NCBI GenBank assembly: GCA_039621445.1
Contig: CP154954.1
Coordinates: 27,082,123 to 27,146,122 of the forward strand
Source: Euglena gracilis
Lineage: Eukaryota
Direction: 5' to 3'
Length of the DNA: 64,000 nucleotides
How positions within the stretch are numbered: position 1 is the first letter of the stretch; the number at the start of each line of letters is the position of its first letter. Below are positions 1 through 64,000 of the stretch, piece by piece. The notes under the pieces are model-generated. The model worked only from the letters and a program-made list of their open reading frames with translations. It ran no database searches and had not been told where the DNA came from. Both the position numbers and the translations under genes were made by a program.

Positions 1-400
1 AGGGTATGTAGTATTTGTAGCTAGTATCATTTCGGAAAACCAAACGTAAAGGCGATAAGGTATAATTCTCAAACAATTTCCCATTACGACATTATTGTAA
101 AAAACATCCTTGGAATAATCCCATTCCCGAAAAAGAGAGGGGATGGGGATTCTTATCGCGTGACGCGGCGGGGGCCCGGCTTTCTACCGCGTTGCCGTTT
201 TCCCCGTATGGGGGTGATCGACATCCGCCGCCAAATACGCGAAACAGGAGAATTGTCAAGTAAGTTGTCAGCGGCGTCTGCGCGCCATGCGAAATTGACG
301 GGTTCGCGACCTCCGTGGAACGTGGCATCACCCTCGCCAGGGTTACCAGGGCAATGCCAGGGTGCACAGGAAAATGTGTCTACGACATTTGGCTAACCTG

Positions 401-3400
401 ACCTTGTAGGGGGTGATCTTCAGGCAGGGTGTTCCCGGCATTTTCATCTTAGTTAATTGGGGCCACAACGTGGCTGAATCCCAAAGGGAGTGACCATCAA
501 CACTTTTGGTCTGGGAAGGCATCTTCAATCGTGGGACAAATTTCTGAATGACCGACCAAGTGGGGGTTTGCATAAAGCCCCTCCTATGTTCTGCAGTGGG
601 CATTGCAGGACATCCACTTCTCTGGCTTCCCAGTACGGCCATCTGGCTACAAAATTCGGCAGTTCTTTTTTGCCAGGGGAGGCAAATAAATCTGTTACTA
701 AATTTATGAAAACTTTGAACTGCCACCTTAGCCGTTGAAATTGATGGAGATCCGGTGAGTAAGCCCCCCTGCCTGACTCTTACCTGCTTATGGGCTCTGC
801 TAAGCATTCCTGCCCCGCCCCCTTTCGTCAGATAACAGTAAATTTCACCAGATTGTCTACTAAAAGCAAAACCGTTTCCCCGGGCCGGCTTAGACTTTTC
901 ACTGTGCTGATGGTTGCATGTAATTATTTTACATTGATATGTAAAATGGAGCTTTCTCTCCAAAACTCCTGGATAATTTCTCCGGTTCAAATTTCCAGCC
1001 CCTCTACTCAGGCATGGGTGCTGCTGTCTGAGGGCAAATCCCTGTTGCATCGTGGGTGAAAGGTCTGCCCCCCAAGATGTGCAGCAAGTTTTTATTCCCT
1101 TGTTTGGGCTTTTATGTCCTGTGAAATGGAACAGTTTGACTCCCGAGGGGCTTCAGACTTTTTGACCAAAATTTTTGTTCGGAATCTGTGAAAGCCCTTA
1201 GGAAGGGCAGGGGCACGATGTTGCACTTGATTTAGCCCAAAATGGCTGCTAACTGCCTTTTGTCACGAAATAACTTTTCACATTTTTTTCGAACTCCGTT
1301 TTTATTGTTTTCACCTTTTGTAGGGAATTTGCAATTTTCCTTCTTGTAAATTTAACTGGAAGCCCAAATGGTTTACATTATTGGGGTGATTCTTTTACAT
1401 TTATTTTGAACCCCGAATCTATCAGGTCCCTTACAAGCCTGTTCAAGTTTTTTTTGCAAAGCTTTTTTGGTGGGGGCGGAGAACTTAAATATCTTCCAGA
1501 TAAATGAAGTCATGTATTCCCTTTTTCCTCCGACGTTTTTCGGATGCCTTATGACTGACATAAAAAAAATGTGGCATCACACTTAGGCGAAACAGACTGC
1601 GTGGAACTCACAGGTTTGTCCGCCCACCTGATGCCTCAGAAACGGTTTTAGGGCTGGGCTGCTAAATGTTTCATCTTTTAAGTCAGTTTTCGCTGCCCAT
1701 TGGCTGCCCATTTTGGCTGCCCGGAAAAATGGTTTGAATGTGGTCTAGTTTGAAGGTTTTCACAGAGAAAATTTTGGTTTCTATATCTGCGATCGCTTAC
1801 GAACTTCCACTTCTTTTGACCCTCCTTTGGTTTTGAAATGTCTGGTTCCTGAATCCTGAACTCTGGGTTGCGGTTGCGCGACATTTCACATCCCTCGTGT
1901 GCCCCTGGGATTTGATCTTTCCCAAAGTGTACTTTATTTTGGGGGTGCACGCACTCACACTCTCTATCACAGGATGTCGTGTCCTCTGTGGGCGGCCGGA
2001 GGCGGCCTGGCGCCTGCCCACCTGAGTTAGCGAATTTTCTGCTCCATTCCGCTACTTTTCTACCTGTGTACTTTCCCCACCCCCCAGGTTCTCTCCTCCG
2101 AATGTTTCATTCAAAGAATTGTGCATGCTGAAGGAAGGAATTTTAAAAATTCAGTCTGAGTTGAAGAAAACAATTGTCCAAGAATTTCAAAAAGTCATTC
2201 CGGAAGGTCAAACAGAAGACAAAAATTCAAATTCGAAAGAAAGAAGAGCAAGTGGCGCTGGGAAGCAAGGAGAAGGTGTTCTTCCGCTACCCTCCCCCGC
2301 TACCCTTTTTTAAATTCAAACCAAGCTTTTCCTCCGCCCCCCCCCCCTACTGCTTCGGAGGCACCCCCAAGGAGTTTGCCAAAAACACCGTCCCCCCCCT
2401 ATTTTTTGAATTGTTTGGCTGCCGGAACCGAGGTTCTGGTTGAATTCAGGGACCGAAAGACACAAAAAAAGGAATTTTTGGGGCGTGTGTGCCTATTTTA
2501 ACCGGAGCTCCGGGTGACTGTTTTCATCCACTCGGCCTGCAGGGGAGCCTATTCCGTGCACGGTCACCGAACCGGTCAGAGGGGAAAACTCCTCCATCAT
2601 GTCCTTTGCGTTGTCTGATGACGTACCATGGGAAGGGACACTGCGGGTCCCCCCCTTGATTTCCCTTCCCATGTGAAGAGATAAATGATCTGGGGTTTTG
2701 ACCCCCTTGTCCTCCTTTGCCTCCGCCTGCCCTGCTTCCTGGGGCTGCTGGGGATATTTGATATAAGGTTGGCACCTTAGCTTCTGGGTGATCATTTCTG
2801 GAACACCCCTTTGGCCCCCATGGCCCTGTAATTTCTGACCGTCTTGGCCCTGAAGTTACTGGCCGCCATGGCAAGAAATTCTTGGCCTCCATGGCCGTGC
2901 AAATGAAATGCGTCCAATTATCGCTTCCCTGGCCATGATCTCCTCACCCTGGGGCTGAGTTTGATGTTGGTTTCCAGCTCCACTTAAAATTTGGGGTGGC
3001 TGTTTTGCCTCCCCCCCCCTCTTACCCTGGGAGGGATTGTTGTGTTGGAAAGTTTGGGGGACTTGGCAGAAATTTTCGGCCCCTTCTTGAACGGAAATGC
3101 TTTTGGAACTAGCCACCATTGCCAGCACCTTGGCCTTGGCTCCATCTTCCCAACTGTTGTTCAAATTGTGTTCTTGCGACTCGGCATGATTGTGGGACTT
3201 GCCTTTGAAATCTTGTGATCTTCTTCTGTCCAATCTTGTTTCATCGGACCCCCTTGCCCAGTTGTTTCTGCCCGTAGTGTACTGGGGGTTCCTTCTTCCT
3301 TCTGGTCTTTCTTGCCACTGTGGTCCACAGGCCGTGGCCGTCACGGGCTGGGGATTTCTGCTAGGAAACTTCTGACAGTGGTATCTTGGCGGGAGGGGCG

Positions 3401-3785
3401 GCCACGGTTCGCCACAAGCCGTCCGCCCCTCAAGGTCCTCCAGCTGCCGCGACGACAACCCCTCGATGTAGTTCACGCCTACCGCATAATTCCAGCTTCC
3501 TTCCCACTTCATTTTTCACTGAAGACGGATGTGAAATTGATAATTGACTTCTCAGGTGGTATTCGTCCGGTTCGTTTCCTTCAGGACACTCTTTTGGTAT
3601 TGACCTATGGCTCTTCCTGGTCCCGGTTACTTCTGGGTGCCGCAGGGCAATTTAGGAATCAGTCAACTCCGGCGAAAAAGGCACTGGGCAGGGACTCCTA
3701 ACCAAGCGCAGCCGAAGATCACACAACAAACCGCCGGCGAGCAAGGCACGGCCTCACAATGCCAAGGTGCGCAGCGCGGGGTGTC
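401..3785 (-). mobile_element. Degenerate DIRS-type retrotransposon, copy A (3' end missing)
   Basis: Frameshifted RT/RNaseH/MT pieces at 401-1900 are homologous to copy C (e.g. WDSATLWPQLTKMKMPGTPCLKITPYK). Gag-position ORF at 2856-3512. The 5' ITR and terminus at about 3645-3785 end in GGTGTC. Confidence 0.85.
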
Positions 3786-3930
3786 TTACGGAACCGGGGC
3801 TGTACTCTATGGATCCCGCTCAATGAAAAGTTTTGCATGGGAAATTGACTCCATCGAAAAAAATGGTGGTTGTCGACTTTACCCCATAGCGAAGGTTCCG
3901 ATATAAGGACAGGTGGGGGGAGGGGTGGTC

Positions 3931-6900
3931 TCGTACTCCCTCGAGGAAACCTGACAAGGTAGGAAGGGACACCGAGGGCGAAGCAGAAAGACCTTGTGAG
4001 GACATGCCTTGTTCGCCGGCGGTTGGTTGTGTGATTGTTCGCTTCGCTGGGTTAGGAGTCCCTCCTTAGTGCCTGCCGCCTCGCCGGATTCGGCTGACGA
4101 TGCTGCTCCGACATAGCAACGTGACTTCTTGCCCCTTGGCCCCCCCCACTCCCCCCCCCCTGGCCCCCATTTTCTGACCGAGGGCTCTGGATGGGTGGGG
4201 GTCGGGCTCACAAGGTCTTTGTGCTTCGCCCTCAGTGTCCCTTCCTCTTTTCTCAGTTTTCCTCGGAGGAGTACGAGACACATCGGACTACGCACTTTGC
4301 CATTGTGAGGCCGGATTGTGCACTGAAATTATGGGGGCAGTAGTATTTTCTAAACTCTTTGGGATCCAAGTCTTTGGTAATGGGCTTTAAATGCCTCCAC
4401 CCGCCTGCACTGGCCAATCTCACAAACTTCTTGGGAGGTTTGGGAGGGGATCCCAGAAGGCCCCACATTTTTCAAGATTTTGGTTCCATAGTTTTTTATA
4501 CGGGGACAAAAGGGAATGGAATCTCAGTCCACCAAACCCTGAGATCAAAAAGCATAGCACTGTATGCATTACAGGCCTGAGCCTTTCAAAATTGGAATAA
4601 TTGGATTAAAGTGTCAGCCACTTGGTCTGTGGTGGCTTGAGGGGGGGGGTATCCTCATTTTGTCCAAAATCACCCATAAAAGTGAGAAGGCGCTTTGATA
4701 GCGCGTTAAGCTGGGATTTCTCCCTGTGGAAATCGTTAATGATCGGATTTTGTACTTGTTTCCCCTCCGAAATTTGCCTGAGCAAATCAGGCAAAGTAGG
4801 GGCCATCTGGGGGGTGGAATTGTCTCTCCTTTGCAGTTGGTGAACATACCACTCTGAAGAGTGGTTTTGAGGAAGGGTGTCCCTGGAACTTTCATTTTGA
4901 TTAATTGGGGCCACCAGGTGGCTGAATCCAAAAGGGGGTGACCATCAAAACTTTGGTCTGTGGAAATGCTTTCAATCTGGAGAGAAATTTTTTGAATAAT
5001 TCACCAAGGGGGGGGCACACAATCTCCCTAGATTGTCCAGTGGGCATTGCAGTGCATCCACCCCTGAAGCATCCCAATGGGGCCATTTAGCAACAAATTT
5101 TGGAAGTTTTTTGTTGCCTTGGGAGGCAAACAAATCTGTTTCCAGGTTTATAAATTCTTTGAACTGTTGTTTTAGCCACAGGAATAGTTGGGGTCTAAAG
5201 AGTAATCCCCCCTGTCCATCTCCCACCTGCTTATGGGGTCTGCTAGACATTCATTTGAAGGGACACAGTTTAGTTTAAGGTTTACTTTGTGCTCCATGCA
5301 CCATTTGAAAAAGGTCTGACAATGGAATTGAAGGGGTCCCTTCTGCCCCCCCACCTTTGTCCGGTAATAGTAGATTACCTGGGTGTCAACTGGCAATGAA
5401 ACCGTTTACCCTGGTCTGCTGAGGCTTCTTAGAGTGTTTACTACTACCCACAGCTCCTTTACTTTTATGTACAAAATGGAGTCTTCTTTCCAAAATTCTT
5501 GCACAATTTTGCCAGTCTGGACGTCCAGCCCCCCCCCAGGCATGGGTGCTGCTGTCTGAATTAGCTCTCTGGTTGCACTTTGTGGGAAAGGTCTGCCCCC
5601 CCAGGTGTGCAGTAAAATTTTTATTTCCCTTAATTGGGCCTTAATTTCCTGGGAAATGCGGTGTTTTGAGTCCCAGGGGGCTGTGGACTTTGCCACCAAA
5701 AAAAATTGCCAGGATGTCCATAAAAGCCCTTAAAAGGGGCAGGGCCATTAGGTTGCATCTTATTTGGCCCAAAATGGCAGCCAATTGCCTTTTTGACATG
5801 TAATCTGTTTTCACAATTTTTACTAGCTCCTTTTTTTATGGTTTTGACTTTCTGGGGGGGCACCTGTAGCTTTCCTTCCTGGAAGTTCAGTTGAAAACCC
5901 AGATGGGTTACCACTTGGATGGGCTGGAGGGTGGAGTTTTTCACACTGATTTTGAACCCAGAATCCAGCAAATCTTTGGCAACTGTGTTCAGGTGATTTT
6001 GTAAATCGTTTTGGGTGGGGGCCACCGGCAAAATGTCGTCCAGGTAAATAAAAACCTGGACGCCCCTTTTTCTCCACAGCTTTTTGAACGCTTTCATTAC
6101 TGCAATGAAAATTTGGGGCATTACATTTAGCCCAAAGCAGCCTGTTTGGAATTCCCAGGTCTGCCCCCCTACCTGATGCCTTAAAAATGGCCTTAGGCCT
6201 GGACTTAATGGAATATGAAAATATGCGTCCTTTAGGTCAATTTTTGCTGCCCAGTGGCCTTTCTCCAAAATTGGAAAAATGTGTTGGATATGACCGAGCT
6301 TGAACGGGTTTACTTGAAACTGCTGATTCATTTCTCTGCGACCGCTGCTCATTATCCATTTGGTTTTTCCCCCTAGTGGTTTTGAAATTAAAAATCATGG
6401 GATCAAATACTGGGTATCTGGATCCAAAATTCGTTTCACTGACCCATTTTTTTCTCAATCCAGCAGAATTTTTTCTGCCTGGTTCAGGTCCAGATTGGTT
6501 CTGGGTTTTGGGTGGGTGGACAATTTTGGGGGATTCACCCAGGGGGGTTGAATTCCGTTTTTGACCAACTGACGTGTTGCTGGGGGGAGGGATTTTTTTA
6601 GCCACCATTTTAGACTTCTCTTAAGTCTCTGGTACAGGGGGGTGTCTCCCCATTTTTCCTCCATGTAATTTATTTTCCCAACTAGATGATTTTCTGGGTG
6701 CTGGGTGGGGGTTGTTGGACACTGCTCCCCTGGTGCCCCTGTGGATTGTGCATTCTCTAAAGGTGGCTGGGGGGGGGGGTTGCATGCTCTGCTCACAGGC
6801 TCTCTGATCCTCCAGTTTGTCATTGGTGTTGTCGATTGAAATACCATAGAGGCCCCTTGTTGGGTCTTCCCCTTGTTTTGGCTTGCCCCTGCCATCGGCA

Positions 6901-7408
6901 TTGACAACGAAAGTTGAGAGGGGGTTGCCCCCTTGTAATCCACTGCCCCTTTGGGGGCATCTTCCCGGGGCTGCCAGTGTACGTCCAACCCTTTCCTTGC
7001 TTTCGCCCTTTGGTGGGCAAAAAGTTAAAAGTTGGAGTAACAGAAGAAAAAATAATATAAAAGTTGTAAGCCCTTTTCCCCAAATAAGAGGCAGTGCACA
7101 AAGCAGGCAAAAGAGCTCCTTTGGAGCTGGAACCAAAGCCAAGTGATTTGGCTGTCCTGCAAGAACTTCAATGAGCAAATCAAAACTTTAAATCGCACAA
7201 AGAAAAGAATACCACCTGCAGAGAGGAGGTCACTTGATCACACGTGATTGTGATCACGAATGTCCCTAAGCTCTGCAAAAATCCTAATTATGAGACTGCG
7301 CTCAGAGTTCAGGTTGTGACGGAGCTGTTCGAAGCGAACAATCATACAGCGAACCGCCGGCGAGCAGTGCATGGCCTCGCAAGGGCAAAGTGCGGAGCCC
7401 GAGGTGTC
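3931..7408 (-). mobile_element. DIRS-type retrotransposon, copy B (internally deleted, frameshifted)
   Basis: RT at 5630-6352 (KIDLKDAYFHI, FGLN, YLDD) plus RNaseH, MT (DLFAS) and YR remnants. ICR 4207-4310 is complementary to both termini (3931 TCGTAC..., ...GGTGTC 7408). Confidence 0.9.
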
Positions 7409-8644
7409 CGGACCCCCTGCGGGCCAGGAGGGAGGGCGTGGGGGGGGGGACAAACCTCCAGGTGGCGCGGTCCGGGTGACCGATTTTCGCCCCGGCGCGA
7501 AGCGACGGGCCAAAAATTTGACATCCAGCGAAATCAAAGTCGCACTCCCTCGAGGCAAACCGACAAGGGAGAAAGGGACACCGAGGGCGAAGCACAAAGA
7601 CCTTGTGAGGCCATCCCGCTTAGTGCCTTTTTTCGCCGGAGTTGGCTGATTCCTAATTTGCCCTTCGACACCCAGAAGAACGGAACTTCAAATACCACAG
7701 CAATTGAGAAAAGAAGAAGACAATCAATCCAGTCAAATTATCCAGAAAGTCACGCTCGTGCAGAACTTCAAATCAAAAGTTGTTGAAATTTTCGAAAGAA
7801 TTCCATGAAAGATGCAACTTCAAAGACGCACAGCGCAGGAGAACTTCAAGAGGGAGGGGCAGCAGCAGCAGCTGGACAACCTGACGACGCGGGTCAACTG
7901 TGGCGAACCGTGGCTGCCCCTTCCCCAAAAAAAATTTCCCCCACAGAAATTTAAAGAACCCAAACCCCCCAAAGTGATGGCCACGGACCCTGGCAGACAG
8001 TGGTCAGAAGACCCCGAAAGAGGCAGCAACCAGCAAGCCAGTACGGCCATTGGAGCCAGGGCCACTGGGGCCAACACTTGTTCAAGCTGGGCCAGGGCGG
8101 CCACAACAGCAAGCTGGGCCATGGCGGCCACAACAGCAATGGCCATGGCGGCCGACGGAACAAAGGCCAGGGTGCCAACAATACCAAGGCCAGGGTGGCC
8201 GATTCCACAAACAGATGCCCAGTGGCAGGGGCAGGAAAGGTCCACAACACCCCCCCCAATCATTTCTTCATCACAAACCCTATCAGGGGAAAAGGATTGG
8301 CCCCCAGAGGCCCCCCAAGATTTTCAATGGGCATGACGCCCAAGATCAAAGGCAATGGGGACTATCAAAATTTCAAGAGGGCCAGTGGAGCCAACATCAA
8401 GAGGGCCAGTGGGGCCATAATTGCCATCAAGGCCACTGGGGCCATCATCATTCTTATCAACAACAACAACAATTTCAAGGCCACTGGGGCCATCAATTAT
8501 CAGAAGGGATAAAACCCCAGAAGCTAAAAGGCTGTCCCCCAGCAGGGGGTTTCAATGTACGGTGGCAGCCCCAGGAGGATGCCCCCAAAGGGGCAGTGGA
8601 GGACAAGGGGGCAACCCCCCCCGTAACATTCATTATCAACGCCC

Positions 8645-10838
8645 ATGGAAGGGACAAACCAAATCAAGGGGGAGACCCAAAAAGGGGGTCCTATGGTATG
8701 TCAATCGACAACACCAATGACAAAGTGGAGGATCAGAGGGCCTGTGAGCAGAGCATGCACCCCCCCCCCCCAGCCACCTTCAGAGACTGCTCAATTCCCA
8801 GGGGTGCAATGTCGAACACCCCCCACCCAGCACCCAGAATATCATCTAGTTGGGAAAATAAATTCCATGGAGGAAAAATGGGGAGACACCCCCCTGCACC
8901 AGAGACTTCAGAAAAGTCTAAAATGGTGGTCAAAAAATGCCCCTATGGCAACATGTCAATTGATCAAAAACGGAACTCAACCCCCCTGGGTAAATCCCCC
9001 AAAATTGTCCACCCACCCAAAAAACCAGAACCAATCTGGACCCGAACCAGGCAGAAAAAATCCTGTTGGATTACGAATAAACTGGGTCAATAAAACGAGT
9101 TTGGGATTCAGAGACCCAGTATTTGATCCCAAGGTTTCTAATTTCAAAACCACTAGGGGGAACAACAAAATGGACAATGATCAGCGACTGCAGAGAACTA
9201 AATCAGCAGTTTCAAGTAAAACCTTTCAAGTTGGTCATATCCAACACATTTTTCCAGTTTTGGAAAAAGGCCACTGGGCAGCAAAAATAGACCTAAAGGA
9301 TGCCTATTTTCAAATTCCATTAAGTCCAGGCCTAAGGCCATTTTTAAGGCATCAGGTAGGGGGGCAGACCTGGGAATTTCAAACAGGCTGCTTTGGGCTA
9401 AATGTAATGCCCCAAATTTTCATGTCAGTAATGAAAACATTCGACAAATTGTGGAGAAAAAGGGGCATCCAGGTCTTTTTTTACCTGGACGACATTTTGC
9501 TGGTGGCCCCCACCCAAAACATTTTGCAAAGTCACCTGAACAGAGTTGTCAAAGATTATGCTGGATTCTGGGTTCAAAATCAATGTGAAAAAGTCCACCC
9601 TGCAACCCACCCAAGTGGTAACACATCTCGGTTTCCAACTGAACTTCCAAGAGGGAAAAGTACAGGTGCCCCCCTCCAGAAAGTCAAAACCATAAAAAAA
9701 GGAGCTGGGAAAATCGGTAAAAAAGATTACATGTCAAAAAGGCAGCTGGCTGCCATTTTGGGTCAAATAAGATGCAACCTAATGGCCCTGCCCTTTTTAA
9801 GGGCTTTTACGGATGCCCTGGCAAATTTTTTGGTGGCAAAGTCCACAGCCCCCTGGGACTCAAAACACCCCATTTCCCAGGAAATCAAGGCCCAATTAAA
9901 GGAAATAAAAACTCTATTGGACACCTGGGGGGGCAGACCCTTCCCCCAAAATGCAGCCAGGTAGTTGCACTCAGACAGCAGCACCCAGGCCTGGGGGGTG
10001 GGGGGGCTGTACATCCACACAGGAGAAATTGTGCAGCAATTTTGGAGAAAAGACTTCATTTTACACATCAATGTAAAGGAGCTCAGTGCAGCAATAAACA
10101 CTGTGAGAAGTTTGAGCAAACCTGGGGAAACAGTTTCTTTGTCAGTGGACAACCAGGTAATCTACTATTACCTGACCAAAGGGGGGGGGGGCAGAAAGGA
10201 CCCCTTCAACACAATGCTAAGACCATTTTTCAAATGGTGCATGGAGCACCATGTAAACCTCCAAGTCAACTGGGTGCCTTCAAAAGAATGCTTGGCAGAC
10301 CCCATAAGCAGATGGGAAATGGACAGGGGGGATTACTCCTTGGACCCCCAACTTTTTCAATGGCTAAGACAGCAATTCCAAAGTTTCATAACTTTGGAAA
10401 CAGATTTATTTGCCTCCCCAGGCAACAAAAAATTGCCCAACTTCGTGTCCAGATGGCCCCACTGGGAGGCCACAGCAGTAAATGCACTACAATATCCACT
10501 GGACAACATGGGGGATCTTTTTGCAACCCCCCCCCCCCTGGTCTGTCATTCAAAAATTTCTCCCCAGGTTGAAAATGTTTCCCCAGACCAAAGTTTTGAT
10601 GGTCACCCCCTACTGGGATTCAGCCACATGGTGGCCCCAATTAATAAAGATGAAAGTGCCAGGAACCCCGTGCCTGAAAATCACGCCCTACAAGGGCATG
10701 TTCACCAATTGCAGGGGGGAGAAAATGCCAACCCCCAGATGGCCCCTCCTTTGCATGATTTGCTCAGGAAAATATTGGAGGGGAAACAAATACAGAATAA
10801 ATCCATTGAGGATTTCCCGGGAAGAAACCCCAGTTTGA
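8645..10838 (+). pseudogene. DIRS pol: reverse transcriptase, RNase H, Dam-like N6-adenine methyltransferase (frameshifted)
   Basis: Motifs IDLKDAYF, CFGLN, YLDDIL; HSDSS..WG, HINVKEL, VDNQV, LADPISR; DLFASPGN...FATPP. Confidence 0.9.
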
Positions 10839-11690
10839 AAAGGTACCAAAGTGCCTTTTCATTATTATGGGTTATTTTGGACAAAATGGGGAAACCCCCC
10901 CCCTCGAGCCACAACTGACCAAGTGGCTGACGCTTTAGTACAGTTATTTCAGTTTTACAAGGCCCAGGCACGTAATGCCTACAGTGCTATGCTTTTAATT
11001 CCTGGGTTTGGTGGTTTGAGATTCCACACCATGTAGGCCGCTTACAAGAGGCTTTGGAATCAAAATCTAGAAAAATATGGAGCTTTTTGGGATCCCCTCC
11101 CAATCCTCCTGGAGCTGGCCCAAGCCCCCTTTCCCTCTGATATATGCACGTTGGAAACACAGCCGATTTTAGCGTAAAGGCCAGAAATTCCATAAATGGG
11201 AGAGAGTTGTTTCACTTCCAAAGTGCCCACAGATCAGTCCCTTTCATTTAATGATGGCTTATGTGGCCGCTACCCGATTTAACGTAAAGCCTGGGGGCCC
11301 TTCAAAGCCATAAGGGCTGATACAATTGCCTCAATAACCAAAAACTTTTTATCCCAACATGGGGTACCACCCCAGGTGTTGGGGGCACACTCCACCAGAG
11401 GGGCTGGAGTTGGGTTGCTCAAAAAATTGGGCCTTTCTGTCCAAGAAGTTTGTGAAATTGGCCAGTGGAGTGGGGTGGAAGCTTTTACAGCCCACTATCA
11501 ACGACTTGGAGCCAAAGGTCCCTTGGAGAATGCCCTGGCCCCCCTTTTTTCAGTGCACAATCAGGCCTCACAAGGGCAAAGTGCGGAGCCCGAGGTGTCC
11601 CGCACTCCCTCGAGGCAAACCGACAAGGGAGGACGGGGCACCGAGGGCGAAGCACAAAGACCTTGTGAGCCCGACCCCCCCCACCCGTAA
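10730..11690 (+). pseudogene. DIRS tyrosine recombinase (frameshifted, internal deletions)
   Basis: AHSTRGAG (HxxR), IGQWS and AHYQR catalytic-region motifs; homologous to the YR of copy D. Confidence 0.85.
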
Positions 11691-13001
11691 AAGAAAATTT
11701 GTCTTCAAGAGCCCTCGGTCAGCAATCCGGGGCCAGGGGGGGCAGAGGGGGGGGACCCCCCCAAGGGGCAAGAAGTCACGTCGCCAAGTCGGAGCAGCAT
11801 CGTCAGCCAACTCCGGCGAGGCGGCACTAAGCGGGACCTCCTAACCCAGCACAAAGAGCAATCGCACAACACCGCCGGCGAGCAAGGCATGGCCTCACAA
11901 GGGCAAAGTGCGGAGCCCGAGGTTTCCTCAAGCGTCACATTATGTTTTTCGTCAGGTCAATGGCAGCAAATCGCGAGACACTCAGGCGCGAAGCGCCGGA
12001 GAAAATAATTGACCTTTTTGGGTCAATTATTTCGGACCCCGCAGGTGGGGGGGTGGTCCAGACCCCCCCTGCGGGCCAGGAGGGGGGTGGGGGGGCACCC
12101 CCCCACCTAAATCATGCACGCCCTCCTTATATCGAACCCTGCCATAGGGTTGCGCGGATCCGCACAGCCCGCCCCTGCCTGGTTGGTCGAATCCAAACTT
12201 TTTAAGTCCCCTAAATTTGTTTAAATTGAAGATGTTTTCTTTGTTTCAATTTAAAAAAAAAGGACTTCCTGAACCAGCGGACCTGGCAAATTCCAAAATC
12301 TGGTTCCCCTTTTTTTGACTGCAAACCCTACAGAAACCAGTTTTTTTTGCGCTAGTCTTTTTTGGAGGGCATTGGGGGGGTGCCAAACGAAAAAATGCTG
12401 AGTCAACACTGGGTCACTCAACAATGTTCCAAAATGCAGAAAAAGGTGCAAGGTGGCAAACAGTGGTCAGATGGATTGTCTTGAGAGAGAATGACAAAGG
12501 GACAAAGCGAACGCCCTTGTTCTCAATTCTTTTGTTGTTCTGTTGGCAAAAACATTACAACCCTCCAAAACCCTTTCATGGTCCAGAACCCTTTTCTCTT
12601 CATTTTCTGGTGTCTTGAAAATAGGGTTTTTTTGTCTTTTTTTTGAACGCATGCAAGGGGGGAGTATGCCACAAGGCTCCTCAAAGTACCATGCCCCCCC
12701 CCCTGATAGTGTCCCATACCCGGCCCAACGGCAGGCGGGTATGGGACACTATCGGGGGGGGGGGGCATGGTATGCAACGCAAAAAAGGCAAAAAAATTCA
12801 AAAAAGGGGGAAAATACAAAAAAAATTGCAAGTTGTGGATGAATTCCTTTAGGAGCTCCCCGGGTGTGCACCTTTCCACTGGAGAGGACGTCGAAAAGTT
12901 TCACCTGCCCTAAAATGCAACATAAAAGTAAACTGTGATGCAAACTGGTGAAGCGATATGGTTGACCTAGTTGCATCCACTTGTATTGCATTATGCAACT
13001 A

Positions 13002-13239
13002 CCCCCCCCCCCCTAGTCGTGTGACCGGGTTCCTGCAACCTGTGACCGGGGGGGGGGGTCATAACACCCCCATAACCTGGTCGTAAATGAGGTGGCGGTC
13101 ATAGGTAAGGTGGTGTTAAATTTTTCGCAACCTGCAACCTGTGACCGGGGGGGTGGTCATAACACCCCCATGACCTGCAACCTGTGACCGGGGGGTGGTC
13201 GTAAATGAGGGGTGGTCGTACGACTAGGGGGGGGGGGGG
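13002..13239. mobile_element. Tc1/mariner-type MITE (TA TSD)
   Basis: TA|C-run-TAGTCGT ... ACGACTA-G-run|TA; internal CCTGCAACCTGTGACCGGG repeats; second copy at 22342. Confidence 0.85.
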
Positions 13240-13287
13240 TACTGCTTATGTGAAATTAGACCAAAAAACGTGAAAAATGCAAACTCC

Positions 13288-15274
13288 GGCTCCGTGCGGA
13301 AAATCGCGGATGACCAAATTGCGGGTCAGGCCGACCACTGCGTATAGCTTACCGACCAGTGTGGGTCGGGCCGACCAGGTCGGGCCGACCCGCAATATTC
13401 CGCACTACCCCCCCCCCGGCGGGATCCTGAGAGAATAAGTCCAGTTCACACCGTGATGGAATGATCGCAGAAATGACTGTATCCAAAAGCAACAGGCACC
13501 CCTGAGCTACGGACATGGCAGAACCGACAAAGGGCAGGAGGGCATTGGAAAAACACGGATTTGGATTTTGTTTCTGTTCAACCCAACCGCCCCCCCCCCC
13601 CCGCACCCCCGCCCGCCCCCCCTCCCGCCCGCAAACGGCGATGTTGGTCTGTTCAAAATCCTTCGCTGCGGACCGTTTTGTTGAGAACCGCCCCCTAATT
13701 ACTACAGATAAAAAAAGGAACCTCTCCCGCTTCACCAACCCGTCTCCCCTTCTACAGATCTTTCCTCAACGACAAGATTCTCAACCGATTCCTTCTCACG
13801 TCACTGCTAATAAAAAAAGAAAGCCGACTAAAATCTGGCCAAGGATTAACGTTCATGTGCTACTTTCCTCGTGGGGGTTGATGTACGCACACACTCTCCT
13901 TCCCTAGGCAGACCGCAATAACAAAATCCCTTCGCTGCCGGACCGTTTTGTGAGCATGCGCAATCAGACACCCATTGTCGGAGGGCGCCTTCGGCGCCCT
14001 TGGTCGTCCAGCGGGGGGGGGGGGGGTTAGGGTTAGGGTTAGTTAGGGTTTCGGGTTAGGGTTGGGGTTAGGGTTCGGGTTTCGTTTGAGGTTTGGGTTA
14101 GGGTTTCGGGTTAGGGTTCGGGTTACGTTTAAGGTTAGGGTTAAGCTCACCAAACGGTCCGGCAGCGAAGGGATTTTGTTATTGGGGGCGGGGGGGGGGC
14201 GGGGGGGGGGGGCGGGGGGCAAACCTAATCCTAATCCGAACCCTACCTCAAACCCTAACCCTGACCCTGACCCTAACCCTACTCCTTCATTAACTGGCTG
14301 AGAAAAATTTCAATTTTGAGGACTACAGCCGGCTGTTCAGAAACGTGATAAATTGGCCCCTACAAGGTACCAGCTACCCCAAAGAGCCGCCCAACTAGGG
14401 TTAAAAACGTGGGGGGACCCGAGCGAGGCGCCGAAGGCGCCAAGCGAGGGTCCCCCCCCATGTGTATTAACCAATCAAACACCCATTGTCGGAGGGCGCC
14501 TTTGGCGCCCTTGGTCGTCTAATGGGGGGGGGGGCTGTCGCCCCCCCCCCCCCCCCCCCCCCCCGCCCCCAATAACAAAATCCCTTCGCTGCCGGACCGT
14601 TTGGTGAGCCTTTACTAACCTCAAACGTAACCCGAACCCTAACCCGAAACCCTAACCCAAACCTCAAACGAAACCCGAACCCTAACCCCAACCCTAACCC
14701 GAAACCCTAACCCTAACCCTATACCTAACCCTAATCCGAACCCTAACCCAAACCCTAACCCCAACCCTAACCCTGACCCTGACCCTAACCCTACTCCTTC
14801 ATTAACTGGCTGAGAAAAATTTCAATTTTGAGGACTACAGCCGGCTGTTCAGAAACGTGATAAATTGGCCCCTACAAGGTACCAGCAACCTCAAAGAGCC
14901 GCCCAACTAGGGTTAAAAACGTGGGGGGACCTGAGCGAGGCGCCGAAGGCGCCGAGCGAGGGTCCCCCCCATGTGTATTAACCAATCAGACACCCATTGT
15001 CAGAGGGCGCCTTCGGCGCCCTTGGTCGTCTAACAGGGGGGGGGGGTGCCGCCCCCCCCCGCCCCCAATAACAAAATCCATTCGCTGCCGGACACGTTTG
15101 GTGAGCATGCGCAATCAGACGCCCAGACGACGGAGGCGCCTTTGGCGCCCTTGGTCGTCTAGCGGGGGGGGGGGGGGCGGAAGGGGGGGGGGGGTTGTGC
15201 GGATAATTGCGTTTCCAACCGACCAGGTCGGGCCGACCCGCAATTTGGTCATCCGCGATTTTCCGACCGGGGCC
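13288..15274. mobile_element. Mutator-like non-autonomous TIR element carrying telomere-like arrays
   Basis: TIR GGCTCCGTGCGGAAAATCGCGGATGACCAAATTGCGGG / CCCGCAATTTGGTCATCCGCGATTTTCCGACCGGGGCC; 9-bp TSD GCAAACTCC / GCGAACTCC. Confidence 0.85.
14024..14792. repeat. Variant TTAGGG/CCCTAA arrays in both orientations
   Basis: TTAGGG-like at 14024-14144; CCCTAA-like at 14221-14281 and 14615-14792. About 14220-14600 is directly duplicated at about 14720-15100. Confidence 0.9.
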
Positions 15275-16504
15275 GCGAACTCCAGTTGTCTGCGGAGTAA
15301 TTTGCCTGTGCAAATGCCTGAACAAAACTGGAAAAGGCAAAATATGCAAAAAATAAAAAAATGCGACTTTTTCATAAAATTTTCACTTGCAAAAAATGCC
15401 AATATGCAAGTTGCATATTTCCCCATCCCCTGACATGTGGTGATGAGCGCTGGGACGCCAGTTTGGGCTGACACCCAAACCAACATCTGCGACACAATTC
15501 TCGATACAGAAAAAATGAGCATCTGACAAGCCCCCCCAAAACACCCAAAACAACCCCGGAAACACCATTTTTGGCCACTTTTGAACAATTTCTCCATTTT
15601 TTTTGACACTTGCCAAAAATTTTTGGGCTGGACCCAGCAAAAAGGGGCTGGCTCGAAGGGCTGGCAGCATCCCCCCCCCCCCCCGAGGGGGTGCTGCTGC
15701 GGCTGGGCTGGGCCAAAATCAGGGCTGGCTGCAACCACGGGGGGGGGGGACCTTAAAAAAATGTATGCTCAAAGCAAGACCAGCTAAATTTGACAAGCCG
15801 GCAAAAAAGGCTCAGGAAATCTCCAAAAAATGTTTGTTTTGAAAGATTTTGGAGTTTGCATGAGAAAAAGCTGTCCAACAATGCACCAGTTTTTTTGTGC
15901 GGTAAAAATGGGTCAGCTGGGGTCCTCGAGCCCCCCCCCCCGCCCTAATTGTCCCAGTTGGCTTGAACCTCAAATTACAGTAGCGCATCGAGAGCTCCCC
16001 CCCCCTGCGGCCGCGTTTTTCGTCCAAAATCAGGCGGGGGGATTTTCAGGCAACAAGCCAACCGCACTTTTCCATCAAAATTGGTCAAAAAAATTGTAAA
16101 TTCTTTCAATTGTGGGATGCTGGCAAAAATGCACCTTTCGAGCTCAATGATTGAGGGAAAAAAATGTCCCAAAATTTGTTCAGATCATCTGCAATAATTG
16201 CCTGACGGTTGTGGAAAAAACCCCCAAAAGCACTCCCAGGTCCTCTTTTGAGGGGGGGGGATTTTCGGGGGTTTCGTCACCATTTCAAAAAACCACCAAA
16301 ATCACCAGAAATTTGGGGGGTCTGTAGGAATTTCAGAATGGCAGGCAAATAGCACGGACCAAATTAAGGGTCACCAAACCTAATTATTTTGCCAAATTCC
16401 AAATCTGGCACCACCACCAAGTTTTAACAAGAATTATGCGTTTCCCACGAAACAAGAAAATGCATTCTCAAATCTCCAAACCTGGCCCCGGTCGGCTGTC
16501 GGTC

Positions 16505-17390
16505 TGGGCCTGGGGGGGGGGGGTTCTGGGGGGTACGTACCTGGGGTACAACCCCCCCCCAGCACCTGTTGCACCTGTCCAGGTCCTGGGGGGGGGGGTA
16601 CACGCAGGTCCTGGGGGGGGGTACGTACCCCCCCACACCGGCGCCGACAAGGCCCATGTCTAAATAGGTACGTACCCCCCCAGTACCTGTTGTACCTGTC
16701 AGGTCCTGGGGGGCACACGCAGGTCCTGGGGGGCACACGGAGGTTCTGGGGGGGAGGTATGTACCCCCCACACCGGCGCCGACAAGGCCCATATCTAAAT
16801 AGGTTCGTACCCCCCAGTACCTGTTGTACCTATACAGGTACACGCAGGTCCTGGGGGGGGGATACACAATTGTTGGAGACCCCAAAATAACAAAATCCCT
16901 TGTGTTTCCGAGTCATTTTGGTGGGCAAATCCCTTCTGTTGCCAAGTCATTTTGGGGGGCAAATCCCCTTTGTTGCTCAATTGTTGGAGGGCCCCAAAAC
17001 AACAAAATCCCTTGTGTTTCCAAGTCATTTTGCTGTTTCCAAGTCGTTTTGGTGGGCAAATCCCTTTTGTTGCTCAACTATTGGAGGGCCCCAAAATAAC
17101 AAAATCCCTTGTGTTACCAAGTCCTTTTGTTGTGTACCTGCGTGTACCTGTACAGGTACACGCAGGTCCTGGGGGGTACGTACCAGGCACGTACCCCCAG
17201 TACCTATCGTGTACCTGCTTGTACCTGTAAAGGTACACACAGGTCCTGGGGGGGGTACGTACCTCTTTAGACATAGGCCTTGTAGGCGCCGGTGTGGGGG
17301 GGTCGTACCTGGTACGTACCCCCCCCAGTACCTGCTTGTACCAGGTACGCACCTTGTACCAGGTACGTACCTCCCCCAGAACCCCCCCCC
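16505..17390. repeat. Complex GTACGTACC/TGTACCTG minisatellite with a central CAAATCCC/CCAAGTCATTTT block
   Basis: Repeated GGTACGTACCCCCC, CACGCAGGTCCTGGGGG and ACAAAATCCCTTGTGTT units. Confidence 0.75.
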
Positions 17391-17964
17391 CATGGCCAGG
17401 CTGCTACCCGCCCTGGTCGGGTTGTTGTTGGGGGGGGTCCCAAAACGACGAAAATCCAATGAAATCTTGCTGAAACCAAAAAAAAAAAGGGCCGCCGGGC
17501 CGGGCTGCCGGCCGCTGGCCGGGCCGCCTGGCCGCCGGGCTGCCGGCCGCCGGGCCGGGCCGGGCCGGGCCGCGCCGCTGGGCCGCTGGCAGGCCGGGCC
17601 GGGCCGGGGTGGTCTCCCAAAGAGCTCAGCTCTACGTCACACCCTGGTTAGGGGGGGTGGTTAGGGGGTAGGGGGGTTAGGGGGGGGTCGCTGAGCTCTT
17701 ATCCCTTTAGGGTAAGAGCAAAGCTTACCACCGGCGAAACCCCCCCCTCGACCCCCCCCCCCGCCGTCGAACCTTGTTCAAGCGTGCGGGCCCTGCGAAA
17801 TAGGCTTTAGAACAATTGACTACACTAACAGTTATTATACAGAAAAACGTTTCATTGTAACGGCGCCCCTGCTAAATCCGTTAATGTCGAAATGAGTGAT
17901 GTGATGAAATTGGTCAGGTGAAAAGTGAAATTTGGATTCTTTATTTTTTCATAGATTGTTCTTG

Positions 17965-18365
17965 ATGGCCAAGCGGCAAAACCTCGTGTGGGAGGCCAGT
18001 CTGAAAGCCCCTCCATCCCTGGTGTTTTTCGTGGCTGAGAGACAAAAAGCTGCTGCTGTGGTGAAAAAAAGATCCCGAGGACCCTGTTAACGGCCCACTT
18101 TTCACGTCTCCGCCCCCCCCCCCCCAAAATGCATGGTTCTCAGAACGTGCAGCGAGCTAGTTTGGCTCGTTTTTTGTCCTTCGTTGATCTTTGCAATCAA
18201 CTGGGTGTGAAATACTTATCAATTGGTGAGTTTTTGCGTGCGTGGGGACGTCGCTGCATTCAGGCAGTTTTTTTGTTTGATGAGCAGGAAGCCATTAAGG
18301 CTGTGTTTATAGCAACATGGCTTTGGTCAAAATCTGTGTTTCTACAGTCCCTGGGCGTAAATTAG
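17965..18365 (+). pseudogene. Divergent member of the orphan 'MAKR' ORF family
   Basis: MAKRQ... start after a pyrimidine tract and AG. GSQNVQRASLARFLSFVDLCNQLGVKYLSIGEFLRAW...LFDE aligns with GSVGAELAAVANCLEFAKLCQHRQASYPELDAFFVAW...LFDE of 31122-31718. Confidence 0.65.
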
Positions 18366-18372
18366 TGCCGAA

Positions 18373-19364
18373 CGGTAGACTGGGGGGGGGTAGTGGGTAG
18401 TCGGCCGACTAGTCGGCCGACCAATTGGTCGGTAGCTAGTTGGCGAGACGGGAGGGGGGGGGGCAGTGACCCAAATGGCTCCAGAACCCCCCAATCGGCA
18501 ATCGGGGGTGAATATGCAAAAAAAATGGGGGGAAAATGTCCATTTTGGGCACTTTTGGCAAAAGAACACCTCTCCCCATTGGATTTTCAATATAAGTCAA
18601 AATTTGCACAAAAAGGACTTATCCCTCCAAGTATATTGCCAACATAGAAGGGATTTTGTTATTTGAGGGGGGGGTGCGGGGGGGGGGCGGAGCCCCCCCC
18701 CCCGCCTATGCCAAAGTCAGCCACAAAAACGACTTAGCCCCCGAGTATGTTGCCAACATAGAAGGGATTTTGTTATTTGAGGGGGGGGTGCGGGGGGGGG
18801 GGGGGGGGAACCCCCCCCCGCCTATGCCAAAGTGAGCCACAAAAAAGGCTTAGCCCCCGAGTATGTTGCCAGCACAGAAGGGATTTTGTTATTTAAGGCT
18901 CGGATGGGGGTGGAGGGGGGAGTTTTCTGCCTCTCGTGATGCAGAATGCTGCATTTCTAAAAGATTTTCATGTAGTCAATGTTTCATCATTGGTTTTTTT
19001 ACCCTCCGGACCCCCATCAAGGGCCCACCGACCCCCACCGACCAAAAATTTCCATCTGGGGGTGTTTATTTAGGCGTAAGACACTTATTTGGACCCATCC
19101 GGACCATTTCCGGGTGATTTGGGCCCGCCACAGGCCATTTTTATGACCACCGACTAGCCACCGACTAGTTTGCATAGGATTATCTGCATGGGGGGGGCTT
19201 AAAAGTCGGCGGTTTGGACCCGTTAGTACATTAAAGTGGGTTGTCGGCCGACTAGTCGGCCGACTACCCACTACCCCCCCCCTCCCGTCTCGCCGACTAG
19301 CTACCAACCAGGCCTAGTCGGGGGTAGTCGGCCGACTACCCACTACCCCCCCCCCAGTCTACCG
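18373..19364. mobile_element. TIR element (MITE-like)
   Basis: CGGTAGACTG-run-TAGTGGGTAGTCGGCCGACTA is inverted at both ends; no TSD seen. Confidence 0.7.
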
Positions 19365-19642
19365 CCATGCGCCGCGTAAATTCCCCCCAGGGAGGGTATT
19401 TTGGGTTCCGAGCGGGAAATTGGCCATGGAACTTTGGTGGTCGCTAGCGACCGAATTCTGGCGACCGGTCGCTAGCGACCGTTGGTGGTCGGCCCGACCG
19501 GTCACTAGCGACCACCAAAAATTCGACCACCCCCCAGAAAATTTGAAAGCCCCCCCCCGTGAAGGAAAATTTTCCCCCAGAGAAAGCCATGAAATTTATC
19601 AAAAGTTCCTTATTCTGCTTTTAGGACCTTGCACGATGTCAC

Positions 19643-20086
19643 CAGGGCTTTATAGAGGTAGAGGGATAGAGGAAGAGGCAGAGGTAGAGGTAGAGGTAGA
19701 GGTCACCTCTACCTCTACTATCCCTCTATGTCACCTCAATGTCAAACTTTTAAGGAAAGTGGCTTATGAAAGAAAATTCGAACGAAGGCAATTTTATGGA
19801 AAAAATCAGAAATTGGCCCTTCTTGTGACAAATCTCTTATGGCAATTTTTGAAACCACCCATCTGGGTATTTTTTCTCATTCCTAACCTAAATAAGATGC
19901 GTTAAGATGCTAATTTGCCAAATTTGAGGCATTTGGAGCCTTTTGTGGCCCATTATTGGTGCCAGTTTATGACATTTTATGGACATAGAGGTAACATAGA
20001 GGTAGAGGTAGAGGTAGAGGTGGGTCAGATAGAGGTAGAGGACTACCTCTTTCTTTGACCTCTACCTCTACCTCTATCCAGCCCTG
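19643..20086. mobile_element. CAGGGCT-terminated MITE with GTAGAG subterminal repeats (hAT- or P-like)
   Basis: CAGGGCTTTATAGAGGTAGAGG / CCTCTACCTCTATCCAGCCCTG; ATGTCAC duplicated on both sides. Confidence 0.8.
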
Positions 20087-20109
20087 ATGTCACACAATGT
20101 TTACGTTAC

Positions 20110-20995
20110 TTTGTTATTGGAGGGGGGGGGGGGGGGTGCGGGGGGGGGGGGGCAGACCCCCCCCCCCGCTCGACGACCAAGGGCACCGAAGGCGCCTTAG
20201 GACTGTTTGTTTCCGATGCGCATGGCATTACATGGCACCTGGCCCTGGGTCGGTTACCCCCCGGAGGGGATTTTGTTATTGGAGGGCGGGGGGGGGGGAC
20301 AGGTGGGGGGGGGGGGGCTGTGCCCCCCTGGGGGCCAGGAGGGGGGGGGGTGGGGGGGACACCCGCCCACCTAAACAGTGGCGCGGTCTGGGTGACCGAA
20401 AATTTTTGACCCCAAAACGACCAAAAGTGCCATTTTGGGCACTTTTTGGGTAAAAATGTGCCAAAAATGCAAAAAATTTTCGGCGCAAAGCGCCGGAGGA
20501 AAAAATTGATCCTTTTTGGGGGGGGTTCCGGATACCCCCCCAGGGTCGGTCTGGACCCCCCCGGCGGGCCAGGAGGGGGGGGGGTGGGGGGGACACCCCC
20601 CACCTAAACCATGCACGCCCTCCTTATATCAAACCCTGTCTTAGGACTGTTTGTTTACGGTGCGCGTGGCATCACATGCGCGCCTGGCCCTGGGTCGGTT
20701 ACCCCCCGGAGGGGGTTTTGTTATTGGAGGGCGGGGGGGGGGGTGCGGGGGGGGCAGCCCCCCCCCCCGCTAGACGACTAAGGGCGCCGAAGGCGCCTTA
20801 GGACTGTTTGCTTACGGTGCGCGTGGCATCACATGCGCGCCTGGCCCTGGGTCGGTTACCCCCCGGAGGGGGTTTTGTTATTGGAGGGCGGGGGGGGGGG
20901 CAGCCCCCCTTCCCGCTAGACGACCAAGGGCACCGAAGGCGCCTTAGGACTGTTTGTTTACGGTGCGCGTGGCATCACATGCGCGCCTGGCCCTG
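20110..20995. repeat. Tandem repeat of about 120-140 bp interrupted by a hAT-like MITE piece
   Basis: Repeats of TTTTGTTATTGGAGGG...CCGAAGGCGCCTTAGGACTGTTTG...CCTGGCCCTGG. Confidence 0.8.
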
Positions 20996-22341
20996 GTAGC
21001 ATCGTTTTGCATTACAACGGGGGGTTTTGCATTACATCCCAATGGGGCGGGGGGGCTTAAAATTTTTCTGGGGGGGTCGAAATTTCGGTGGTCGCTGGCG
21101 ACCGGTCGGTCCGACCACCAATGGTCGGTCGACCATGACCAACGGTCACTGGCGACCACCAAAAGTTCCACGGCCAATTTTCCGCAATGAGCCGGTTTTT
21201 TGGGCTCTTGACCAGAGGGGGGGGATTTTCAGCCGTTTCGGGCACTTTGCCCCGTCCCTTCTATTCTTTGAAGCCATGAAGCCAACCGGCATTCGGAATT
21301 CATTTGCCGTATGTTATTTGGGTTGTTATGGTTTATTCCCGAACACGTGTGTTCAGGGTGGTGGGTCTTATTGATCGATATATGCCAAGGATGGTTCAAT
21401 GGACAAAAAAAAACAAAAGATGGCAAAGACCATGCAAGTGGTGAAGCTGTGCTGCCCTTGTATGTATAAAACAAATACAACCCACCTGCCTTTGCCATTC
21501 CTCCGGGGCTGAAGGGGGGGGGATTTTTCGACCGTTTCGGAGCCTTTTGCAAATCCAGGAAAATTCTGAAATTTCAGGGGGAGATTTTCGTGGGGGGGGG
21601 GGGGCAATTTACGCCCAGGGACTGTAAACACAGACTTTGGCGTGCCGAAGTCTGTGTCTAGAAACACAGACTCCGACATAGAAAACTGTGTTCACAATAT
21701 CTGGACCCCGAAACATCCCAATGATGCAGAAATAAACCAAAGAGATTCAAAACCCACTTGGTAAATGCCACAAACCAGTCATCCAGTGAGGTGATAACTA
21801 CAGATTTGGTTGCCAGGACATCCCAAATGGAGTTTGGAGTTTGACATATTTTTTTTCTGTCCCAAATGGCCCAAAGGGTGGTTCCCCCAAAAGATCACCA
21901 TACAAGGCAACATCTGGTGGTTCCTCTTGCTGCTCATCAATTTTTTGGAGCCCACCAAAGAACTCTTCGACCGTAGGTGCAGCGCCCAGAGCATTCTCAA
22001 CAACGTTGCAAAGTGCAGCAGGCAACATGGGGTATGCAAAAGAAAGGAGACGATGCAAACCTTGTGTCATCTTTCACCTGTGTTCCCCATTATTTTGGAA
22101 GGATTCTAGTTTGGAAGACCACAGACGGCAGCCAAAATCTGCCCGGCGGCCACATACCATGCTCCCTCCCATATAAGACCCCCCCTCGGGAGCCAAAATC
22201 CCAGGGGGGGGTCTTATATGGGGGGGGGGGTCGGTCCCGGCCAAAGGGCCGGCCTATATGGGGGGGGGGTCTTAAATGGGGGGGGCATGGTATTCTTATT
22301 CCGGAATTTCCAACAGTCCCAGATCTGTACAGTGGATCCTA

Positions 22342-22603
22342 CCCGCCCCCCCCCCCTTGTCGTATGACCGGGTTCCTGCAACCTGTGACCGGGGGGGATG
22401 GTCGTAACACCCCCATAACCTGCAACCTGTGACCGGGGGGTGGTCGTAAATGAGGGGGCGGTCATAGGTAAGGTGGTGTTAAATTTTTCGCAACCTGCAA
22501 CCTGTGACCGGGGGGGGGGGGGTCATAACACCCCCATGATCTGCAACCTGTGACCGGGGGGTGGTCGTAAATGAGGGGTGGTCGTACGACTGGGGGGGGG
22601 GGG
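22342..22603. mobile_element. Tc1/mariner-type MITE (TA TSD), same family as 13002
   Basis: Near-identical interior to 13002-13239; TA on both sides. Confidence 0.85.
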
Positions 22604-22845
22604 TAATTCAGCTTCACTTCGTCCAAAAATCTGTCATCAGTCTGCCGTCCGTCGTCGAGGTTGAGAAACACAGGCTTTGACCAGCCATGTTGCTTTATAA
22701 ACACAGCCTTAAACAACTGCGTCTTAAACGCAGACTCTGACCAGAGTCTGCGTTTCGAAACGCAGACTCAGGTCAGAGTCTGCGTTTAAGACGCAGTTCT
22801 TGATACAGAGGCTTGCAACAAACAACGTGAGGAACAGAATGTGTC

Positions 22846-25108
22846 GGCTCCGTGCGGATGATTGGCTATGACGATCCCGGAGGTCGTACCGACCATGGTC
22901 GGGCCGACCATTGGCCATGGCCTATCGACCATTGGAGGTCGGGCCGACCTGGTCGGCCCGACCTCCAATCATCCGCATTACCCACCCCCTTTTTTAAAAT
23001 TAAACCCCCCCACACCCCCGGAAACTTAAATCAGTATTCAGTAAAATTTAACTCAAAATGCATGTAAAATCATTGGAATGAGGTTGAAACTGGCAAAAAA
23101 ACGTCCCATGTTAAAGAAAGAGACCCTAATGAACTTAGTCGGCCTACGGCCTCCTCCGGGGGGGGGGGGGCCGCCCCCCCCCCCCCCCCCCCCCCCCCCC
23201 GCCCAAAATAACAATATCCCCTTGTTTCTGCAAGGCAACGGTGGCCAAAACGCGCATCCTAACAAAATCCTTTTGTGTGTGCAAGGCAAGGATGGCCAAA
23301 ACGCGCCCCCCAACAAACTCCCTTTGTGCTAACTTAGTCGGCCTACGGCCTCCTCCGGGGGGGGGTGGGGGCCCGCCCCCCCCCGCCCCCCGACCCCCCC
23401 CCGCCCAAAATAACAATATCCCCTTGTGTGTGCAAGGCAAGGATGGCCAAAACGCGCATCCTAACAAAATCCTTTTGTGTGTGCAAGGCAAGGATGGCCA
23501 AAACGCGCCCCCCAACAAACTCCCTTTGTGCTAACTTAGTCGGCCTCCTCCGGGGGGGGGGGGGGGTGCCTCCCCCCATCCCTAACCCTAACCCTAATCT
23601 CCAGCCCTAACCGTATCCCTAACCCTAGCCCTAACCCTAACCGTATCCCTAACCCTAACTCTAACCCTGACCCTAACCCTAACCGTATCCCTAACCCTAA
23701 CCCTAATCCCCAGCCCTAACCGTATCCCTAACCCTAACTCTAACCCTAGCCCTAACCCTAACTCTAACCCTAACCCGAACCCTATCCGTATCCCTAACCC
23801 TAACCCTAACTGCATCCCTAACCCTAACCGTATCCCCAAACCAAACTCAAACCGTATCCCTGGCCCGAACCCTAACCCTAACCGTATCCCTAACCCTAAC
23901 AATAACCGTAACACTAACCGTATCCCTAACCCTAACCCTAACCCTAACCCTAACCCTAACCCTAACCGTATCTCCACCTCTAACCCTAACCGAAACCCTA
24001 ACCGTATCCCTAACCCTAACTCTAACCCTGACCCTAACCCTAACCGTATCCCTAACCCTAACCCTAATCCCCAGCCCTAACCGTATCCCTAACCCTAACT
24101 CTAACCCTAGCCCTAACCCTAACTCTAACCCTAACCCGAACCCTATCCGTATCCCTAACCCTAACCCTAACTGCATCCCTAACCCTAACCGTATCCCCAA
24201 ACCAAACTCAAACCGTATCCCTGGCCCGAACCCTAACCCTAACCGTATCCCTAACCCTAACAATAACCGTAACACTAACCGTATCCCTAACCCTAACCCT
24301 AACCCTAACCCTAACCCTAACCCTAACCGTATCTCCACCTCTAACCCTAACCGAAACCCTAACCGTATCCCTAACCCTAACTCTAACCCTAGCCCTAACC
24401 CTAACCGTATCCCTAACCCTAGCCCTAACCCTAACCCGAACCCTATCCGTATCCCTAACCCTAACCCTAACTGCATCCCTAACCCTGACCGTATCCCCAA
24501 CCCAAACTCAAACTATATCCCTGGCCCGAACTCTAACCCTAACCGTATCCCTGACCCTAACAATAACCGTAACACTAACCGTATCCCTAACCCTAACCCT
24601 AATCCCCAGCCCTAACCGTATCCCTAACCCTAACTCTAACCCTATCCCTAACCCTAACCGTATCCCTAACCCTAACTCTAACCCTAACCGAAACCCTAAC
24701 CCTAACTCTAACCCTAACCCTAACTCTAACCGTATCCCTAACAACCCTAATCCCCAGGCCTAACCCTATCCGTTTCCCTAACCCTAACCCTAACTGTATC
24801 CCTAACCCTAACCACAACTGTATCCCTAACCCTAACTCTAATCGAATTTTTTCAAAAATGGGACGTTTTTTGCCAGTTTGGAGGTCATTCCAATGTGTTT
24901 TTATGCATTTTCAGCCAAATTAAGAGAATCAAATTTTGAGGGGGGGGGGCTTAAATTTCAAAAGGGGGGGGGGGTAATGCGGTTGATTGGAGGTCGGGCC
25001 GACCTGGTCGGCCCGACCTCCAGTGGTCGATCGGGCCGACCATAGGTCGGGCCGACCATGGTCGGTACGACCTCCGGGATCGTCATAGCCAATCATCCGC
25101 CCGGGGCC
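22846..25108. mobile_element. Mutator-like non-autonomous element with long (about 260 bp) TIRs carrying a telomere-like array
   Basis: GGCTCCGTGCGGATGATTGGCTATGACGATCCCGGAGG... is inverted at the right end; perfect 9-bp TSD GAATGTGTC (22837-22845, 25109-25117). Confidence 0.9.
23580..24842. repeat. Interstitial degenerate (CCCTAA)n array with 361-bp higher-order repeat
   Basis: CCCTAA interspersed with CCGTAT, CTCTAA and CCCTAG; diagnostic variants recur 361 bp apart (e.g. 23775 and 24136). Confidence 0.95.
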
Positions 25109-26225
25109 GAATGTGTCAGTGCGAGAGACGTCCGCCGATTCTTGGCGAAATTATGTAAACAACAAAAGGGCCCCGGATGTTGCCCTTGTGGCCTCAATAG
25201 TCCCCACACACACTGCGCGTGCAAATGCATCTGCGCGTTCTGATTCACATAGTCGTAATCTGTTCCATCAGTTTACCAGCTGCCTGTCTCCCAACTACAA
25301 GGAAACGGGCGCCCCTCTGAAACCCGTTTTTTAGTAACGGCGCCTGTCTTGAAACCGTGTCTGGGGGCTCCGGTTTCATGCCGGGACGCCGGTTCGGGCG
25401 GGAAATTTCTGCGCCGAACCGGCGTCCCAGACGCCGGTTCTGGCGTGAAACCGGCGTCTGGGGGACCCAAAATAAAAAGTGCCAAAAAGTGTCCAAAAGG
25501 GTTTGTAGACAGGTGGCAATCATATTTGCGCAGTTTTTGGGTGGTCTTGGGCCAAAAATTGGGGGGTTTTGAGGAACAATTTCCTTTTGGCCAATTTTGG
25601 AGAATTTCTGAAATAGAATACCACGCAGCATGGCAGAAATCTAAGGCCATCTGCTGAAAGCCCTTGAGAAGAGCTTTCAATCGATGGGCAACATGGCAGC
25701 TGAAAAGTGGAATTTCAGATATGCAAATGGGGTCCGAAAAATGCGAACAATGCGATCGCTGGTTTTGAGAGCGCTTTGCAATCTGGCTGAGTTCTGTGTG
25801 TACCAAGCGAAAGGTGTTTGCGAGACCTTTCGTTTGATATGCAAAAGGCAACCTGAGCTGTGAGATTTGACAAATTAGGATGTCAAATTTTGGAATACAC
25901 GACCGCTGTGTGCATTATGGCCGAATCCTGTGGCCATCTGTCGAAAGCCCTTGAGAAGAGCTTTCGATTGATGGGTAACATGGCTTCATAAGTGTGGAAT
26001 CTGCCATTTTTGACCAGCGGCCCATTTGGGCCAAAGTCGCCCAAAACTGCCCCAAACATGGGTATTTTGGGCGAAATTGGCCGTGATTCCTCAGCCGCCG
26101 GTTCGGGCATGAAACCGGAGCCCCCTAGTCACGGTTTCAAAAACTGTGTCCCAGACGCCGGTTCGGGCGTGAAACCTGTGCCTGGGACGCCGGTTCGGGG
26201 GGCTTTTTTCCGCAGCCCTCCCACT

Positions 26226-26556
26226 ATGGCTAAACGCACGGCAAACTTTGTGAATGGTCTTTTGCCACCTCCCCCTAGGACGGAACTGTTCCTGGCTGCT
26301 CTTGCGGTATACCAGCAAGATGCCAAGAAACCGAAGGTTGACCCCCTTCATGGCACCCGCTGGCACAGGGCACACAGGTGCTCCGGCTCCGTGGCCGGTG
26401 CCAGCTTGCTGGTGTTTGGAGTTCGCCAAACTGTGTCGCCTCTCCCCATGCCTTGTCCTGATGGGAGCTGTTCTGCCTGACATGGTGTGCTCATTGAACG
26501 CGACGTCGTCACGCGTTGGCTCACGTATCAACGTTCGATTTCAAAAACGATCGTAG
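26226..26556 (+). pseudogene. 'MAKR' ORF family copy (decayed after about 45 codons)
   Basis: MAKRTANFVNGLLPPPPRTELFLAALAVYQQDAKKPKVDPLHGT is identical to the 31718 copy; CLEFAKLC appears in a shifted frame. Confidence 0.75.
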
Positions 26557-27524
26557 GGAGTTGCTGTTTCTTTTATTCGCAAAAACATCGGTCTGAGTGT
26601 GTTCTTGTCATAAACCCCCCGTTTTTGAGTCATTGAACACTCAACCTAGTCTCTTGTTCGTTTAACCCCCCCTTTGAGCCTTGCTGCATTCCCCCCGAAT
26701 AGCCGCGTGAAATTTTTATTGCTCAAAGGCCCTCCCCTTTTTTTTTGCTCTAACCTAGATTTTGCCCCCCCCCCCTTTATTTGACCCCCCCCTTTTTTGA
26801 GCATTTGGGTTCGGGGAAATTTTTTTTCATGCGCCGAAGGCGCCGAACTTTTTTTTTGCCCTCTTCCTAAAGAAATTTTTGCCCCCCCCCCTCATTTGAC
26901 CCCCCCCCCCCTTACTTGAGCATTTGGGGGGTCCTTTGGCCCGTGGGTGTGCTCAAATAAAGGGGGGGGGGTAGTCTAGTCTAGACCTACCTAATCTAGG
27001 GTAGAGGACCACCCGGCCTCTCAACCTGTCGCCGAATTTTCATGATAACGATTTTTTGATTGCCACAGATGCCCTAATGGAAAACGTGTCATTGCCACAA
27101 ATGCCTTAATGGAAAACGTGCCTGAACACAGATGCCTTAATGGAAAACGTGTCATTGCCACAAATGCCCTCATGGAAAACGTGTTCATGACCACGAATTT
27201 CAGGGCAGGCATTTGGCGGGCTGAACACGTTTTTAAGACCGGCATCGGGCTCTGGAAATAGGTTTTAAGTCCCCCCCCCCAAATTATTGTCCGAATTATC
27301 CCAAAACCGGCAGAAACCCACCCAAATGGCTCGAAAACCCCCAATCGGGTGAATATGCAAAACTTTGGGAGAAAAATCTCCGTTTTTGGCCACTTTTTAG
27401 CAAAATTTTGCCCCTGCCCATGAGATTCCATACGGTGGCAAGGAAAACCCAGTCAAAATGACCCACAAAAAATACCTAGCCTCCCAAAGAATTTTAAAAC
27501 CAATTTTCTGGGCCCGACACCTGT

Positions 27525-28451
27525 CTTAAAAACGTGTTCAGCCCGCCAAATGCCTGCCCTGAAATTCGTGGTCATGAACACGTTTTCAATGAGGGCATCT
27601 GTGGCAATGACGCGTTTTCAATTAAGGCATCTGTGGTTAGGCACGTTTTCAATTAAGGCATCTGTGGTTAGGCACGTTTTCAATGAGGGCATCTGTGGCA
27701 AGACACGTTTTCGATTAAGGCATCTGTGTTCAGGCACGTTTTCCATTAGGGCATCTGTGGCAACCCTGAGTAAAAAGCAAAAAACGCTGTCACGAAAAAT
27801 CAGCGGGCGGTTGCGAGGCCGGGTGGTCCTCAACGAGTGAGGCGGGTCGGGGGCACTCTACAACACAACAGAAGGCCAGGTTGCCTTGGAGCACAACGAC
27901 ACGGAGTGGCGGACATCACGGAACACGACACGCTTTACACAAAAAAGAGCCATACTTTGGTGGCCGCCGCGAATCTTGGCAATGAAAATGATATGCCAAA
28001 CCGTGTTCAGCTCCACACAATTTCGATTTTTGGGAATGGCAAAGAAGAAAAGAGGTTGCCGAACGTTTCCCTGAAACGAACAAAGTTCCCGACTGCTGCT
28101 CACGTTGAGCCACACATTGTTCAATGACGCTCGCCTCATTGAACAACAGGCTGGGTTCCAGCTCCCATCCCGTCCAGGCAACAAAGAAAGCATCCAGCTC
28201 AGGATAAGAGGCTTGCCGATGTTGACACAGTTTGGCGAACTCCAAACAGTTGGCAACAGCAGCAAGCTCTGCACCTTCGGAGCCGGACTTTTTCTTTGTG
28301 TTGCCCTGTGCCAGCAAGCCAGCAAGCACGTTTTCTAAACAAATTGTGGCTGAGCCAGATTTCAGCCTGAAAACGTGTTCAGGGGGCCCCCTTCGGGGGC
28401 CCCCTGGCTGAACACGTTTTCAGGCTGAAATCTGGGCTCAGCCACAATTTG
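27525..28451. mobile_element. Composite repeat unit: ACACGTTTTCA repeats, 'MAKR' fragment (- strand), terminal hairpin of about 110 bp
   Basis: Same left end, cargo and hairpin as 30749-32128. Confidence 0.7.
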
Positions 28452-29149
28452 GGTGTAGAAATTCTACTGACATTAACGGATTTCAGGCTGAAATTGTTTA
28501 TGTCGATCGATTTCCATTCAGGCGCCCGTTTATGTCGGTCGATTTCCATGAAATCTGTTACTGGTCAGATTGGGAATTTTTAGTGACTTTTGTACATTTT
28601 GGATTTCCCTTTTTTTTCGACATTTTTGGTCCTGTGGGGTTCTGGAGGCGTTACGGACCAGACAAAAAACAAATTTTGCGGCTCATTGCGAGATTGGTGA
28701 TATATTTTTTGGTGGTCACTAGCAACCGGTCCCTAGCGACCATGGTCGCTAGCGACTAGTCGTTGGCGGCTATGGCTACTGACCATTGGTGGTTGGGTTG
28801 GGGGTTCTGGAAGGCATTTGGGTGGGTTTCGAGTCATTTTCCTTCATATTTGGATGAATTTTTTGGAGGGGGTGGGAGGGGGAGGGGGTCAGGTCATCAC
28901 AACTGGCTGAATTTTGGATGGAACGGACGGAAGGACAGAGCTTAAGATTATTTGGGGTGGCAACTGTTAAAACCTGTTTTCTCTGTCAAATGGAAGAAAA
29001 AAACACTCAGAAAAATGAGAAAAAAGGTTGGCCGACATTAACGTATTTCGGGCTGAAATTGACAATGTCCCAAAACGGAACAAAAAAGCATTCAGAAAAA
29101 GGGCCCAAAAGGTTGGTCGATTTCCATGACATCGGAATCCGTTTATGTC

Positions 29150-29335
29150 AGTTGATTTCCATTCAGGCGCCCGTTTGTGTCGGTAGATTTCCATTCAGGC
29201 GCCCGTTTATGTCGGTCGATTTCCATTCAGGCGCCCGTTTATGTCAGTCGATTTCCATTCAGGCGCCCGTTTATGTCAGTCGATTTCCATTCAGGCGCCC
29301 GTTTATGTCTAACGTTTTCCATTCAGGCACCCGTT
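29150..29335. repeat. 32-bp tandem repeat
   Basis: TCGATTTCCATTCAGGCGCCCGTTTATGTCRG, about 6 units; one more unit near 28510. Confidence 0.9.
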
Positions 29336-29652
29336 AATGGGCCAAAAACCACTTTTTTGGCCATATTTCCGTCCAGGCGGTTCAATCGAATGAATTTCAA
29401 GACAGGTGTCGGGCCCAGACAAAATAGGTTTTAAAAAAAATCGACCGACACCAACAGATTCAGCAGGGGCGCCAGGCGGCTCGCTTTGCTCGCTCGCGCC
29501 CGGCGCCCCTGCTGAATCTGTTAGTGTCGGCCGATTTTTGTATAGATAACATAAAGGGATTTTGTACTTGTTCGCCACTCGACCCCCGCCCAAAATTTTA
29601 CAAATTGGTTGCCTTGATTTGGGAAACGATTTTATGGGGCCAGTGGAAGGAA

Positions 29653-29764
29653 TAGGGTTAGGGTTAGGGTTGAGGGTTAGGGTTGAGGGTTAGGGTTGGG
29701 TTAGGGGTTAGGGTTAGGGGTTTTGGGTTAGGGTCAGGGTTCGGGTTATGGCCAGGGTTAGGGT
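29653..29764 (+). repeat. Short variant TTAGGG array
   Basis: TAGGGTTAGGGTTAGGGTTGAGGG... Confidence 0.9.
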
Positions 29765-29794
29765 CGTGTGCATCGCACAATAATGTGATAAATT

Positions 29795-30159
29795 GGGTAC
29801 TTGTTCGCTGCACGACCTCCACTTCGGAATTATTCTAAGTCGGACTTTTTAGGGTTATTAGAAGGAGTAGGGTTAGGCGCTAATGGCCATGTTGCGCTAA
29901 ACGGCTATGCAGCGCAACCATGGCTATGCGCTGCATGGTTGCTCTGCATAGCCATGCAGCGCAACACGGCCATTAGCGCCTAACCCTACTCCTTCTAATA
30001 ACCCCATAAGAACCTGGAGAAATTCCGAAGTGAAGGCTGTGCTTGTCTGTTATAATTCGACCGACACCCCCCCCCTTTTGGTTATGGTCGACGCCCTGTT
30101 TTTGGGTTATTATGGGGTGCCCCATATTTGGGTTATTATTATGCAGCGAACAAGTACCA
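29795..30159. mobile_element. GGGTACTTGT-terminated TIR element, 6-bp TSD, internal foldback
   Basis: TSD TAAATT on both sides; hairpin about 29852-30003. Confidence 0.8.
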
Positions 30160-30310
30160 TAAATTGACCCAACAGGGTACCAGCACCCCAAAGAAGCGCC
30201 TAACCAGGCCCATCATGCCCCGGGAGGCCAAAACTGGGGGGGTACATAATGGGGGGGAGATGGGGGGGAGGTACACAATGTGGGGGGTATGCCTGCGGAT
30301 GGCCGGGCAA

Positions 30311-32412
30311 GGGTACTTGTCTGTTATCGTACGACGGACCCCCCCCCCCCTTTTGGTTATGGTGCGACACCCTGTTTTTGGGTTATTAGGGTTATTTTAA
30401 GGGATAGGGTTAGGTGCGCACATACATGTTGCGCTACATGGCCATGTTGCGCTACACGGGCATGTTGTGCTCAGGCTTCTTTTTAAGTCACCTGACCCCC
30501 CCCCCCTCCCCCGGGGGGAGGGGGGGTGGGTGGGTGGGTCCGGGCCGGTCCCCCCCCGTCCCCGGGGGGGGGGGTCCCGCGCCGGAGGCGCTGGGTATAC
30601 CTTTTCGGCGCAAAGCGCCGAAAATTTTTGAAAATTGCGGGCCCGATTTTGGGGGGGTCCCCCCCCCCCCCCCCCCCCCCCCCGGGGGGGTCCCGCGCCA
30701 CCCTGGGTGGGTGGGGGGGGACCCCCCCTCCCCCCCCCCCCGGGGGCTTTAAAAACGTGTTCAGCCCGCCAAATGCCTGCCCTGAAATTCGTGGTCATGA
30801 ACACGTTTTCAATGAGGGCATTTGTGGCAATGACACGTTTTCAGTGAAGGCATCTGTGTTCAGGCACGTTTTCAATGAGGTTCATTTGTGGCAATGACAC
30901 GTTTTCAGTGAAGGCATCTGTGTTCAGGCACGTTTTCAGTGAGGGCATTTGTGGCAACCCCCAGCAAGAAACAAAAAACGCTATCATGAAAAATCGGCGT
31001 GCGGTTGAGAGGCCGGGTGGTCCTCAACGGGTGAGGCGGGTCGGGGGCACTCTACAACACGAAAAAGACGACAACAGGAAGGCTAGGTTGCCTTGGCACA
31101 ACGACGGGGAAGGGGCGAAAATCACGGCACACGACAGGCTTTGCACAAAAAAGAGCCATACCGCCGTTGACACTGCCTTCCGCGCGCGTTCACGCTCCAG
31201 GGAGCGCGAAAAAACAGCTGGTTGAAGTGGGGGAATTGGCGCTCTGAGGAAGGCAACACTACTCCCTCGGTCGTTGTTTTGCGGAATGCCCGAGCGACGG
31301 CATTCACGTATGTCTGAAAAGAGGTTGCCGAACGATTCCCTGAAACGAACAAAGTTCCCGACTGCTGCTCACGTTGAGCCACACATTGTTCGATGACGCT
31401 CGCCTCATCGAACAACAGGCTGGGTTGCAGCTCCCATCCCGTCCAGGCAACAAAGAAAGCATCCAGCTCAGGATAAGAGGCTTGCCGATGTTGACACAGT
31501 TTGGCGAACTCCAAACAGTTGGCAACAGCAGCAAGCTCTGCACCCACGGAGCCAGACTTTTTCTTTGTGTTGCCCTGTTCCAGCAAGGTGCCATGAAGGG
31601 GGTCAACCTTCGGCTTCTTGGCATCTTGCTGGTATACTGCGAGAGCAGCCAGGAACAGTTCCGTCCTAGGGGGTGGTGGCAAAAGACCATTCACAAAGTT
31701 TGCCGTGCGTTTGGCCATAATGGCAGGACTGCGGGAAAAAGGAAAAAAACGAAAAAAAAAAGGGGGGGGGTGACACGTTTTCAGTGAGGGCATTTGTGGC
31801 AATGACACGTTTTCAGTGAAGGCATCTGTGTTCAGGCACGTTTTCAGTGAGGGCATTTGTGGCAATGACACGTTTTCAGTGAAGGCATCTGTGTTCAGGC
31901 ACGTTTTCAGTGAGGGCGCCGTTTTTTTGGGTCCAAATTTCACAAATTCGCGTTTTTGACCCCTTGCGTGAATCATGACCACGAATTTCAGGGCAGGCAT
32001 TTGGCGGGCTCTGAACACGTTTTTAAACAAATTGTGGCTGAGCCCAGATTTCAGCCTGAAACCGTGTTCAGGGGGGCCCCCTGGGTGAACACGTTTTCAG
32101 GCTGAAATCTGGGCTCAGCCACAATTTGTGTATAAAAAAGAAGCCTGGTTGTGCTACATGGCCGTGTAGCGCAACGTGGCCATGTAGCGCTACACGGCCA
32201 TGTTGCGCAATACGGCCGTGTTGCACTACGTGGCCATATAGCGCTGCACGGCCACGTAGCGCAACATGGCCGTGTAGCGCAACATGGCCATGTGGCGCAA
32301 CATGGCCATTAGCGCCTAACCCTATCCCTTAAAATAACCCTAAAACGACCCCAAAAAAGGGTGCCGTACCATAACCAAAAGGGGGGGGTCCGTCGTACGA
32401 TAACAGACACCC
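30311..32412. mobile_element. GGGTACTTGT-terminated TIR element, 6-bp TSD, with nested cargo
   Basis: TIRs of about 150 bp; TSD GGGCAA on both sides (right TIR lacks 4 nt). Confidence 0.75.
31122..31718 (-). CDS. Orphan 'MAKR' protein, longest copy; possibly N-terminal part of a Crypton-like tyrosine recombinase
   Basis: Open 198-codon frame after a pyrimidine tract and CAG; homologous to three other loci in the window. The family assignment is speculative. Confidence 0.55.
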   Translation of the reverse strand: MAKRTANFVNGLLPPPPRTELFLAALAVYQQDAKKPKVDPLHGTLLEQGNTKKKSGSVGAELAAVANCLEFAKLCQHRQASYPELDAFFVAWTGWELQPSLLFDEASVIEQCVAQREQQSGTLFVSGNRSATSFQTYVNAVARAFRKTTTEGVVLPSSERQFPHFNQLFFRAPWSVNARGRQCQRRYGSFLCKACRVP

Positions 32413-33260
32413 GGGCAAGTTGCATTCCTAGGTGCGTGCTGCCCCCCCCTTTATGTACCTCCCCCCCAGGGGGTACATGATGGGGGGTACATAAAGGGGG
32501 GGGGTGCATGGTACACATGGGGGGACCCTCGCTCGGCGCCTCTTGTTCGCGACTTGACCCCTACCTCCAAAAATGACAAGTCCCCCAAAATTGGTTAAAA
32601 GGAAATTACTATACCTTTTTGATTATTCCCCCCCCCACGGAGCCGGAAACCAGGGGGGGGGGAATAATCGCCCGGGTCCCCCGCTGCAGGTACTTTTGTT
32701 ATGCCCGTGAAGCCAAGTATGAAGGCTGTGAACAAGAAGCGAGGCACATCTGGTGCCCGCAATGTAGGTCAGCGGAACAGTGGAAAGTATTGTATGCACA
32801 ATGCTGGGTTTGTTGCCGCCATCTTGAAAGATTACAAGGAACGTGTACATGTCACTGATGCTGGGGGGAAGATTTTGAAGCACAAGCAAATGAGTCAGAC
32901 TGCATTTGTTGCCGAATGGGTCAAAAGAACTGGAGAAGAACATCGCTGCCCAGCTTGACGCGCAGCTTGCAGCAGAACTGCATGCACAAATAAATAATCT
33001 GCGCCCTCGTCGTAAGTGAGTTGAGCACAGCATCAGGCGCATCAGCATCATGAGCACTTTCCTTTGCGTTTGTCACCCAGAAAGTCCAAAAATTTTTGGG
33101 GGGGAAATAATCGCCCGGGTCCGGCTTTCCTGTTTTTGGGCCGAAAGTGGGGGGGGGAAATAATCGACCGCGGAAAATAATCGGAAAGGTATAGTACCAC
33201 CATACCCCCCCCCCTTTATGTTCCCTATATGCCTCTATAAAGCATTTTGGACACTTTTTG

Positions 33261-33568
33261 GGGTACTTGTCTGTTAGTCGATCCATGCCAAAACCACTCG
33301 ATCCACACCCTTTCTCCCCGTATGCTTTGATGACGTCATAATACACAGATGATGTTGACCGTATGACGTCATCCCTGGGTCACACACTCATGTATGACGT
33401 CACACGGTCATCATTTTGCTTGATCATGATGTCACATGGTCAAATTATGACGTCACACATCCTGTTTTGCACTGAAAATGGTCATTCCTATTGAATAGGC
33501 TGGAATAGGGTGTGGATCGACTAACAGACTTGATGCACAGCCATGGATCGACTAACAGACAAGTACCC
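33261..33568. mobile_element. GGGTACTTGT-terminated MITE, 6-bp TSD
   Basis: Perfect TIR GGGTACTTGTCTGTTAGTCGATCCATG; TSD TTTTTG; internal TGACGTCA repeats. Confidence 0.9.
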
Positions 33569-34668
33569 TTTTTGGCACTTTTTATTTTGGGTCCCCTGGA
33601 TGCCGGCTTCACGGCTGAACCGGCTTGGGCGTGAAGCCAGAGCCCCAGACATAGTTTCATATAAAGGGATTTTCCCCTCTGGGAGCCCAAAAGGTCAGCG
33701 GGCTTTATCTTTCTTTCCCCCTGGATGCTCTTTGGGATCACGTCCGGGCCCCCAGGGGTCCCGCGGGACCGCCCTGTCAACCGGACCGGTCGAGTTCGAG
33801 GGGGGGTCCGGGGTCTGGACTGGTCATGTACAGGGGGGGCTCGTGGACTCCCCCTGTCGAGTTCCGAACAACTAGAAAAGGGGGGGCGCCCCAGCTAGAG
33901 CCCTTTTCGACCCCTCCTGGACTCCCTGGACCTCCTCTCCCCCCTGCCTAGTCTCCCTTGGTGATCGTAATGCGGCCAACGGTAAATATGCCTTTCCCTG
34001 GTGACCCATCCACAATCACCCTCCAATGCAACCTGGCTGCGAGATGAGCCTCAGCCCTTGGTTTTGCTGCACGCTTGAACCCAACAAACTCCCTTTAAAC
34101 CGGTTCACCAGTAAAATGGTTTTTGACAAGATGTGACAGGCTTTTTCACAAATGGCCAAAAATATGGTCAGCCATCCTACCCGGGAAGGAGACCTCCACA
34201 TTCATCTGTTTGGGGGCTTCATTCAGCATTTTTTTCAACAAAAAGTGGCAAGGCACATCCATGGAACATGCGTGACCATCTCTGTCATTTTTTTTCCAAT
34301 AACTTGCACATTTATTTCCATCCATCTGCTAAGCAAAAGGAAGGGAGAACAAAGGCGGTAAGGTCACATTTTTTGCATGCTTTCCCTGGGGTCCTTAGAT
34401 CCCAGACGATCACTGGTCTGGATGTCCATCAATCGCGAGACACCATTCCAGGCGATGAACAACAGGAAGAATCCAACCAATAGCCCAATCAAAGCATTTC
34501 CGGTCACAAAAGAATCTCCATATGACGCAGCACTCTGAAGATGAGGAATGAGGATTGTGTTTCAGGAGATCACATCTTCGACCTGAACGTGGATGTGTTG
34601 GTTCGTCATATCCAAATTTTCTTAATCAGATCCGCTTTTCGTACAGCGTTTGTAATTAGGAGTGGCCG

Positions 34669-37353
34669 CTGGGACAATTCTTTCTTCCGCCAGGTTGACA
34701 CCTCTGCGAAAACAGAACAAACAAACAGCAATGGAAGAGGATGCTTTTGGAAACCTTGTGGAGCACACGGTGTGTGATGAAGACACTCGCCCAATCGCAG
34801 CAGGTGAAACCCTCCGCCGATTGGTTGGCAAATGTCTCATGCGTCATCCCACAGTGGTAAACGCTTTGAAAGAACTGAGTCCTCCACAATGTGGCGTTGG
34901 CGTGCCGAATGCTTGTCCACTGATCGCAATGGGAATCCAACAAATGGTGGACACTCTGCACTCGGACAGAGACAATCGCTGGGGGCTGCTTCAAGTGGAT
35001 TTCAGGAATGCCTTCAACTCTTTGTCACGAGAAAAAATCCAGCAATCCATCCGTAGACGCTGCCCAGAAGTGTGCCCTTGGCTGGATTCGTGCTACGCCC
35101 AACACAGCAAGCTGTATTGTGGGAACCATTGTCTGCCTTCCCAGAGGGGAGCTCAGCAAGGCGACCCATGCGGACCTGCAGCTTTCGCCTGGGGTGTGCA
35201 AGACCTTTGTGAGGGCCTCTCACCCCTGGTCGAATGGCAGGGATGGTATTTGGATGACGCCCATCTGCTGGGATCGCCAGCCCAACTGCACAATGCCCTT
35301 GCCTTTCTGATTCGGGAGGCAGCCACGCTTGGGTTGGCCGTGAACCCTGCAAAATGTCGATTGTGGGGACCAGCGTTCACATCAACAGAAGGTGTCCCTT
35401 GCATTCCCCCTGGCACGCCACAGGACAGCCCCTTACACCAAATACCACTGACCGCCTTTGTTGCTGGTTCTGGTTTGAAAGTTTTGGGGGTCCCTGTCCA
35501 CCACCCCCAAGATGACCGCTTCTGTGAAGAAGTTTGGAAGCGCACAAGCGGGGTCACGCTTCAAGCGCATTGAAGACATCCGACGTTCTTGCACAGTACT
35601 TCAGCACCTACCTCAATCACATGTGCAATTCACCTTGCTTCGTTTTTGTTTATCCGCTTGCAAAGTGAATGACCTCTTGCGCGCCTGCAAAATAGCCTCT
35701 GCAACAGCGGCATGCAAGACATTGTCGGGAATTATTCGGGAAACATTCAGTAGCATGGTCGGCTCCCCTTGCACCCCAGAAGAATGGTTGCAAGTTTCCC
35801 TGGCCATCAGATGCGGTGGACTGGGAATCTCCGATCCACTATTTCAACGGAGGCTAGGCACAGTGGGGGGGGGGGGGGGGTTGGGGGGGGGGGGGCGAGC
35901 GGCCGCGCGGGCGGCCGCGTGGGGGGGAGGAGGGGGGAGGGTGGTCCGCGGGCGGCCGCGCGGGCTGAACGCATCCGAAAATCGGTGATTTTCGGGTCCA
36001 AAAAGTGGTCATTTTTTGCCATTTTTGGGCCATTTTTGACCAAAAAAGTGCTTTTTTGGCCGCGCGCAAAGCGCGCGGCCCCCAAATTTGCCATTTTGTG
36101 TCCGAAAATGGTCATTTTTGGTCATTTTTGGGCCTCAAAAAATCGCGATTTTTCACCAAAATTTTTTTTCTTGGCTATGCTAGGCACAGTGGGGGGAGGG
36201 GGGGGGGTCCAGGGGGGGGCGAGCGGCCGCGCGGGGGGCCGCGCAGGGGCCGCGCGGGGGGGGGGGGAGGGGGGGGCCCCGGACCCCCCCGAGCGGCGCG
36301 CCTAGCCTCCAACGTGTGCCTGCCAGATTGTCTCAAGTGGTGGACTTCTGTCGAAGAGCTCCCTCTGTCTTGGGCCTGCCCGCTGCCATGGACATCATTC
36401 CCAAAGACGCTGACGATTGCTTGCGGACAGCCCTCAATGAACTTGGTCAAATGGCCCCACTGCCACAATGGGCCAGTGACAAAAACTTGATCTCTCAGGC
36501 ACAGTCTCCACACAATTCACAACGTTGGTGGAATCAGCAGAGCATGCTTGCCCGCCAGAAAACACTTCGGGACACATTGAATGGACCTGATGCTGTACGC
36601 TTTGCAAGCCAATGCCAACCACACGCTATGGCATGGGCCGCTTTGACACCATCTCAAGGACTCCGCACCCTGTTACCCACGGCTGAATTCCGGTGCACAC
36701 TTCGTTGGTCCCTCGGAATGACTCTCACACCAATAGAATCCGATCCCAACCTCTGTCCCAAATGCTTTGGACAATCAGATTTTCTTGGACACCACCTCGT
36801 TTGCTGCAAATCAAACTTCATTACCCGGCGGCACGGGGCTGTCCAAGATTTTTTGACAACCACAACACAGAAGGCAGGATTTACAGCCCGTAAAGAACAA
36901 CGAGCTGATGACCGTTCACGGCCTGGGGATATCTTCATTCCTCCCTTGGACAGTGATGGACCCGTTGCAGTGGATGTGACAATCCGCCACACCCTTGCGC
37001 AAAGTCATCCGCTGCGAAGTGCAGAGAGCCTTTCACAATGGCAAACACGACAGGAGGCTGAAAAGCATGCCAAATATTGTGCAACATGCCAACGCTTGGG
37101 CTGGCGGATGATGCCATTCGTCATGGACTGCTACGGGGGCATGGGACAAGAGGCGCGCTCCTTGATGGCCACCCTCCTCAAGGCCCTTCTGGGGCAGCGG
37201 GAAGGGTGGCAACGGCGTGCCGCAGAAGCAGACATTTGGCAAGGCCCGTCCTTCACACTTACGAGAGAAATCAGCAGGCAGCTCGTTTGGAGCTTGTATT
37301 CTTCCAAAGATGAGATCACCCTGTCTTCCGCCCACTCACCATATTCTGTCTGA
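34669..37353 (+). mobile_element. CRE-clade non-LTR retrotransposon (RT, CCHC knuckle, restriction-like endonuclease), 5'-truncated, two insertions
   Basis: RPIAAGETLRRLVGK, VDFRNAFNS, GAQQGDP, WYLDD, GGLGI; CPKC...HHLVC; RRHGAV; RPGD...AVDVT; KHAKY. Confidence 0.93.
35850..36309. mobile_element. GC-rich MITE with 5-bp TSD inside the CRE ORF
   Basis: GAGGCTAGGCAC / GCGCCTAGCCTC; TSD CAACG; removal restores DPLFQR-VPARLS. Confidence 0.9.
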
Positions 37354-38254
37354 AGGCCTTTGAGCCCAAACTCTCAACCGAATAACCAACCTGGAACTCT
37401 CACCTGCTATGTTTAACCCCTAGTTACCCCCTGAGCAGGGCCACACGGCGAGCCAAAGACAAATCAATGGGTCACATAGACGCGCAGAGAAACAAAACAC
37501 AACAAAAGCCATAACCCGACACAAACACGCCATCCTGTGGCAAAAGAGGTACAAACGCCCCCCTCCCCGCCCAATATATATTGAAGGTGACCTTTGCTCA
37601 TCTTCCGCTAACCACTGACCTCCGCACCCTGAACAATATATGTCATCACTCTTTTGTACATTACACCCACAGTATAAGCTACCCGCGACCTGTGGCGGCA
37701 CAGGGAGTCACAAGGGGGTTCCTCTTGTGGCGAGGGCCAAAAGAGACGTTTCCCTGGGCCCGGGGCACGGTTTGGGTGAAGCAGTGCTACCCACCGTGGA
37801 CCAAAAAGTGCAGGCTGGGACATAACAGGACATTAAAAAAAGACATAACGGCTGGCCAACCGAATCGGCCAAACCTCTCAGAACGGCCAAAAATGTCGGT
37901 CTCCGAGCGGAATGCGCAGCTCCAAATCCTGCTGTTCGCATTCCAAGCTCAGTGGGACTACCGAACTATAGGGCGGGCATTGGGGATGTCTGACCGGACA
38001 ATTCGAAGAAATGTACAAATATTTCTTGCAGAAGGCCGAACAACACTTTTGTAACGACCTCCCCCACCCCGCCCCGAAGGTCGAAGCAGTGGAGCGAAAC
38101 CCCTTTGTATGGCATGTAATGTAGATTTGGAAAAAATTGACTTTCTTTCAGGTGACGTTATTCGAGTTGCAAGGAATGCTACGTAACCGACTGCAATTGT
38201 TTTTGTCATTGAGGACAATTTCGAGGTACCCGGAGAACCAACTAATAACCCGTA

Positions 38255-38494
38255 GGGGGGTCGGCACACCCCTCCCCCCCCCCCTCACCGACCCCCTCGC
38301 CACGCCATTTTACCCCCCCCTCCCCCCCCTTTTCAGACCCCCTCGCCACGCCATGTCAGCCGCGCCAAAGAAAATTTTCTTGGAAAACCCCCGCGCACCC
38401 CTCCCCCCCCCCCATCCGGGACCCCCTCGCCACGCCAAAACCCCCCCCTCCCCCCCCCCTAGCCGGACGGCTCGCCACGGCGTGCCGACCCCCC
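38255..38494. mobile_element. PIF/Harbinger-like MITE (3-bp TSD) in the transposase exon
   Basis: GGGGGGTCGGCAC / GTGCCGACCCCCC; TSD GTA; removal restores ITRK. Confidence 0.8.
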
Positions 38495-39281
38495 GTAAGG
38501 TTTCTTTTGAAGCTTGTGTGAAATTCCCTAATGTGTACATCGCCAGGTTGCGGACCAGGTCCCGCATGTTCGAAATGACCCCACAACCAAAGCCAATCGT
38601 CAAGCATTTATTTTTCAGTTCATCGGTGCCATGCTGGAGGGGCGGGAAACAATTTATGTGGACGAGTGCGGCTTCAATTTGTGGCTCCATCCCCGGTACG
38701 GGAGATCCCGACGGGGCAACCGCATTGGCTGTCCCATTGCCTCGACCCCGGGGAGAAATTTAACCCTCACTGCCGCAATGAGCCCCAACCACGGCTTGGT
38801 ATATTATGCTTTTGGAAGGGCCACTTAATATCCAAAAGTTCGCTTTCTTCATTCAAAACTTGGTCACCGTTTTGAAAATTGACAGGTATTTCATTAACTG
38901 CAATTTAATTCTGTTTTTTTGCCAAAAAAAATTGAGATTTATATCGCTCAAGAGATTTTGCATCCTTTTATGCTTTAAAATATTTTCATAATTTTCACAA
39001 TTTTGCATTTCAATTTAAAATTTTGAACCATTTATTTTTAATTTCACAAAAATTTTCGAATTAAAAATTCAATTTTTTTGAAAACGGATTTTTTGGCATT
39101 CAATTCTCAAAAAAAAACTTTTTTTGATGATTGGTATCAAAAATACCTCTCATCCCCCATAATTTAAGATTGCCTTGTTTGGTTGTCTTGGACAACCTTC
39201 GGGCACATACCCCATCTGTGCTTCAAACCCTTCTCCCCCCCTTTGGCCACCGCCATCTGTTTATCGCCCCTTATTCTCCAC

Positions 39282-40031
39282 GACAAGGGTTTGACAAAGC
39301 CGTTCTCAATTTGGGGGGATTGTGCAGGGTTGACGTTTTTTTTGTTTTTTTTTAAAAAAAACACAACAAAAAAACATGTTTTTTTTAAAAAAAACACAAA
39401 AAAAACATGTTTTTTTTGAAAAAGCAAAAATTGACCTTTTTCCTTGCGAAATGACCAGTTTTTTGAAGAAAATTTTTCGCGGGTAGTTCGGGTCACGAGG
39501 GGGGGGTCACGGGGGGTCACAGGGGGGGGGGTCACGAGGGGGGGTCACATTTTCGGTGGCCAGATTAGAAATCACCGAAAACGAATTTTTGGGGGAAAAT
39601 CCTTTTTAGGCTCCAAAATAGGAATCCCCCAAACGAAAATTAGGAAATCTACCGGAATATTTTGGCATCACCGGCCAAGTTTTTCAGAAAAAATGGCCGA
39701 AACGGGTCTTAGGTCGGGTTGGGGGAGGGGGGTCAAGGGGGGAACACCCCCTGTGAAGTTTTTTTTTTCAAATGTGTGAAAGTATTTCCAAATCTGTGTT
39801 TTCTGGTGCGAAAAATCATGCTTTCAACCCAAAAAAAATGAATGTTGTAGAGATAAAAAATGCACTTTTTCCCAAAAAAAACATTGCAAAAATTTTTTCC
39901 CCCAAACCCTCCATGAAGTTTTTTTGTTTTTTTTTAAAAAAAACCTATTTTTTAAAAAAAAACATGTTTTTTTTGTTTCAAAAAAGACAAGCCGTCAACC
40001 TTGGGCATGTGGCACGTCAAACCCTTTTCAA
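39282..40031 (+). other. Candidate euglenid nonconventional intron
   Basis: Non-GT-AG ends; +4..+14 AAGGGTTTGAC pairs perfectly with -16..-6 GTCAAACCCTT; excision restores PYSP-Q-LNATE. Confidence 0.75.
39325..40003. mobile_element. hAT-like MITE nested in that intron
   Basis: CAGGGTTGACG / CGTCAACCTTG; 8-bp TSD GGATTGTG / GGCATGTG; related ends at 41073 and about 51272. Confidence 0.8.
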
Positions 40032-42660
40032 AATTGAACGCCACTGAAGAAATGTTTTCTTTTGTGAAGCATGAGGTTCCGCAACGCCCCGATACCCTCT
40101 TTGTTTTTTTGGTTTCTAATTGTACTTTTTTTGTATGCCCTTCTTTTGTGAAAAATTTGGGGGGCCTTCACGGGTTGGTCAAGATTTGGGGGGGGGGGCT
40201 GCAAGGGTGGTGAGAATTGGGGGGGGGGAATTTCCCTTAAATTCCGTTTTTTTTTGTTTTGGGATTTACAATTTTTCTTCAATTTGATTTACTTTGGTTC
40301 AACTTTCTTTTTTTGTTTTTCCCCCTTCAACACCACACGAGGGCGTCAGAGAGAAGCTGTACTTGCATTCCCCTCAGCTCGCTGCCACTGACCACTTACC
40401 CTGGTGCCAAAAGGCCTACTCCCGCATGTTAATTCTCAAAAACATCCTGTTGGGGTGTTTGCAGCGCGTGACCGTCGCTCACGCCCGAGCGTGGCACAGC
40501 CACGCCATCACAGCCCACGCACAAAGCTTGCGGGGTCAAGACTTCTGAGTGTGAGCCCTGAATTGCTTTCGTCAACCCCCTCACTTCCATAGGGGACAGG
40601 GCACAGGGGGGGGAGGGGGGGGGGTCCGAGGGGGGTGGTTGGAAGCTGTACAGGGGGGGGGGGGGGGGGGGGGGCCCCAGAAAATCGCAACTGTACTGCC
40701 TACCCCCGAGACAGTTGCGACATTTTTCGTCCAATTGAGGTTGTCTTCGTTGTACATACCATTCCCCCCCCCCATAGTTAGTCACCCCCTTGGGAGGGGA
40801 ATTTGGCCAAGGTGACTAATAGGGGGGGGTGTAAGAACTGGCTAACTCAGGGGGGGGGGCAATTTATGCCCAATTTTTGCCCCCTACCCCAATTCTTGGG
40901 TGTTTCAAGGTTATCTTTTTGGGCATTCCGGGGCAATTTTCATGAATGACAACCATCAAAAAATTCCGATGGCCAAATTTGGTGGTTTTTTCAAAGAAAA
41001 ATATTTCCCTCCAAAAAATTGTTTTTGCCTGGGGTCCAAGGGTTACTAATAGGGGGGGTCACTAACTAGGGGCAGGGTTGACGTTTTTTTGTTTTGTTGT
41101 TTTTATAAAAAAAAGCATGTTCTTTTAAAAAAAAACCCAAAAATGTTTGTTTGTTTTTAAAAAAAGCAAAAGTTGACTTTTTTCCTTGCGGAATGACCAT
41201 TTTTTTTCAGGAAAAAGTTTTGAAGTAATCTTTTTGGTCATCAAAGTGACGTTTTTTAGTTTTTCCAAGGACATGATGGTTCATGTCCTTTCTGGACTAC
41301 GAAGCTGCAGAGATAAAAAAACTGGCCTTTTTCCTTTTTAAAAAAAATGTGCAAAAAAATGGTGCATTTCCACATCCAAAACAGAATTTTTTGGGCATTC
41401 CTTCAAAAATGGCCCAAAATGCATCCCAAAAAATGTGATGGTCAAGAAAATCCTGACAAAATTTCCTTTCAAAAAATGAAAACATGACCAATTTCGGACA
41501 AAAAATTTTTCATCTGTCTCGGGGGGGTTGGAAGTGGGGGGGGAGGGGGGGGGGCCCAGGAGGGGGGGGGTTGGAACTGTACAGGGGGGGGGGAGGGGGG
41601 GGTCCCAAGGTTTGACCAACTGTACTGCCTTGTCCCCATAGCATCAGAAAAACATACTTTTATACAAAAAAAGACACCTCAAACGGCAACCACTTTCGGG
41701 TGCTTGGCTCTGGCCAAATGAAACGAAGCCGTCGGGGGGGGGGGGCGACCCTTCTCCCTCTTTGTCACGAACCAAACTCTAGAGTGGGGCGGAGAGGCAG
41801 AAAGAGGCCCCCCGAGAAAATTTTTTTCTTCGGTTTTGTGCTCTTTGGGGGAAATGGGCAAAAAACATTCCTTTCACGTGGCAATTTTTTTTTGGTTTTG
41901 GGGTGGACTCCACCAGAGATGGGACAGTTTCCTCAGGGGGGTGGCCTGGCCCCCCTGCACAAAACCAACGTGTCTGAGGTCAACAAAAGCAACAAAAGCC
42001 GGTGCAAAAAATCTTCCTCAAATTTCTTCCAAAAAATCTTCCTCAAACGCCTTTGCCGTTTTCCCTCCCACAAAAACGGCAAGTAATCCCTTGCCTTGGC
42101 AAACATAAACAACCGAAAATTTTTTTGCATTCAATGCAGCTTGAAGGAAAACTTTCTGAAAAGGCATTTTCTTCATTAGATTGTTTTCATAAAATAAAAA
42201 CTGTGTGCACAACGAACAAACAGAGAAAGAAATCACGCAATGGTGAGGGACTTATTAAAAGACTTATTTGGAACGCTCCTTGAAACGGCCAGATGAGCAT
42301 TAGCATCACCACAGGAAGAAACAGTTTCAGACACGTAGACAGATGAACTACTTGTGGCACTACGTGAGCATACTGAAGAACAACAGCAAAAGAGGAAAAG
42401 AGAAATTGTTCAAACCTGCAAAGTTCGTTCACAAGTTGATGTTGCGATCTTAAAAAACAGTTCGGCGTGTTCAGTGAGACAACCTAAACGAAGAGAACTT
42501 GAAATTTTTTTGATTCAAAGTGAAAATGGGCATCATTTGAGATCGGCCAAACCTTGGCGACCTGGCGGCCAAACTCGAAATCCAACGGCCACTCCTAATT
42601 ACAAACGCTGTAGTAAATCTGACCGCTCTTTTGAGTGTCTATTATATATTTTTTTTCATG

Positions 42661-42686
42661 TCTTTCTGAGTGTCTATTTTTTTCCG
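42661..42686 (+). other. Genomic copy of the euglenid spliced-leader exon (with a degenerate upstream copy from 42627)
   Basis: TCTTTCTGAGTGTCTATTTTTTTCCG versus the Euglena SL ACTTTCTGAGTGTCTATTTTTTTTCG as recalled (24/26). It is followed by CATAAAACC-ATG, not by a GT donor. Confidence 0.85.
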
Positions 42687-43439
42687 CATAAAACCATGGC
42701 TGCAAAGGGCCCAGGTGGGCCCCAAGACTATGGCCCTGACGAAGACCCCAAGTCTCAAGTCAATATACCCATTGTCAGTCAAGCTGCTACTACAACCAAC
42801 CCTGCAAGTACACCTATTGCTGCTGTGGGTACTGGACAGTTGGAGCTGTTGGCCAAGACCTTGCTGCCGCTGTTGGTGCCCGTGCTAACCACTGCTGTGG
42901 CACAACGACTCACTGCTGACCGCCCTGAACATAGCGACAGAGAAAGTCAAGACAACAAGAGAAGGAAGAGGACATGGCAAGAGAGGGAAGAACATGAAGA
43001 GTTCCTACAGAGAAGGTTTGGAAGATTACAAGCCCCCATGGCAGAGAGGTCGACCCAGTTATCATATATCTCAACAGAGTTCTCCTCAACCCCAGCTCCG
43101 TCAGCAAGTGAGCCTGGGGCCCCCCTGTACAGCAAGCCCATCAGTGGGCATTCCTCGGACTCCGGTGAAGAATGATCCAGGAGGTAGGGACAGCGAAGGC
43201 GGAGCACAAGACAACAGTGAGGTCCTGCTCTTCTTTCCGGCTGTTGTTTGTGTTTTTGGTGTTGGTTGTGGTGTTTCTTACTGCAATGAGATGTCGGAGT
43301 AGGCGGACTCGGAGACGGTGTCGAACTTCTCGGTGGCTCGCGGCGGCGGGTTGCTGGCCTGTCTGTGGGTGAACTGAAATTTCTTGGGGGGGGGGCCCTC
43401 ACTGACTTTTTTGTTACTTTCCGGGTCGGGGGGGCGGGC

Positions 43440-44640
43440 TCACTGTTGTCTTGTGCTCCGCCTTCGCTGTCCCTTCCTCCTGGATCATTCTTCACCGGAG
43501 TCCGAGACAGCTCCGGCTCCGCACAAGACCCCAGTGAGGCTTTGTGCACCATTTTTTGGACAGCAACCCCCGCCTTTTTACCCGCTTCCAACCGCAAATA
43601 ATGGGAAGAAAAGGCCTGCACATTTTTCCATTTTCCAATCTGACACACCTCCTCAGAGGACAAACCTGCCAGTTTATACATGTATACTCCTGCCCCCCTG
43701 GTGGAGTGGGGGGCCCACTGGGGGGGTACCCCATGTTTCTCCAACAATCGTTTTGTCAAACTCCCAATGGTTTTGGCAGACAGAGGGGTAAAAGGGGGTT
43801 TCAGACTTACCACCCCCCCCCTTATTGTCCCACCGACCTCTCCCCGGGAGGCCCGACCGGACAATAAGGGGGGGGGGACAATAAGGGGGTACCAAAGGAA
43901 TTTCATTGGCTGGGCCAAAAAATCCCCTGTCGGCCGGGGCCCAGGGACAATAAGGGGGGGGGACAATAAGGGGGGGGGGGTAACAACAGAGGTCCCCCTG
44001 AAGGGGCACAGTGTGATGTCAAACTGACATATTTTTTCATGTTGAACCAGGGGCAAATATTGGGACATGAAGGAATCTGGGGAATTTCTTCCCACTGAGT
44101 CTGTCTCCAACCCTTTCTTTGGACCAGAACAAAAACCTTGCCATCAACCTGGGACACTGTCCTGAAGGTTCTACTCAAGTCCACTGAACGATGCAAACAG
44201 ACGAGTCTGAAACTTAAAATGACCTGGTCTCTCAGATCACTGAGGCACTCTGGGGGAGGTGCTGCTGCCAATTTCTGGAGTAATGACTCAGGATTCCAAA
44301 ATGAAGAATACCTGGGGGTGGATGTGTTCCATTTTCTTTTGTAGGGGGCCAACAGGGGTAAAAACCTTAACATGTGAAACCCAGGAAGCTGTACCACAGC
44401 ACTATAAGCACTATAAGCATTCCTGGCTTGAGCCACACTGAAGGTGAAAATTTTAATGATGCCAGAAGCGACTAATTCTGGGCTCATGGTGCCGAGATCC
44501 ATCTGGGACAAAGCCAAAACTCCCCACACGAGTCTGAAGGCAGAATCATATCTTGCCAAGGACAGATTTTGACTTAAGAAATTGTCAACCACTGAGGGGG
44601 GGATGTGTTGCTTCTGCCTGACAATAAAATGCACGCTAGG
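43440..44640 (-). pseudogene. Tyrosine recombinase of DIRS copy D
   Basis: LHRSVDL (R), QRKG (K), HSTRGAG (HxxR), GKWK (W), SHYLR (Y); interrupted by the TA MITE at 43810-43980. Confidence 0.9.
43810..43980. mobile_element. Tc1/mariner-type MITE (TA TSD) in the YR gene
   Basis: CCCCCTTATTGTCC / GGACAATAAGGGGG; removal restores GPLLLSLKPP; related sequence at about 51970-52115. Confidence 0.85.
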
Positions 44641-45074
44641 TGCCATAGCTGGCACTTCGTTTAAAACGAAGTCAAAAAAAAAACACGTTTTTTTTAAAAA
44701 AAACATGTTTTTTTTTAAAAAAAAAACGCCATTGAGGGTCCAGGGCAAAAAAAATTTTGCCTTTGATTTTAGCTTTTTTTGCCCATCCTCGGTCAGAGAA
44801 AGACACCAAATTTGGGATGTTTCAAGTTAGTTTGGAATGGTTTCAAGCCAAAATGGCAGAAAAATGCCCTATTTTGACCATTCTTGTTGAAGACAACCAA
44901 AAGTATTGGTTTTGAGCTAAGATTGGTTCACCCTTGCGATCAAAGGCAAAATTTGGACCATCATTTTCCCCTTTGTTTTTTTTGCCATTTTTTTTGCCCG
45001 TTTTTTTTTAATAAAAAACAAAAAACGTTTTTTTTAAAAAAAAACAAAAAAAAACGCCAGCTATGCTACCGTAG

Positions 45075-46815
45075 GTGCCATCTTGGCTTTTTCATGGGCT
45101 GCCCGTGACAATTCTCGAACATGTGGTGGCAGGGCTGGTGTGTGTGGAATGTGAAGTTTTATTAACAGGGGCCACCACACAGCTGAAACCCACAGGGGGC
45201 AAATCAGAAGGCATTTTAGGTGTCTGTGTTCCTTTAATCTCAGGAGCCACTGGCTCAAGACAGACCAGGGGGGGTTTGCATAAACCTCTGAGAACATGTC
45301 CAGAGGGCAGTTCAAACTGTCTGTGGCTACTGCCTGAAAATGGGGCCATCGACTCACAAACTGAGAAAGTTTGTGATTCCCTGGTGATGCAAACATGTCC
45401 ACAGTTGGGTTGATGAATTGCTGGAAAATGTGCATGACTTTTTTGAAAATGAAAGGGTTTAAACTGTAATCCCCTGGGTCGAAGTGCCATCTGCTGATGG
45501 CATCGCTTTTCATGCTTTGGGAGGGGCCCAGTGAACTTGGAGGGTGATGTCCATTTCCATACACCACTTGAGAAAGGGTCTGATGAGTTTGTTCAGGTGG
45601 GGTAGCCTGCCCCCCCCCCCCTTGAGAAGATAGTAGTAGGAAACTTTGTTGTCCACTGTTAGGGACACTGTGTCCTTTTTCTTGGCCAAAGACCTTACAG
45701 TTGAGAGTTGAGATGGCTGCGATCAATTCTTTTACATTGATATGTAAATGAGAGTCTTTTCGCCAAAATTCCTGTAATTGGGTGCCAGCTTGTAGGTCCA
45801 GGCCTCCCCAACCAAAGGTTGAGCTGTCTGACTCCAGGTGTCTGGTGGCTGGGCTTGGGAAGGGTCTCCCCCCCCCCAGGTCTACAGAATTTCCCTGACA
45901 TCTTGCAGTTGAGATTTGACCTCCTCTGGGATTGGAACCTGATGATCCCAGCCAAATTTTTCTTGTAGGTTGACAAAACCTACCAAAGTGTCTGTGAATG
46001 CCCTGAGGAAGGGCAGCCCCACCAAGAAGCTTCTTATGCATCCCAAAATTGAGGCCATTTTCCTGCAACTGAGGGACTGGTGTGTGACTAATTTCCCCAG
46101 TTCCCTCCGAACCATTTTCAGTTTTTCTGTCCCCAATTGTAATTTTCCCTGTGCCAGATTGAGGTGGAATCCCAAATGGGGGAGATTTTGGGTGGGTTGA
46201 AGGATTGATTTCTTGCTGTTGATTTTGAAACCCCCCTGCAGTAAATCTGCTAGCATGATGGCCAGGTGGTTGCTGACTTGCTTCTGACTGTCTCCTATCA
46301 GGAGGATGTCGTCCAGGTACACAAAACATAAAAGGCCTTTGGCTCTCCGACGTTTTTCCAGGCATTTCATTAGACTCATGAATTTTTCTGGCAGCACATT
46401 TAAACCAAAACAAGCTGCCTGGAATTCCCAGCATGTGTCTTCCAGAGTCATCCTCATGTAGGGTCTTAGGGCTGGGTTCAACATTAAATGAAAGTAGGCG
46501 TCCTTTAAGTCTACTTTTGCACCCCATTGTCCTTTTTTCAGGTGCCTGAAGATGACCTGGATGTTGTCCAGTTTGAATGGGTGTGTGGAAAAATGCTGGT
46601 TCAGTTGGCGACAGTCGCTGATTAAACGATGTTTTTCCCCTTGAGGCTCTTTTTTGGAGATTACAAACCAAGGGACGGTGTGTTGGGTACCTTCCCAGGG
46701 GACTGGTTTTATGGCTCCTGCCTGAAAATAGTCCTGTAAAATGCTTTTTGCCCTTTGTATTTCCACCTTTGACTTTGGTATGGAATATGTGCTGAGGGAG
46801 GGGGGTGACTCCCAA
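45075..46815 (-). pseudogene. RT, RNase H and methyltransferase of DIRS copy D
   Basis: HRLISDCRQLN, VDLKDAYF, YLDDIL, ESDSSTFGWGG, HINVKEL, SDAISR, VDMFASPGN, YANPPW. Confidence 0.92.
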
Positions 46816-48579
46816 GGGGGGTTACCCCCTGTGTGATGAGTTGCAACACCCTGGGGGGGGGCAACCTTTTGCCACCATGGCAGCTGGTCCTGAAGCCTCT
46901 GAAACAGAGGCACTCCCAGAAAGTGCTCCTCTGTCAGCAGCAGCACCTCGGTGATCTGTTCCACAGATCTCAAGCATGCAGCTTCCCACAGCCTGCAGAT
47001 GTCTTGGCTTCTGCCCTTCAGGGCTGGTTGACTTTGTGGCACAATGCCCAGCTCTGGAGGACACAATGTCCTTTTGGGACTTGATGAGTTCTGATCTGAA
47101 AAGGAAGGAGCAATACTTCCTGGCAAGATGTTGGGCAAACCATTTTCCTCCTTTGGACTTGCCTTTCCCTTTGGGGCCAGACCGCCATGGTCTCGGTTGC
47201 CAATTTGTTGGCCATTGCTTGAACTTCCACCCTTTTCCACCCGTGGGGGTGGGGAAATGCCACATGGGGAACTCACCCTTGAAGGGGGATTTGATACCCT
47301 CTTTGTTGATGCCAGCTTGGGCTTTGGCCATTTTGATGTCTTCAGGGGTGAACAGGCCATTTCCTGGTTGTATGGTCTGAGGGATGCTTCTCCTCTTCCT
47401 CTCCTTGACAATGTCACCTTCACGGCAGCCACGTATGCGAATCGTTGTTGGCTCAAACCCAATACGTCTTCAGGGGCTCCTTGTAAGGTGCAGTGCAGCG
47501 CTGCCAAGATACGCAGTATGTTCAAGAAATTCTGCTGGACAGCACGCAGGGTGCGGTCATACCCACTCTTACCGTCTTGACGGTGGTTGTTTTCCTCCGC
47601 TTTGGGCTTCAGGGTCTTCCAGGTGGGTATCTGTTCCAGCAAACTTCGTACGTCCAATCGTTAGTCCCCAGACTGTACCTGTGTCCATAGCCTCTCCAGG
47701 TCCCCTGGCAGTGCCTCCTCGGCCGTCTGCCAGGGGAAGTCCTGGGCTTCCTCCGCCGCGCGCGCTCCCTCCTCGTCGCGATCCATCTCCGCCGTCGTCG
47801 TCGTCGCCGTCGTCCACTTCTCGTACAGCTTGAAGGCCACGTCCGACGCCTTGTCGCTTAGCTCCAGTGACGGTATCGAGACGTTCTTCGTGAGTGCCAA
47901 GCTGTAGAGGTAAGCCGCCAGATATGGTTGTAGGGTAGACTCCACCATAGCCACTCCGGTGAGCTTCCGTACAGCAAGGGCACATCGGGTTGTATCCCAC
48001 CCTGCTCCAGTCCACTTCTGACTGGACACAATCGTGGCCATCACGGCGGTAGCGTCGGCATCTCGCAAGAAGGCTGTTGTCATTGATTCTTGTAAGAAAA
48101 TGTTGCTCCACGCCGCTTCAAAGGCCTCTTTGTCGGTCTCGTCTTGCAGGGTAATTTGCATGATCAGCTTGAATACTTTGGTTGCAGCTCCGTGCCAAAA
48201 GGACGTTATGATCCGCCTACTCCGGCAAAGAAAAGCAGTAAGAAACACCACAACCAACACCAAAAACACAAACAACAGCCGGAAAGAAGAGCAGGACCTC
48301 ACTGGGGTCTTGTGCGGAGCCGGAGCTGTCACAAACAGGCCCACCAGTGGGCATCCCAGTGAACAGTCCATTCCAAGGCCCACCAGTGGGCAGAAGCCAA
48401 GTATGCCCATCTGCCACATCAATCTTACAAATGTACATTCCATCACAGACCAACCTTTCGGGTGAACCCCAGCAATCCCAGCAACCTCTACAATCAAACT
48501 AACTGGAGCAGAGAAGAAGAACAGAGGAAGAATTGGAACAGAGAAGAAGAGCAACTCTTCAGAAGCCTCTACTACAAAA

Positions 48580-48708
48580 AAGGGGTGGCGGACGCCGGTT
48601 CTGTCCAAAGCCCGGCGTTCCGGACGCCGGTTCCGTCCTTCCGTCCGAAGGACGGAACCGGCGTCCGGAACGCCCGGCTTTGGACAGAACCGGCGTCCGC
48701 CACCCCTT
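48580..48708. repeat. Near-perfect palindrome of about 130 bp (foldback MITE)
   Basis: AAGGGGTGGCGGACGCCGGTTCTGTCCAAAGCC... mirrored about CCGTCC; GACGCCGGTTC motif shared with 25330-26200 and 61911-62732. Confidence 0.9.
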
Positions 48709-50649
48709 GTTATAGGAGCCGCCCCGGCGGCGCGAATGTCAGTAGGATTTGGGGGAGGGGCCCCGAATCCACAGACGAGCAGTTAACGCTATTGGGAAAA
48801 CTTTGAATAAAATTTTTTTCATGTATCTCAAATCGATCAGTTTCCGGACGGGAATACCCCGCTGCCGCCCGGAGGCTCAAATCGGCTCCGTACGGAAGGT
48901 CGCCCGCTGTCAGATATGCGATGCGCATTCCTACACTGCACACGCTAATATGTGAATTTGGTTCTAACTCGCTTTGTAGCGGGAGATAGGGCTCACATTC
49001 GAAAGACGGGCGGCCGCGAGAGACGGCGATGTATACCAAGGCATTTTTGAATCGTACAATCAATTGTGCAGTCAGTCATAAGGTGGGAAGTGGGATGGAT
49101 GTTGTCACCCCCACAATTGGTCAACTTTGTATGGATGTTTGAAATGTTTGCCCCTGTTTCATTTTGTGCCCTTTCTGATGTTTCAGAGGATGAGCCACCA
49201 TTCATTTTTTTTTTGGTTTGCTTAAATCAAAATTGCTCATTTTAGGACTTTCTTCAGGGGGTGATGTCTTCAATGGAGGTTGTCATTTTGATGCATCAAC
49301 CCCTCCCAAAACGGCACCTCCAGGCTCTGGCTAGGGTGTCTAACTGCAATGGGGGGGGAATATGGAGGGGTTCGTGAAATATTGGAAAACATTTGGGTGC
49401 TTTTCGACCTTTTATGCATTTTTGGAGAGTTCCATCCGCCAAACTTGAAAAAAGACTCCGAATCGGGCCATTTTGGAGGTTTTTGCAGCCCGGTCAAAAG
49501 GAAGCTTTTTTTTGGGACGCATGTCCATGGTTGGATTGAGGAATTCAGGATTACGGTTCAGGTTGACATTGAGGTTGAGGTTGAGGTTGAGGTTTTGCAG
49601 CCTCAATCCTTCCTATGTCACCTTTATGTCAAAATGCAAAGGAAAAGGACTCCTTGACAAAAAATTGTACAGGCAAATTAACTGGAATTTTTCAAATGTT
49701 GCGCAATTGTCATTTATCTCTGCGTTTAAAATCGCCAACCCGGCGACATTGAGGTTGAGGTTGTTTTGCCTCAACCTCAATCTAGCCTTGCCATGTCCAT
49801 TGGCCGGACGCAAATTGCAAGCACCCTCAGCCCCCCCCAAAGTGTTCCACCCCCAAGTGGCAACCGTTGGTTCACCCCCTCAAAGTGGCCACTTTCTTTC
49901 GGCGCCTTTGGCAAAATTTGCCCCCTCCCAAAGTTTCCCCTCCCCAAAGCGGTTTTCAAAGCCGTTTCGGGTCCCATGGTGCCTGGAGGGTGGCCATTAT
50001 GGGGGGGGATGAGGGTGGATGTCATCAGGGGGGTTTTGTACAATTAATGTAAATCAATTCTGCAGATCCCATGCCATTATGATTTGTAATTGAAGGATTT
50101 TTTTCATCAAGGAGTTTCATTTTGGAAGGCCCTTCGAATGGACAGGTGTGCTTGAATTGGCGTCTGTGGCAACTCACGCTTACACAAGGTTGCATAGTTG
50201 GCGTTTATTTTATAAAGAAGAAAACAAAACAACGTGTCGGTCCGTCCTTTTTTAAGACAGCCCACTTTCAGTTTGTCTCCTCCAGTTTGTCCAGTTTGAA
50301 AGGGAGTCAAAAAGTATCTCCTAGTAAGTAAGTAACTCAATTGTTGATGAAAATTCGACCCCCAAAAATGATCCCAACCCCCCCCCCCCCAAATTGGCGA
50401 TTCTCGGCAAATTTGGTCAAAATTGGCATTTTTCATGATGGTTGGTGGGTGTCAAAAAATTGCAAAAAAAATCAGTTTTTGGGTGGATTGTGGCCGAAAA
50501 ATTGTCCCTGGCGGATTTCATTTCTTCCCCAAGGGGGGGGGTTTAATTTTCCCCAACAACAACAAGTTACAGTAACAAATTACAGGTCCCGGTTTGATTG
50601 GTCGGCCCGAGGGGGGGTGTTATAAGTGGGGGGGTTTACTTTTGGAAGG

Positions 50650-52495
50650 AGGGGCAGCCCAGCTGAAAATGTGGGGCCACCCGTATTTTTGGGGGGCACT
50701 GCCCCCCCCCTCCATCTGGGCCAGCACTTTTTCTCGGCAGCCCAGGTGAAAGTGAAAATAAAGGGCCACGATCCACAGTTTTGGAGGGCAGCCCCCCCCC
50801 AACATCTCGGCCACACTCTGTTCTTTTTTGGGGGGGCAGCCCAGCTGTTTGTTGTTTTTCAAAAAGCAACCAAAGTCATCAAGAGTCTTGGAAAAATTTC
50901 TTGAAAAGTATTTTTTTTGGGATAAAACTGCTGGATATTCCTAATTTTGGTGCCAAAATCCAAATTTTCATGTGGTAAAAACCCAAGTTTACTTCAATTC
51001 CAAAAAAAAATTCAAAAATCTTAACTTTAGGTATTTGCCCCAACAATGCCCTCAAGAGGATTTTAAAAAACGACAGTTTCAAAAATGGAAAATGTCCATG
51101 TGACCAAAAAATGTCTTTTTTTTGTTGATTTTGGAAAAAAATTTCTGAGGTTTTTTTGAAAAATTGGTGTTTTTCAACGGAAATGGCGTTTTTTTTGCAT
51201 TGTCCAAAAAGAGTGTTTTTTAAGGAATTTTTTAAAAATAATTTTTTTGAAAACAAAACAATGTCAACCCTGAGTCCCGCTCAGAAGGACACAATCCGTA
51301 TTTTTTTTTGGGCCCAGCTGAATATTTAGAGCCACGATCCGATCTTTTTTGGGGGGAGTAACTCAGTTGAACATTTAGGGCCACAATCTGTTTTTTTTGG
51401 GGCAGCTGAAAATTCGGCGCCACAATCCGTGCTTTTATCCCCCCCCCCAAAATTTGGACCACAATCTGTACTTTTTAAATCACCCCCTCCCGAAACATCT
51501 GGGCAACGGTCCCCCTACGTTTTTTTTGCGGTCAGCCCCCCCTCCCAAACATCAGGCCACGCTCCACGATTTTTGGGGACCCGGCTGAAAATTTCGGACC
51601 ACAATCTTTTTTTTGGTCAGCCCCCCCCCCAAAATATCTGGGCCTCAATCCATGCTGTTTTTGAGCAGCCCAGCTGAAAATTTGGGGCCACCATCCTACT
51701 TTTATTTTTGGGCAGCCCCGGCTGAAGATTTAGGGCCACGATCACGCATTTTTGGGGGGCAGCCCCCCTGAAATATCGGGGCCACGCTCCACAATTTGGG
51801 GGGGGGGGCAGCCCAGGTAAAAATTCAGGGCCATGATCTGTACTGTTTTTTTGGGCAGCCCAGCAAAAAAAAATTTGGGCCGCGATCGGTGCTTTTTGCC
51901 CCCCCCCCCAGAATACCCCCCCCCCTTTGAGCACACCCTCGGGCCAACGGACCCCCAAATGCTCAAATACCCCCCCCTGATTGTCCCTGGCCCCGGCCGA
52001 CGGAGGGTTTTTTTTGACCCGGCCAATGAAATTCCTTTGGTACGGTCTTATTGCCCCCCCCCCTTATTGTCCGATCGGGCCGGGATCGGGCAGGTCGGTG
52101 GGACAATAAGGGGTCAAAAATTCCTTTAGAAAGAGGGCAAAAAAATTTCGGCGCATGAAAAAAAAATTTCCCGGACCCAAATGCTCAATTAAGGGGGGGT
52201 CAAATAAAGGGGGGGTGGTTTCTGGATCCACACTGTTTTTGAGCATGAAAATTTAGGGCCAGCTTAAAATTTAGGGCGTTGCGGTTGCGAAAATTGCGGT
52301 TGGGAATTTTTGTTGTTTTTTGGGGTTTTGCGGGTGGCAAGTTTGTTGACCACCTCCCCCCCACCCCCGGCAGCCCAGAGCTGAATAGGGCCACAATTCA
52401 CAAATGAAAATTCATGGCAACAATCCGCACTTTTTTTGGGCAGCCCCCCTGAAATATGTGTGCCACAATCTGAACTGTTTTCGGGCAACCCAGCC
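50650..52495. repeat. Degenerate satellite GGGCAGCCCAGCTGAAAATTTGGGGCCACGATCC
   Basis: Many irregular copies, interrupted by AT-rich and MITE segments. Confidence 0.75.
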
Positions 52496-53669
52496 AAGGT
52501 TCCCGGGCTGTTTTAAACAAGTTGTTTTAAACAGGTTTTTTTCCCTATTTGTAGTGTTTTTTTTATTCTAAAAAAACACCCTTTTTACACCTAACGCCCG
52601 ATTCTTTTGCACTCCACACCGTATTTATTTGCACTTTTGGTCAATATTTTTGCATTTTATCTCAAAAATGTTTGCACTTTTCAAAAATTTGTTCGCACGT
52701 TATCTCAAAAATGTTTGGCACTTTATCTCAAAATATTTGCCTACGTTCCGAAAATTTTTGCACACGGATCGGGTGTTTTGCACTTTTGCCCCTGAGTCCG
52801 CGTCTTAGGTGCAGGGACTCAGGACAGGGTTTGCGTCTACGCCGCCGGACTTCAGGCATGAGGTCTGCGTCTTAAAACGCAGTCTCCGTCCAAAATGCTG
52901 CGTCTTGAATAATTATTTTGTTGACCCCCAAAACCGACCAAAATGGTTCAGAAAGCGGAAATGAATGGTTTGAAATGGAAATGTCATGCTGCAAAAGCCG
53001 ATTGACCTCAGAATTTGTCCCACTTCATTTTAACCTTTGACAAATGAGTTACATCGGTTCGTTTCAAGCCGTTTTGAGCTGTTTTTCGAATACAATTTGT
53101 TGTAAATGGACAATAAAACTCCAAGGCCAAGATGTGGTATTGAGAAAAATCAAAGACAGGAGTTCTTGGACATTTCCAAACACCAATTTCTGGTTCTGGA
53201 GTTGTGAAAAATCTTGACCATCACAAATGCACTGGATTCGTTGTTGAGAATTCATCTGCAAGCACCAGTGCATTTGAAAGGGTTTTTTTTCATTGTGCAA
53301 AAATAAAATGACGGAGGGCAAATATTTTTTGAGCAAGTGCAAATATTTTTGGCGGCGCAGTGCAAAAAATTTTGACAGCTCTGGGCAAAATTTTTTGTGG
53401 GCGCTGGGCGAAAATTTTGACTGGATTGGGCAAATATTTTTTTCAGCCATGGGCAAACATTTCGGACGCTAGGTGTAAAAACAGAAAACCGTTTTTAAAC
53501 CTTTTTTTATTCATGAAAGTTTTTTTGCTTTGTTTTAAAACAAAAAAAACGGGAATGAAAATTTTGGGCCACGATCCGTGCTTTTTTGCCCCCCCCCCTG
53601 TGCCAGATCCATACTGTTTTCGAGCAGCCCAGCTGAAAAATCAGGGCCGAACAGTTTCTTTTGTGTTGG

Positions 53670-56230
53670 TTTTTTTTTTGCAGAATTACAGTTGGTTGCA
53701 CTTTTTGTTGCACCCCTGGGGTTTTGTTGGAACCTCCCTTGGGTTTCCCCAGATTTTCAGTTGGCTATTTTTTGTGTGACCACCCCCTTGGTTTTTTTCA
53801 GAACTCCTGGGTTTTTTTCAGATTTGTGGTTGGTGATTTTGTTGCCGGGACCCTCCCCCTGGGGTTTTTACAGAATCACCGTTGGTAAATTTTTGGACCC
53901 CCCAAGGTTTTTTCAGAATAACGGTTGGGGAGTTTTTGGTCCTGGGCTTTTTCAGAATCAAGGTTGGGAAATTTTTGACCCCTTCTGATTTTTCCAGATC
54001 TGTGGTAGGCAATTTTTTGTTGGCACCCCCCTGTGTTTTTTTTCTTCAGTATTACGGTTGGGAAATTTTGGTCAGACCCCCTGGGTTTTTTCAGATTTAC
54101 GGTTGGCAAATTTTGGGCACTTATCTGTCATGGTACGTCGGACCCCCCCCTTCCGGTTATGGTACGACGCCCTTTGGACGGTCAGAGACCCGTACGTTGG
54201 GATCCATGTCGGCCATTTGGGTGGTTTTTGTGGTTGTTTGGTTGTTTGATAGGGGTGGGGTCAGGGTTTGGTGACATGGCCCCGCCTCACCTTTCGCACA
54301 CACAAGAAAACCCAAAGGCGGCAGGGGGCACCCAAAACACAAATGGCATCACCATTGGGATTTGTGCCATGATGCCAAAAATTGCCACATTTTGTCGGGG
54401 GCGTTCCCCATGACCCCCCATGACAGAGGGGGTGCAACAGAAATTTATCGACCGTGATTCTGAAAAACCTAGAGGGGGTCCAACAAAAATTTGTCAACCA
54501 TGATTCTGAAAAAACAAAGGGGTCCAACAAAAAATTGCCACTGAAAAACCTGTGGGCATCCAACACAATTTGCCAACGGGTATTCCAACAGAAATGTGTT
54601 AAGAAAAAACCTGGGGGTCACACTTCTGGGTTCCAACAGGCTTTTATGCTGAAAGAATCCCAGGGGGGTCCAACAAAGTTTGCCAACCCCAGGTGCAACT
54701 AAAATTGGTTCTCATTACTTTGGGTAATGGTGCTATTTTTTGTGTAGGGTTATTGGGAGGAATGGGGTTTGGGTTTGGAGTTGTGTCTTGGTGAAGTTTC
54801 AGCCTTTTTTCGAATTGGGCCAAATTTAGAGGTAAATTGCACTGTTTCTCCATGTTCAGAATGAGAAATCCCCTTTCTGGGGGCAGGAGGGTCGGCGGTC
54901 TTCATCTTTCTTCGCAACGAAATTCACCAACCGCAATTCTGAAAAAAACGGGGGGGGGGCAAAAATTTACCATCTTTTTGCATTCTGCAGAATAAGAGTT
55001 GAAGGAATTTTTGGTCCCCCCCCCCAGGTTTTCCAGATTTACTGTTAAAAAGTTTTTGTCGGACCCCTCTGGGTTTTTTTCAAAATTACGGTTGACAATA
55101 TTTTGTTGGAGCCCAGATTTTTGTTGTTTGTTGGAGCCCAGATTTACGGTTGCCCGATTTTGGTCGGACCCGCCTGGGTTTTTTTCAGAATTGCAGTTGA
55201 CAATTTTTTTGTTGGAACCCCCGTTGGCAAATTTTGAACCCCACTGGGTTTTTTCCAGAATTGTTGTTTTTTTTTCAGAATTACGGTTGGTAAATTTCAG
55301 TTGCACCCCCTGGGTTTTCTCAGTAGTTTGGTGTTTGGCTCTGGTTTTTTTCATAATCACGTAAATTTTTTGTTGGAGTTGGATTGCCGTCCTGGGTTGG
55401 CAAGCGTTGGACCCCCTGGTGTTTTTTCAGAATTGCTTTTGGCAAATTTTTGTTGCAACCCCATTGGTTTTTTCACAATGTGGTTGATTGATAAATTTTT
55501 GTTGGACCCCTACTGGGTTTTTCAGAATCACAGTTGGTTTTTTTCAGAATTACGGCTGGTAAATTTTTGCTGCATCCCCTGGGGTTTCCTAGATTTTCGA
55601 CTGGCAATTTTTTCGACTCCTGGGATTTTTTCAGAATTATGGTTTGAAAATTTTTGTTGGACCCCCCCCCAATGTTTTTTCAGAATTACCACTGGCAAAA
55701 TTGTGTTGCCCCCTGGGTTTTTTGCACAAATGCGGTTGCAAAAACTTTGTTGGACCCCCCAACAGTTGGCATCGCCCACGGGTTTTCTTCAGAATTACGG
55801 CTGGCAAAAAGATATTGGACTCCTTGGGTTTTTTTTCAGACAGACCGTTCGCCATTTTTCGTTGGGAATCACGGCAGAGACCAATTTTCGTTGGGCCCCC
55901 CTATGTTCTTTCAGATTTCTGGTTGTAAAATTTTTGTTTGAATCCCCCTGGATTTTTTCAGATTTACGGTTGGCAATTGTTTTGGCACCTGAGTTTTTCA
56001 GAATTACCCTCACCCCCCCCTTCAAAGTGTCCCCCCCCCCCCAAAGTGGCCAAAAGCTTTTGCAAATTTTAGTTCCCCCCCCCAAAGTGGCCATTTTTCT
56101 TTGGTTCATTTGGCGCCGAAGGCCAAAATTTGACACCACCCCCCAAAGTATCCCCCCTCTCAGAGTGGCCTGGAGACCCCAATTTGAGGGAGGTTTTTGG
56201 TCTCCACTGTGTTTTCAGAATTACAGTTGG
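53670..56230. repeat. Degenerate satellite of about 45 bp, TTTTCAGAATTACGGTTGGCAAATTTTTGTTGGACCCCCTGGG, with an inverted block near 54430-54700
   Basis: Dozens of copies visible on both strands. Confidence 0.85.
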
Positions 56231-59200
56231 TTTTCAAGTTTTTAAGAAAGTTGCGTTGGTGCTTTCATTTTGATGCTTGGTTAGTTTGCACTTATTTTGG
56301 TTCTGCAGGTTCAATTGAGCAATTTTGAATGCTAGACATGCGGCGATTGTGTCCACCAGTGTTTATTGCATTTCATTGTTGCTTTAACTTGCTTTAACTT
56401 GCTTTAACTTTTTTGTTTTGATTCTCAATGTGCCAAAAAGAGAAACAGCAGTACAAAAACATAAACAACAGCAAAAAAAAATAGGATCAAACGTTTTTCT
56501 CGTTGGGATTGATCATTTTTCATTTTTCATGCGCATTTTTGCATTCGAAAAACCCGCCGAGGTTTTTTAGAATCAACTGTTAAAAAATAACACATCGGAA
56601 ATGTCAGGCTTATTAATCACCTTCCTGAAAATACCCCACCAAAGGGTCCCGCTGTTCGAGAAATCGAAAAAAGTTTCCCATTGAAACAAAAACGCATCTA
56701 GAGTCCCAATTCTTTGGAAGTACCTTTCCCTGAAGTTTCCACCTTTCACAAATACTTTCGATGAATTCGTCCACCTCAAAACCCACACCTGGCCCACACC
56801 AATGCCAATGTCAAGAACCACACCAGAAAGAAAGGGCCAAACAAAACCTTTGAATCCCCACACCCTCCGCACATAAGTGCTAGATTTTAATCAAAAATCG
56901 CCCGCTTTGGATCTTTCTCTTTTTAAATTCAACGGCTTCCAAAGCAAAAAGTTAATCCAAACAATGAATCGGATATTGCCGGTTTTTAAGTCGCCGACAG
57001 GAGGGGCCTTAGCTGGCCGGAAACAGGACACATCAAAAACGAAACAAAAAGCGCCAAGTGAGGCCGTGTGCCGGCTTTTTGAACGCAAATGTTTTTTGGG
57101 GTGGAAGGCCGCCGTAATGTCGCAGGCCAAGCTCATCACGCGTTCCGATGCAGCAGCCTTCCCCCCTCTCGGCCATCCCTTGGGGATTTCTGAAAGGCCC
57201 TTGAAAAAGCAGCCAAAAAATAGCGGGCGGACGGCCCCTCTCCGAGGGGGAGCTGCGAAAATAGTGGAGCTTTCCCACGGCTCTGCTGTGTCAGTCCATT
57301 TGAGGGGGAAATTCCTTTTTTTTTGGAACGGTGGATATCAAAAAACAGAAACCAAACCGCCCACTTCGGCAGCGTGGGAACAATAGAGATCCCTAGGATA
57401 TTACTGTGTTGAATCAAAAATAAAGATGTGGGCCCTCCCCCTCTCGGTCGGCGCTTTAGTATGCGGTTTTTGGGTCCTGCCAAAATCAGCTGATAAACCA
57501 ACGCCACCTCAACCATCTGCAAAAACTCCTTTCCGGTTTCCATATAAGGCAACACTTCAAAGCACTTTGTTGACGGTAACATTGCAACAGCTAAAACTTC
57601 GGAATTGTTCACAAACGGTTTCTTCGGCAACGTCGTTTTCACGTGCGCACGAATCTTTGGGCCACTCTCTGAATGTTTTGGAGGAGGGAAGCCTTGCTGA
57701 AAATGTGAGCCCTGGTTGGTTGGTGTTTTAGGTGCCGCCCGGGTAGTGTTATTGGGGCTTGGGGGGGCGCCTGAATCCACGGGCGAGTAGCATCAAAAAA
57801 ATTACACCACCACCAAAATTTTCTATTCCACCATCAAAATTTTCCACACCACCATCAAAAAATATCACACCACCACAGAACGGGGGTGTAGTTGGGCAAA
57901 CAGATGCCCCACACAAAGGAAAAATATGTGATGTGAATTCTTAAACAAACCAGTCCGGCTCCGCACTGCGAGATGGTAAGGTCCTCACCATCGTCTTTTG
58001 CTTCGCCGTCTTGGTCCCTTCCTCCCCTTCCTCTGTCGTGGGACCCGGAGTACCCTGTGATATTTGAATTTGGGTACAACCCACTTTTTAGCAGGAGATG
58101 GGGTTCGCATTTGGAAGGCCGCAATTAACGGCGATGCAGAATAAAGACCAATCCAATGGTTTGTGGATAGACTTTTTTTTTCAATTCAGACCGACGCCGG
58201 ATCAAAAAGCCACTACTTTACTTGTTAAAGCGACCCATACTATACTAAGGAAAGGAGGGCCCAACACTAATCACACCTTCAGCTGAAAAGTCACCTTATG
58301 ATATGCTGTGGTATTTTGAATGTTTCGGAACTGGTACATTCAAAATGTAAGTGCAACACCATTTTAGCCTTTGGTCTGCAGATGTGTCATCAAAGTGTTT
58401 TTTTCATCAACATTGTTCCATCAAATTGTGAATTTCTTCCTCTCTACCATAATTCATCTCCTTCCAAGATCTCACATCACATTTGGAACACGAAGTGACT
58501 ATTCACTTTTTGATATTGTTGGAATCCGGGTGATGCATGGTTCCTTCGTCAGTGGGATTCAGAAAGAAGTTGAAGAAAGAAGCCGAAGAAATGAAAGCGA
58601 AGTGCTGAGATTCAGTGCAACAGCGAAACATTATGGAGGTGAAGTACTTGTACTTGTACTTATTTGTGACCAAAGCCTGTTTGTTTGGTTCCACTGCTCG
58701 TGTTTTGCAAATTTGGAAAGAAGGGTGAAATTCCCTGTGAGCAGTCTCTAGTCTCTGCACGACGTTTGTGAGAGTTTCACAAATTGAAATGCACAGTTGG
58801 GCAGCCCTGCCGTTTGCTTGATCTGATTCTCCAAACCGTTTCTAAACAGTAAAAAAAATGGTTCGAACCATTTTTTTTGTTGGATCAGAATATTTTTTTA
58901 TTTGTGTATTTCGAAAAATCTTCAACACTTTTTCTCAGTTTCCCCCCTCATCCTTTCTTTTTTAGGGTTTTTTCAAAGAAAACAGCAACACCAAAAACGA
59001 TGTTGAGGTTTTGGGTGACAACCTTCTTGAAGAATGGAAAGGAAAGTACACCTAACACCACCCCGTGAGATTTTGTTCACATTGTGGAGAGAAAAGCACC
59101 CGGCGCAAGTGGAAAACCACCAAAAAGTGGCCCAAAAATTTCTGGCAGAGTACTAAAACACCAGGGCAGCTGGAAAATGCTTGCCGTAGCGCGTGGAGCC

Positions 59201-61910
59201 GTAGGACACCACCCGGAAAACTGTCACGGCACTTTTGCATCCAACCGGATGACTTGAAAAACTTGAAAACCTTGAACAAACAAGGATGGTCTGCATAAAA
59301 CACGCTGCAAAGGCTTACAAAAAACAACCAACACCGGAAACTAAAATGGACACCTTGCCCACTGGCAGTGAGATGAGAGACATGAAGGCATCCTTTGAGA
59401 GGCTTGGGAGCTCCTACCGAGGCCTGTGGGCTGCATAAATCATGCCGCGAAGGATTGCTAAAAACAACCACCACCATAAACAAAGATTAGGCGCCTTTCC
59501 CAATGATGGTAAGATGAGATACACACAGGCCCCGTGCCGGTCCCACCCTTGCGCCTGTGGCGCAAGGGTGAGGGGCGGCACGGGGCCCATGCTTCTGCCG
59601 TCCCACCTTGATGCTTAACCCCTTTTTCCTACCCGTTCTTGAAACATTTTTTGTGTTTCTTCCCATCATTGGCGGAGTTTAGAGGCCTGTCAAGCGTTGA
59701 GCATCACGCGTTACACCAATCTTCAGAAATAGTTTATAAAGGTTTATGGAAAGAAAAACTGCAAGTCCAAGTGATAATCTGGGTGAAGGATGATTTGGGT
59801 TTGCTAATTTGAGCGGGCTCTAAACAGCAAGTCAACCTTTACATTCATGCATTCAAGTAAAAGAAGCAAAAAAACTGTTTTCATCGATAAAACTGAAATA
59901 CATTGACAAAATTTTGAATTTCAACCTTCGGGCTCTTGTCGTTCTTTCTTACTATAGTCATAGGTTACATCCCGGCGTCAAATCAGTAAACTTTGAGGGA
60001 AAAGTTGGGTGTGAATCTTTTCAGATACATTTTTGGAATGGGAAATGTCTCCTTCGGAGAGGCTCACACCAGTTCCGCACGGAAGATCGGCCCATCAGAT
60101 ATTGTAAATTTTTCCCGGCTTGTTTGTTTGTCGTTCTATTGTTTGGGCTGACATTCGGTACACGGGCGGCCGCGAACGACAGCGTGGCCATGGTCCATTA
60201 GTTTGAGAATATTTCTCCTTTGCTAAACCTTTTCTGCAATTAAAATAAAGGCACAATTGAATGGACAATTTGTTTTGCTGGTTGAAACAGAGGAATGTTG
60301 GGTTTGCACTTTGACCTCATTCTGTGTTGACATTCGAAGGTATGATCCCTGATGTTGGTCCTGTTTTGCTCTTTTGCGGTGTTTGTAAACTCCCGAGAAA
60401 CTTTTGTTGTCATGTGCTTTTGAATGCAGCTTTTGCAGCTTTTTGTTTTTGTCATGCGGGTACGTAATCATACCAAATCACCTCCTTATAATTGCATTTA
60501 TTGTATTCTTCTGTGTTTTTCAACTTCTCTGTCAAATCCCCAGCGAGAAACCAAGCAACAACGCCATCACAATATATGCACTATTCACTACAACTTTCAA
60601 TGAAAAGACGTTGGAGGAACATGAATATGGTGGAGAGGAAGGAGGAGCAACGATGCACATTACGTCATTTGAAAGTGTTGGATTTTTTGTAACATAGCCC
60701 CGATTTGTGTCAATTGCCTTGCTTGCACTTCACCAGTTTGGGCTGTGATAAACAAATGAAATTCATTGTGAACCTGATTTACGTCGTTTTTTTGGAAAAT
60801 TACTGCAAAATTGATTTTAACACGAGTTGCAGGTCACACACACATGCTCTTTTGTTTGGTTTGTTTATCCAAACATTAAATGTTACATAATCTTGCTCTT
60901 TGTTCTTTTCGCAAAAATAATGTTGAGAAAACATTTCTCACTTGGCAAAAGTGTTCTTTTGTTTTCTCCCACCAAAAGGGAACCATTTCGTTCTCCTCTT
61001 TTTTTTTGGACAGAATGGGAAAAAATTGGCCCTAAAAGGGTAAGGTATGGTTCGGTTGCACGCTTGGGGAGAAACATTCAACTCCTTAATGGTTTGTCAT
61101 CGCACTACTAAAATGTTTTCCTCACACACGTGTATTTTCCTAAATGGTCTAGATTTTCAAAAGGAGGTATCTCGGGGCTGGAGGTTAAAGGTTCGAAATC
61201 CTGCTGGCAAATTGGGCAGACCATAAGGAATTCTTTGACAACTCCTCACCACAACTGCAAGTGTCCACAACCAATGTCTAAAACCTGCAGGCACATCTTG
61301 TGAGCCTCAGGCGTGTGTTGATATCGTTTGTTGGAAGTAGCGGATCACCATGAGGAGGCTTGGAGGCTTGGGATCCTGAAGTTATGTTGCGGAATTTAGC
61401 AAAAATGGCGGATCCTGAAGCCCACGCCCAGAAAGTACTCCCCGCAACGGGTACACCAAAGAAAGATGAGCAAAAACAAGTTGTGGGCATTTGAAGGAGC
61501 CTCACGTCAAAGAGCAATTGTTGGGGTGGCCCCCAAAAAGTGTTGTGGATACCTGGATACCCCGCACAATGAAGGTATGATGAGAGGCACGATAGTCCCT
61601 GCCCCTCCACCTACACATGTGGAACTTGGCGCCTGCCTACCCATTTGCTTCTACTTTAGTAAACGGGTTGTTTTAGTTTTTGCTTTTGTTTGTTTTGACG
61701 TAAATTTTCTCCCAAATTTCTGTTTTTTTAGCAACTTTTAAAGAACGTTCGGAGATGCTGTAAAGTCAACACTACACTGATTCAAAACAAAATCAGTGAT
61801 ATCGCCGAATGATTCGTGTTCAAGAAGGTAGGGTAGATCCAATTATTCAAGTATTAATTTGAGTCTGTAAACTTTTCATACTCTTGTAGTCCGTTCCTAC
61901 TCTAGTTTAA

Positions 61911-62732
61911 AGCGGCGTTTTAGAGACGTCGGGTTCAGGACAGAACCGGCGTCCCCACCCTTTGGTCAAAGGACACTCCCAGGGACCAATCTCGACCACT
62001 TATCTGCAATGCCACGCCACTTTGCATTTCACCAAATTCCGGCGATCACGAGGGTATTTCTGGCTGTGTCAATCGTCCAAGTACAAACTCACCCCTCAAT
62101 CGAAAGCTCTTTTCATCAGACGACTGGCGATCACCACCAAATTCAGCCACGCTGCCTGGATCTCTTATTTTCTGTCACTGGGAAATCCTAATTTCACAAC
62201 TCTGGTGCCCCTTGGACCCCTCAGGTGTTCGATTCGAAGAGAAAAAACGTTTCTGTAAGGTTTATTCAGCATCTCAAACCAAAAATAACTGAAAATTACC
62301 ACAAATTTCGACTAAGATTCTGGCCGATCCGACGATCGCGAGCGTATCTCGGGCTGCGTGCAATGTTAGGGTACCAAGTTACCCCTCGATCGAAAGCTCT
62401 TTTCAACAGACGACCAGAGGTGCTCATCAGATCTTTCCACGCTGCACGGTACTCTATATCCAAATCTGAGCCAATTTTCACCAAATTTGGATATCCACCC
62501 CAGTGGTCCCTAGATGGAAAAATTCATTGTCCTAGATGGTTGAAACAGTCATACCAGCACCTTAGGGCCACTTTTGGGCACTTTTGGTGACATTTTTAGG
62601 AATGTAAACCGGACGCCGGGCTTTGGACAAAACCGGCGTTCCTAACGCCGGGCTTTAGGACAGAACCGGCGTCCGGAAAACCCGTGGGGGGGACGCCGGT
62701 TCTGTCCTGAACCCGGCGTCTCAAACGCCGGT
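61911..62732. mobile_element. TIR element flanked by TTAA (Kolobok- or piggyBac-type target)
   Basis: TTAA|AGCGGCGTTT...GGGTTCAGGACAGAACCGGCGTCCCC is inverted at the right end|TTAA. Confidence 0.75.
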
Positions 62733-63789
62733 TTAAAGCTTTTCTCAGCACAGGCCAGAGTGCAGAAGCCCCCCCCCCCTTCCAACACCATTTTTACAAC
62801 CCTGGCCTGCCAGCACCCTTAATCCCAGATGTGGCACTGGCATCACCATCATTCCTCCACTGTGCTTTTATGCTTGCATTCTCTTTTGACTCACAAAATC
62901 CCCCCCAAAGAGGGGAAAATTCAGCAAAAAACCCCCACCCACTAACACATGAGGATCATGAATCCCAGCCAGAGACAGCTACAAATGAAAAGAAGCCAGA
63001 TGCAGCCCAACAAAGGTCAACACCACTCCCCAACATCCCCCTGGAAGAGGGGGGGGCAGGCCACATTTCGAATTTTTAAAACTCCAACAAGCCCACCATG
63101 TTTGATGGCACACAGTGGGCAAAACTGGGCACAGTGATCCTGCAGGAAGAACCTTCCCCCTGTCATTGGGAAGACGCCCCACAGACAACATACTTCCCAG
63201 CCTCCTCAACCAACACCCCCCTGGAAGGGGTCCCAGTTAGGGGTAAGGTAACGGACCTGAAAATTCACACAAATTCACCCTTTTTGCGTAAGATTTCAGA
63301 GGCCATTTTCCAGCAAGTTTCAGTAAGGATTCAGAGTTTTTTGTCTGGGTGGGTTCCGGCTCACTTCTGAGCCTGGCGCCCTCACGGTGGTTAATATTCT
63401 ACACCCCAGAATCGTGATGACCCTTATCCCGGTATTAATGCTAAAGGCTAATGGGTTTGCGGCCTACAATTTTTTCAAAAACCGCCTCACGAAGGGGGTG
63501 GAGCTTATTCAAAACCCCAAAATGCCCAACACCCAAAACGCAGGGGGTGTCGTCCCCGTGACCCCCCCTGTGACCCCCCCCCGTGACCCCCCCGTGACCC
63601 GGATTTGAACACCCCCCGATTTTGGGGTCCGCAAACGCACGTGCTTCAATCACAACTGCTTTCAGTATTTTTTTTTCAAATGTCGCGGAAGCCGGAAACA
63701 CTGAAGAGGAGGCCACTCCCCCCCCGTGCCCCCCCCCCCCCGTGACCCCCCCCGTGACCCCCCCGTGACCCGGCCCACCCCCGCAGAAC

Positions 63790-64000
63790 ACAACCCAAAA
63801 AAAAACCAGAACAGTCCAAAGCCCCAAAACACAGCCCAAAACCCAGATCACAACCAAACCAAAAACCCAAAACCCCAGAACACACCCAAACTAAAAATCC
63901 AGCCGAAAAACCCAGAAAACGGGCCAAAAACCTGGATGACAGCCCAGAAACCCAGAACACAGCCCAAAAACCCAGAACACAGCCCAAAAACCCACCCACA
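63790..64000. repeat. Minisatellite of about 20 bp, CACAGCCCAAAAACCCAGAA
   Basis: Tandem copies run to the window end. Confidence 0.8.

What the first reader, a model, noticed from the sequence alone, without database searches (positions are those of the whole stretch)
39282..40031. Nonconventional intron that looks like a hAT MITE: the +4/-6 rule equals an 8-bp TSD (candidate intron-generating system)
Seen: the conserved transposase motif PYSPxLNxxE is split by a 750-bp non-GT-AG insert. Cutting at TCTCCAC|GACAAGGG...CCCTTTTCAA|AATTGAAC restores CCA CAA TTG and exact DD34E spacing. With these junctions, positions +4..+14 pair perfectly (11 bp) with -6..-16. The stem AAGGGTTTGAC is nearly the terminus of the CAGGGTT(T/C)GA MITEs at 12141, 20638 and 39325, two of which show 8-bp TSDs. 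Known: euglenid nonconventional introns pair +4,5,6 (often CAG) with -8,-7,-6 (CTG), and a MITE origin has been suggested; hAT elements start CAG/TAG and make 8-bp TSDs. Inference: removing 3 nt before and 5 nt after the stem deletes exactly one 8-bp TSD. Any new CAG...CTG hAT insertion would then be a frame-neutral intron. The implied TSD here is decayed (TCCACGAC / TTCAAAAT, 4/8), so this copy alone does not prove the origin.
Basis: partly seen in the sequence, partly recalled or inferred. Interest (0 to 1): 0.88.

Follow-up and report, generated by a model that had tools for sequence, protein, structure and literature searches.

The report
Hairpin-ended candidate intron holding a nested MITE
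A transposase gene is interrupted, in the middle of its catalytic motif, by a hairpin-ended insert shaped like a euglenid nonconventional intron that later received a second small transposon; it shows how such transposons could become harmless introns, but splicing was not seen.

Summary
The core observation holds. An IS630/Tc1-type (DDE_3) transposase gene is split between PYSP and (Q)LNATE by a 750-nt non-GT-AG insert at 39282-40031. Its positions +4..+14 pair perfectly with -6..-16. The top 11 all remove exactly 750 nt, which is stem-to-stem 742 plus 8.

The insert is compound. A 63-nt hairpin-ended outer element carries a 679-bp inner MITE with CAG...TTG termini and an 8-bp target-site duplication (TSD, 6/8). 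DNA contigs of another run hold copies with the outer element but without the MITE.

The outer element has nonconventional-intron geometry: 3-nt and 5-nt spacers, and a purine starting the next exon. It reads AAG/CTT where the published splicing code demands CDG/CH'G. Its implied TSD (4/8) is no better than chance.

Splicing could not be tested, because two RNA runs gave essentially no reads on the exons.

The claimed MITEs at 12141 and 20638, with their TSDs, were not confirmed. Three other elements with inverted termini and 8-bp duplications were found. The MITE origin and TSD-like junction repeats are already in print; I found the explicit 3+5=8 link in no paper.

The parts
37894..38051 (+). 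Transposase exon 1 (ATG, helix-turn-helix part). The 3' border and the next exon are not resolved.
   Evidence: Pfam HTH_23 E 2.7e-5. NCBIfam IS630 profile 6-44. Homologue HMM positions 16-60 at 37911-38045.
38257..38491 (.). 235-bp element with inverted termini (GGGGTCGGCAC / GTGCCGACCC). It is flanked by CCCGTAGG (38249-38256) and CCCGTAAG (38492-38499). It is an extra insertion in this copy.
   Evidence: DNA contigs of X1 (depth 420) and a contig of X15 join 38248 to 38492, skipping 243 = 235+8. Termini and flanks checked.
38541..38885 (+). Transposase exon with ...YVDECGF... A +1 frameshift lies in a T run near 38813/38815.
   Evidence: HMM 125-215 at 38541-38813 and 217-238 at 38815-38880 in the next frame. 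DDE_3 profile 2-51. IS630 profile 140-201.
38886..39168 (+). Conventional GT...AG intron (GTATTT...TTTAAG), phase 2.
   Evidence: Borders read. Flanking exons are collinear on the HMM.
39169..39281 (+). Exon ending ...LDNLRAH...FIAPYSP plus the first base of the next codon.
   Evidence: HMM 241-278 ends at P (39278-39280). DDE_3 profile 82-117. The IS630 match at profile 222-260 ends at the same P.
39282..40031 (+). The 750-nt non-GT-AG insert (candidate nonconventional intron, compound).
39285..39295 (+). 5' arm of the terminal stem, AAGGGTTTGAC (+4..+14).
40016..40026 (+). 3' arm of the terminal stem, GTCAAACCCTT (-16..-6).
39325..40003 (.). Nested 679-bp MITE with termini CAGGGTTGACG / CGTCAACCTTG (10 of 11, the mismatch being a G-T wobble) and A/T-rich subterminal repeats. 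Flanking 8-mers are GGATTGTG (39317-39324) and GGCATGTG (40004-40011), matching 6/8.
   Evidence: DNA contigs join 39318 to 40003 and 39318 to 40006 without it (depths 123 and 109, sides 23 and 21 nt).
40032..40075 (+). Exon (Q)LNATEEMFSFVKHE carrying the catalytic E.
   Evidence: HMM 279-295, directly adjacent to position 278 of the previous exon..
40076..40341 (+). Conventional GT...AG intron (GTTCCG...CACGAG), phase 0.
40342..40548 (+). Last exon, to the stop codon.
   Evidence: HMM 293-358, 28.4 bits. Translation.
30472..32147 (.). 1676-bp element with termini CAGGCTTCTTTTTA / AAAAAAGAAGCCTG (13 of 14) and a perfect 8-bp TSD, GTTGTGCT.
   Evidence: The TSD interrupts the period of the flanking tandem repeat, so it is a real duplication.
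19643..20086 (.). 444-bp element with a 22-nt terminal inverted repeat starting CAGGGCT (20 of 22). The direct repeat is GATGTCAC (8 nt) if the last G is counted with the repeat, otherwise ATGTCAC (7 nt).

Best explanation
The locus is a copy of an IS630/Tc1/mariner-type (DDE_3) transposase gene with conventional GT-AG introns and one odd intervening sequence.

That sequence began as a roughly 63-nt hairpin-ended element. It sits exactly between two adjacent residues of the catalytic motif (PYSP | xLNxxE). A 679-bp MITE with CAG...TTG termini later inserted into the hairpin loop and duplicated 8 bp, bringing the insert to 750 nt.

I think the outer element most likely behaves as a euglenid nonconventional intron. 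Its 11-bp terminal stem brings the two junctions together. The cut would fall 3 nt before and 5 nt after the stem and rejoin CCA C|AA TTG.

Shown: the anatomy, the nesting and its order, the exact 750-nt requirement, and the geometry.

Inferred: that RNA excision happens, and that the outer element descends from the same family of inverted termini as the nested MITE.
For: Family:
- Three separate exon pieces hit NCBIfam IS630 collinearly (profile 6-44, 140-201, 222-260), and the last match ends at the P before the insert.
- 182 homologues were found at E<=1e-3. Three tested ones are DDE_3 with E 6e-23 to 1e-28.

Precision:
- The HMM of 33 homologues puts positions 278 and 279 on either side of the insert.
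- The best of 136 junction models is 39281|40032, and the top 11 all remove 750 nt.
- The motif columns are gap-free in 32 of 33 homologues.

Structure:
- +4..+14 pairs with -6..-16 in the MFE fold of the 750 nt.
- The 63-nt remainder folds at -26.2 kcal/mol, z = -4.8, with 0 of 500 shuffles reaching it.

Published nonconventional-intron features met (PMC4770533 passages, PMC12501133 Results):
- non-GT-AG borders;
- +4/+5/+6 paired with -6/-7/-8;
- G/C at +7/-9;
- pyrimidine ending the upstream exon;
- purine at +1;
- purine starting the downstream exon;
- 3-nt and 5-nt spacers.

Age and retention:
- A diverged paralogue in X15 keeps the outer element and lacks the MITE. Its contigs show 16 other letters over 259 nt and 17 over 195 nt. 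X1 contigs also bridge the MITE site.
- The stem is perfect (22 nt unchanged) while the implied TSD differs at 4 of 8 positions. All four differences involve a spacer nucleotide that the code leaves free.

Intactness: the 3' half of the gene (HMM 125-358) is open and in phase across two GT-AG introns, with one frameshift in a T run.
Against: - No spliced read was seen. Two RNA runs, each about 5-6% sampled, gave depth 0 (X21) and at most 0.7 (X24) over exons 38606-39275. The GT-AG introns were therefore not seen spliced either, so this is no test.
- The outer stem starts AAG and ends CTT. The genetically defined code requires C at +4 and G at -6, and single substitutions there abolished splicing (PMC12501133). 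Only 61.2% of annotated nonconventional introns fit that code. In the 2016 set, 33 of 55 had CAG/CTG.
- Two weaker published preferences are not met: a purine ends the intron, and T rather than C is the third nucleotide of the next exon.
- The copy has a frameshift and no detectable expression, so it may be a dead gene in which any insertion is tolerated.
- The 63 nt are a multiple of 3 and open in frame, so read-through cannot be excluded.
- The 3+5 register is favoured by homology by only 1.3 bits.
Confidence: 0.55

Rival explanations
1. These are nested transposon insertions in a decaying transposase copy, and nothing is spliced. A miniature element with inverted termini (about 55 bp between stem edges, 8-bp TSD) hit the exon. 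The disabled gene was then copied passively, and a second MITE landed inside the first. On this reading the '3+5' geometry is only the footprint of an 8-bp TSD.
For: - The removed length equals stem-to-stem 742 + 8, as an 8-bp-TSD insertion predicts.
- The stem resembles the termini of the nested MITE and of 41606-42556.
- Four other insertions with 8-bp duplications lie in this window, two of them inside this same gene.
- There is a frameshift near 38813.
- No exon reads were found in two RNA runs.
- AAG/CTT does not fit the tested code (PMC12501133).
Against: - The implied TSD is at chance (4/8, P=0.11) while the 22 stem nucleotides are all intact. Under equal neutral decay this is unlikely, roughly 0.75^22 (my estimate).
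- The rest of the 3' coding sequence is open and in phase.
- A paralogue with roughly 6-9% other letters still keeps the element.
Confidence: 0.33
2. It is a genuine nonconventional intron with no transposon ancestry, arising for example from filler DNA at a repaired double-strand break, as Milanowski et al. 2016 proposed. The likeness of its stem to MITE termini is then coincidence.
For: - There is no significant TSD.
- The pattern CAGGGTTYGA is not enriched in the window.
- The break-repair proposal is in PMC4770533 (passages read).
Against: - The stem and the termini of the nested MITE share AGGGTT(T)GAC, and both are ends of inverted pairs.
- The published consensus CCAGG / CCTG at +3..+7 / -9..-6 (PMC11170887, passages read) matches the termini of the 8-bp-TSD elements found here.
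Confidence: 0.08
3. It is an assembly artefact, or a spliceosomal intron with unusual borders.
For: The window is rich in homopolymers and repeats.
Against: - Independent DNA contigs cover both borders, and contigs from paralogues cover the outer element.
- I found no GT...AG pair in the insert that restores the frame. One candidate was checked by hand on the sequence.
- The best junction is GA...AA.
Confidence: 0.04

Closest known systems
Euglenid nonconventional introns (Milanowski et al. 2014, PMC3935182; 2016, PMC4770533; Nomura et al. 2025, PMC12501133)
   Same: - Non-GT-AG borders.
- A terminal stem that pairs +4,+5,+6 with -6,-7,-8 and brings the junctions together.
- 3-nt and 5-nt spacers.
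- A purine at +1 and at the start of the next exon.
- Length within the published range.
   Different: - AAG/CTT in place of CAG/CTG (or CDG/CH'G).
- Removal from RNA not shown.
- It lies in a transposase gene, and a younger MITE sits in its loop.
MITE-origin hypothesis for nonconventional introns, with stems read as terminal inverted repeats and junction repeats as 'TSD-like' (PMC3935182; review PMC11282704, passages and the Fig. 3D legend read)
   Same: Terminal inverted repeats at the position of the stem. This window adds real elements with CAG...CTG termini and 8-bp TSDs from the same genome.
   Different: The texts I read give no TSD length, no superfamily, and no statement that 3 + 5 nt of spacer equal one duplicated target. 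The eight-nucleotide repeats of the young gapC intron were attributed to break repair.
Introners: DNA transposons that create spliceosomal introns using their TSD (Huff et al. 2016, seen only as a citation and in the review PMC11282704)
   Same: The logic is the same: the insertion plus part of its own target duplication supplies what is needed for exact removal from RNA.
   Different: Introners use the spliceosome and GT/AG sites. Here the proposed removal is by the unknown nonconventional machinery, guided by the hairpin.
hAT-superfamily MITEs (8-bp TSD, short terminal inverted repeats; features recalled, not from a call)
   Same: 8-bp duplications in four elements of the window, short inverted termini, and three of them starting CAG.
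   Different: No hAT transposase was found, although only 10 long ORFs of this window were scanned. Other superfamilies also make 8-bp TSDs.
IS630/Tc1/mariner (Pfam DDE_3) transposases
   Same: Collinear hits to NCBIfam IS630 and Pfam DDE_3, the (P/A)YSPxLNxxE motif, and 34 residues between the second D and the E.
   Different: The gene is in pieces with introns. No piece reaches a curated cut-off on its own. No terminal inverted repeats of the carrier element were found.

Membership tests
Euglenid nonconventional intron | Removed from pre-mRNA at non-GT/C-AG borders. | tested here: inconclusive
   The borders are GA...AA. The RNA lay gave no coverage of the exons, so neither splicing nor retention was seen.
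Euglenid nonconventional intron | Base pairs between +4,+5,+6 and -6,-7,-8 in a structure that brings the ends together. | tested here: met
   11 perfect pairs, +4..+14 with -6..-16, present in the MFE fold of the full insert.
Euglenid nonconventional intron | CAG/CTG at those positions (33 of 55 in PMC4770533), or CDG/CH'G in the code of PMC12501133. | tested here: not met
   AAG / CTT.
Euglenid nonconventional intron | A 3-nt spacer before the 5' motif, a 5-6-nt spacer after the 3' motif, and a purine starting the next exon. | tested here: met
   Spacers are GAC and TTCAA, and the next exon starts with A. This holds for the junction that scores best of 136 models. The register is fixed by homology only to within 1.3 bits.
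Euglenid nonconventional intron | [quoted passage not shown] | tested here: inconclusive
   The upstream exon ends in C (met). The intron ends in A (not met). +1 is G (met). The third exon nucleotide is T (not met). Deviations of these kinds are reported as common in PMC4770533.
hAT-like MITE (nested element 39325-40003) | Terminal inverted repeats. | tested here: met
   10 of 11 positions, with the mismatch a G-T wobble. 19 of 30 over the first 30 nt.
hAT-like MITE (nested element 39325-40003) | 8-bp target-site duplication and an empty site elsewhere. | tested here: met
   GGATTGTG / GGCATGTG match 6/8 (chance P 0.004). Two DNA contigs bridge the site without the element, with sides of only 21-23 nt.
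hAT-like MITE (nested element 39325-40003) | An autonomous partner encoding a hAT transposase. | not testable with these tools
   No genome is held. None was found among the 10 long ORFs of the window that were scanned.
hAT-like MITE (outer element) | 8-bp target-site duplication. | tested here: not met
   TCCACGAC / TTCAAAAT match 4/8, P(>=4/8)=0.11. Only the length (742 + 8 = 750) fits.
IS630/Tc1/mariner transposase (DDE_3) | Profile match over the catalytic domain. | tested here: met
   The pieces are collinear but each falls below the curated cut-offs. The joined exons score 45.6 bits on an HMM of 33 homologues, and three of those homologues pass the DDE_3 cut-off.
IS630/Tc1/mariner transposase (DDE_3) | An intact, expressed gene. 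| tested here: not met
   There is a frameshift near 38813/38815. HMM positions 61-88 were not found. No exon reads were found in two RNA runs.

The most novel reading that the evidence does not exclude
In this organism, and perhaps in euglenids generally, small DNA transposons with CAG...CTG termini that duplicate 8 bp of target are the source of nonconventional introns. The fixed 3-nt and 5-nt spacers of the splicing code would be the two parts of the duplicated target. RNA excision then removes the element plus exactly one TSD copy and restores the pre-insertion message. Any such insertion into an exon would be born as a frame-neutral intron. The outer element here would be an old member of this class, with its target duplication drifted in the free spacer positions and its first stem pair changed on both sides. 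The nested MITE would be a young relative.
Probability: 0.35. Interest if true: 0.85.

Novelty: new member of a known kind. Interest (0 to 1): 0.6.

Why it matters
How euglenid nonconventional introns arise, and why their cut sites lie 3 nt and 5 nt outside the hairpin, are open questions. The MITE origin has been proposed since 2014.

This locus places in one genome (a) a candidate intron with that geometry and (b) real elements with CAG...CTG termini and 8-bp target duplications. The sum 3 + 5 = 8 turns the old idea into a sharp, countable prediction: in young introns, the last 5 exon nt plus the first 3 intron nt should equal the last 5 intron nt plus the first 3 exon nt.

One published young intron with eight-nucleotide junction repeats already fits. 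If the prediction holds, it would give a spliceosome-independent counterpart to introners. It would also explain why most of these introns have 'slidable' borders.

Tried and rejected
- **RNA evidence.** The look-up of sequencing runs listed no RNA holder. I laid two raw RNA runs of the same species label. X21 laid 455 of 12.9 million reads and X24 laid 116 of 8.29 million. Nearly all lay on homopolymer tracts and repeats, and none gave a joint at 39281/40032 or at the GT-AG introns. This is no test of splicing.\n- **Whole genome.** None is held.\n- **Other copies by protein search.** The search for homologous proteins found nothing with exon 38628-38825 ('longer') or with ORF 39131-39352 ('near').\n- **Other copies by DNA search.** Two metagenome scans found nothing, one with a 23-nt exon end and one with a 24-nt MITE interior.\n- **PDB.** No informative match with exon 38619-38825 or with homologue P0018.\n- **Wrong frame.** The third protein and the whole used window:39172-39279, which is the wrong frame. 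Their negative results are void. The right frame was used.\n- **Short exon pieces** of 23-27 aa gave no family hit.\n- **Rfam.** No match in the window.\n- **Broad scans for inverted terminal repeats** were mostly noise.\n- **Candidate 28356-28434** (7/8 flanks) was rejected because its flanks are themselves palindromic.\n- **A scan for code-conforming nonconventional introns** elsewhere in the gene gave only short chance stems.\n- **Self-comparison of the window** for insertion polymorphisms gave no further cases with inverted termini and a TSD.\n- **Similarity of the insert's ends to the exon-exon join, and an internal direct repeat,** were not significant: 1059, 560 and 151 of 2000 shuffles reached the observed scores.\n- **Terminal inverted repeats for the transposase-bearing element** were not found: 73 of 500 shuffles reached the best score.\n- **Cluster look-up of five homologues** gave no organism names.\n- **search of earlier findings** returned nothing.

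Full report
**What is there.** The window is repeat-rich nuclear DNA. No whole genome is held for it, and Rfam finds nothing in it.

On the + strand between about 37894 and 40548 lies a gene for an IS630/Tc1/mariner-type transposase.
- Three separate exon pieces hit the NCBIfam IS630 model collinearly at profile 6-44, 140-201 and 222-260.
- Two pieces hit Pfam DDE_3 at profile 2-51 and 82-117.
- A full HMMER search with exon piece 38619-38825 found 182 proteins at E<=1e-3.
- The three full-length homologues I tested are DDE_3, with E 6e-23 to 1e-28, and two of the three (P0017, P0042) also carry Tc3/IS630-type helix-turn-helix domains.

**Gene model.** I aligned the 33 of the 150 listed hits that are 320-400 aa long and built an HMM of 360 positions. 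I then mapped the gene onto it:

| Window | HMM positions | Note |
|---|---|---|
| 37911-38045 | 16-60 | |
| 38149-38256 | 89-126 | weak |
| 38541-38813 | 125-215 | |
| 38815-38880 | 217-238 | next frame: a frameshift in a T run |
| 39167-39280 | 241-278 | |
| 40031-40081 | 279-295 | |
| 40342-40545 | 293-358 | |

- Introns 38886-39168 and 40076-40341 are GT...AG and in phase.
- The 5' part of the model (HMM positions 61-88, and the exon 2/3 link) is unresolved.

**The observation.**
- The insert 39282-40031 is 750 nt, with borders GA...AA.
- AAGGGTTTGAC at 39285-39295 is the exact complement of 40016-40026. This is +4..+14 with -6..-16, and the pairing stops at both ends.
- The MFE fold of the whole insert uses these pairs.
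- The insert lies between HMM positions 278 and 279.
- In the homologue alignment the ten columns (P/A)YSPxLNxxE are contiguous and gap-free in 32 of 33 sequences. Counts are Y 30, S 30, P 31, L 29, N 32 and E 30 of 33. The x residue is F 15, M 7 and Q 5.

I scored 136 in-frame junction models, with the exon ending at 39272-39291 and restarting at 40022-40041. The homologues had been chosen by similarity to a different exon, so this test is independent of the junction region.
- The best 11 models all remove exactly 750 nt (39.3-45.6 bits).
- The best 747-nt model scores 38.0 bits.
- Keeping the outer 63 nt scores 24.4 bits.
- The left exon alone scores 19.9 bits.

Homology therefore fixes the removed length at 750, which is stem-to-stem 742 plus 8. 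It prefers the 3+5 register only weakly, by 1.3 bits. The D-to-E distance is 34 residues by my count. The nearest full-length homologue, P0018, also shows 34, while others range from 29 to 46. The spacing is consistent with the family but not diagnostic.

**The insert is compound.**
- Inside it lies a 679-bp MITE at 39325-40003. Its termini are CAGGGTTGACG / CGTCAACCTTG, with A/T-rich subterminal repeats.
- Its flanks are GGATTGTG and GGCATGTG, matching 6/8 (chance P 0.004).
- 679 + 8 = 687, which leaves a 63-nt outer element.
- The outer element folds into a hairpin of -26.2 kcal/mol, z = -4.8, with 0 of 500 shuffles reaching it. The MITE sits in its loop.

**Other copies.**
- In DNA contigs of run X1, two joints bridge the MITE site without the MITE: 39318 to 40003 and 39318 to 40006. 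Depths are 123 and 109, and the shorter sides are 23 and 21 nt.
- In X15, two contigs stop at the MITE site. One covers 39060-39318 with 16 other letters. The other covers 40003-40197 with 17 other letters.
- Diverged paralogues therefore carry the outer element and the GT-AG intron but not the MITE. The MITE came later.
- An X1 contig of 131 nt matches 39151-39281 without a mismatch and ends exactly at the exon/insert border. This suggests that copies differ from that base on. I could not see how, because only 15 of 63 joints were listed.
- The same lay shows that 38249-38491 (243 nt) is absent from other copies. It is a 235-bp element with inverted termini and flanks CCCGTAGG / CCCGTAAG.

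**RNA.** No RNA holder was listed. Two raw RNA runs of the same species label, each sampled to 5-6%, gave depth 0 (X21) and at most 0.7 (X24) over the exons. No joint appeared at any intron of this gene. Splicing is therefore untested.

**Is it a nonconventional intron?** I compared it with the descriptive model (PMC4770533, passages read) and with the genetic code 5'-N3CDG-/-CH'GN5-6|R (PMC12501133, abstract and all Results read).
- Met: non-GT-AG borders; pairing of +4/5/6 with -6/7/8; G/C at +7/-9; 3-nt and 5-nt spacers; pyrimidine before the 5' cut; purine at +1; purine starting the next exon.
- Not met: C at +4 and G at -6 (it has A and T, still paired); pyrimidine at the intron's 3' end; C at the third exon position.
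- In the published sets, 33 of 55 introns had CAG/CTG, and 61.2% of annotated nonconventional introns fit the code. A paired non-CAG stem is therefore unusual but not excluded. No compensated change at the first position is reported in the text I read.

**The transposon link.**
- The implied TSD of the outer element matches 4/8 (P 0.11), which is no evidence.
- Its stem nevertheless aligns with the termini of the nested MITE, and with those of an inverted pair at 41606-42556 (11 of 12, no TSD). The shared core is AGGGTT(T)GAC.
20638 ends a tandem unit. Their TSDs are not confirmed.
- I did find other 8-bp duplications: 30472-32147 (CAGGC... termini, GTTGTGCT 8/8, chance 1.5e-5 per pair, among 122 candidates), 19643-20086 (22-nt inverted repeat starting CAGGGCT, repeat of 8 or 7 nt), and the 235-bp element above (7/8, empty site seen).
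- Three of the four elements with 8-bp duplications start CAG and end CTG or TTG.
- For those three, the nucleotide 6 nt past the end is a purine.
- 30472-32147 meets the published cis-code in full (13 of 14 stem pairs). The nested MITE has T, not C, at -8. In 19643-20086 the stem breaks after 7 pairs.
- For 30472-32147, cutting 3 nt before and 5 nt after would restore the pre-insertion sequence exactly.
- No hAT transposase turned up in 10 long ORFs. Three were reverse transcriptases.

**Literature.**
- MITE origin was proposed in PMC3935182 (passages read).
- The stems are called terminal inverted repeats, and the junction repeats 'TSD-like', in PMC11282704 (passages read).
- Eight-nucleotide direct repeats occur at a recently gained gapC intron, and were attributed to break repair (PMC4770533).
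- 84.4% of introns have junction direct repeats ('slidable') (PMC12501133).
- The consensus is CCAGG at +3..+7 and CCTG at -9..-6 in E. gracilis, with 11,653 of 16,151 nonconventional introns having ambiguous borders (PMC11170887, passages read).
- Searches found no paper that joins Euglena or nonconventional introns with hAT. One search listed 4 of the 5 papers that hold both 'nonconventional introns' and 'target site duplication'; I read passages only of the review (PMC11282704), which gives no TSD length. One search (introner + Euglena) listed no title that makes the link. I read none of these listed papers beyond those cited above. Supplements were closed.

**Verdict.** The anatomy is solid. 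Intron function is plausible but unproven (0.55). The main rival is an unspliced nested insertion in a dead gene (0.33). The 3+5=8 reading is arithmetically right, fits independent published facts and three to four local elements, and is directly testable. It extends an existing hypothesis rather than founding a new one.

Noticed in passing
window 38249-38499: A 235-bp element with inverted termini and an 8-bp duplication (7/8) lies in the transposase gene. It is absent from other genomic copies: the DNA joint 38248 to 38492 skips 243 nt. Its termini start GGGG, not CAG, so 8-bp duplications here are not limited to CAG-ended elements.
   Followed up: yes
window 39151-39281: A DNA contig of run X1 (131 nt, no mismatch, depth 291) ends exactly at the last exon base before the insert. 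This hints that family copies diverge from that base on. The listed output did not show what the other copies carry there.
   Followed up: partly
window 39223-39232 and 40017-40026: The 10-mer TCAAACCCTT of the 3' stem arm also occurs in the upstream exon. The local alignment is 12 of 13, reached by 9 of 2000 shuffles. The 5' arm could therefore also pair with the exon. Unexplained.
   Followed up: partly
window 28311-28326 versus 31588-32015: One copy of a repeated unit has CCAGCAAG twice in tandem, exactly where its paralogue has 428 nt. The doubled 8-mer looks like an excision footprint that kept both target copies, but the paralogue's 428 nt have no matching termini.
   Followed up: partly
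window 14028-14800, 29650-29990 and near 32320: Arrays of TAGGGTTAGGGT-type hexamer repeats in both orientations, lying inside the window rather than at an end.
   Followed up: no
window 5630-6394 (-), 8627-10918 (+), 34656-35573 (+), 45061-47660 (-): Several retroelement copies. RVT_1 scores E 5e-15, 8e-12 and 7e-15 on three of the ORFs (8627-9964, 34656-35573, 45882-47660). One neighbouring ORF has a weak Dam-methylase-like hit. The window is largely mobile DNA.
   Followed up: partly
window 38800-38825: The only frame break in the 3' half of the transposase gene is one extra T in a TTTT run. This could be a true mutation or a homopolymer error of the assembly.
   Followed up: no
window 39419-39914: The interior of the nested MITE has roughly a thousand times the contig depth of the transposase exons in DNA run X1 (about 250,000-340,000 against 300-500). 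It also has low RNA coverage on both strands. It belongs to a very abundant repeat family.
   Followed up: no
window 41606-42556: A 951-bp stretch is bounded by CAAGGTTTGACC / GGCCAAACCTTG (11 of 12). These termini resemble the outer stem, but no flanking direct repeat of 5 nt or more appears at any nearby register.
   Followed up: partly

Follow-up and report, generated by a model that had tools for sequence, protein, structure and literature searches.

Two spliced leaders encoded in front of an orphan reading frame in Euglena gracilis: a candidate retrocopy of a trans-spliced mRNA, interrupted by a DIRS1-like element

The locus

In the 64-kb window (the whole stretch of 64,000 nucleotides of Euglena gracilis DNA that was analyzed), two copies of the euglenid spliced leader (SL) lie one behind the other in front of an ATG and its open reading frame (ORF). 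The frame is broken by a DIRS1-like retrotransposon; beyond the element, it can be continued to a stop codon, a putative 3' UTR, and a short run of A residues (Table 1). At least four stretches of the window bear a reverse transcriptase (RT), of which three are DIRS-like and one is LINE-like. The upstream flank is the end of an unrelated short repeat, which recurs on the minus strand at 34712-34642 (31 nt at 97%; a longer, 66-nt BLAST match at 77%). The similarity to this repeat ends 14 nt before the first SL copy, which places both SLs at a boundary between sequences.

Table 1. Features of the SL unit, the inserted element, and the flanks (coordinates of the window; ITR, inverted terminal repeat; ICR, internal complementary region; YR, tyrosine recombinase)
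Feature	Position	Strand	Basis
End of unrelated short repeat (…CGGCCACTCCTAATTACAAACGCTGTA), upstream flank	42570-42612	+	BLAST, alignment
SL copy 1	42627-42658	+	comparison with SL
Inter-SL spacer, TG	42659-42660	+	sequence
SL copy 2	42661-42686	+	comparison with SL
Leader CATAAAACC, 9 nt, SL copy 2 to start codon	42687-42695	+	sequence
Orphan ORF, 5' part, 153 codons, up to DIRS insertion point	42696-43154	+	ORF
DIRS1-like tyrosine-recombinase retrotransposon, 5,176 nt	43155-48330	-	ITRs, ICR, RT
Right ITR	43189-43307, plus terminal stretch to 43155		ITR match
ICR	43439-43539		junction match
YR frames	about 43560-44706		weak Pfam match, paralogue
RNase H / Dam-like methyltransferase frame	45061-46527		Dam 17.5 bits, below cut-off
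RT frame	45882-47360		RVT_1 E 5.1e-15
ORF1 of DIRS element	about 47661-48161
Left ITR	48212-48330		ITR match
Orphan ORF, 3' part, 44 codons + TGA (48463-48465)	48331-48465	+	reconstruction without DIRS
Putative 3' UTR, 110 nt, then A6 (48576-48581)	48466-48581	+	reconstruction
GC-rich palindromic repeat abutting putative 3' end; flank, outside unit	48582-48706	.	repeat search

The spliced-leader copies

SL copy 2, TCTTTCTGAGTGTCTATTTTTTTCCG, agrees with the E. gracilis SL as published, ACTTTCTGAGTGTCTATTTTTTTTCG (PMC6242988), at 24 of 26 positions, just as the initial annotation of this DNA had claimed; it has T for A at position 1 and C for T at position 24. The SL ending in question at this locus is TTTTTTTCCG. 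A 21-mer of this copy (42663-42683) occurs once in the window, even when up to three mismatches are allowed, and 0.00 occurrences were expected (100 shuffles). The ATG at 42696, 9 nt downstream, is the first ATG after the copy.

The second copy had been described as a degenerate remnant of 17 nt. Its start at 42627 was correctly placed, but the copy is complete and retains 23 of the 26 SL positions. The changes are a T at position 1, the loss of C6, a 7-nt insertion in the T-run, and G26 to A, that is, one deletion, one insertion, and two substitutions; within the copy, CTATT is followed by the insertion, which contains ATATA, and then by all eight T residues of the run (42649-42656), C at 42657, and A at 42658. 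A 12-mer core, TGAGTGTCTATT, is present at 42632 and 42667 only, with 0.10 occurrences expected and two or more in 0 of 100 shuffles. The A at 42658 and the TG spacer form an ATG, which opens an upstream ORF of three codons that is stopped by a TGA within SL copy 2. The doublet is not reported as a tandem repeat by TRF.

Both copies have T at position 1, where the SL has A. Beyond this position there are three changes in the 5' copy versus one in the 3' copy. The upstream copy is the more altered one, as had been observed earlier; a difference resting on four events is not statistically telling (P about 0.3 by our estimate). Neither copy is followed by a GT donor; the sequence reads CG/CATAAA at the 3' end of copy 2 and C-A-TG-TCT at that of copy 1.

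The reading frame and its 3' end

With the DIRS element excised at the ends that its ICR dictates, the frame starting at 42696 has 197 codons; ATGs that open at least this many make up only 2.7% of the 1,821 in the window. Two of the three phases stay open beyond the junction upon removal, so frame continuity alone is weak evidence. A 15-nt motif, GCCCAYCAGTGGGCA, is found at 43136-43150 in the 5' part and at 48339 and 48378 in the 3' part. These are its only occurrences in the window (0.03 expected), all lie within 50 nt of the DIRS ends, and the three share one reading frame only in the reconstruction that the ICR predicts. This agreement indicates that both flanks of the element were once one coding sequence, and furthermore that the locus is genuine genomic DNA rather than a cDNA contaminant.

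The GC content of the three codon positions (0.54/0.535/0.525) shows no bias and gives no coding support, and a second frame of the region contains just three stops. In addition, the frame of the ATG is open upstream for 119 codons, across both SLs. When the upstream in-frame peptide (42339-42626) was searched against longer proteins, 0 of 83 candidates were homologous. The completeness of SL copy 1, the interruption of the ORF at 43154/43155, and this open upstream frame are all additions to what the initial annotation had noticed.

The ORF itself is an orphan. A word-indexed search at near lengths yielded no homologue among 305 candidates, and an exhaustive HMMER search yielded none in 1,835,955,588 representative proteins, although this library includes an E. 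gracilis transcriptome entry. Given these zero counts, no parent gene is known, and the intron-containing parent for which a search had been proposed did not appear in the protein searches. Pfam returned 0 families, the ESM Atlas gave a best score of 0.85 and no lead, and comparison of the ORF with the window by tblastn and blastp gave a best E of 0.6. Within the 64 kb, neither DNA nor protein comparison reveals a second copy of the ORF or of the unit. A single-sequence AlphaFold model of poor quality predicts two long helices flanked by disorder (pLDDT 68, pTM 0.26).

At the putative 3' end, the A6 is the sole A-run of five or more in 48331-49400. It adjoins the palindromic repeat, relatives of which lie at 61926-61964 and 62609-62733, and pairs partly within it; this short run is the only candidate for the poly(A) remnant that had been sought. 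A target-site duplication (TSD), to be expected for integration of the LINE type only, was not found between the flanks: the longest word common to both is 6 nt, and words of at least 6 nt arose in all but 22 of 500 shuffles. Farther downstream, at 48807-48829, there is a 19/23 match to the junction of copies 1 and 2 (Markov expectation, 0.007 per window). A third, decayed copy at 48759-48917 was considered (local alignment score 49, which 0 of 288 random pieces reach) and rejected, since an exhaustive scan (1,267 windows) brought up unrelated places with scores of 46-48.

The inserted element

The element within the ORF is DIRS1-like: it combines an RT with a tyrosine recombinase and has ITRs as well as an ICR that matches its joined ends. 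The ITRs pair over 119 nt at 87% (BLAST, 104 nt at 91%), and the ICR, when reverse-complemented, matches the circle junction at 100 of 101 nt, including an exact run of 64 nt that spans the junction. One flanking C (43154 or 48330) belongs to the target. The Pfam match of the YR frame to Phage_integrase is weak (14.4 bits, E 0.032, below the cut-off); by eye, the frame shows HSTRGAG…HY, and a YR paralogue (11283-11687, 51% identity over 128 aa) is located beside another RT copy. The element is young. DIRS1-like elements with a Dam-like methyltransferase have been reported in E. gracilis, and as described there they have in common with this one the RT, Dam-like, and YR frames, the ITRs, an ICR equal to the circle junction, and the lack of a TSD (bioRxiv 10.64898/2026.05.21.726589). 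Here, in contrast, the element is the interrupter of an SL unit and itself has no SL.

Origin of the locus

The reading that we favor, and consider probable, is that the locus is an SL-capped mRNA copied into DNA, of the type called mRNA recycling, and that this copy was later struck by the DIRS element. In such a process, a mature mRNA with its trans-spliced SL at the 5' end would have returned to the genome as a retrocopy: a euglenid reverse transcriptase would have copied the SL-capped mRNA, and the cDNA would then have integrated. The retrocopy may have been intact or nearly so when the DIRS element arrived, recombined into the coding region via a 1-nt crossover, and so killed the gene.

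As in SL-tagged retrocopies, a genomic SL exon lies directly 5' of a gene without the intron of an SL RNA. Of the mRNA recycling proposed at the outset, the succession of SL, leader, ATG, and ORF in RT-rich DNA is borne out, whereas a TSD and a parent are lacking and the A-run is limited to A6. Sources of RT are nearby, and a second, independent DNA contig also has an SL that no GT follows (see the last section). Against a retrocopy, besides these missing traces, stand the orphan status of the ORF, its lack of GC bias, the frame that is open upstream, and the restriction to a single locus. No parent gene or paralogue was present among the protein representatives or in the 64-kb window, and the 5'-most SL, which should be the least altered, is the more altered one.

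It is also conceivable, but in our view unlikely, that a mobile or repeated element with a trans-spliced RNA, new copies of which would have the SL in cis, makes up the unit or gave rise to it; the ORF would then encode the element's own protein. An orphan ORF and surroundings that are a mosaic of transposable elements throughout agree with this idea, as does the 19/23 junction match, and the predicted pair of helices with disorder would be as compatible with an accessory protein of a transposable element as with anything. However, the unit is not repeated in the window, which tells against the mobile gene with its own cis leader that the initial annotation had offered as an option. Furthermore, it has no RT, integrase, or terminal repeats of its own, and the similarity at 48759-48917 is rivaled by unrelated places. 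An SL RNA gene, whether functional, a pseudogene, or an orphon, is a far less credible source. The SL exon does form a tandem pair here, and genes for SL RNA come in tandem repeats. In such a gene, however, a GT donor and an intron with an Sm site would follow the exon. Yet the 34-nt spacing is too short for an SL RNA, and an ATG with a long ORF follows the SL. Rfam gave 0 matches at the gathering score in the whole window (5S included) and, for the interval 42300-43200, none even at E<=1, and Euglena SL RNA genes alternate with 5S rRNA genes. The missing GT, the zero Rfam matches, and the lack of a 5S partner largely refute this origin, as the earlier reading of the sequence had already held on the basis of the GT. 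Just as improbable is that T-rich DNA of low complexity resembles the SL by chance, or that cDNA reads produced an artefact in the assembly. Weak SL-like strings do exist elsewhere in the window, on the minus strand at 29013-28992 (score 16) and 29098-29076 (score 15), and these are borderline, with Markov simulations reaching 12-15. The shuffle statistics for the exact 21-mer and for a 12-mer core found twice within 35 nt nevertheless refute a chance origin of the SL match, and a cDNA-read artefact is contradicted by the intact, ICR-verified DIRS element inside the ORF, which would be absent from any cDNA read.

Origin of the doublet

Assuming that the locus is a retrocopy, there are several ways in which it could have acquired two SLs. 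The two rounds of retroposition suggested initially are not demonstrated, given that the doublet would be explained equally well by a template jump of the RT or by duplication of a short local stretch. We nevertheless have a slight and tentative preference for two rounds, in which transcription of a first retrocopy and trans-splicing 2-3 nt upstream of its old SL would have been followed by another retroposition. A duplication of 35-38 nt arising locally in the DNA is a plausible though uncertain alternative. A less probable route is that, on reaching the mRNA's 5' end, the RT switched to a second RNA ending in SL, such as a free SL exon, with the addition of 2-3 untemplated nt. The T at position 1 of both copies fits an RT that stopped one base before the capped end; it equally fits the descent of one SL copy from the other.

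Comparison with known systems

Relicts of the dinoflagellate SL (DinoSL) are trimmed to an AG inside the SL, whereas both SLs at the Euglena locus are full length and are separated by a 2-nt spacer. The lineage is also different, with a euglenid-type SL in place of DinoSL. DinoSL-tagged retrogenes, the products of "mRNA recycling", are known from dinoflagellates and Perkinsus and have been attributed to the action of a retrotransposon RT on trans-spliced mRNA; as a review that cites Slamovits and Keeling (2008) describes them, the DNA-encoded SL is directly 5' of the ORF without the SL-RNA intron, and tandem SLs are possible, both of which are seen here (PMC6050394). In the same description, the younger, 5' relicts of dinoflagellates have fewer mutations, while here the 5' SL is more altered (PMC6050394). 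Finally, the Euglena unit differs from these retrogenes in that no parent gene is known for it.

The SL RNA genes of Euglena, reportedly described by Tessier in 1991 and Keller in 1992, are said to have the same 26-nt exon sequence as is found here. Unlike them, this locus has no donor site, intron, or 5S partner, and has an ORF instead. Copies made by LINEs are usually 5'-truncated. In this case, the full 5' end is kept, there is no TSD, and the 3' end has A6 only, all of which set the locus apart from the LINE-mediated processed pseudogenes or retrocopies of animals. The general plan of such animal retrocopies, as far as the cited accounts describe it, is nonetheless shared: an intron-less arrangement of 5' UTR, ORF, 3' UTR, and A-run in RT-rich DNA (PMC5470649, PMC3747384).

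Implications and a second contig

The literature searched, in the portions relied on here, contained no report of genomic SL relicts in euglenids and described them for dinoflagellates and Perkinsus. It is possible, although still doubtful, that euglenids, like dinoflagellates, return SL-capped mRNAs to the genome, sometimes repeatedly or with RT jumps to free SL exons; one dead, orphan locus can carry only modest weight. Gene copies derived from mRNA have only one unambiguous tag, namely a relict of the SL in DNA. If euglenids do behave in this way, SLs encoded in the genome would be a ready tag for counting retroposition in the very large, repeat-laden genome of Euglena. Were the pattern genome-wide, the RNA-derived share of this roughly 2-Gb genome and of its gene families could be measured directly, the RT responsible for copying would be revealed, and it could be asked whether an encoded SL aids the expression of a retrocopy, as has been proposed for DinoSL.

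A scan of genome contigs for the SL, covering prokaryote genomes only (596 Gb), found two loci. One of them, in Crocosphaera, was discarded, being a 21-mer match only, of which about 0.3 are expected by chance (estimate). The other lies in a 988-bp contig (JALQXU010000217.1) placed in a bacterial MAG. Chance 26-mers expected in 596 Gb number about 3e-4 by our estimate, and the SL of this contig is genuine. Together with the E. gracilis locus, this unrelated contig would, if the proposal is true, provide the first such footprints. Its SL matches at 26 of 26 positions and is followed by ATCTTC…, not GT, with an ATG 67 nt after the SL.

A spliced leader doublet in genomic DNA

From position 42627 the sequence reads TCTTTTGAGTGTCTATT ATATA TTTTTTTTC A TG TCTTTCTGAGTGTCTATTTTTTTCCG CATAAAACC ATGG, and it contains two tandem copies of the E. 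gracilis spliced leader (SL), which is given in PMC6242988 as ACTTTCTGAGTGTCTATTTTTTTTCG and is embedded in a primer of PMC5654406. The initial annotation placed an SL doublet with no GT donor before the ATG, and this has been confirmed: copy 2 is identical to the SL at 24/26 positions, with T for A at position 1 and C for T at position 24. Copy 1, which had been described as a 17-mer, is indeed an SL copy but extends over 42627-42658 and retains 23/26 positions; C6 is lost, 7 nt are inserted within the T-run, and position 26 is A for G, while the T8-C tail is intact. Position 1 is T in both copies. This resemblance is not due to chance, because a 21-mer of the SL occurs once in the window at ≤3 mismatches (0.00 expected), and its 12-mer core is found only at the two copies (0.10 expected). 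There is no TRF repeat call at the doublet. Furthermore, GT is absent directly after either copy, and no Rfam family matches the SL region at E ≤ 1 or the whole window at gathering score. An SL RNA gene, already discounted in the annotation, is excluded as far as these two observations allow.

A coding unit split by a DIRS1-like element

The frame opened by the ATG at 42696 ends at 43175 in the present sequence, having run into a near-textbook DIRS1-like element whose reverse transcriptase (RT) matches RVT_1 (E 5.1e-15). Its tyrosine recombinase (YR) frame gives a weak Phage_integrase match (14.4 bits) and has a 51% identical paralogue adjoining another RT copy at ~11.3 kb. A Dam-like match is weak and under cut-off (17.5 bits); DIRS elements with such domains are reported from E. 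gracilis in bioRxiv 10.64898/2026.05.21.726589. In the protein library, the RT is 97% identical to a partial sequence, and it matches a EukProt E. gracilis transcript at 53%. The reverse complement of the internal complementary region (ICR) equals 48297-48330 joined to 43155-43221 at 100/101 nt, with an exact 64-nt run spanning the join. The joined ends are the DIRS circle junction, which sets the length of the element at 5,176 nt and assigns one of the two flanking C's to the target; the 100/101 identity implies a very recent insertion via a 1-nt (C) crossover. Two T(n)A(n) repeats lie inside the element, between the YR and methyltransferase frames.

When the element is excised by script at the ICR-defined coordinates, the rebuilt ORF has 197 codons (42696-43154 plus 48331-48465, with TGA at 48463-48465). 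Frame continuity alone is weak evidence, since two of the three phases stay open past the junction. The 15-nt motif GCCCAYCAGTGGGCA provides stronger evidence: the window has exactly three copies of it (0.03 expected), 3 nt before one end of the element and 8 and 47 nt beyond the other. The copies share one frame solely in the ICR-predicted rebuild (KPISGH, RPTSGH, RPTSGQ), so the flanks were once a single uninterrupted coding sequence with internal repeats. The interrupted ORF with its co-framed motifs also means that the locus belongs to the genome and does not stem from contaminating cDNA. Of the 1,821 ATGs in the window, just 2.7% open ≥197 codons, which counts on the side of a retrocopy.

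The TGA is followed by 110 nt and then by A6 at 48576-48581, the sole A-run of ≥5 in 48331-49400. Beyond this lies a GC-rich palindromic repeat with relatives at 61.9-62.7 kb; it has 65-nt arms at 97% complementarity and abuts the inferred 3' end. On the 5' side, a short repeat that recurs at 34642-34712 on the opposite strand occupies the 40-70 nt up to 42612, and the similarity between its two copies ends 14 nt before copy 1 of the SL. The unit, ~0.85 kb, is thus bounded by unrelated repeats, and its order (SL-SL, 9-nt leader, ORF, 3' UTR, A-run) is therefore the layout of a processed mRNA. Upstream of the ATG, the ORF frame has no stop for a further 119 codons and passes through both SLs (42339-42695, + strand), which speaks against a simple retrocopy; the peptide encoded there has no homologues.

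Probable retroposition and the origin of the doublet

The locus works like the DinoSL-tagged retrogenes of dinoflagellates, whose central mark, an SL in DNA lacking its intron ahead of an ORF, is present here. Their accessory marks (target-site duplication, clear poly(A), parent gene, order of decay) are missing or equivocal. The annotation, which proposed mRNA recycling or a mobile gene encoding its own leader, had named the first three as checks. No target-site duplication surrounds the unit, the longest word common to the flanks being 6 nt, a length equaled or exceeded in all but 22 of 500 shuffles. An A-run is present, but its six residues make a thin poly(A) trace, and it pairs partly within the neighboring palindrome. 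No parent was recovered: there is no paralogue within the 64-kb window and no homologue among 305 word-sharing candidate proteins or, by HMMER, among 1,835,955,588 representatives, although the protein library includes E. gracilis transcriptome proteins, so that an expressed parent in that species should have appeared if the window derives from it. With no Pfam family and no lead in the ESM Atlas, the ORF is an orphan. Its codon-position GC is flat, and a single-sequence structure model gives two long helices plus disorder (pTM 0.26). All of these points weigh against a simple retrocopy. The unit is real and cleanly delimited, yet it is a single dead orphan locus.

How the doublet arose may be explained in several ways. 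Serial retroposition, as in dinoflagellates, would need a trans-splice acceptor lying 2-3 nt 5' of the earlier SL, and it predicts a cleaner 5' copy (PMC6050394). The annotation had observed that the more decayed upstream copy misfits this model. The imbalance exists (besides position 1, three changes in the 5' copy and one in the 3' copy), but with four events it is not significant (P ~0.3, our own estimate). Alternatively, RT might have jumped from the 5' end of the mRNA onto a second RNA ending just past an SL, such as the free SL exon from the first trans-splicing step; this idea, which is pure inference, would predict two complete SLs, no more and no fewer, separated by a few untemplated bases. 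If SL, leader, and ATG were instead duplicated locally, this would account for the T at position 1 of both copies and the ATG ending copy 1, but copy 1 would have to have lost a further ~10 nt and the breakpoint to have fallen precisely where the SL begins. All three fit the doublet and the data do not decide among them; we lean slightly to serial retroposition.

The SL in other DNA

A 21-mer scan of prokaryote genomes (596 Gb) returned two loci. The one in Crocosphaera is limited to 21 nt and fits chance, ~0.3 such matches being estimated. The other, on a contig binned into a Pontimonas (actinobacterial) MAG, has an internal 26/26 SL preceded by unrelated sequence. After the SL comes ATCTTCTCAGG… instead of GT, and the frame of an ATG located 67 nt further on is open to the contig end. 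It has no Rfam match and shares nothing with the window but the SL. The simplest and probable account is euglenid DNA placed in the wrong bin, which would make it a second, independent intronless case; it is treated as supportive only, because a scaffold gap lies 36 nt upstream of the SL. In a non-exhaustive literature search that included PMC6053224, PMC3935182, and PMC6050394, neither SL relicts encoded in the genome nor retrocopies tagged with an SL were described for euglenids, and the text of the 2019 paper on the E. gracilis draft genome contains neither "spliced leader" nor "retrotranspos".

Other features of the window

Coordinates of features in the window and of the SL-bearing MAG contig
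Feature	Position	Strand	Remarks
SL copy 2	42661-42686
DIRS1-like retrotransposon	43155-48330	minus	5,176 nt; RT, YR, inverted terminal repeats, ICR
Its inverted terminal repeats	48212-48330, 43189-43307		119 nt at 87%
Its ICR	43439-43539
Diverged DIRS-like RT and YR fragments	5630-6394 (-), 8627-9964 (+), 11283-11687 (+), 343-1152 (-)		66-69% nt identity to 45-46.6 kb copy
LINE-like RT	34656-37353	+	RVT_1 E 7.8e-12; apparently 5'-truncated
SL-like strings TTTCTGAATGCTTTTTTGTTCCG, TTTCTGAGTGTTTTTTTCTTCC	29098-29076, 29013-28992	minus
GC-rich hairpin/palindromic repeats (…GGACAGAACCGGCGTCC…)	48577-48711, 61926-61964, 62609-62733
AT-rich palindromes of the T(n)A(n) repeat family	39330-39430, 39886-39974, 41096-41165, 44660-44760, 44982-45054
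Short ORF	37515-38054	+	HTH_23 homeodomain-like, weak (E 3.4e-4, under cut-off)
JALQXU010000217.1 (MAG contig, 988 bp)	SL at 791-816

There are at least three DIRS-like RT stretches in the window. The two SL-like strings sit in two copies of a ~80-nt tandem unit and score 15-16, marginally over the Markov-simulated maxima of 12-15. On the same strand as the doublet, 48807-48829 matches the copy 1/copy 2 junction at 19/23 positions (…TTTTTTTCATGT.T.TC); this lies ~1 kb downstream in pre-DIRS coordinates, against a Markov expectation of 0.007 per window, and wider similarity around it is not above background. The 5' edge of the LINE-like RT bears, on the opposite strand, the short repeat found just upstream of the doublet. 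The short ORF resembles a transposase N-terminus, and the GGCCAAA-rich sequence upstream of it resembles 42541-42580.
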